A stretch of DNA of 38,888 bases from Nemertoderma westbladi (lineage: Eukaryota; Animalia; Xenacoelomorpha): the NCBI GenBank assembly GCA_032718475.1, contig JAUCBJ010003784.1:1-38888 (forward strand). The letters run 5' to 3'. Made by a program: the position numbers and the translations under genes. Of the stretch, positions 1 to 38,888 are shown one piece after another (position 1 is the stretch's first letter; the number at the start of each line of letters is the position of its first letter). A model generated the notes under the pieces. It searched no databases, had not been told where the DNA came from, and was given only the letters and a program-made list of their open reading frames with translations.

Positions 1-1
1 C

Positions 2-1522
2 GTGCAACCAGGAAGGGAACTGTGCGATAACCCAACGGATAAACTCCTCAGCTACAGTTCTAGTTGGTATAAGACCAAGAAACTAGTGGCGTATTGGAGA
101 GCCTTCGGAAATTTCCTTGCGGGAGTCGGCAAGGACAAGAAAATCAGGACAACCATAGATCTGGAGGGAGCGGCCAAGGCAGTGATCCGCTATGAACAAC
201 GGAAGAACTACGGCGACGAGGTGGAACGCGTCGGTAACCAACAGCACCTCCGACGGGACAGCGAGCTGATAACGCTGTCGCCACAACTCAATGACGACGG
301 GATTCTAGTAATGAATTCTAGGGTGGGATACAACAATAGCATAGTCGTACCACCGAAACCCATCATCATTCCTACAGGATCGCCAATAGTCCACCAGATT
401 ATATGGGACTCCCACAAATCGATATTGCACGGGGGCACCAACTGAACCCTCACAGAGATAAGGAGGACCTATTGGGTCAAACAATTAAGGAAGAAGGTTA
501 AAGCGGTAGTGGGGCAGTGCCAGACCTGCCGACGGGCGAAGAAGGAGCGAGCCATACAGGAGATGGCGCCACTACCGGCGAGTAGGGTAAGACAGCACGA
601 CCCGCCATTTACGCATTGCGGTGTGGACATGTTCGGGCCGATAAAGATCAAGGTGATGCGACACACGGAGAAACGCTACGGTATTATCTTCGTATGCAAT
701 AATACGCGGGCGGTAGGGATAGAACTCGCCCAAGATGCAACCGCATCAGCGTTCATTAACGCCTTAGAAAGGTTTAGGGACCGCAAAGGTGGGACGATCG
801 CAGTGATATACAGCGACAACGGCACCAACTTTGTGGGTGCAGAGAGTGAGATGGCAGAGGCCCTGGACATCTTGGAGGGGGAAGAAGTCAAGGCAGCCAT
901 GAGGAGACGTCAAGTAAAGTGGGAGAGACGGACGCCGTATGCACCACATACACTAGGATGCGTCGAGAGACTGGTGGGCAGTTCAAAGCGTCTAATGACG
1001 AAGCTAATGAACACCCACATGGTCACTGAGGACGTTTTACGGACAGTACTTGCGAAGTGCGAGGGGATCATTAATAGCAGACCGCTATATCCGGAGAATG
1101 ATGACCCTGAGTCGTTAGACGTGCTGACGCCTAGCCATTTCCTGATGGAAAGGCCAGCGACCATCGATATGCGGGGTGTAGACGCAGATGACATACACTC
1201 CCGCCAAAGTTGGAAAGTCGCAAAGGCAATAAGCGCTGAGTATTGGAGGAGATGGGTCGAGGAATACCTACCCACGCTCCATAAGCGAAGCAAATGGAGG
1301 AAACCGAACAGGGAGTTAAGAACAGGAGATCTCGTAATCGTTACGGATGATACTATCATCAACAACCAGTGGCGGTTGGCGAGAGTTGTAGACACCTACT
1401 CCGACGAGGACGGAAGAGTCCGATCGGTAGAAGTGCGGATAGGTGGAAAGATAGGTGCGAAGGACAGAAAAACCTACAGGAGAGCAGTAGGGAAATGCTG
1501 TCTTCTAGAAGGGGCACCTTAG
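2..1522 (+). pseudogene. pol: BEL/Pao Pol C-terminal region: integrase zinc-binding domain, DDE core and DUF5641-like tail; in-frame TGA at 443-445
   Basis: ORFs 2..445 and 509..1522 share a frame. Read through, they give H(KSIL)HGGTN*TLTEIRRTYW...CQTC (HHCC), PFTHCGVDMFGP (D), IYSDNGTNFVGA (D) and GCVERLV (E). Confidence 0.9.
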
Positions 1523-1659
1523 AAGTGGAGTTAGCGCTTGGTTTAGTCGTCCAAGTTTTGGACTGAGGGGGGTGGGATTGAGGGCGAGACGCCCTTCCCA
1601 CATATAAAATTTGAAAAATAAAATAAAAATAAAATAATAGTACATGAGTAGGTACGCAG

Positions 1660-2455
1660 TTAGTAGGCAGAAGGTACGTAGTACCTAATTAGTTAGTAGG
1701 TACGTAGTACCTAGAGTTAGTTAATTAGTTAGTAGGTAAGTAGTACCTAGAGATAGTTAGTTAGTTAGAAGGTACATAGTACCTAGAGTTAGTTAGTTAG
1801 TTAGAAGGTACGTAGTACCTAGAGTTAGTTAGTTAGTTAGTAGGTACGTAGTACCTAGAGTTAGTTAGTTAGTTAGAAGGTACGTAGTACCTAGAGTTAG
1901 TTAGTTAGTTAGTAGGTACGTAGTACCTAGAGTTAGTTAGTTAGTTAGTAGGTACGTAGTACCTAGAGTTAGTTAGAGAGTTAGTAGGTACATAGTACCT
2001 AGTTAGAGAATTAGTAGGTACATAGTACCTAGTTAGAGAGTTAGAGGGTACGTAGTACCGTTAGTTAGAGTCAGAGTTAGAGGGTACGTGGTACCGTTAG
2101 TTAGAGTTAGAGGGTACGTAGTACCATTAGTTAGAGTTAGAGTTAGAGGGTACGTGGTACTGTTAGTTAGAGTTAGAGTTAGAGGGTACGTGGTACCGTT
2201 AGTTAGAGTTAGAGTTAGAGGGTACGTAGTACCGTTAGATAGAGTTAGAGTTAGAGGGTACGTAGTACCGTTAGATAGAGTTAGAGTTAGAGGGTACGTA
2301 GTACCGTTAGATAGAGTTAGAGTTAGGGGGTACGTAGTACCATTAGTTAGAGTTAGAGTTAGAGGGTATGTAGTACCGTTAATTAGAGAGTCGGAGGGTA
2401 CGTAATACCATTAGTTAGAGAAGAGTTAGAGTTAGAGGGTACGTGGTACCATTAG
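1660..2455 (+). repeat. Tandem array, ~23 units with modal period 36 bp; each unit is a GGTAC-GTA-GTACC hairpin plus a (GTTA)n or (GTTAGA)n spacer
   Basis: Units such as agttagttagttagttagaaggtacgtagtacctag recur every 36 nt (1770, 1806, 1842, 1878...). The spacer switches to GTTAGA after ~2040. Confidence 0.9.
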
Positions 2456-2946
2456 AGAGAGAGGGAGTAAGAGGTAGAAGGGTATATAAGATATAGATAT
2501 TAGTTAGCAGTTAGTAGCGAGAGGGGGGCATATGAGTACAGCTGGGTAAATCGTGTGGCCACACGACGCATACTGCTGTACTGCATAGACCCACAGAGTA
2601 GGCCAGAAATGTGGATTAGAGAATAGAATAATCCATAGGCAGTAGTAAGTAGTAGGACAGTAGAATCAAATTAAAATAGATAAATAAATAGAATAGGGCT
2701 GAAAGTTGTGAAATAGTGGCAACATAAGGGAAGTTATTCTAGAACATAATAAAAGTAACGGACAGAAATCGAAATTAGGGTGTATTTACTAGCTTCAAAA
2801 TTAATTAGGAATAATTTAGGTTAAAAGGCGCAGTTAAGTAGGAAGTAGGCCATTATCGAACTGTACAGAACATCCTAGATACATCACTCATCTGTATTGC
2901 GCCTTGGTAAGGCACCACCTTGCAGGTGAGCGAGTGAACGTTCGGA

Positions 2947-5496
2947 ATGGCGAGTAAGTTGATCAGAAAGAGAAAGGCGGAGTCAGGAGGAAAGGAGATA
3001 CTGGTGGATTTCACCGAGAGACATCCGGAAGAGAAGACGAGAGGATACTACGAGAGGTTGGAAAGGGGTCACGCGGCACGAGCGTTGCAGGATCACTTCC
3101 GGGAGGCGCACGAACAGCGGCTGGTCGGGACCTACGGGACCCCGTCGCTAGACAACGCGATCTTCCAACATTTCCACTACGTAGTGAAAGGGGACGAGGC
3201 GAAGTTCGGGATTCCGAAGTACCCGAGGGAATCACCGAGGAAGGACTGGAAGAGGTTCATAGAGTCCGTCAACAGAGGAGGATATATGATCCTAGATGAC
3301 GAGGGAACTGTGGAAGACGAAGCGGGTTCGAGACGAGGAACGGCAGGGTCGGCCAGGACCATACTCCTACATTTGGCCGCGCCAAATGGGGACATCTTCT
3401 TATTCGACCTAGGGACGTATGGGAAGAAGGACGGGCCGAAATTAGACCGATTACCGAAAGCGGTACAAGTCTTAGTAAGAGAGAAGTCGACGACGAAAGT
3501 GGGATCGGCGATTCGCGAGGACGCGGAGAGGATCATCGGTCCAGACGCCACCAACCTCCTGGATATGCAGAAAGTCTTTATGGCTATGACGGCACCGGAT
3601 GGATTGGGGGTAGTCGGAAACACAGGCCAATGCGGGGCGGTGGCGATGGGCCAATTATTGGGGCTCGTATGCCACAAACCGATGGACTGGGGGAAGTTTA
3701 GGGAAGAATACGGAGGAGAACTAGCGAACTCGCTAAAGTGGGGAGCGAGACCGGGAAAGCAGGAGGTATATCAATTCCGCAGAGGAGCGATAAAGGTATA
3801 TCAGAAGCGATATATCCTACAGGAAGACTGGATCATGATAAGTTTGCTTAACTTATTTATGACCGTGGTTATCGAGAGGGAACCAGGGGCATTTCTGTTA
3901 TCGGGATCACCCCTAAGCTACAGGAGAGCCTTTAAGACGGCCTTTGACGGTCTGGTAGACCACCCGGGGCTGAAGGGCGAGTCGGTATACTATAACAGCC
4001 GGCATCTGGTAGACGGGGAGACAGATACACCGTATCAGAGATGGGAGCAGTTAGAAGCGGATAGACGAGAAGCAAAGCGACTGGAAGAAGTCGCCAGGCG
4101 GGAGAGGATAGAGGCGGAGGAGAGGGAAGAGGAGGCCAGGACACAGAGTTACGGCTTCGAGGAACAGGCGGGCCTAGACGAACTTCATTGGACTTCGTCA
4201 GGGAGTTCGGGGGAGTCTCTAGGGCGAGAATTGGGATGGACGGTGGGATCACCGAAACAGTCGACGTCAAGGTTGCAAACGATGCCCATACCAGCGGGCG
4301 CCGAGGGCGACCAACCGCCAAGGAAGTTAAGGGAGCTAGAGGGATGGAGAGCTACGGGCGAGAGCCAAGGCGGGAAGGGACATAGTGGATCCATCGGGAT
4401 ACCGGGGTTGGAAACACTACCAGAAGAGGAGGACGACGGCGACGAGTTCGGAGAGATGCCGCCCATCGAGAGGATAGGCCACTCGGACACAGACTGGGTT
4501 GGCGGAAGGGTGGTGACGGCCAGTGGGGCGAGGGCCTTCTGGAACAGATCCGGCAAGCGGACCTGGGTGCACGAGGAGCCGGCGATGGATTTCGCGGGGA
4601 GCACCATCAGGTTGGGCGAACAACCGGGGACGGCACCACGGATAGTATTCGGGGAGACGATGCCCGAGAGGGGCGGAGAGATCGATGTAGATAGAGAGGC
4701 CAACGTAGAGAAGTTCGCCTACCAGCGACTCCACAGACCGCGGAGATCGCTTGGGACGAAGGACGAGGTGGGACGGGAGACATTGGTACTCGGCTGCGAC
4801 TATTGTGGGAGACAGACCCACCAAGAAAAGAATTGCCTTTACTGGTTCCAAAAGGGAACCTTTTGTCTCTACTGCCGAGAAAAAAGCCACAGGATGGGGG
4901 CGTGCCCACGGTTGCATAATCGATGTACAAAGTGCCACTTTCGGGGACACTACGGACGCGAGTGCGACTGGATGAACGACGAGGAGAAGTTCACAAGGTT
5001 CGAGGAGTGGGCCGACGTCGGGGCCATGACGCGCCAGCGCATGAAGGCCCAGGAGTTTAAGTGGGGTTTCTTCCTTATCAATCAGGAGACTCACATGGAA
5101 ATCATAAAGCGGAGGCTACCGTTTACCTACCAAGAGGTAGCAACGGCGGCGTCGTACGCTGGAGTGATGAACACGCAAAGGTATCTGGACAGGTGGACGC
5201 CAGACAACCGAAGGGAGTTTAGGGATTTCTTGGCGGAGCACGTACCAAAGGCAATGAAAATGATCCTATGGGACGCCACCAGAGGGAGACAACCGGGCCA
5301 CTCTGAGGGGCCACCGGCGAAGCGATATCGGGCACTAATAACACCAGCGCCCAAGGAGCCAACGACCGGGATCAGTAGGGAGGTGGCGGCGAAGGTCCGA
5401 AAGCAGAAGGCGGATAATGCCAGAGGAACGGTGATAACCAAGAAACGACCCAGGGAAGAGGACGCCAGGGGGAACTATTCCCAGAGGAACAGATAG
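2947..5496 (+). CDS. Retroelement accessory ORF (849 aa): DEDDy 3'-5' exonuclease-like domain (~aa100-305), acidic/coiled and disordered linker, three CCHC zinc knuckles, basic NLS-like termini
   Basis: Uninterrupted ATG-to-TAG ORF. Motifs YMILDDEG (ExoI D117/E119), ILLHLAAPNGDIFLFDL, LPKAVQVLVREKSTTKVGSAIREDAERI (ExoII D192), NLLDMQ, GAVAMGQLLG..K and QKRYILQED (ExoIII-like). Three CX2CX4HX4C motifs at nt 4795-4965. Confidence 0.8.
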   Translation: MASKLIRKRKAESGGKEILVDFTERHPEEKTRGYYERLERGHAARALQDHFREAHEQRLVGTYGTPSLDNAIFQHFHYVVKGDEAKFGIPKYPRESPRKDWKRFIESVNRGGYMILDDEGTVEDEAGSRRGTAGSARTILLHLAAPNGDIFLFDLGTYGKKDGPKLDRLPKAVQVLVREKSTTKVGSAIREDAERIIGPDATNLLDMQKVFMAMTAPDGLGVVGNTGQCGAVAMGQLLGLVCHKPMDWGKFREEYGGELANSLKWGARPGKQEVYQFRRGAIKVYQKRYILQEDWIMISLLNLFMTVVIEREPGAFLLSGSPLSYRRAFKTAFDGLVDHPGLKGESVYYNSRHLVDGETDTPYQRWEQLEADRREAKRLEEVARRERIEAEEREEEARTQSYGFEEQAGLDELHWTSSGSSGESLGRELGWTVGSPKQSTSRLQTMPIPAGAEGDQPPRKLRELEGWRATGESQGGKGHSGSIGIPGLETLPEEEDDGDEFGEMPPIERIGHSDTDWVGGRVVTASGARAFWNRSGKRTWVHEEPAMDFAGSTIRLGEQPGTAPRIVFGETMPERGGEIDVDREANVEKFAYQRLHRPRRSLGTKDEVGRETLVLGCDYCGRQTHQEKNCLYWFQKGTFCLYCREKSHRMGACPRLHNRCTKCHFRGHYGRECDWMNDEEKFTRFEEWADVGAMTRQRMKAQEFKWGFFLINQETHMEIIKRRLPFTYQEVATAASYAGVMNTQRYLDRWTPDNRREFRDFLAEHVPKAMKMILWDATRGRQPGHSEGPPAKRYRALITPAPKEPTTGISREVAAKVRKQKADNARGTVITKKRPREEDARGNYSQRNR

Positions 5497-5948
5497 GTTC
5501 CCAGAGTCGATGGAGAGAGACTGGGACTTGGACGTGGTACACCTGGAAGGCGCCGCGTGGGACGTACGAACTACTAAGTACAAATTTAATTAATGCAAAT
5601 AATCATATAAGTGCAATTTGTATGTACGTACGTAGTAATTAGTAATCTAGAAATATATACGTTCGGAGTAAGTACTACAGTCATACAACCTTTCTCAATT
5701 AGCTACTGGGACTGGGGGATAACTGACTATGGGACTATGGACGAGACACCAGACAATTTCACACTTCTTGAGTGCGACGGCACAAGAGGGGGGGGGGATT
5801 TGTCAGAAGGGAAGAGGCAGTCGAAGTGAGGTTGAGGGACGGAATAATAGTGCGGAGTGCGAAGAGAGTGCGGACGCAATTCTAGTGTGATTGCGGGATT
5901 GTAGCGCACTTTTTGGTTGATGCTATCTTCTTACCGGGAAGATAGCAT

Positions 5949-5957
5949 GGGGGGGAG
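5949..5957 (+). other. Polypurine tract candidate (GGGGGGGAG) directly before TGTTAG; alternative PPT at 5784-5798 before TGTCAG at 5801
   Basis: G-rich purine run abutting a TGT, the canonical PPT/3' LTR junction arrangement. Confidence 0.5.
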
Positions 5958-6615
5958 TGTTAGCTTATTCAATCCCGCTAACATCCCATAAAGTTGTAAG
6001 CCGATAAGCAATATTGGGAGCCACGAGATTGGGCAATTAACCAACTCGTGCCATCCCAATAAGAGTGGGAAGGAAGCACACAATAAAGGGTCAGGGGCCA
6101 AACCCCTAACCCAGAGAGTACAGGTGGAGTGAACGGGAACACTCCACGGGGCGCCAACAAGGGTATCAACCAATCAGAGGGGGGCAAGGCATCGATTGAG
6201 TAGAGCAGTAAGGCCACCGTGCAATATAACCAATAACACAATGTCAGTAATTCAGTTATCTCAGTGCAGTGTAGGTTAGTTAGTTTAGATAGGGGAGCAC
6301 GGGACTTTAGTTACCGTATCCCGCCTTCCGTATATTATATTACAGTCATCATATCTATATCTTATACCTATCAATTATTATACACCGAATATCAGAACTC
6401 ATTCACTATTTCCGTTTACTCTTTATACACGGCGGGGACGCGTGAACTAAACACCGGATAAATCGGGATTCCTCCTGGATCCCGTCACACGGCGACGCGT
6501 ATAGCCCAAATAACACACCGGTCGGGGTTCAAACTGCCAACTCAACTGGATCCCGTCACAAGCAACCTACGAGCACTGCTTAATTAGAAAACCTACACAC
6601 AGACAGACTTTTACA
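5958..6615 (+). repeat. Putative 3' LTR (TGT...ACA); alternative start at 5801
   Basis: Starts TGTTAG after the PPT and ends TTTTACA just before the compositional shift. Internal TATAA (6225) with Inr-like TCAGTT (6252). The partner LTR is not in the window. Confidence 0.5.
6225..6257 (+). promoter_or_regulatory. LTR core promoter candidate (TATA plus Inr)
   Basis: TATAA at 6225-6229 lies ~29 nt upstream of the A in TCAGTT (6254). Confidence 0.4.
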
Positions 6616-7642
6616 GTTCCTGTCTGCCGCTAGGGGTAATTGTTGAGCTCAAGTTCAACGTGCTTAGCACTGTTTAATAAACAATAAATTCATTATTTAT
6701 CCATTACAGTAATTATAGCAGTAAAATGCTATGTATTCTATTTTATAGTGAAATCAAGAGACAGGGGGGGGGGGGGGGGGGGGACTGGACGCAAATCCCA
6801 TCTTGGCAAATTAATAACCCGCCTCAATGTTAAATTCTCAATTTAGGGAAAGGAGCAGGTTACAGTGGCACGATATGTTAACCGAAACAATAAACTAAAC
6901 AAAGTAGAACAGGTTACAGTTTTATTTTTTAGAGTAATCAGATGTTATCAAATGGAAATCAAATAACAAAAATGTATTTATAATATGAACAATGTATTAC
7001 ATGATAGACGAGCTAGTTAAATAGTCTCCGTTGCTATGTTTAAGGGTCTGTAAAAAAAATTCCCCACGATGAAAATATTGACGGAATTTTTCTGAATGAC
7101 TACTCAAACAACTGCTTCTAAAAAACTAACAATGGTTTAGATCGGAATTTGTGGGCAAAAACCTAAATTAATTTCGTATCTCGCTTAGCCTAGGCCTAAT
7201 GCTGCTCAGCGTTTAAAAACCAATTACTGAAGTTCAATGGCAGTGAATTCAGTAATATTAATGATGGCTCCTCTGTAAAATTACATGTAAACCGGTAAAA
7301 TTCATGGTTTTCAAGTCAAAGAATGGTTTCCATAGTTTCAATTTTACTTTACTCATTGATTTCTATTTTTTAATTTGCACCTACTTTACATGTTATTGGA
7401 ATTATGGGCCCCAAAAAGTCGGGGGCCCCTAGGCTATAGCCTAGCTAGCCTAGGCCTTAATCCAGCCAATTCTGTGTAAAATGTTTTTATTCGATTCTTT
7501 CTAAACAAAGGGCATGAACTAGGGAGGTAATAGTAGTACATTTTACTGTATAATCAAAAAGACACTCTTGGATGTCAATAAGTAACAACCCCCTGCACTG
7601 TAGAATTCCAAAGTTAAGAAGTGGCTAGACATATAAACGATT

Positions 7643-9033
7643 ATGAACGATTATGAACGGTTAACAATGGTTAGACATATAAACGCGACCTTGCGATGTT
7701 GGTTCTTTCATTTAAGAAGAATCGCGAAAATCAGAAACTGTTTTGACAGTCGTACCTTGGAAACAATGGTGCACACGTTCATTACCAGTAGATTGGACCA
7801 AAACAACTCTCTTTATTATGGTCTACCAAAGAACCTTATCGGCAAACTACAGAAAGTTCAAAACGCCTCAGCACGTCTGATAAAACGCATCCGCAAGAGA
7901 GATCCTATTACCCCTACACTGAAGGAATTACATTGGCTGCGAGTAGAGAGAAGGATCGAGTATAAGATTGCACTATTAACACGTTCGTGGGGACTTCGCG
8001 CAGCACGTAGTCGGCAAGCCTTGGCATACGGTTCATATAGAGCAAATGGGGCATGTCTAGTTTGGACCCCATATCCCATGCTATAAATGTATTCATTCGA
8101 TATACAATCATATGTTAATCCGCTAGGTGGTGTCAAATTGTTATTCTGCAATTTCGTACTTACCAGTGCAGCACTGTACAGCAGTACCGTACCGGTAGGC
8201 CTATGTCATTACTTCTGAGTCTCTAGCGGATCCCCAATTAAATGTCTTAACTTTTCAATTTCGTAAAAGATAGACTTCATGATTCTCTACAGGCCACCAA
8301 AATTTCAGCTCAGGAAAATGAGGCCTTCCCGAGAAATTTAACATTTTCTAAAAACCACATAATCTGTCGTAGCTGACGTCAGACTGCATGATTTTTCACC
8401 AAACTTTACAAACTTTCTAAACTTTCTCTCTACTACTTACCTACTAAGTTTGGTTCAATTCCGAACGAGCGATGCCGAGAAATTCGCGTTCAAACATTTA
8501 CCAGACAGACGGACAGACAGACAGACGGACAGACGGACATGCCCCATTTGCCCTATATGAACCGTATGCAAAGGCTCGCCGACTACGTGTCTCGCCCCAC
8601 ATATAAGTGCGTTAATCATTTGGCTCCAAGTTACTTGGCCGAATTATTGGATCGATATGAACCATATCGTACCTTAAGAACAAGTGGTGCTGGACTGTTA
8701 CGCATTCCAACGTGTAGACTTACCTATTATGGTAGACGGTCGTTCTCCTTTGCAGCTCCAACGGTGTGGAACTCACTACCCTCGAAAATCAGAGACTCTC
8801 CCACTCTTGATTCGTTTAAGGCTCAGCTAAAAATCCATCTCTTCATAAAGCAATACGGGAATTAAGTTTCTCGGCGTGTTTTTAAACTTTTAAATTCATT
8901 AATGACCGATCTCTTTGTAAAGCAATACTTTTTAATGTTTTTAAAAATTTTAAATCGTTAAATTTTGTGCAGTGCAGCGCCTTTGATCATCACGTTAAAA
9001 GGCGCTATATAAATTATTATTATTATTATTATT
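7643..9033 (+). mobile_element. 5'-truncated L2/CR1-group LINE (ORF2 C-terminus, 3' UTR stem-loop, (ATT)n tail), interrupted by an insertion
   Basis: HLRRIAKIR...VHTFITSRLDQNNSLYYGLP...KLQKVQNASARLI...ITPTLKELHWLRV..RIEYKIALLT joins YKCVNHLAPSYL...GRRSFSFAAPTVWNSLP..FKAQLKIHLF*. Stem AGCGCCTTT/AAAGGCGCT at 8976-9006, then an ATT repeat tail. Confidence 0.9.
7982..8598. mobile_element. Non-autonomous inverted-repeat element (MITE, or Helentron-associated HINE/DINE-1-like) inserted in the LINE
   Basis: 54-bp inverted repeats at 8004-8057 and 8536-8589. GACA/GACG microsatellite at ~8503-8538. Flanked by ACA at 7979-7981 and 8599-8601, and removal restores the LINE frame exactly. Confidence 0.8.
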
Positions 9034-9100
9034 AAGTTAATTCTTACAGTAATTCATTGCATTGGGTCAATTTGACCCATATCGGGGTGGTGCTAAAATG

Positions 9101-10255
9101 CACAACGAGCAACAATGGCCAACAATGAGCAACAACGAGCAACAATGAGCAATTATGCGCACCAATGACCAACAATGAGCAACAACAAGCAACAACGAGC
9201 AACAATGAGCAACAACGTGCAACAATGAGCAACAACGAACAACAATGAGCAACAACGAGCAACAATGAGCAATTATGAGCAACAATGACCAACAATGAGC
9301 AACAACGAGCTACAATGAGCAACAATGAGCAACAGCGTGCAACAATGAGCAACAACGAACAACAATGAGCAACAACGAGCAACAATGAGCAACAACGACT
9401 AACAATGAGCAACAACGAACAACAATGAGGCAACATGAGCAACAACGTGCAACAATGAGCACCAACGAGCAATAATATAAAGTACAACAACGAGCTACAA
9501 TGAGCAACAATGAGCAACAATGAGCAACAACGAACAACAATGAGCAACAACGAGCAACAATGGGCAACAACGAGCAACAATGACCAACAACGAGCAACAA
9601 TGATTCACAACGAGGAACAATGAGCAACAACGAGCAATAATAAAGTACAACAACGAGCAACAATGAGAAACAACGAACAACAACGAGCAACAATGAACAA
9701 CAACGAGCTACAATGACCGACAACGAGCAACAATGAGCAACAACGAGTTCTAATAAACTACAGCAACGAGCAACAATGAGCAACAACAAACAACAATGAG
9801 CAACAACGAGCAACAATGAGCAACAACGAGCGATAATAAAGTACAACAACGAGTAACAATGAGCAACAATGAGCAACAACAAGCAACAATGACCAACAAC
9901 GAGCAACAATGAGCAACAACGAGCATCAATGAGCAATAATGAGCAACAACGAGCAACAATGAGCAACACCGAGCAACAACGAGCAACAACGAGCAACAAT
10001 GAGCAACAACGAGCGATAATAAAGTACAACAACGAGCAACAATAAGCAACAACGAGCAATAATAAAGTACAACAACGGGCAACAATGAGCAACAAAGAAC
10101 AACAACGAGCAACAACGAGCAACAATGACCAACAACGAGCAACAATGAGTAACAACGAGTACTAATAAAGTACAACAACGAGCAACAATGAGCCACAATG
10201 AGCAACAACGAACAACAACGAGCAACAATGACCAACAACGAGCAACAATGAGCCA
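9101..10255. repeat. 10-bp minisatellite (AACAATGAGC/AACAACGAGC)n with occasional AATAAAGTAC variants
   Basis: Direct inspection; over 100 degenerate units. Confidence 0.95.
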
Positions 10256-10969
10256 CACTGCTTGCCGCTGCTGGAAGTAATTGATGCCATTTCATCCCCA
10301 TCCTCCATTATAAGGGACAGGTAGTTTTCGATTATATAAAATGGCTAATAGATGGGAAATATATGGGGGGGGGGGGGGGGGGGGTAGCCCCCCCCCCCCC
10401 CCCCCCATAGAAAACATATATATAACAAGCATAACAAGCATAGAAAACGATATTACCGATGTCAGTTTTAATATTTGGTGGAATGTAGTCTGTCCGTCTG
10501 TCGGTTGTCTGTCTGTCTATCTTACATTTTGACAGGCAGATTGGCAGACAGGTTACTACTAGGTTAAATTATTAGTTGTAGGCTTACTGTAGGCTATAAG
10601 AAATGAATATTTAATTTTGCGACGATTTTATTCAATAATGTCGGGAATTTAATTGGCTAATTTAACGTAAAGTAACGTGGCTAATTTTATATAAAAGTTG
10701 GTACCCTGTGTTATTTTTTGTGCTCTTCATATTTTCGACTGTGTTCGATTGTATTTGTCAGTTTTTGGAATGTGTTGGGGTGTGTTCGACTGTGTTCGGT
10801 CGTGTTGCTATTTAAAGCACCTTCCGATTGGTTTTGAATCAACAAATAAGCAAAATTTTAAACTGATAGGGACTGAATTGGATCCCAAATTGTTACTATG
10901 AGGAGATGGGGGGGGGGGGGGACCTACATATTTTACATATTATAACCCTCCCTCACTCTGACCACTTAA

Positions 10970-13927
10970 GGGGGGAGGACACCCCAAATATTTTTTTTTA
11001 TCAAAAATAACATTATTGCGTTTTTTTGTACAGAAATTAACGGCGATTTCAAATTTGAAATCGGTATTTTAATATCTCTTCTAGTTTTTGAATTACAGAA
11101 GTTCAAAAATGTGCTGTCAGTTACGAAAATTATCAAAAAATCGACATTTTTTCCGTTTTGGACAAATAAATTCAATGCTGCACTCAAAGAAATACAGTAT
11201 TGCGATCTCCAATCAATTTAACATTTTGGAGGGAAATTTGAAATTAATATGTATAGGTTTACAGTGTATATTTATAGTAGGCCTAGTTAAACCCGTTTGA
11301 TTAACTCGTACTGCTGTAATTCATGTAAACGGTTACCTACACGGTAAACTGTAATGTAACCTATCCACTTCTACCTTTATTCGTATATATTTTTGCAATA
11401 TAAATAGCGTAATATTGTCAACAAGAATGCCAAAACTGGGTGGGCGGAAGGGGACTTTTGCAGGGACTAGAAAACAGGAAATCGTTGTTAATCTACCAGT
11501 TGAGGAGTCAGATCTGATTCCCAAAGCGAATCAGAGTTCCCACACGACTGATCGTCTTGGAGTGATTGGGGATGCATTTACGGGTCCTCTGATTGGAAGT
11601 GAAGGATTCCAGTTTGTCGAATATTCAACCATGAAGGATTGTATGTCCGACATTCATCGACATCACTGCGGCGGTGTTCTGAAGTTTACTCCAAATCTCC
11701 AAAACGGATATTATTTCAATATATTTCTTGAATGTGAGACATGTGAATATATTTACAAATTCGAAAATGTAGTCAATGATATAAGCAATCATCCTAATGA
11801 GTCAAAGCGCCGTATAAACACTCGTACTATATTAGCGTTTCTTATGATTGGGGGAACACATGACACTGCTCGAAGATTTTCGGAGGCGATGGAAATGCCA
11901 AATCCTGTCAATCATAGTCGCTGGAGAGTTACTCTTAGGCGAATTACTGATGCTGTTAGAAACCTGGCGATTGGTAATTGTTACAATGAAGCTCAGAAGC
12001 TGCGTAATAAGCATGGGGCAGATACAGGTAACCCTATCTCTGGTAATAGTGAGTCAATATATAATGTATCTGTTACTTTTGATGCCACTTGGCAGAAACG
12101 TGGGCATATGTCCCTTTACTGTGTGGCCTATGTGATGTCTGCTGATACCGGCGCAGTTCTAGATATTTTTGTTGTCAGCAAATCATGTTATATTTGCCGC
12201 CATTATTCTAAACTTTGTACTATACACGTACCGCAACATAATTGTGACATAAATTTCCGTGGCAGTAGCAATGCCATGGAAACTTTTGCTGCGAAGCAAC
12301 TTTGGGCAAGATCCATTGAAAGGAACAGGTTGCGATATACAGAGCTGCTAAGCGATGGAGACAGTTCTGTTTTCAAAGAGCTCCGAGAGAACCCTCCATA
12401 TGGCATCGAGCACCCAGTAAAGAAATATGAGTGTATTAACCATATCGCTAAACGAGTAACCAATGGCCTTGAATCAGTCCGTAAAGAAAAAAAGGATCGG
12501 TGGTGTCAATGGGCTCTCTCAGCCACGGATCAGACAACTAGCCAGTTATTACCGGAACACTGTTGTTCACCATGTCTCTTCTGTAGACTACCGAACAATA
12601 GACCCAGACGAACTGGAGAACCTCATTGACACCATAATACGCGAGGTGAAAGCTACTGTATTTCATTACACGAATTACCCAGAATCTCAGCGGGAAAGAA
12701 AACATGAGGATTGTCCAATGCGGTGGTGCAAAGCGATCCAGAAAGACCCAACCTACAAGGACAAATCCTTCATCAAGCCGGAGTGGCATGCCCACATTAT
12801 GCCCGTATACAATAGACTTACAGATCGGAATCTATTGAAGCGTTGCCTTCCTGGTCTCACACAGAACCAAAACGAATCTATTCATGGTCGACTTTGGAAC
12901 AAATGTGGGAAGGATAAGTTCCAGGGAAGAACAACATTGGAATTCCATGCATATTATACTGCACTTGTGCACAACAGGGGTTCATCTGCAGCTCAGATAC
13001 TGTATATGAAGTTGGGCCTGGGGCCTGGGGTGAAGATGGCGACAGGGTGCAAGGTGAGAGACCGCAAGAGAACTTCACGAAGCCTCCTCAAACGCAAATC
13101 AAAGAAATTCCGCCCGGAAAACAACGATTCCGCTTACAAACCTGGAGGGTTTTAGAAATTTATTTCAGTTTGTTACTACGAAGTCCCCATAAATCTATAT
13201 ATTTGCTTTATAACAGACTGTTGAAACTTGTTCAGTTAGATTCGTCATGTCCTAATTAATAGTAAATAATATAACACATGAAATATACACCAGAATAATT
13301 TTTTTGTAACTTATACAGTATATAATATACTGTAGGCCCTATTTAAGTATGTTTCACTTTCAAATGCATTTTTCTCAAAATGAAATAATTTTGCACATTT
13401 TGTCTATCTACTTTTGAACTGCTCAGCCGATTTTGATTCTGTTTTCACTATATTGTAGCCCTTGCATAACTGTAAAATCTGAACAGACAAAATTTTGTAA
13501 AAACATATAGAAAATTTTTTTTTCGATTTTTTGTGTCAAAATTTTGAAATATATTGAAAATATCTGGTAATTATTACTAATGATGACATAAATTGATAAC
13601 CACTAACAATATCAAAATTTTGTCTGCTCAGATTATTGTCCACCCGATATTGATCAAAATAAAAAAAAAATTTTTTGAAAATATTGAAAAACAAAAAAGT
13701 AGATGCATTTATAAAAATTCGCATTATTTTGGGTGAAAAAAAGTGCAAAAATGGAAAAAAATATGAAAAAAATATTTTTTTTCGTTTCAAAATTTTTTTC
13801 CGAGATTTATACACCTTTTGGCAACAATATGGTGAAAAAAGTAAATTAATCGGACATATGGTTCTAAAATGACAGCTTATATACTCTAGAATGGCAAATA
13901 TTTATTAGTCTGGGGTGTCCTCCCCCC
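10970..13927 (+). mobile_element. Full-length Kolobok-type DNA transposon (2958 bp)
   Basis: Perfect 17-bp TIRs GGGGGGAGGACACCCCA (10970-10986) and its reverse complement (13911-13927). TTAA on both sides (10966-10969, 13928-13931). Purine-purine termini and an internal DDE transposase. Confidence 0.88.
11427..13155 (+). pseudogene. Kolobok/'Mutator-like' DDE transposase (~575 aa) with a single +1 frameshift in the A7 run at 12487-12493
   Basis: VTFDATWQKRGH (D), SKSCYIC, HNCDINFRGSSNAME, RYTELLSDGDS (D), KYECINHIAKR. After removing one A: RKEKRIGGVNGLS..LASYYR...CLPGLTQNQNESIH (E). Confidence 0.85.
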
Positions 13928-14413
13928 TTAACCAGTTTTACACCAGAATGCCTTTTTTCATTTGTTTTTAAGAAGAGCCTTTATACTGTAGATATGAGCG
14001 TGGGCTGGGAGCCATTCTGCGTCTGATGGAGCTAAAAGTCCCAACAGTGGGATTTCATGGTACATTCAGTGGTGCAGTGTAGTGAATAAAGACATGGTTG
14101 TGATTGGAGCTCAGAACATTCTGTGTAGATGTGAGATTGGAAGTTTAGACCCTGACATTTCTAAATACTGTAGCACACCCAATTGGTCGTTTATCCCACT
14201 CAGTGAAGGAAATCCGCTTGGTTAATTCCTGTGAGCAGCCAGCTGATATTATAACGTATTTTTTGTATGAATTTTTATGTATTTATATATGTAGTTAGTG
14301 AAAAACAAAGAGGTAACGCAACGTTAAAGCACAGCGAAAACAATCCTATCTGATAATACGAGACACATAAGCAATTATACATCTTATACAACTGTATTTT
14401 TACACAATTTTTT

Positions 14414-14450
14414 ACTAGGACCCTGCATCACCCGGCGGAGACTACGCCTG
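14414..14450 (-). mobile_element. Possible Helitron 3' terminus (hairpin plus CTAG|T)
   Basis: The minus strand reads GGCGTAGTCTCCGCC (hairpin), a short spacer, then CTAGT. The 5' end was not located. Confidence 0.3.
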
Positions 14451-15854
14451 AAGTTTATTGGTGGAGTTTACTGAAGTTTATCAATCATCCTGTACACAAA
14501 ATTGCACTGGGACAGCCTGTTGGTGAGAATAGAGGGAATGGAGATAAACTGGGAAAGTGTATGGCTGTCCGTGAGAACTGGGGGCGCTATTTTGCTGGGT
14601 CTGCCGGAACTATGTGTGGATGTCCGTGATATATGTTGCTGGGTCCGAAGGCACTGCACCTTAGTGCAAGCGAATGATCACTTCATAATCACCACATTGT
14701 CTGTCAGGAAGTTGCCATAGAACTGGCCATTCCCCCGGGGATTAGTAGTGGCCGGTTGGCGTTGACGGACCGAATTGCAAGGTGGTGCTGGGTTTTATCA
14801 TCATGCGATGTCACCACAATTGCGTAGAGCACCTAATTCCTAATATATGTCGCGATGTACTACCCAAGGATTGTGTCTCCACAGGAAAGACTGCTATACA
14901 GTAGAACAATAGTCACCACTGTGAAACACGGAAAATTCAAAACAGAGCAGGTCTGTAAATCTAGCCTTAGTTTATGTAGTCTTTTTTTTCACGTTTTTTT
15001 CAATATCATTCCAAAACCATTTGATGCCATCAAACGGTTCATCCGTTATAAACAAATCCGGTATAAAGGACATTAATAAAACTTACAATATAAATATTTT
15101 TAAATTGATTAATCAAATATTATTATGATATAATATTAAATTATATTGCACTTTAAAAATAATTTAACGAATCAGTTCACTGTTTATACATATTATTATA
15201 GGAATTTATAATGTCTATAATTTATAAGAAGAAAATAGAGAGACGGCGTGTGATCTTCTAGCCACAGTAAATTATTAAAACAGACTGATAAATGTGCACT
15301 ACGTTATTGTAATTAATTGTATTTTATTAAATTTCCCAGTACTGTTGGCCAACACCATCTTTAGATGATTTAACAGCTCAATACCAATTTATGCATTTAA
15401 TTCCAAAATGTCAACATTACTTAATGCCATTGCGCTATTATTATTCGCGAGTTGTTATTAATGTAACCTATTAAAAATCTAAGAGCCAATATATATAATA
15501 TCAAGTTAAAGCTAAATATGCTATCGTGAAGTATTACAGACTAGCTGCAAACTCTGCGTGAGTGCTTTACAATGAAAATGAACTTGAAGTTCCTAAAGTT
15601 GAAATTTTTCTACTGTACAGTACAGTCAGTTGATGTAGGGCTATATCAGTTAATAAACCAGTAATTATAAAAAATACTAGAAAAACAACTCTATAATTGA
15701 ATATTTAAATTATATTAGGCCCAACCTTTTCCACTTTGAAGGTCTATTAATTCCTATTATAATTAAATTTGAGAAATTCAGCAAAAACTTTTCCCCTTAT
15801 TTTTAACTTTTTCCATCAGCATTATGTTAAATAACTAGTTAAATAAATACTTGT

Positions 15855-16490
15855 AATAACTATTTACATACTTGTGTGTAAAGTAGCACTTTACAGTGTG
15901 GATGATCCGAGTGGCTTTGTTACACGAACGAACGTTAGTGAGAGAGTGAAAATAAAGCCACGGGGATCAGAACACTGTAAAGTACTTTGCAACAAGTATG
16001 TATGTAGTTTTATTCCAAAATGTTAACATTACTAAATGATTGTACATATACATTATAAGTGATAGAAACTGCACAAATTATATTAGTTGCTGTATAAATA
16101 AATGTAAAAATGACATGAATTATGTTATAAATAAGTTAGCTTATATTTATGGTGGCTTTTGGAGCAATGTTATAATAATATAGCTAGGCCCTACTGGTTA
16201 TTAATAGCTATACCCCGCCTATCGGTAAGTAATGCAGTAGGCCTATCTGGCCGTCAGGCAAATTTCCACCTATTGTTTACGTGGTATCCATTGACGGCGT
16301 TAAGTAATGTCCCCTTAGTGGACATTACTTAACGCCATCATGGGTTACCACGTAAACAATAACACCAAATACAATACTAAATGTACAGGCCAATATAATT
16401 CTGTAATGTCCTCTAAAGTTGTAAAGTGCTAAATAACAACTCGCTGTTAATACTAACGGCGTTGAGTAATGTTACAATTTTGGAATAAAA
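15855..16490. mobile_element. Hairpin-rich non-autonomous element, Crypton/Eulor-like architecture
   Basis: Long imperfect hairpin at 15855-16014, 25-bp inverted repeat at 16008-16032 / 16466-16490 (TTTTATTCCAAAAT...), and a second hairpin at 16271-16361. Confidence 0.5.
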
Positions 16491-17129
16491 TACATTAGTG
16501 TTCTGATCTTCTTGATTTACACATATGAAGGGGACTATGTAATTAGATATATTAAAAAACATATCAAACAGTATCTTATTTCTTCCCAAATTCTTAAATT
16601 TGTTCTTAAATTCGTGCTACAATATAATCATGGCCTACTAAAAACAGGCCATACCATGGTGCGTACTGCTCGTTGACTTGGCGGCCGACCTGTAATAAGT
16701 TCTTATTACTATTTGTATAGAAAATGTTCCAGAAAATGCTAGCTATTCATTTTTAAAAAAATATGTTCTAGAACTAGATCAATTTTTTTATAAAAATGAA
16801 TCGCTAACATTAAAATTAGTTAAGCTGAGAACAAAATGTGCAAAATAGAAGAATACATCAAATTACATAAATTAATTTAATAAATGAAGCTATAAATATT
16901 AGATATATGAACATAATAAAATGATAGGCCTACCAGTAAAAATTTCAAATATGATTATGTTGTGTACATAACACGTTGAGGGGACTTTGTACAAAATAAG
17001 TAGTTTATACATTTTAGCTTGAGCCTCAGCGAGCAATTTTTGAAGTAGTAGTAAAATAAGTAAAATTGGATGTAATATTCTCAAAGCTTTCTACCCCTTA
17101 TCTCTGAGACACACACACGACATCCCATC

Positions 17130-17360
17130 AAATATGATGTTTCGCGTTTAAAACTGAGCCAGACGGGTAGACCAGTACAACAGACAGTCAGACCGACAGG
17201 CAGACACAAAAGCATGCAGACAGACAGAGATACATTCAGACAGATAGACATTATATATATAGACAAACAGATAAACAAACAGAGATAGTCAGGCAGACAC
17301 ATAGACCGACACTCACTCAGACAGTCAGTCATGCAGACAGACGGACAGATGGACAATGGC
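17130..17360. repeat. Degenerate (GACA)n microsatellite-rich tract, likely a transposon remnant
   Basis: Runs of cagacagac/ggacagac. Confidence 0.6.
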
Positions 17361-17938
17361 AATGTGGCCAGTGCTAAATAGTAGACCTATGCTAAGTGAC
17401 TTCGTGACTCGCCGTACATTAAATAAAAAATAAACTTTAAATTTAAATAGTTTACTCAGTGGTGAATTCGGGGTAGGTGATCACAACGATATCAATATCA
17501 GAAATAACAATTAAAACATTATAAAAAATATAGAAATGTATACAATCCGGAAAATAATAGAAGAATAGAACTTGCAACTTGATAAGCACTTATTGTTTCA
17601 ATCCACGTTACGTTAATTACCTGTTGATGGAGTTGTTTTATAATGTTAATTCATAAGTTGTGAGTTCGATCCAATTTCATTTCCCTCAGTATTGGACACA
17701 TTTGTTAAATACGTCTATTTTTTCATGTTATTTTTAAAAGCAATGGTCTGTGTTGACAGTACCCGAGGTATCATCAACATTCTAATTCATCTCCCATTAT
17801 GTCAGGAAATTTAAACACATGAAATACATCATAAAAATACATCGACAATAATGATAACATTGTGTGATGATAATACTTTAGTTGTAGTGAACCAGGTAGA
17901 TTGACATCTGGTCGCTGTATTCAGACTCAGTGCGCCGG

Positions 17939-19874
17939 TTATGAGGCATCGGCTACACTGAACCAGGTTGACATCTTCTCACTGTATTCAGACTCAGTCC
18001 GCTTCTCTTTCCAGAAATGCTTGCCGTTTTTAAATACCTTCACATCATCACTTTCTCGAAGGATAATGGACTTTGTTTCGTCTTCACCGCTATCATCATC
18101 AGCATCTTCCGGCAGAGTCTGAATTAAGGAATCCTGATTACCCGGTGTCCATGGTGTGTTACTTCTAACGGATGTTTGTTCAGAATTAATATCTTGAGAG
18201 ACATTGTGTCCAGGTTCTTTAGCTACTGGGGGTTCATTAGGCCTATAAGTTTCGACCAGTGAGTTGGAATGTTTATCACTGTTTTTGTCTTTTTTTGAGT
18301 TATTTTCGTTGTTGGAATTCTCAGCGGCGATGTTACTTAGCTTTTCTTCCAGTGGCTTCGGTTCCTGAACAGAAACAGTCGAGCTATGTACACCATTATC
18401 AAGAACATGGTCGTCTAGCGATTGGGAACGTTGATGCTTATTAATGAAAGCTAGCTTATTTGGGTTTTGGTTATTAGGAATGTAGCCATTTGCGTGTGTT
18501 TCGCTCTTGTTTTTATCAACCAACGTGATTCTTCCACTACTACCTCTCTTAGGGTCACGTGGAATTCTAATAGAAGAATCACTTACCACTCTCTTTAACT
18601 TTATCATTCTAATTGGTTTATCATCTTCATGTGTTTCATTGGTCAACTCCTTATTGCTAGGAGTATCACTTTTATTGATATAGATAGAAACGTCACTTCC
18701 ACTTGAGATTCCACCCGCATCCGGTTGCTCTTTTGTTGTTTGTGTCTCCATTTTACTTTCATTTGTGGAGACTATTTCGCCATTCTGTGGTTGCATAGTC
18801 ATTTCGTGTGCTTCCGTTGGAATAAATGGAACAGATGATTTATCATTCGTAGTTTCATTGCTGTTCTGCTGATTTTCAGCTCTCTGATTTTCAGCTTTGT
18901 CTGTAACTTTATCTCTTCTATCAGAGGATATCCTCACATGCGGACTAATTGGTAATTGCTTTTCAGAAGCATCAGATATTCTTCTCACATTATCTTTATC
19001 AATATTCTTGGTAAGTTTAATGCTTCTGACAAGCTGGGGATCACTGGATGGGGATTCCCCATTCTCATTCATCTCATTAATGTTTGCTGGTAAAGATTTC
19101 TTGATTGGCGTTTGCATTTTTGTATTGTTTGGATTATTTGAAAAGGATGGATTGTTATCAATGTTTCTTTCGTAAGTGTCTGGACTTTCCCTGTGAATTA
19201 GAGCGTTTCCTTGGCGGGTCTGTTGCTTTTTCAAGATTTTTAATGGATGTTTTCCAAAGGTCGGCGGTTTCTCATTAACTATAATATTATTTTTGTCTAT
19301 GAGATTGTTCATACAGGTATCATTTTCAGATATATCTTTGACTGGTTGGGCACCTGTTTGTTGCTTTGGTATCTTGGGGACATGATTTAAATTAGGCAAT
19401 TGGTTAGGCTTCTTCTGATATTTGCGTCTGCTTAAGCCATCTGATTCGATCTTCTCTTTGTCAGGCCTAGATGGAACATTTTTTTGTGCAGGTTGGTAAT
19501 GATGTATTTGGGATTTTTGTTGTGAATTTGGGGGACTTTTCAAAGGTTGACGCGTCTTTTGGATCTTCGGTAATTTAAGAGGCGTTTGATTGCGTGCCGG
19601 AGACGGACGCCTGTTATTATATTTGTTCACCTTGTTTTGTAGTTGCGAAGACATCGGTAGGTACTTCGGGGGCTTCCACATAGTTCCGGTAGGAAACCTG
19701 GTAAAATACCAGCTCTGGTCCATCTTCGCCAATGCCGCCATGCTACGAAGATTCCTCGCCCAATCGCTGTCCCATCTCTTCAAACTATATGAACCCTTAA
19801 TTGTTTCTAGCTTTGAGACATGAATTCGTTGTTTTGCAGCCTTCTGTCGTTGTTCTTCCAGAACCCTCCAGTCA
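17939..19874 (-). CDS. Host gene last coding exon: end of the CFAP97/Hemingway (KIAA1430) domain plus a long low-complexity N/S/K/Q/E-rich tail
   Basis: Acceptor tattttgcag|T, phase 2. Reads SDWRVLEEQRQKAAKQRIHVSKLETIKGSYSLKRWDSDW... and is open to TAA at 17941-17939. Confidence 0.8.
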
Positions 19875-20150
19875 CTGCAAAATATATGGAGATACATACT
19901 CGACAAATTTGCACAACCATACAAAAAAGTGGCAACATCGCACAAAATGTAACACAATCGCACGGAATGTATTACACACCAAGCAAGATATACCATGAAA
20001 CAAAGACACCCACATAAAAATTGACACCACCCAGAGAAAGTGACAGTTACATCACCAAACTGTTGCTGCTCGAAGTGACTGATACAATTTGGTTATGTTC
20101 ACTGGACCCTCATCCCTCATCATTATTTTAATTGCGTTGGTTGAACTTAC

Positions 20151-20290
20151 GAATTGGCGTATCTGGGTTGATAGCTATCTCTGTTATCGTTGTTGTTAAC
20201 TTCGCCTGGAATATTCTTGGAGATGCGCTCGATTTTATGCAATATATTCGCGTTCGCTCTGTCAATAGCGGCATGTCTTTCTTCCTCCAT
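20151..20290 (-). CDS. Host gene coding exon 3 (CFAP97/Hemingway domain core)
   Basis: Acceptor ctgttttcag|ATG, donor TC|gtaagt. MEEERHAAIDRANANILHKIERI resembles the family motif EER...I.R.N..LL.KI..I. 140 nt, phase 0 to 2. Confidence 0.85.
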
Positions 20291-22364
20291 CTGAAAACAG
20301 AGAAACTCTTGGGGTAGAAAGTGAAGAAACAAAAGCGCAATTAACTATTAAAAAAAACGAGATCTTTTCATTGAAAGTTGAGCAAATAAATATATATTTT
20401 GGTTTTGTTTAAGTTGATATTTATGTTCAATACCAGTATAGAGCCGCATGAATGAATCTATTTCTATCAAAAAATGTTCACATTAATAACGATGGAGCCA
20501 TACAACAGTAGTTAGTTGTTCCTTCTTGGGTTTGTATCACCATTGACATATGTAATAAGATACCTATGATATGTGTTTATAGACACCGTATCTAACAACA
20601 AATTATATTTTCTTTGTTGAACTCCCTTCATAATTTGCAAAGGCACTACCGCTATACAGGTACAGTCATATCAAGAACTCCACATGTGGTAAATGTTACG
20701 TGAAACAACAATTAGGTTAAAATAGGCCTCGTAGCCTTTGGGGTTCCGAAATATTAGACTCAGCAGGTGGCATGCGCAATAAATCGTAGCCTACATCACC
20801 CCTTTGTAAGATATGTGAAGGTGCAAATATAACCACCTTGTTGTTGAAGAAGTAATGTTGCTTCATAAATAAGCATGCCGGTTTATTTGACAAGGCCGTG
20901 CTATTCTGTTACATTGTCAATGATCCTGATATCCCTCACAGCGAAATTTAATTATTCTTTATTCGCAACAATTCGAAAATAATTCACACCACTAATTTTA
21001 ACACAAGCAATAATACTAATACATATCACTCACTCACTATACTAGAGGAAAACTTAATTTTAATCTATAAAACACCAATTGGATTTATGCTGCATTAATT
21101 TAGACGAATGTTAGCTATTAACCTATAAACAAGCACCTGAAATCATAAATGAACGAACAAGCTTAAGCAAAAAGTCGAATTTTTGAAACATATCCTATCT
21201 GATGCAGAATTTCATGGTGAATCCAAATATGGAAACCGTTTTCCTATATCTTGCTTACTTTTCGAGATATCTGGGATAGAAGAGACTGGCTCCGATATAT
21301 CGCGATATCGGTAAGGCGATAAAGTTTGGGGTTTGCATTCAATTTCTGCAAATTTCTGTGCTCAGTGGTGCTAATTGGATGTCCCCACGAGAAAGAGAAC
21401 AAAATTTTAATTGAGAAGGTATTTTTTATGATTATTGGACCTGCTGATCAGTTTATAAGACAACTTCATGTCTACGTAATGAAGACGGGACTCGAATAAG
21501 CGACTCTGCGGTCTTTGCGGGATTACACGGAATAGACTTATCGGTCATCGGAGATCTTCAAAATGTATAATCTCCTGTTCTAGTGGTCGTACGGAGTTCG
21601 TTTTGGGCTCATTCGAAAGCTCTTTTCTCAGAGACCAAAGTTACCATTTGGTCGGTCCCTGCACCACTCTACACTAACCCCTTGCCACACATTCTCCTTA
21701 TACTGCAATTAACTCAGATGCCAATTATAATTTTTTTAACAACGCCCTTAAAGTAGAATATAACTGCCCCATGAACTAATATTACACTGTTAGAAACTGT
21801 ACAGCCGCTCCCGATGATTTTAACTGTATTTAAACACTGAATATCGCAAAATGAAAGTTATTGATGCCGTCCGTATTAGTGTTGGTACTGTCGGACACAA
21901 ATAAATCTCGAAGTGTGAACGTCTCCGCTCTTAAACATCATGCGCAGGACAGTATCCTTACAGTTTTTCTACATTTCACTGCATGACATTTTCGATGCGC
22001 CAGACTTACAATGTATGTTAGTCCTTATAGGTATCATCTCTCAGTGAAATCATCAGAGAAAAATGAAAAATATTATGAAATAAAAGGAAGAGGCGAGATA
22101 TTTAATTAATTAATTAATTGGTTTATTGGTCACACAATGACGAACTTCTTCATGATATCGAATGGTACCAAAATGTTTTTCTGCAATCCCGAATAACTTT
22201 GTGAGACCATACCGTTATTAGAAAGAAATTGGTTCTAATATCAATTGCTGTGAATTTTGAATGTAAAATCAATAAATTCTCGTAGGATTTCAAGTACTGT
22301 AGAATAACATTTTTAAATATTTTAAACTCACTTTTCCTCATAAATCGTTCACACCTCTAGGATG

Positions 22365-22495
22365 CAACCATTAATTCAACTGGTACTCATTTTATCGACC
22401 CCAGTGGATGAAAGGATGAGGGGTCCCAGGTAGGTCTCGAACCTACAACCAATATATTGTAAGCCCCCAGTATTCAATCAATCTGGCTAGCCCCT
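22365..22495 (-). mobile_element. tRNA-derived SINE fragment
   Basis: The minus strand has A-box-like TAGCCAGATTG (22489-22479) and B-box GGTTCGAGACC (22443-22433). These are followed by CCTTTCATCC..GGGGTCGATAAAATGAGTACCAG, a conserved central SINE-domain-like motif. Confidence 0.65.
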
Positions 22496-22639
22496 CTTTT
22501 ATCAGGCGCACTGTATGCCTTATCGTGAGAACTAGTGTATTTTAGACGACGTTTCTTGAATGTCAATAACAAACACCAATGTTCCAGAACCAATGTTCCA
22601 AAACATCACCAGAAGGCTGACATAGAAGAAGACCAGGCT

Positions 22640-22960
22640 TAGGCTGTTCAGTTCTGCGTAAGAGGTGGCCAGCTAGACTAATGACGTCTGGCGTAGAATT
22701 CTGGTGTGGTACCATAAACGGATCTGGTATCTATCTACTGCAGTAAGACACCAGAGTTAGGGCCGCCATATAGCAGCTCTACTGCTGCTGGAAGAAATAT
22801 TACCTTCAGATAAGATTTGATTCCAGGTGATTTACATACCCTTATTGAGTTTATTTAAAGCTAACCATAACTTACACTTTCTTATTCGGAGGGCAGATCT
22901 CAGAATCCAATGTCCTCTCCGTACTTGTTGCAAGTAAGACACGTGTCAGTTCTATACCGG
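22640..22960 (-). mobile_element. Highly decayed RTE-like LINE fragment
   Basis: Broken similarity to RTE ORF2 C-terminal motifs (RIRK, ELLYG, TRILRQ), paralleling 36880-37100. Confidence 0.3.
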
Positions 22961-24260
22961 CAGTCTGAATATGGTTTACCACAAAAGTTAACCGCATCAA
23001 AAGTGGCATAACAAAATTAATAGCATGATGAAGAAAGATAACTGTGCCCCGAATAAAGAAGTTGCGTACGCTTCAGTGTATGCACCTCCTTACTCACAGT
23101 TTATGTAAAGCACTGATACATATATGCACTGCACATACAGTGCATATGTCTGTCTTTGCGTATTAGACGCCGCGCCGGTTGGAACGTTACACTACAGAAG
23201 CTTCAATCACTGACAACTGGAAAAGCACGAAGCAATAAAGGAATCATTCATTGTTCTGACGATATATTAGTCAATGCAAGGACTGGAGTCTTTCAAATAG
23301 AATGACTCATCAAGGAACATTAGGAAACGGACTTAATTAGAGTAGATCTGACCTGATAATACATACAGTATACAATAGCCTTACAGACACTGGACTATGC
23401 TATTGATTATAGATTATAGGCTGAAAACCTTTATCCAAAAAGAAAATAAAAATTCCCTTCAGAGGGATAATTACTGCAAGATAGTGGATGTGTAAAGAAG
23501 GTTAGAAGTTTAGTACCACGTACTAAACTGCATTGTGTTGAACTCACATAATTCGATGCACGTCCAACAGCGAAATCGAAATGGATTAGGTAAGAATTTA
23601 AGCCTTTCTGTTACACCAGACTACGACAAACAATGTCGCGTTTTAACGTTCCCCTGGCACACTATGACAGACATATTAAATGTTACTTAATGCGTACGAT
23701 ATATCACGATGTTAAGATAATTAATTTCTGGATTCCACCAGGATTTCCTTTGATTCACGCGGTTATGGTAGGGGATTATTGTGAGCCTTGGCAGGCAGCA
23801 TCCGGAATGATAGCGGTGCGAGAACGGATGAGTAGCACAATATAATCATATTAATGGCATCCGTTGGGGAAGGAAATTAAATCATATAAGAGGAAGCGCG
23901 CAGTGTGACTGCATGAGAGACCGTGACGGTGTGACTATGCCTTTTTCTATATTAATAAGGAAATATATTAAAATAAATTAATAAGGCAACAACTTCAGAG
24001 GACAAAACTGTCCTTACAATAAAAACTAAATGACTGAAGGTCATGAAGGTTCACCCCGATTTATGTGGGCTGATTTATGTATTAGTAATAGGCCTACCAG
24101 TATCATAGGTTTCCTGTAATGCGATTCACACAAAAACAAATAGCTTGGTAAAAACCTTAGTGCTGACTATCCTGGAGCTTCTAAAATAACATCAAACTAC
24201 TTTCATATTCATTAATTACACTACCATCCCCCACACGCAACGCAACAAATAATAACTAAC

Positions 24261-24405
24261 AGCCATTCGCTTCGCGTTCACTGGTGGTGGAAACCCTTCT
24301 GGTGTTTTATTCTCAATATTGGATTTTATTTGTCTCAACTTCTCGCGATGTTTCATGTAACTCTGTTTATCCCATCGCTCCCGAAGATTCACCCTCAAAC
24401 CGGAT
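24261..24405 (-). CDS. Host gene coding exon 2 (start of the CFAP97/Hemingway domain)
   Basis: Acceptor gttttccag|A, donor GCT|gttagt. ERWDKQSYMKHREKLRQIKSNIENKTP...NAKRMA resembles the W....Y..HR.K......ID...P family motif. 145 nt, phase 2 to 0. Confidence 0.85.
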
Positions 24406-24755
24406 CTGGAAAACAAATATGACCATCTCAAGTTGCATAAAAAAGATGATTATTTAAACTTACATTTAAAAAATATTCATATCAAATTAAGAATCTAATG
24501 CATATATTATTAGATATACACACAGCCCTTTCTTTTTATAGGCCTATTAGTCCGGCAGATATTACATTATACCGTATGGAAGTATGTTTTAACTGCATAA
24601 CTGCAAGTTTTAACTGATTTGGGTAGGTAATATTGTCGTCAATAACCCGACTGATTACCATCTGACATCATTAAGGATTTTCCTGTTGTGACCAAATTCT
24701 GCACCGGATATGACTTTATTCGCAAAGGCAATATGATTGATTTCGTTCCCCTAAG

Positions 24756-25113
24756 GGTACGCAGCAAACTTCGCCAGCGAGAAAGCTTCGCCCGCGTCCA
24801 ATCTTCGCCCTCAAAATGAGCAACTTTCGCCCGACGGAGACCTTCGCCAGTAGGCAATCTTCGCCTGCGAGCAACCTTCGCCCAATAAACTAATAAACAA
24901 TTATTGTTTTGGTTACAAAAAGCTGTCTCTGTAACCTGCTCCTTTCCCTCAATTAGTAACACCATCGTTTATTGTTTTGGTTAAAAAGCCGTCTCTGTAA
25001 CCTGCTCTTTTCCCTCAATTAGTAACACCATCGTTTATTGTTTTGGTTAGAAAAAGCCGTCTCGTACGCGGACGCGGGCGAATGTTGTACGCGGGCAAAG
25101 ATTGCGCCCAACC
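24756..25113. mobile_element. MITE, probably Mutator (MULE)-type
   Basis: Imperfect 24-bp TIRs (GGTACGCAGCAAACTTCGCCAGCG vs GGTTGGGCGCAATCTTTGCCCGCG). 9-bp TSD TCCCCTAAG/TCCCCTAGG. Subterminal CTTCGCCC repeats and an internal ~68-bp tandem duplication. Confidence 0.65.
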
Positions 25114-26270
25114 TCCCCTAGGGGTGTGTTCCAGAACGTTTTTACTCATTATTATTCCAATGGGAGCAACTCCAGTTTCCAATTTACTGTGCGCTGTATT
25201 GTAACCATAGAGAGGTTCTGTACAGTTAAATTACTTTTAAAATTATTCAATAACATAACATTGCATCAACTTCAATTTCAAATGCCTGGTCGTATCTTAA
25301 TAAAATATTTAAAAAACTATTCCAAGATGGCAGTAGATGCATATATTAATTTTAAACTTCCAACCAAATACATTAAAAAACTATATTTATATAATCGTCT
25401 CCAACAAAAATATGGGATGGAAGACTGAAATGAAAATTCTCATAAAAGTGTGCCATAAGATAGGGATTCAGGTGATGTAAGTTTAATTGTAATGTAAACA
25501 ATGCAGGTCGGTTCTGTCGCGTTTCGGCAACTGTCACGTTTAGCGACAACACCTGGAGGGAGGCCTACCATTTGTTCATTTTAACAGTAAATTTATAACT
25601 AAACTATAAGGAACCGATTGGACTAATCGTCTTAATTAACTGTTCCTGGGCACAGCTTTTAAATTACAAATTACACAAAATCCACAATGATGCAAGCTGT
25701 ACATCAGTCGATTGATCGAAATAAAATTTCCTACCAAGATCACCAAAAACATTTACTATAGGTACACCCATGCAAAGTTCAGTGAAAAAACGCAAAATCT
25801 GCCGGACTATATATATATTTATTGTTTGAAAATAATTATTATAAAATCGTCTGAAACTTCTAATTTTAAAAGTTCAAAAGATCAGAGCTGGTTTGTTTTT
25901 AAGGACCTTTGTTGGCCGCAGGCGCTGTATCATGTGTTTCTTCCATGCCTCAATTATCCACCACCTCCCGCCCCGTATCTGGAAAAATGATTTAATTTTT
26001 CGTATTTTTATGTAAGCGCTGACTGTAAGCGCAGTGATTTCGCACTACAGTTGTGTCATTATGGAAGACAGTATAGTCGTTGGTGATTTCCAAAGCCAGC
26101 TATATAATGGGAGCCTGGCTTCTGGTTATGTGCTTTGGCTCGCCGTACCACACGAATTGAAAAGTTGAATTTACAGTTGAGGGGGGCATGGTTGTGAGTC
26201 AATTAAAATCGATGTAGTGACGTAATGAGTTCGCGGCACCGAGTTATTAAAACGTATAACGAAGTGCAGC

Positions 26271-27110
26271 CACATTGTCGCACTCACCTGTAATAGACCA
26301 CTTTGTCGCACTCACCTGTAATAGACCACATTGTCGCACTCACCTGTAATAGACCACATTGTCGCACTCAACTGTAATAGACCACATTGTCGCACTCACC
26401 TGTAATGGACCACATTGTCGCACTCACCTGTAATAGACCACATTGTCGCACTCAACTGTAATAGACCACATTGTCGCACTCACCTGTAATGGACCACATT
26501 GTCGCACTCACCTGTAATAGACCACATTGTCGCACTCACCTGTAATAGAACACATTGTCGCACTCACATGTAATAGACCACATTGTCGCACACACATGTA
26601 ATAGACCACATTGTCGCACTCACCTGTAATAGACCACATTGTCGCACTCACCTGTAATAGAACACATTGTCGCACTCACCTGTAATAGACCACATTGTCG
26701 CACTCACCTGTAATAGAACACATTGTCGCACTCACCTGTAATAGACCACATTGTCGCACTCACCTGTAATAGAACACATGGCCTCACTCACCTGTATTAG
26801 AACACATGGCCTCACTCACCTGTAATAGAACACATGGCCTCACTCACCTGTAATAGTCTACATTGTCGCACTCACCTGTAATAGACCACATGGCCGCACT
26901 CACCTGTATTAGACCACATGGCCTCACTCACCTGTAATAGACCACATTGTCGCACTCAACTGTAATAGACCACATTGTCTCACTCACCTGTAATAGACCA
27001 CATTGTCGCACTCACCTGTAATAGAACACATTGTCGCACTCACCTGTAATAGACCACATTGTCGCACTCACCTGCAATAGACCACATGGCCTCACTCACC
27101 TGTAATAGTC
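26271..27110. repeat. 28-bp minisatellite (~30 copies) CACATTGTCGCACTCACCTGTAATAGAC spanning the splice donor of coding exon 1
   Basis: Period of 28. The minus-strand unit is GTCTATTACAG|GTGAGTGCGACAATGTG. Confidence 0.95.
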
Positions 27111-27170
27111 TACAGAATTGGAACTGGAGGTAGAAGATTCCAGGGCATTTCCTTGGTGTTGTAATTCCAT
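27100..27170 (-). CDS. Host gene first coding exon (MELQHQGNALESSTSSSNSVDYYR); exon probably starts at 27225 with 5' UTR
   Basis: ATG at 27170, donor ACAG|GTGAGT, phase 2 matching the next exon, acceptor atcag| at 27225. Joined CDS is 71+145+140+1936=2292 nt = 763 aa plus stop. Confidence 0.65.
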
Positions 27171-27418
27171 GAACATTCCAAGAGTCAATCTTCAAACGCC
27201 ATCAAATCAACTACATCAGTGCTATCTGATTAAATCACTTAATATTTATTAAGTTAAAAGTCCTTTGAAATTCAAAAGAAAGATAAATAAAAAATAAACA
27301 TATCATTAATAATATTGTAAGAATATTTTAACTGCCAATAATGTAGCTCCTAAATTATATACATTATAGGATAAATGTGCTAAAACGTTCAGTTAAAAAA
27401 GTTATCAGGGTGGCATTC

Positions 27419-30400
27419 AATGTTACAAATAATCCTTTATTCGCCAAATTGATCTGTATGATATCAATGTTACAAATAATCCTTTATTCGCCCAATTTAT
27501 CTGTATGATATCAATGTTACAAATAATCCTTGTTCGCCCAATTTATCTGTATGATATCAATGTTACAAATAATCCTTTATTCGCCCAATTTATCTGTATG
27601 TTACAAATAATCCTTTATTCGCCAAATTGATCTGTATGATATCAATGTTACAAATAATCCTTGTTCGCCCAATTTATCTGTATGATATCAATGTTACAAA
27701 TAATCCTTTATTCGCCCAATTTATCTGTATGATATCAATGTTACAAATAATCCTTTGTTCGCCCAATTTATCTGTATGTTACAAATAATCCTTTATTCGC
27801 CAAATTGATCTGTATGATATCAATGTTACAAATAATCCTTGTTCGCCCAATTTATCTGTATGTTACAAATAATCCTTGTTCGCCCAATTTATCTGTATGT
27901 TACAAATAATCCTTTATTCGCCCAATTTATCTGTATGATATCAATGTTACAAATAATCCTTGTTCGCCCAATTTATCTGTATGATATCAATGTTACAAAT
28001 AATCCTTTGTTCGCCCAATTTATCTGTATGTTACAAATAATCCTTGTTCGCCCAATTTATCTGTATGTTACAAATAATCCTTTATTCGCCCAATTTATCT
28101 GTATGATATCAATGTTACAAATAATCCTTGTTCGCCCAATTTATCTGTATGATATCAATGTTACAAATAATCCTTTATTCGCCCAATTTATCTGTATGAT
28201 ATCAATGTTACAAATAATCCTTTGTTCGCCCAATTTATCTGTATGTTACAAATAATCCTTTATTCGCCAAATTGATCTGTATGATATCAATGTTACAAAT
28301 AATCCTTTGTTCGCCCAATTTATCTGTATGTTACAAATAATCCTTTATTCGCCAAATTGATCTGTATGATATCAATGTTACAAATAATCCTTGTTCGCCC
28401 AATTTATCTGTATGTTACAAATAATCCTTGTTCGCCCAATTTATCTGTATGTTACAAATAATCCTTTATTCGCCCAATTTATCTGTATGATATCAATGTT
28501 ACAAATAATCCTTTGTTCGCCCAATTTATCTGTATGTTACAAATAATCCTTGTTCGCCCAATTTATCTGTATGTTACAAATAATCCTTTATTCGCCCAAT
28601 TTATCTGTATGATATCAATGTTACAAATAATCCTTGTTCGCCCAATTTATCTGTATGATATCAATGTTACAAATAATCCTTTATTCGCCCAATTTATCTG
28701 TATGATATCAATGTTACAAATAATCCTTTGTTCGCCCAATTTATCTGTATGTTACAAATAATCCTTTATTCGCCAAATTGATCTGTATGATATCAATGTT
28801 ACAAATAATCCTTGTTCGCCCAATTTATCTGTATGATATCAATGTTACAAATAATCCTTGTTCGCCCAATTTATCTGTATGATATCAATGTTACAAATAA
28901 TCCTTTGTTCGCCCAATTTATCTGTATGTTACAAATAATCCTTTATTCGCCAAATTGATCTGTATGATATCAATGTTACAAATAATCCTTTATTCGCCCA
29001 ATTTATCTGTATGATATCAATGTTACAAATAATCCTTTATTCGCCCAATTTATCTGTATGATATCAATGTTACAAATAATCCTTTGTTCGCCCAATTTAT
29101 CTGTATGTTACAAATAATCCTTTATTCGCCAAATTGATCTGTATGATATCAATGTTACAAATAATCCTTGTTCGCCCAATTTATCTGTATGATATCAATG
29201 TTACAAATAATCCTTTGTTCGCCCAATTTATCTGTATGTTACAAATAATCCTTGTTCGCCCAATTTATCTGTATGTTACAAATAATCCTTTATTCGCCCA
29301 ATTTATCTGTATGATATCAATGTTACAAATAATCCTTTATTCGCCCAATTTATCTGTATGATATCAATGTTACAAATAATCCTTTGTTCGCCCAATTTAT
29401 CTGTATGTTACAAATAATCCTTTATTCGCCAAATTGATCTGTATGATATCAATGTTACAAATAATCCTTGTTCGCCCAATTTATCTGTATGATATCAATG
29501 TTACAAATAATCCTTTGTTCGCCCAATTTATCTGTATGTTACAAATAATCCTTGTTCGCCCAATTTATCTGTATGTTACAAATAATCCTTTATTCGCCCA
29601 ATTTATCTGTATGATATCAATGTTACAAATAATCCTTTATTCGCCCAATTTATCTGTATGATATCAATGTTACAAATAATCCTTTGTTCGCCCAATTTAT
29701 CTGTATGTTACAAATAATCCTTTATTCGCCAAATTGATCTGTATGATATCAATGTTACAAATAATCCTTGTTCGCCCAATTTATCTGTATGATATCAATG
29801 TTACAAATAATCCTTTGTTCGCCCAATTTATCTGTATGTTACAAATAATCCTTGTTCGCCCAATTTATCTGTATGTTACAAATAATCCTTTATTCGCCCA
29901 ATTTATCTGTATGATATCAATGTTACAAATAATCCTTTATTCGCCCAATTTATCTGTATGATATCAATGTTACAAATAATCCTTTGTTCGCCCAATTTAT
30001 CTGTATGTTACAAATAATCCTTGTTCGCCCAATTTATCTGTATGTTACAAATAATCCTTTATTCGCCCAATTTATCTGTATGATATCAATGTTACAAATA
30101 ATCCTTTATTCGCCCAATTTATCTGTATGATATCAATGTTACAAATAATCCTTTGTTCGCCCAATTTATCTGTATGATATCAATGTTACAAATAATCCTT
30201 TATTCGCCCAATTTATCTGTATGATATCAATGTTACAAATAATCCTTTGTTCGCCCAATTTATCTGTATGTTACAAATAATCCTTGTTCGCCCAATTTAT
30301 CTGTATGTTACAAATAATCCTTTATTCGCCCAATTTATCTGTATGATATCAATGTTACAAATAATCCTTTATTCGCCCAATTTATCTGTATGATATCAAT

Positions 30401-33400
30401 GTTACAAATAATCCTTTGTTCGCCCAATTTATCTGTATGATATCAATGTTACAAATAATCCTTTATTCGCCCAATTTATCTGTATGATATCAATGTTACA
30501 AATAATCCTTTATTCGCCCAATTTATCTGTATGATATCAATGTTACAAATAATCCTTTGTTCGCCCAATTTATCTGTATGATATCAATGTTACAAATAAT
30601 CCTTTATTCGCCCAATTTATCTGTATGATATCAATGTTACAAATAATCCTTTGTTCGCCCAATTTATCTGTATGATATCAATGTTACAAATAATCCTTTA
30701 TTCGCCCAATTTATCTGTATGTTACAAATAATCCTTTATTCGCCCAATTTATCTGTATGATATCAATGTTACAAATAATCCTTTATTCGCCCAATTTATC
30801 TGTATGATATCAATGTTACAAATAATCCTTTATTCGCCCAATTTATCTGTATGATATCAATGTTACAAATAATCCTTTATTCGCCCAATTTATCTGTATG
30901 AAATCAATGTTACAAATAATCCTTTATTCGCCAAATTGATCTGTATGATATCAATGTTACAAATAATCCTTTATTCGCCCAATTTATCTGTATGATATCA
31001 ATGTTACAAATAATCCTTTATTCGCCCAATTTATCTGTATGATATCAATGTTACAAATAATCCTTTATTCGCCCAATTTATCTGTATGATATCAATGTTA
31101 CAAATAATCCTTTATTCGCCCAATTTATCTGTATGATATCAATGTTACAAATAATCCTTTATTCGCCCAATTTATCTGTATGATATTAATGTTACAAATA
31201 ATCGTTTATTCGCCCAATTTATCTGTATGATATCAATGTTACAAATAATCCTTTATTCGCCCAATTTATCTGTATGATATTAATGTTACAAATAATCGTT
31301 TATTCGCCCAATTTATCTGTATGATATCAATGTTACAAATAATCCTTTATTCGCCCAATTTATCTGTATGTTACAAATAATCCTTTATTCGCCCAATTTA
31401 TCTGTATGATATCAATGTTACAAATAATCCTTTATTCGCCCAATTTATCTGTATGATATCAATGTTACAAATAATCCTTTATTCGCCCAATTTATCTGTA
31501 TGATATCAATGTTACAAATAATCCTTTATTCGCCCAATTTATCTGTATTATATCAATGTTACAAATAATCCTTTATTCGCCCAATTTATCTGTATGATAT
31601 CAATGTTACAAATAATCCTTTATTCGCCCAATTTATCTGTATGATATCAATGTTACAAATAATCCTTTATTCGCCCAATTTATCTGTATGATATCAATGT
31701 TACAAATAATCCTTTATTCGCCCAATTTATCTGTATGATATCAATGTTACAAATAATCCTTTATTTGCCCAATTTATCTGTATTATATCAATGTTACAAA
31801 TAATCCTTTATTCGCCCAATTTATCTGTATGATATCAATGTTACAAATAATCCTTTATTCGCCCAATTTATCTGTATGATATCAATGTTACAAATAATCC
31901 TTTATTCGCCCAATTTATCTGTATGATATCAATGTTACAAATAATCCTTTATTCGCCCAATTTATCTGTATGATATCAATGTTACAAATAATCCTTTATT
32001 CGCCCAATTTATCTGTATTATATCAATGTTACAAATAATCCTTTATTCGCCCAATTTATCTGTATGATATCAATGTTACAAATAATCCTTTATTCGCCCA
32101 ATTTATCTGTATGATATCAATGTTACAAATAATCCTTTATTCGCCCAATTTATCTGTATGATATCAATGTTACAAATAATCCTTTATTCGCCCAATTTAT
32201 CTGTATGATATCAATGTTACAAATAATCCTTTATTCGCCCAATTTATCTGTATGATATCAATGTTACAAATAATCCTTTATTCGCCCAATTTATCTGTAT
32301 GATATCAATGTTACAAATAATCCTTTATTCGCCCAATTTATCTGTATGATATCAATGTTACAAATAATCCTTTATTCGCCCAATTTATCTGTATGATATC
32401 AATGTTACAAATAATCCTTTATTCGCCCAATTTATCTGTATGATATCAATGTTACAAATAATCCTTTATTCGCCCAATTTATCTGTATGATATCAATGTT
32501 ACAAATAATCCTTTATTCGCCCAATTTATCTGTATGATATCAATGTTACAAATAATCCTTTATTCGCCCAATTTATCTGTATGATATCAATGTTACAAAT
32601 AATCCTTTATTCGCCCAATTTATCTGTATGATATCAATGTTACAAATAATCCTTTATTCGCCCAATTTATCTGTATTATATCAATGTTACAAATAATCCT
32701 TTATTCGCCCAATTTATCTGTATTATATCAATGTTACAAATAATCCTTTATTCGCCCAATTTATCTGTATGATATCAATGTTACAAATAATCCTTTATTC
32801 GCCCAATTTATCTGTATGATATCAATGTTACAAATAATCCTTTATTCGCCCAATTTATCTGTATGATATCAATGTTACAAATAATCCTTTATTCGCCCAA
32901 TTTATCTGTATGATATCAATGTTACAAATAATCCTTTATTCGCCCAATTTATCTGTATGATATCAATGTTACAAATAATCCTTTATTCGCCCAATTTATC
33001 TGTATGATATCAATGTTACAAATAATCCTTTATTCGCCCAATTTATCTGTATGATATCAATGTTACAAATAATCCTTTATTCGCCCAATTTATCTGTATG
33101 ATATCAATGTTACAAATAATCCTTTATTCGCCCAATTTATCTGTATGATATCAATGTTACAAATAATCCTTTATTCGCCCAATTTATCTGTATGATATCA
33201 ATGTTACAAATAATCCTTTATTCGCCCAATTTATCTGTATGATATCAATGTTACAAATAATCCTTTATTCGCCCAATTTATCTGTATTATATCAATGTTA
33301 CAAATAATCCTTTATTCGCCCAATTTATCTGTATGATATCAATGTTACAAATAATCCTTTATTCGCCCAATTTATCTGTATGATATCAATGTTACAAATG

Positions 33401-33801
33401 ATCCTTTATTCGCCCAATTTATCTGTATGATATCAATGTTACAAATAATCCTTTATTCGCCCAATTTATCTGTATGATATCAATGTTACAAATAATCCTT
33501 TATTCGCCCAATTTATCTGTATGATATCAATGTTACAAATAATCCTTTATTCGCCCAATTTATCTGTATGATATCAATGTTACAAATGATCCTTTATTCG
33601 CCCAATTTATCTGTATGATATCAATGTTACAAATAATCCTTTATTCGCCCAATTTATCTGTATGATATCAATGTTACAAATAATCCTTTATTCGCCCAAT
33701 TTATCTGTATGATATCAATGTTACAAATAATCGTTTATTCGCCCAATTTATCTGTATGATATCAATGTTACAAATAATCCTTTATTCGCCCAATGTATCT
33801 G
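27419..33801. repeat. 6.4-kb satellite with a 47-bp monomer (TGTTACAAATAATCCTTTATTCGCCCAATTTATCTGTATGATATCAA) and 46/38/37-bp variants; about 140 copies
   Basis: Direct inspection. A 300-bp higher-order repeat is present around 29040-30000. Confidence 0.97.
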
Positions 33802-34072
33802 ACACAACGTCTTTAATCTTAAAACCTAATCCTACTACTGCAATCGCCCACTGAATGTAAATTCCTGGTAATTGAAATCCTAACTGAGTGCGTTCTAATA
33901 TACGTAATTGCACTTGCGACGATTCAGTTGCTAGGCACAATGTATTTAGTGCTACGAGTTATTGATTAAAGGGATATTAAAGCGAGAGAGGCCGTCGGTT
34001 TGGGTTATTACTTTCCTGATATGGCGAGAAATAAAGTTATTGAAAAGTACTCGAAATATCAAAAACACTTAC

Positions 34073-34270
34073 CTTGCAAAAACAGAATTACGAAATTTAC
34101 ACAGTGATTAATAAAGTTGGGTACGTAATAGTCTTGTCAGTGAGTTGAGGAAAGTGTTTATTAATAGGTTTTAATTCGTAATAATAATAGCAAACAGCAC
34201 TGCATCTGGCTAATTTTGTAGTTTCAGCAGCATATTTTCCACCAAGGATTCACGTTCAGGATAGGAAGTT
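34073..34270 (-). other. Putative non-coding first exon of the CFAP97-domain gene (5' limit uncertain)
   Basis: Strong donor AAG|GTAAGT with the exon ending at 34073, just downstream (minus strand) of an X-box/CCAAT cluster. Confidence 0.4.
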
Positions 34271-34281
34271 CTCTTAACCAA

Positions 34282-34366
34282 ATCTCCATGGTTACACATC
34301 AACAAACTTACAGCGTCACGTGTAGATGGTTGAAATAAAGTATGTTAACTTCAGCATCAAGCCAAT
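34282..34366 (-). promoter_or_regulatory. Promoter candidate: RFX X-box-like GTAACCATGGAGAT, E-box GTCACGTG, CCAAT
   Basis: ATCTCCATGGTTAC at 34282-34295, GTCACGTG at 34316-34323, CCAAT at 34362-34366. A second X-box-like GTTGCTAGGCAC is at 33927-33938. Confidence 0.45.
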
Positions 34367-35161
34367 CACATTGTGCAAGATCATATCATAGGTAACCTTT
34401 ACTTTATAATTGATGTCTCTTGGGCATTAATTTGGACGCGATGTACATCCGTATATAGTTAGTTGTCAGAGTATATGTAATGTATAATATATGTAATGTA
34501 CAGTATGTATAACTGAGATCTTGATTGATCTTTACAAATCGTTGGGGAATACATCGCGGGAAAACCATGTAAATCGCTCACTTTATAGTTTTCTTTGAAA
34601 TTTCTTCCGGAGATGACGATGACGGATCTGAATAATTAATGAGTGATTATTTTCAAGTAACCTTCGCGTATTTAAGTTATTTACCCTCCTATGTATAATA
34701 AAATGAGTTTCAAAGAACAGGTATCCATAAATAATATATAATTAATATGTAATGTTGTTGATTGTTTATTAATGAAGTAATAAATCTGCAATAATCAGAT
34801 ACTGCAATAGGCTGAATGTTTACATACCGGTCAGGCAATCCGCCGAGTTTGTAATTGTAAACAGCATTATCAATCTTCCCCTTTATGAATTGAATTAATA
34901 ACTAATTTTAGTGTCAAAAAACGCGCAAAACTCTCCGCTTTCAATTGATATAAGCCACGTGTGAAATGATTGAGATTTAATGTGTATTAGAATCGATCGA
35001 AAATCTCTCTCCATAGAAACCAAGATAAAAAATTATCAGATCACTGCATAATGACGTCAAATATGTAGCAGCCCATCACAGCCGATTTTCAAAATTGGCT
35101 TCCCACACTTACTTAAACCCGCCATTTCGACCGTTTCCTCGAGTTTTTACAAAAAATAAAT

Positions 35162-35480
35162 GCGTGTTGGCTCGGTTCAGCACGTTAGAATAGATCTATT
35201 GCTACGCAGTAGGGCGTGTTGGCTCGGTTCAGGGCGTTAGAATAGATCTATTGCTACGCAGTAGGGCGTGTTGGCTTGGTTCAGGGCGTTAGAATAGATC
35301 TATTGCTACGCAGTAGGGCGTGTTGGCTTGGTTCAGGGCGTTAGAATAGATCTATTGCTACGCAGTAGGGCGTGTTGGCTTGGTTCAGGGCGTTAGAATA
35401 GATCTATTGCTACGCAGTAGGGCGTGTTGGCTTGGTTCAGGGCGTTAGAATAGATCTATTGCTACGCAGTAGGGCGTGTT
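35162..35480. repeat. 52-bp tandem repeat, 6 copies plus a partial
   Basis: GCGTGTTGGCTYGGTTCAGGGCGTTAGAATAGATCTATTGCTACGCAGTAGG at 35162, 35214, 35266, 35318, 35370 and 35422. Confidence 0.95.
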
Positions 35481-35744
35481 TGTTAGCGCATTTGATAAAA
35501 TATGTTCTTTCACTCTCAATTTTCATATATTGTGACTTCTTCCTGTTACTTAATAAACCATACAAAATTGAAGGCAAAATATCCGGTCTGATACAATGAG
35601 CGGAATGGTGCTAGTATACCTTCAACGAAGGGCCGCTCCCTGGATCGATTTAAGTTACCCCTTTTTCTTCTTATGTATTGATTTGCCCTATATTTTATTT
35701 AGTTCGATATGGTATTTGATCATTTATTATATTTAACTAGTATA

Positions 35745-38700
35745 CAGTACATGCACCACATAAGTCTGTAAGTGCTAACGCGGGATTTCCTTGGTAAAGT
35801 GACACCATACCAGTGATTTCTGAAAGTACCAATGTGCTAACTCAGTAACAGACTTTAGCAACATTTAGCAACACCAATTCTGCACCACCCGCAAGAGGGC
35901 TCAAGTGTTCTAAAGTGCTAACTTACTAAAAACACCAATAACAATAGTAATATTAGCAAAGTTAGGAGTTTGAAGTGATGGTATCTGTATATCTTGGAAG
36001 ATAATGATTAGGTGTTTTTGTGTTGAATATTTCAAGACACCACACCTCATAAAATGCTAACTCATTATTCGTTCTTTGGGATGTGAAAGGAAATTGAATA
36101 TATTATAATATTAATTATGTAATCATTGGGGGGTGGGGAGGTGTACACACCAAATTTTATACTACCAAGTTTTTGCTAATTTCATTTGTGAAAATGTTCT
36201 CAAACATATAAAATATGTTAAATTAAAATATTTTATGACGTTCTATATTTTTCATTTTCAAAATAAAATAGAGAATCCTAAAAAAATGTTCTCCTTTTTA
36301 AACAATAGAACATACATTTCTGCATTTCCAATCGCTGATTTATCAGGATACCAAAGGGGGGGTCAGAACCTTAATGCGCATATAAGACAATGAATGCTTG
36401 TATTTATGGATGTACAGTATGTTACCACTATATGATTTCTGCTGACTGGAATTATTTATTTCTGAAACACATTGTCATCTATATTGTGATCTATGGCTGA
36501 TTAAAAAGCAATAAACACAATAAACGCAATAAATAGAATGCTGTGCCGGCTTGACGACAAAATTGAGCCACCACAACTCCCTATCACCCATGACATTTGC
36601 TAGATCATCCGAATCTTCAAGGCCAGTGTCCTTTAAGATGCGTCTCAAGAAAGTCATGGGCTGTCCACCATGCTTATTCACTGCATGATGCTACCAAAGA
36701 ACAAGATTATGCACTGACTGGTCCACACGGCGAAAGCAATGTCTTGCAAAGCGGAGGCGGGTTTCGAAGGCGTTTTCGGAGGCGTTCTAGTGTCAAGCCT
36801 GGGGGAACCAATGAGACACCTCCAATGTTATATTGTGTCTGGTTGGAGATGTGTGGATTGTACTTGACACAGTGAACCCGGCGTAGCATTCTTGTGAATG
36901 TGCCATCCAAAGATTAGGTGTCCTCAGCAGTTAGAGCCCAGCATGGACTCCCATAGAGGAGTACTGGAACTACTGCTGCTCTAAATAATCGTACCTTAAG
37001 ATTCCCATTAATTCTATGTGACTTCCAAATCATGGAAAGCCTATTCAAGGCTGCCCATGCCTTTCCCTTGCGTATTCGAAGGTCTCGCCTGACCTCCGGA
37101 ACCATGAACCCTGGTGACAGAAGTCGTCCACATGCTCAAGCATACCATCCTTTGAGCTTATGCTCATCCGGTCAGAGACTTCCTGATGACTTTCATAGTT
37201 AACTGTCAAAATTTTGGTCATTTTTGGAGTTAATAAAAAGACCAACACTAGAAGCAGCATGTTCTAATGAGCTGAGGAGCCCTTGGGCTCCCTCTAATGA
37301 TTCTGAGAGTACTCCTAAGTCATCAGCAAAGTCTAGATCAGTTAGGTACTTGGCAGGATTTCCTCGACTTCTGGAGCCAGTAGGTGGAGTTATCATCACC
37401 CCATCATCATTATGATGATCTAAGGACATGCGTAGAACATAGTCAACCACAATAATGAATAAGAATGGTGCAAGTGTGTCTCCTTGGAGGACGCCCCATA
37501 ACACTTCAAATGGTTCTGTGTCACCGTCAACAGTAGACACAAATGTTGTCGAACCATCGTATACTGATCTGATTGCTGCAATAATTTCATCAGGAATCCC
37601 ATATAATGAAAGTATGCTGAACATACGTGAGCGAGAGACTGAATAAAAGGCCTTGAATAAGTCAACAAAGATAACAGCCAGATGCCTGTCTTTCTTTTTT
37701 GATCAATCTCTTCAATTATCCTTCGAAGTACCAAAATGGGCTCCATGGTCTCACGACCTTTAAGGAACCCATTCTGATTTCCAAGGAGCAGTCTCTCAAT
37801 GGGATCCAGAGGGATCAATGGGATCTAGATAAGCTTTAAACACTCAGGTATTTTAAAGACCTCAGGGGGAACACCATCTACTCCACTACTGGCACGATTG
37901 GTCTTAAAGCTCTTTGCAGCAGCCTTCACTTCTGCAAAGGAGATATCGCCAATGGGAATATCTGGGAGTACATACTCAGAACACTTTTACTTCTTTAAAG
38001 TTATCAGGCGATACCCTGTCATTGAATTAAATACACTGCATTCCGGGACATGGCTTATTGGTTTTATGTATGTATTTAGAGAGGTTTAAAGTTTTGACCT
38101 CGAAAAGACCAAGAATAGCAGCAAAAAAAAAACTTGTAGCAATTTACGTTATAGCAGTATATGTAAAAAATAAAATTTGAGATTGCCCGAAATTTGACAT
38201 ACAGAATGACCTCTCTATTTTCTGGAAAAGGAAACTTATTGCAAGGATTAAGGATTTAGAATAATATATAATTATGAGAATAAATTAATTAATGGTTGTG
38301 ATTATGTGCCATATTATTGAATGCTTTTAAGAAATCCATGAATTAGTTGCAAAGACATAGACGTTTAATATATGAATTGAATAGGCCTAATGTTAGCACT
38401 TTATGCTTTCTGTTGGCCGGTATTATTCATTTCAGAAACTCATAATCTCCTCTTGTGATCTCGGCTTGATTAATAATCAATTTATTTCAATTTTAGTTAT
38501 AAAACGCTAACATCTGGTCTGGCTTGCTATGCAATCAATAATTATACAACAAAATTAGCCTTAAAAAGCTAACATTTCGAATATGTCTTATGGAGAAACT
38601 CTATAGTGCTAACAGTTAGCACTTTACCTTTTTCAATAATTCTGAATCTGGTCGCTAGGGGGCAGTTGTTAAAATTTGTTGCTATTTGACGTTTTTAATT

Positions 38701-38888
38701 TGTGCTTGCAAAGTGGTCAAACTGCTAACACTTCGAAATGAGCCAATCGGAACCTGGAATTGTAGTCAACTTGTCTTAACAAATTTTTTTCAGGCAGTGT
38801 TAGCACTTTAGGTTAGCACTTTAAAACAGTTAGCACTTTACCATTGCAGGACTGCTGTTTGTTAGCACTTTAGTACTTCTAAAAACAG
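35745..38888. mobile_element. Probable DNA-transposon derivative with inverted clusters of AAGTGCTAAC subterminal motifs, hosting the RTE insertion; right end not seen
   Basis: AAGTGCTAAC-like motifs forward at 35770, 35832 and 35913. Reverse GTTAGCACTT at 38392, 38615, 38799, 38812, 38829 and 38861. Confidence 0.4.
36530..37980 (-). pseudogene. Decayed, 5'-truncated RTE-clade LINE reverse transcriptase region with multiple frameshifts
   Basis: NQNGFLKGR, LRRIIEE, YGIPDEII, GVLQGDTLAPFLFIIVVD, LDFADDL, IRKGKAWAALNRL..IWKS, KVRLFRAAVVPVLLYG and DGTFTRMLRRV, spread over several frames. Confidence 0.9.

Follow-up and report, generated by a model that had tools for sequence, protein, structure and literature searches.

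Results

An intact ORF follows the integrase of a BEL/Pao element

The window analyzed here is a stretch of 38,888 nucleotides from Nemertoderma westbladi (contig JAUCBJ010003784.1) and opens inside a BEL/Pao retrotransposon. The 3′ end of pol lies at 2–1522 on the plus strand and is truncated by the window start. In this frame, Pfam recognized Integrase_H2C2 (E 7e-7), the integrase core rve (E 3e-5) and DUF5641 (E 4e-25), i.e., an integrase of BEL/Pao type. In this copy, pol carries an in-frame stop at 443–445, a point absent from the initial annotation. Downstream on the same strand, an ORF of 849 aa (2947–5496) is intact with zero internal stops and encodes a predicted DEDDy domain, an acidic low-complexity linker, a triple-CCHC zinc domain and a basic tail. 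It sits in the env position of the element, between integrase and a PPT/LTR-like end, as the initial annotation had described. The pol-like, purine-rich composition proposed for it was reproduced as well: GC content is 0.52 in pol and 0.56 in the ORF, and the purine fraction 0.60 and 0.63, compared with 0.35 and 0.47 in the flank.

The spacer of 1.4 kb between pol and ORF contains a purine-rich tandem array (1672–2484, plus strand) with a 36-nt unit in about 19 + 12 copies and 86–88% matches. A PPT-like run is found directly behind pol at 1565–1578. Prompted by this run, we considered the ORF as the gag of a second element, a reading that was rejected given its predicted nuclease fold, the absence of a capsid domain and its position after pol in 41 relatives. 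A TATA-like word lies at 2483; that it might be a signal for an ORF transcript is a guess. Splice acceptors no more than 70 nt away from the start ATG were found in just 9 of 37 elements, window element included.

On the 3′ side of the ORF, two candidates combine a polypurine tract with TGT (5784–5803 and 5949–5960), in line with the PPT that precedes the 3′ LTR in BEL/Pao elements. The first tract spans 5784–5798 with TGT at 5801, the second 5949–5957 with TGT at 5958, both on the plus strand. A putative 3′ LTR would extend over 5801–6430 (plus strand), with AATAAA at 6082 and possible ACA ends at 6384–6560, both edges being uncertain. The 5′ half of the element lies outside the window, and paired LTR data come from relatives. 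By hydropathy, the 849-aa ORF contains neither signal peptide nor membrane segment, as noted initially. Its best 19-residue mean was 1.44, and this segment falls on a helix of the nuclease model. As the N-terminus is moreover basic, the protein does not resemble an env-like fusion glycoprotein.

A predicted DEDDy exonuclease domain

Pfam yielded zero matches for the ORF protein at E ≤ 1 and no informative family for 26 nuclease domains; PF01612 was matched just below its cut-off by 2 of 39 homologues scanned. The PDB search with the single sequence found nothing, and word-indexed protein searches returned 0 matches for the protein, 0 for the first alignment and 3 for the zinc-domain alignment. 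The gene escapes Pfam and hence probably is under-annotated, and the fold assignment rests on profile and model. Against the PDB, the homologue profile matched EXD2 (E 3.3e-14), WRN (E 5e-9) and Egalitarian (E 6e-6), with just 10–20% identity to cellular proteins of the EXD2/WRN/Nibbler group. The AlphaFold model of the nuclease domain (aa 66–318; 3142–3900, plus strand; pLDDT 84.9, pTM 0.85) displays a predicted RNase H-like DnaQ fold. VIA comparisons gave Z 14.3 for WRN (rmsd 3.1, 176 aligned), Z 14.2 for Nibbler (rmsd 3.2, 185 aligned), Z 13.4 for RNase D (rmsd 3.0, 169 aligned), Z 12.6 for EXD1 and Z 12.3 for the TbRND nuclease fold; WRN and polymerase proofreading domains tie as top score (Z 14.3–14.5). 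Foldseek produced 83 matches at E ≤ 0.001, those listed all belonging to the DEDDy exonuclease superfamily, with Egalitarian on top (E 3e-6). Profile and predicted model thus support the DEDDy fold of the WRN/EXD2/Nibbler/Egalitarian group that the initial annotation had put forward. For the homologue P0005, the first ESM Atlas match (0.86) was a DNA_pol_A_exo1 plus zf-CCHC cluster, which we take as a lead only.

The motifs quoted initially are present, with LDDEG at aa 116, IREDA at 189 and RYILQED at 288. The catalytic positions are filled by D117 and E119 (ExoI D-x-E, 3295–3303), D192 (ExoII, 3520–3522) and, less firmly, Y289 and E293 (ExoIII Y-x3-E, 3811–3825; all plus strand). When a profile of the N-domain only was compared with EXD2 (E 2.8e-12), the ExoI and ExoII motifs aligned, ExoIII just weakly. 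Where the last acid usually is D, the window ORF has E293, adjoined by D294; this column holds D in 46 of 83 domains and E in 19. From the sequence, this replacement may render catalysis weaker. EXD2 structures have been solved with both GMP and dGMP. Among 74 complete domains, 43 keep all four acids (DEDD 34, DEDE 6, DEED 3). The catalytically dead elements, 15 in number, group on a single branch (support 100/99).

A zinc domain with three CCHC knuckles

The linker (aa 350–600; 3994–4746, plus strand) is acidic, rich in G, S and P and unconserved among relatives. Behind it follows a conserved zinc domain (aa 604–782; 4756–5292, plus strand). Three CX2CX4HX4C knuckles beginning at C617, C640 and C660 (4795–4965) belong to this larger domain and precede a helical part that bears F-x3-D-x-G-x2-T-x2-R and WGFF. 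CCHC knuckle arrays mostly are RNA binders. Fold searches with the zinc domain reached VIA Z 5.3 at best and found no Foldseek match at E ≤ 0.001, so a solved match is lacking, which does not imply a new fold. The best Foldseek row was TbRND, a weak match (E 0.1, TM 0.16 over 60 columns) that was absent from the VIA list for this domain; in the PDB profile search, the TbRND knuckles matched the homologue profile. Fusion of both domains is seen in held-out long proteins found by the zinc domain alone, 13 of 14 of which score 18.9–130 bits on the nuclease profile, compared with 2.3 bits for the best of 280 shuffles.

Relatives carry the gene behind the integrase

Relatives were found by a metagenome scan, and linkage was counted on 48 loci with enough upstream DNA. 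In 41 of them, a BEL/Pao integrase precedes the gene on its own strand, which extends the linkage to BEL pol of the initial annotation to other elements. In the other seven no integrase was found, and L008/L032 (one protein) and L012 have zero gag-pol match. Two assembly-name prefixes account for 67 of the 80 loci that have flanks, and the locus count is therefore no gauge of host breadth. Like the window pol with its DUF5641, the relatives have a BEL/Pao-type pol: all 10 long polyproteins that were scanned contain Peptidase_A17 (E ≤ 2e-39), RVT_1 and DUF5641, and 6 of the 10 contain DUF1759. Their domain order is gag-PR-RT-RH-IN, of which the window contains the integrase end only. In L023, two LTR-like repeats (797 nt, 95%) flank integrase and zinc domain; L013 has an identical repeat of 103 nt, and the contigs L033, L060, L062 and L065 close into one-element circles.

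The phylogeny of the ORF mirrors that of the integrase (Mantel r 0.92, 35 elements). Of the supported integrase splits, 16 of 20 recur in the ORF tree, with 0 conflicts with supported splits. The integrases in these congruent trees span 21–88% identity. Purifying selection is evident for both domains, as pN < pS in 13 of 13 pairs; dN/dS was 0.06–0.62 where measurable. This includes the dead clade, which lost its catalytic residues yet keeps the gene under selection. Sequence depth over the ORF resembles that over pol, and the ORF's own ATG is conserved about 50 codons before the nuclease domain. Neither the motif pattern nor the integrase found a match in viral contigs, and a comparison set of BEL/Pao elements lacking the gene is therefore absent. 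With dozens of distant relatives that carry the gene behind the integrase, the ORF almost certainly represents an ancient accessory gene within a BEL/Pao lineage.

Candidate readthrough junctions in relatives

In 14 of 37 elements pol ends with UGA-C. The pol frame then stays open for the 435–822 nt up to the nuclease domain in 11 of these 14, compared with 2 of the 23 others. TCGG occurs at +18/+19 in 12 UGA-C junctions. In 10 of these 12, a stem-bulge-stem pairs 12–13 of 13 positions with several pair types per position, i.e., with covariation; L062 and L080 departed from the fixed geometry used for the stem. Unguided consensus folding of 13 junctions gave zero structure; the alignment had split the arms. 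MFE z-scores alone separate the groups poorly (mean −1.33 versus −0.65), and no fixed downstream partner of the bulge was found. Amino acids of the open linkers are poorly conserved, and their slight synonymous excess is seen beyond the pol frame too. Host UGA recoding as the source of the open frames was rejected, since the same elements have gag-pol frames of 2,100 codons without UGA. Taken together, the candidate leaky stop, the open frame behind it and the predicted stem-bulge-stem suggest readthrough into a Pol fusion in these relatives. The window element has no such signal: pol ends with TAG, a further stop follows four codons on, and the ORF lies in another frame behind the 1.4-kb spacer. 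The dead clade holds 12 of the 14 fusion-type elements.

Among known signals for viral readthrough are UGA-CGG and CAA-UUA, and the env-like gene of SIRE1 is made by stop-codon suppression. The UGA-C relatives share with them a leaky stop that would join pol to a downstream ORF, as well as a 3′ context and stem-loop behind the stop. SIRE1, however, is another element family with another cargo, and readthrough here is predicted from the sequences of relatives.

Discussion

A DEDDy ORF3 has been described in the bdelloid rotifer LTR retrotransposons Juno and Vesta (Gypsy-type) and in Athena/Terminon elements (Rodriguez et al. 2017, PMC5408684). Of the precedents named in the initial annotation, the rotifer ones therefore stand, whereas nematode ones found no backing in the available text of that paper, where the word "nematode" occurs 0 times. 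Like the window ORF, rotifer ORF3 is a DEDDy-type 3′-5′ exonuclease ORF in env position with its acids kept. The rotifer carriers are not BEL/Pao, however, and their motif is given as DEED, a version seen here in 3 of 74 domains. A triple-CCHC domain, a dead clade and a candidate readthrough junction likewise set our family apart from rotifer ORF3 as described in that text. BEL/Pao elements may carry env-like third genes, e.g., roo and Tas (PMC8742986; in part PMC13524379, PMC3118150). With these, the carriers here share the single gag-pol ORF with PR-RT-RH-IN, LTRs, PPT and an extra gene behind the integrase (PMC8742986), but this gene encodes a soluble nuclease-zinc protein instead of a fusion glycoprotein. 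In the literature searched, a scope outside which Repbase and Dfam lie, no report of a DEDDy third gene for BEL/Pao was found, in agreement with the initial annotation.

For the fusion of a DEDDy domain to three CCHC knuckles, for which the initial annotation named no precedent, there is a cellular one: Trypanosoma brucei RNase D (TbRND; PDB 7c42–7c4c) also combines a DEDDy domain with a C-terminal CCHC array (PMC7797062), so that this domain layout by itself does not single out the window ORF. According to the available text, the zinc fingers of TbRND provide RNA binding and boost cleavage (PMC7797062). TbRND, however, is a cellular enzyme whose four fingers adjoin the nuclease and which prefers U-rich RNA (PMC7797062), whereas the window ORF lies on a mobile element, and its three knuckles, part of a larger domain, are separated from the nuclease by about 280 residues. 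We consider convergence likelier than orthology. EXD2, the best sequence match, WRN-exo, Nibbler (Mut-7), EXD1 and Egalitarian (Pfam DNA_pol_A_exo1) share fold and Exo motifs with the window ORF but are host genes, none of which has its zinc domain.

Our tentative preference, to which we give slightly less than even chances, is a 3′ exonuclease that binds RNA and would work on the RNA of the element itself or on reverse-transcription intermediates. In analogy to TbRND, the zinc-knuckle domain would grip single-stranded RNA and the predicted EXD2/WRN-type nuclease would trim 3′ ends, most probably of these targets. A free product could be made from the ORF's own ATG. In some relatives, though not in the window copy, UGA readthrough would give a Gag-Pol-nuclease fusion that brings the protein into the particle. 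Since just 43 of 74 domains keep the four acids and the dead elements form one branch, binding might be the core job and cutting optional.

In the cell, Nibbler, EXD1 and Egalitarian work on small RNAs of the host or take part in RNA transport, and with such closest cellular folds rival functions fit equally well. It is thus possible, if rather unlikely, that the protein weakens silencing, either by over-trimming or sequestering piRNAs, siRNAs or their precursors or as a decoy of Nibbler, EXD1 or Mut-7. Nibbler and EXD1 are among the closest folds, a dead yet conserved clade suits a decoy, and the conserved ATG implies a free protein. Against this, the gene is under strong purifying selection and descends strictly together with the integrase, which is atypical of arms-race proteins, and a Pol readthrough fusion would be scarce and packaged. 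Readthrough-type junctions render a role beside Pol likelier than a stand-alone anti-piRNA factor, an argument drawn from distant relatives with at most 35% integrase identity to the window. On the other side, TbRND overexpression reduces guide RNAs in the available account (PMC7797062).

An RNA transport adaptor in the manner of Egalitarian, where the nuclease fold is an RNA-binding surface and motors carry element RNA to the germ line in substitution of Env, appears improbable. The env position, the dead clade and Egalitarian as top Foldseek and additional profile match would agree with it, but the catalytic acids persist in most lineages (43 of 74), among them that of the window copy, and EXD2 matches far better by sequence. 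Slightly more improbable still is a DNA-directed function, i.e., proofreading of cDNA, trimming of cDNA ends for the integrase or clearing of RNA:DNA hybrids in the particle. The top structural scores of WRN and proofreading domains, the dGMP bound besides GMP in EXD2 and the predicted Pol fusion in 14 relatives point that way. The location of 12 of these 14 in the dead clade and the RNA preference of CCHC arrays speak against it, and a dead clade that keeps a selected gene argues against an indispensable role in cDNA editing. That a host gene was captured only recently, or that the ORF adjoins pol by chance, in either case without use to the element, is scarcely credible: L008/L032/L072 and L012 have no detectable gag-pol nearby, but this reading is contradicted by linkage, tree congruence across divergent integrases and purifying selection, and the single long ORF and its pol-like depth also oppose it.

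The RNA-binding exonuclease and the effect on silencing might also be combined. We may speculate, as a rather unlikely scenario, that a large, previously undescribed BEL/Pao branch acquired an EXD2-like nuclease in a single ancient event, joined it to a new zinc domain for RNA binding and has since then employed it in place of Env. It would act both as a free protein, disarming or exploiting host small-RNA trimming, and as a Pol-tethered RNA-handling subunit via a new UGA stem-bulge-stem signal, with active and pseudo-nuclease forms side by side.

The purpose of nuclease genes in the env slot of LTR retrotransposons has been open since the 2017 rotifer report. The present family offers many intact, divergent and selected examples in another element family. 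It also contributes a zinc domain for which no solved match was found, and an RNA element that is a candidate for a new readthrough signal. Its active and dead, free and predicted Pol-fused versions are natural controls, which makes the question of function testable with purified domains and reporters. As a minor observation, the PBS in relatives, located behind ACA, reads TGGCGCCCAAC, which would fit tRNA-Lys; the PBS of the window element lies outside the window. The ICTV profile lists PBS for tRNA-Arg or tRNA-Gly in BEL/Pao (PMC8742986).

The accessory ORF and its BEL/Pao element

The accessory ORF at 2947–5496 (+) is a real feature: the 849 codons described in the initial annotation run without a stop. 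The 3′ end of a BEL/Pao pol lies on the same strand (frame 2–1522; H2C2, integrase core and DUF5641, E = 4e-25, Pfam) and has an in-frame stop at 443–445, so that pol is broken in the window while the accessory ORF is whole. A spacer of 1.4 kb, with a 36-nt tandem array inside, separates the two. The claimed likeness in composition held, pol and ORF both being G+C- and purine-rich and the flank differing; the PPT and LTR expected behind the ORF are represented by two PPT+TGT candidates at 5784–5803 and 5949–5960, the LTR edges not being fixed. Summed contig depth was alike over pol and ORF in three DNA runs (X1: 48,000–92,000 for pol, 33,000–67,000 for the ORF), higher over 5701–6300 (123,000–131,000) and about 100–200 in two flank bins. 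This summed depth, which is not a copy number, fits a repeated element with an LTR.

Linkage to pol in relatives

The zinc-motif DNA pattern occurs once in the window and never in 100 shuffles. None was found in viral contigs; metagenomes yielded at least 120 stretches, 80 of them with flanks, and 67 of these 80 contigs have one of just two assembly-name prefixes. The zinc-domain profile was matched by 78 of the flanked loci, and 41 of the 78 have a same-strand BEL/Pao integrase upstream, which bears out the proposed linkage to BEL pol in other copies. Among the other 37, 30 have too little upstream DNA, the tip of pol being visible in two (L041, L044), and seven have room without an integrase. 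In two of these seven (L005, L075) long N-terminal extensions fill the contig, and in four (L008, L032, L012, L052) a gag-pol match is absent. The seventh, L022:5187–10931, is an internally deleted element without a pol match, in which LTR-like repeats flank the accessory gene and what remains of gag.

All ten long upstream polyproteins scanned contain RVT_1, Peptidase_A17 and DUF5641 in BEL/Pao order, as judged by the defining features in PMC8742986, and most also contain DUF1759 or a protease. At L023 the integrase and the zinc domain are enclosed by 797-nt repeats (95%). Four contigs form circles that each hold a single element. A PBS of TGGCGCCC type, presumably tRNA-Lys, follows the LTR end in L013, L029, L031, L033, L036, L037, L039, L053 and L060 and likewise in L062, L065, L066, L068, L069 and L076. 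In this the relatives would be unlike BEL/Pao in the ICTV profile, which has Arg/Gly primers. Three loci (L008, L032, L072) hold the same 507-aa homologue, whose catalytic columns read N-E-E-H-N. No gag-pol match lies within 1.3–2.3 kb upstream of it, and it is possibly domesticated, or far from pol.

Co-inheritance and selection

The integrase tree and the ORF tree, compared over 35 elements that have both domains and enough of the integrase (integrase identities 21–88%), show strongly correlated distances (r 0.92, Mantel p 0.0005). Sixteen of 20 supported integrase splits reappear in the ORF tree, and none contradicts a supported split. The window element sits on a long branch of uncertain placement and shares no more than 35% identity with any other element. 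A single gain of the accessory gene is likely, from trees that hold gene-carrying elements only. pN was below pS for both domains in all 13 related pairs, which were picked by hand, with dN/dS of 0.06–0.62 where unsaturated. The accessory gene is maintained together with pol.

Predicted fold and catalytic loss

Pfam gave no match to the 849-aa protein, and two word-indexed protein searches found nothing. Among 1.84 billion representatives phmmer found 77 matches, 76 via residues ~580–820 and one a repeat artefact. The N-terminal domain also occurs in the long matches: 13 of 14 proteins of at least 560 aa, all kept out of profile building, score 18.9–130 bits on the nuclease profile (maximum of 280 shuffles, 2.3 bits). 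DNA_pol_A_exo1 was matched by 2 of 39 homologues scanned (E 6e-5, 2.5e-4). A 33-sequence profile matched EXD2 (E 3.3e-14), WRN (5e-9), Egalitarian (6e-6) and trypanosome RNase D (8e-9, the best stretch being the knuckles), and a profile of 26 nuclease domains, selected for intact acids, had EXD2 as its sole match (E 2.8e-12), aligning ExoI, ExoII and, less clearly, ExoIII.

The accessory protein is predicted to adopt a DEDDy fold. Structural matches of the aa 66–318 model (pLDDT 84.9, pTM 0.85) are apicoplast Pol exo (Z 14.5, rmsd 3.6, 183 aligned), WRN (Z 14.3, rmsd 3.1, 176), Nibbler (Z 14.2, rmsd 3.2, 185), RNase D (Z 13.4), EXD1 (12.6), Egalitarian (12.5) and Trypanosoma brucei RNase D, TbRND (12.3), several matches being tied; with Foldseek concordant, this agrees with the RNase H-like exonuclease fold that had been expected. 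Catalytic positions in the window protein are D117, E119, D192, Y289 and E293. The three knuckles are part of a conserved domain of ~130–180 residues with a helical extension, whose model (pLDDT 76) had no clear match among solved structures. Hydropathy shows no signal peptide and no membrane anchor, as the initial annotation had it in denying env traits. One homologue (P0002) has two tandem zinc-domain copies. Four versions of the ORF (L005:40–4815(−), L051:5002–9657(−), L043:1226–5476(+), L015:335–4318(−)) have 500–900 extra N-terminal residues without Pfam match, and L051 has a further 1589-aa frame downstream, also without one.

All sites are covered in 74 of 83 non-redundant nuclease domains. 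The four acids are kept in 43 (34 DEDD, 6 DEDE, window included, and 3 DEED) and not in the other 31. Fifteen dead elements form one branch (support 100/99) and still show purifying selection.

Expression and a candidate readthrough signal

In many relatives an ATG lies ~50 codons ahead of the nuclease domain (69 in the window), an arrangement implying a free protein. Only 9 of 37 elements, the window's included, have a splice acceptor before the ATG. UGA-C-type stop contexts are leaky, and SIRE1 is a precedent for stop-codon readthrough into a downstream ORF. Of the 37 elements in which the end of pol is visible, 14 have UGA-C as the pol stop, mostly UGA-CGG or UGA-CAA-UU (L002, L007, L029, L031, L033, L034, L037, L062, L065, L066, L068, L069, L076, L080), and the L021 junction is similar; the window element lacks this type of junction. 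The pol frame is stop-free up to the nuclease domain (435–822 nt) in 11 of the 14 versus 2 of 23 others. A frame change in the linker (L002, L037, L062) or a stop (L033, L066) is as expected for decayed copies.

TCGG stands at +18/+19 in 12 junctions, L021 included, versus 0 of 28 others. A fixed stem-bulge-stem, with geometry derived from the very sequences on which it was scored, pairs 12–13 of 13 positions in 10 of the 12, each position showing two to five kinds of pair; shuffles reach this in at most 0.4%, and other junctions average 7.5 at that offset. An unguided consensus fold of the junctions recovered no structure. The covarying stem-bulge-stem with its fixed TCGG bulge is seen in the dead-nuclease clade. 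UGA-C, open frame and stem-bulge-stem together make up a candidate readthrough signal.

Proposed function and novelty

The zinc domain may bind RNA and hand it to the nuclease, by analogy with TbRND, which according to PMC7797062 hardly binds at all and cleaves more slowly once its zinc fingers are deleted. Since the gene is retained without catalysis, binding would be its main function, and the predicted Pol fusion would bring the accessory protein next to RT and integrase. Both points lead us to favour, tentatively and at slightly less than even odds, a protein that acts on RNA of the element itself or on intermediates of its replication. Small-RNA counter-defence is a weaker contender and on balance unlikely. 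Egalitarian-like transport appears improbable and DNA editing slightly more so, and a passenger gene can practically be dismissed.

In rotifers, DEDDy third genes have been described from the LTR elements Juno and Vesta and from Athena elements (PMC5408684), a finding restated in PMC6431247 and PMC6338049. Extra genes known in BEL/Pao are env-like (PMC8742986; likewise PMC3118150 and PMC13524379). No BEL/Pao element with such a nuclease gene was found in full-text literature, a scope outside which Repbase, Dfam and most subscription papers lie; the element lists in the PMC3118150 supplements may contain members. New against these known systems are the carrier family, the fused zinc domain, the active/dead split and the candidate readthrough element.

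Other features of the window

A DNA transposon at 10966–13931, which we take to be Kolobok-like, has 20-nt inverted ends beginning TTAA and a PF20700 transposase (E 7e-49) divided between frames 11427–12629 and 12463–13155. A polymorphic, MITE-like insertion of ~620 nt at 7979–8599 has 54-nt inverted arms and is cleanly skipped in three DNA runs. Tandem arrays occupy 9102–10257, 26270–27108, 27417–33801 and 35162–35480, with units of 10, 28, 47 (142 copies) and 52 nt. The low-complexity frame at 17939–19996 (−), 685 aa, N/Q/K/P-rich and without Pfam match, is probably a large host-gene exon.
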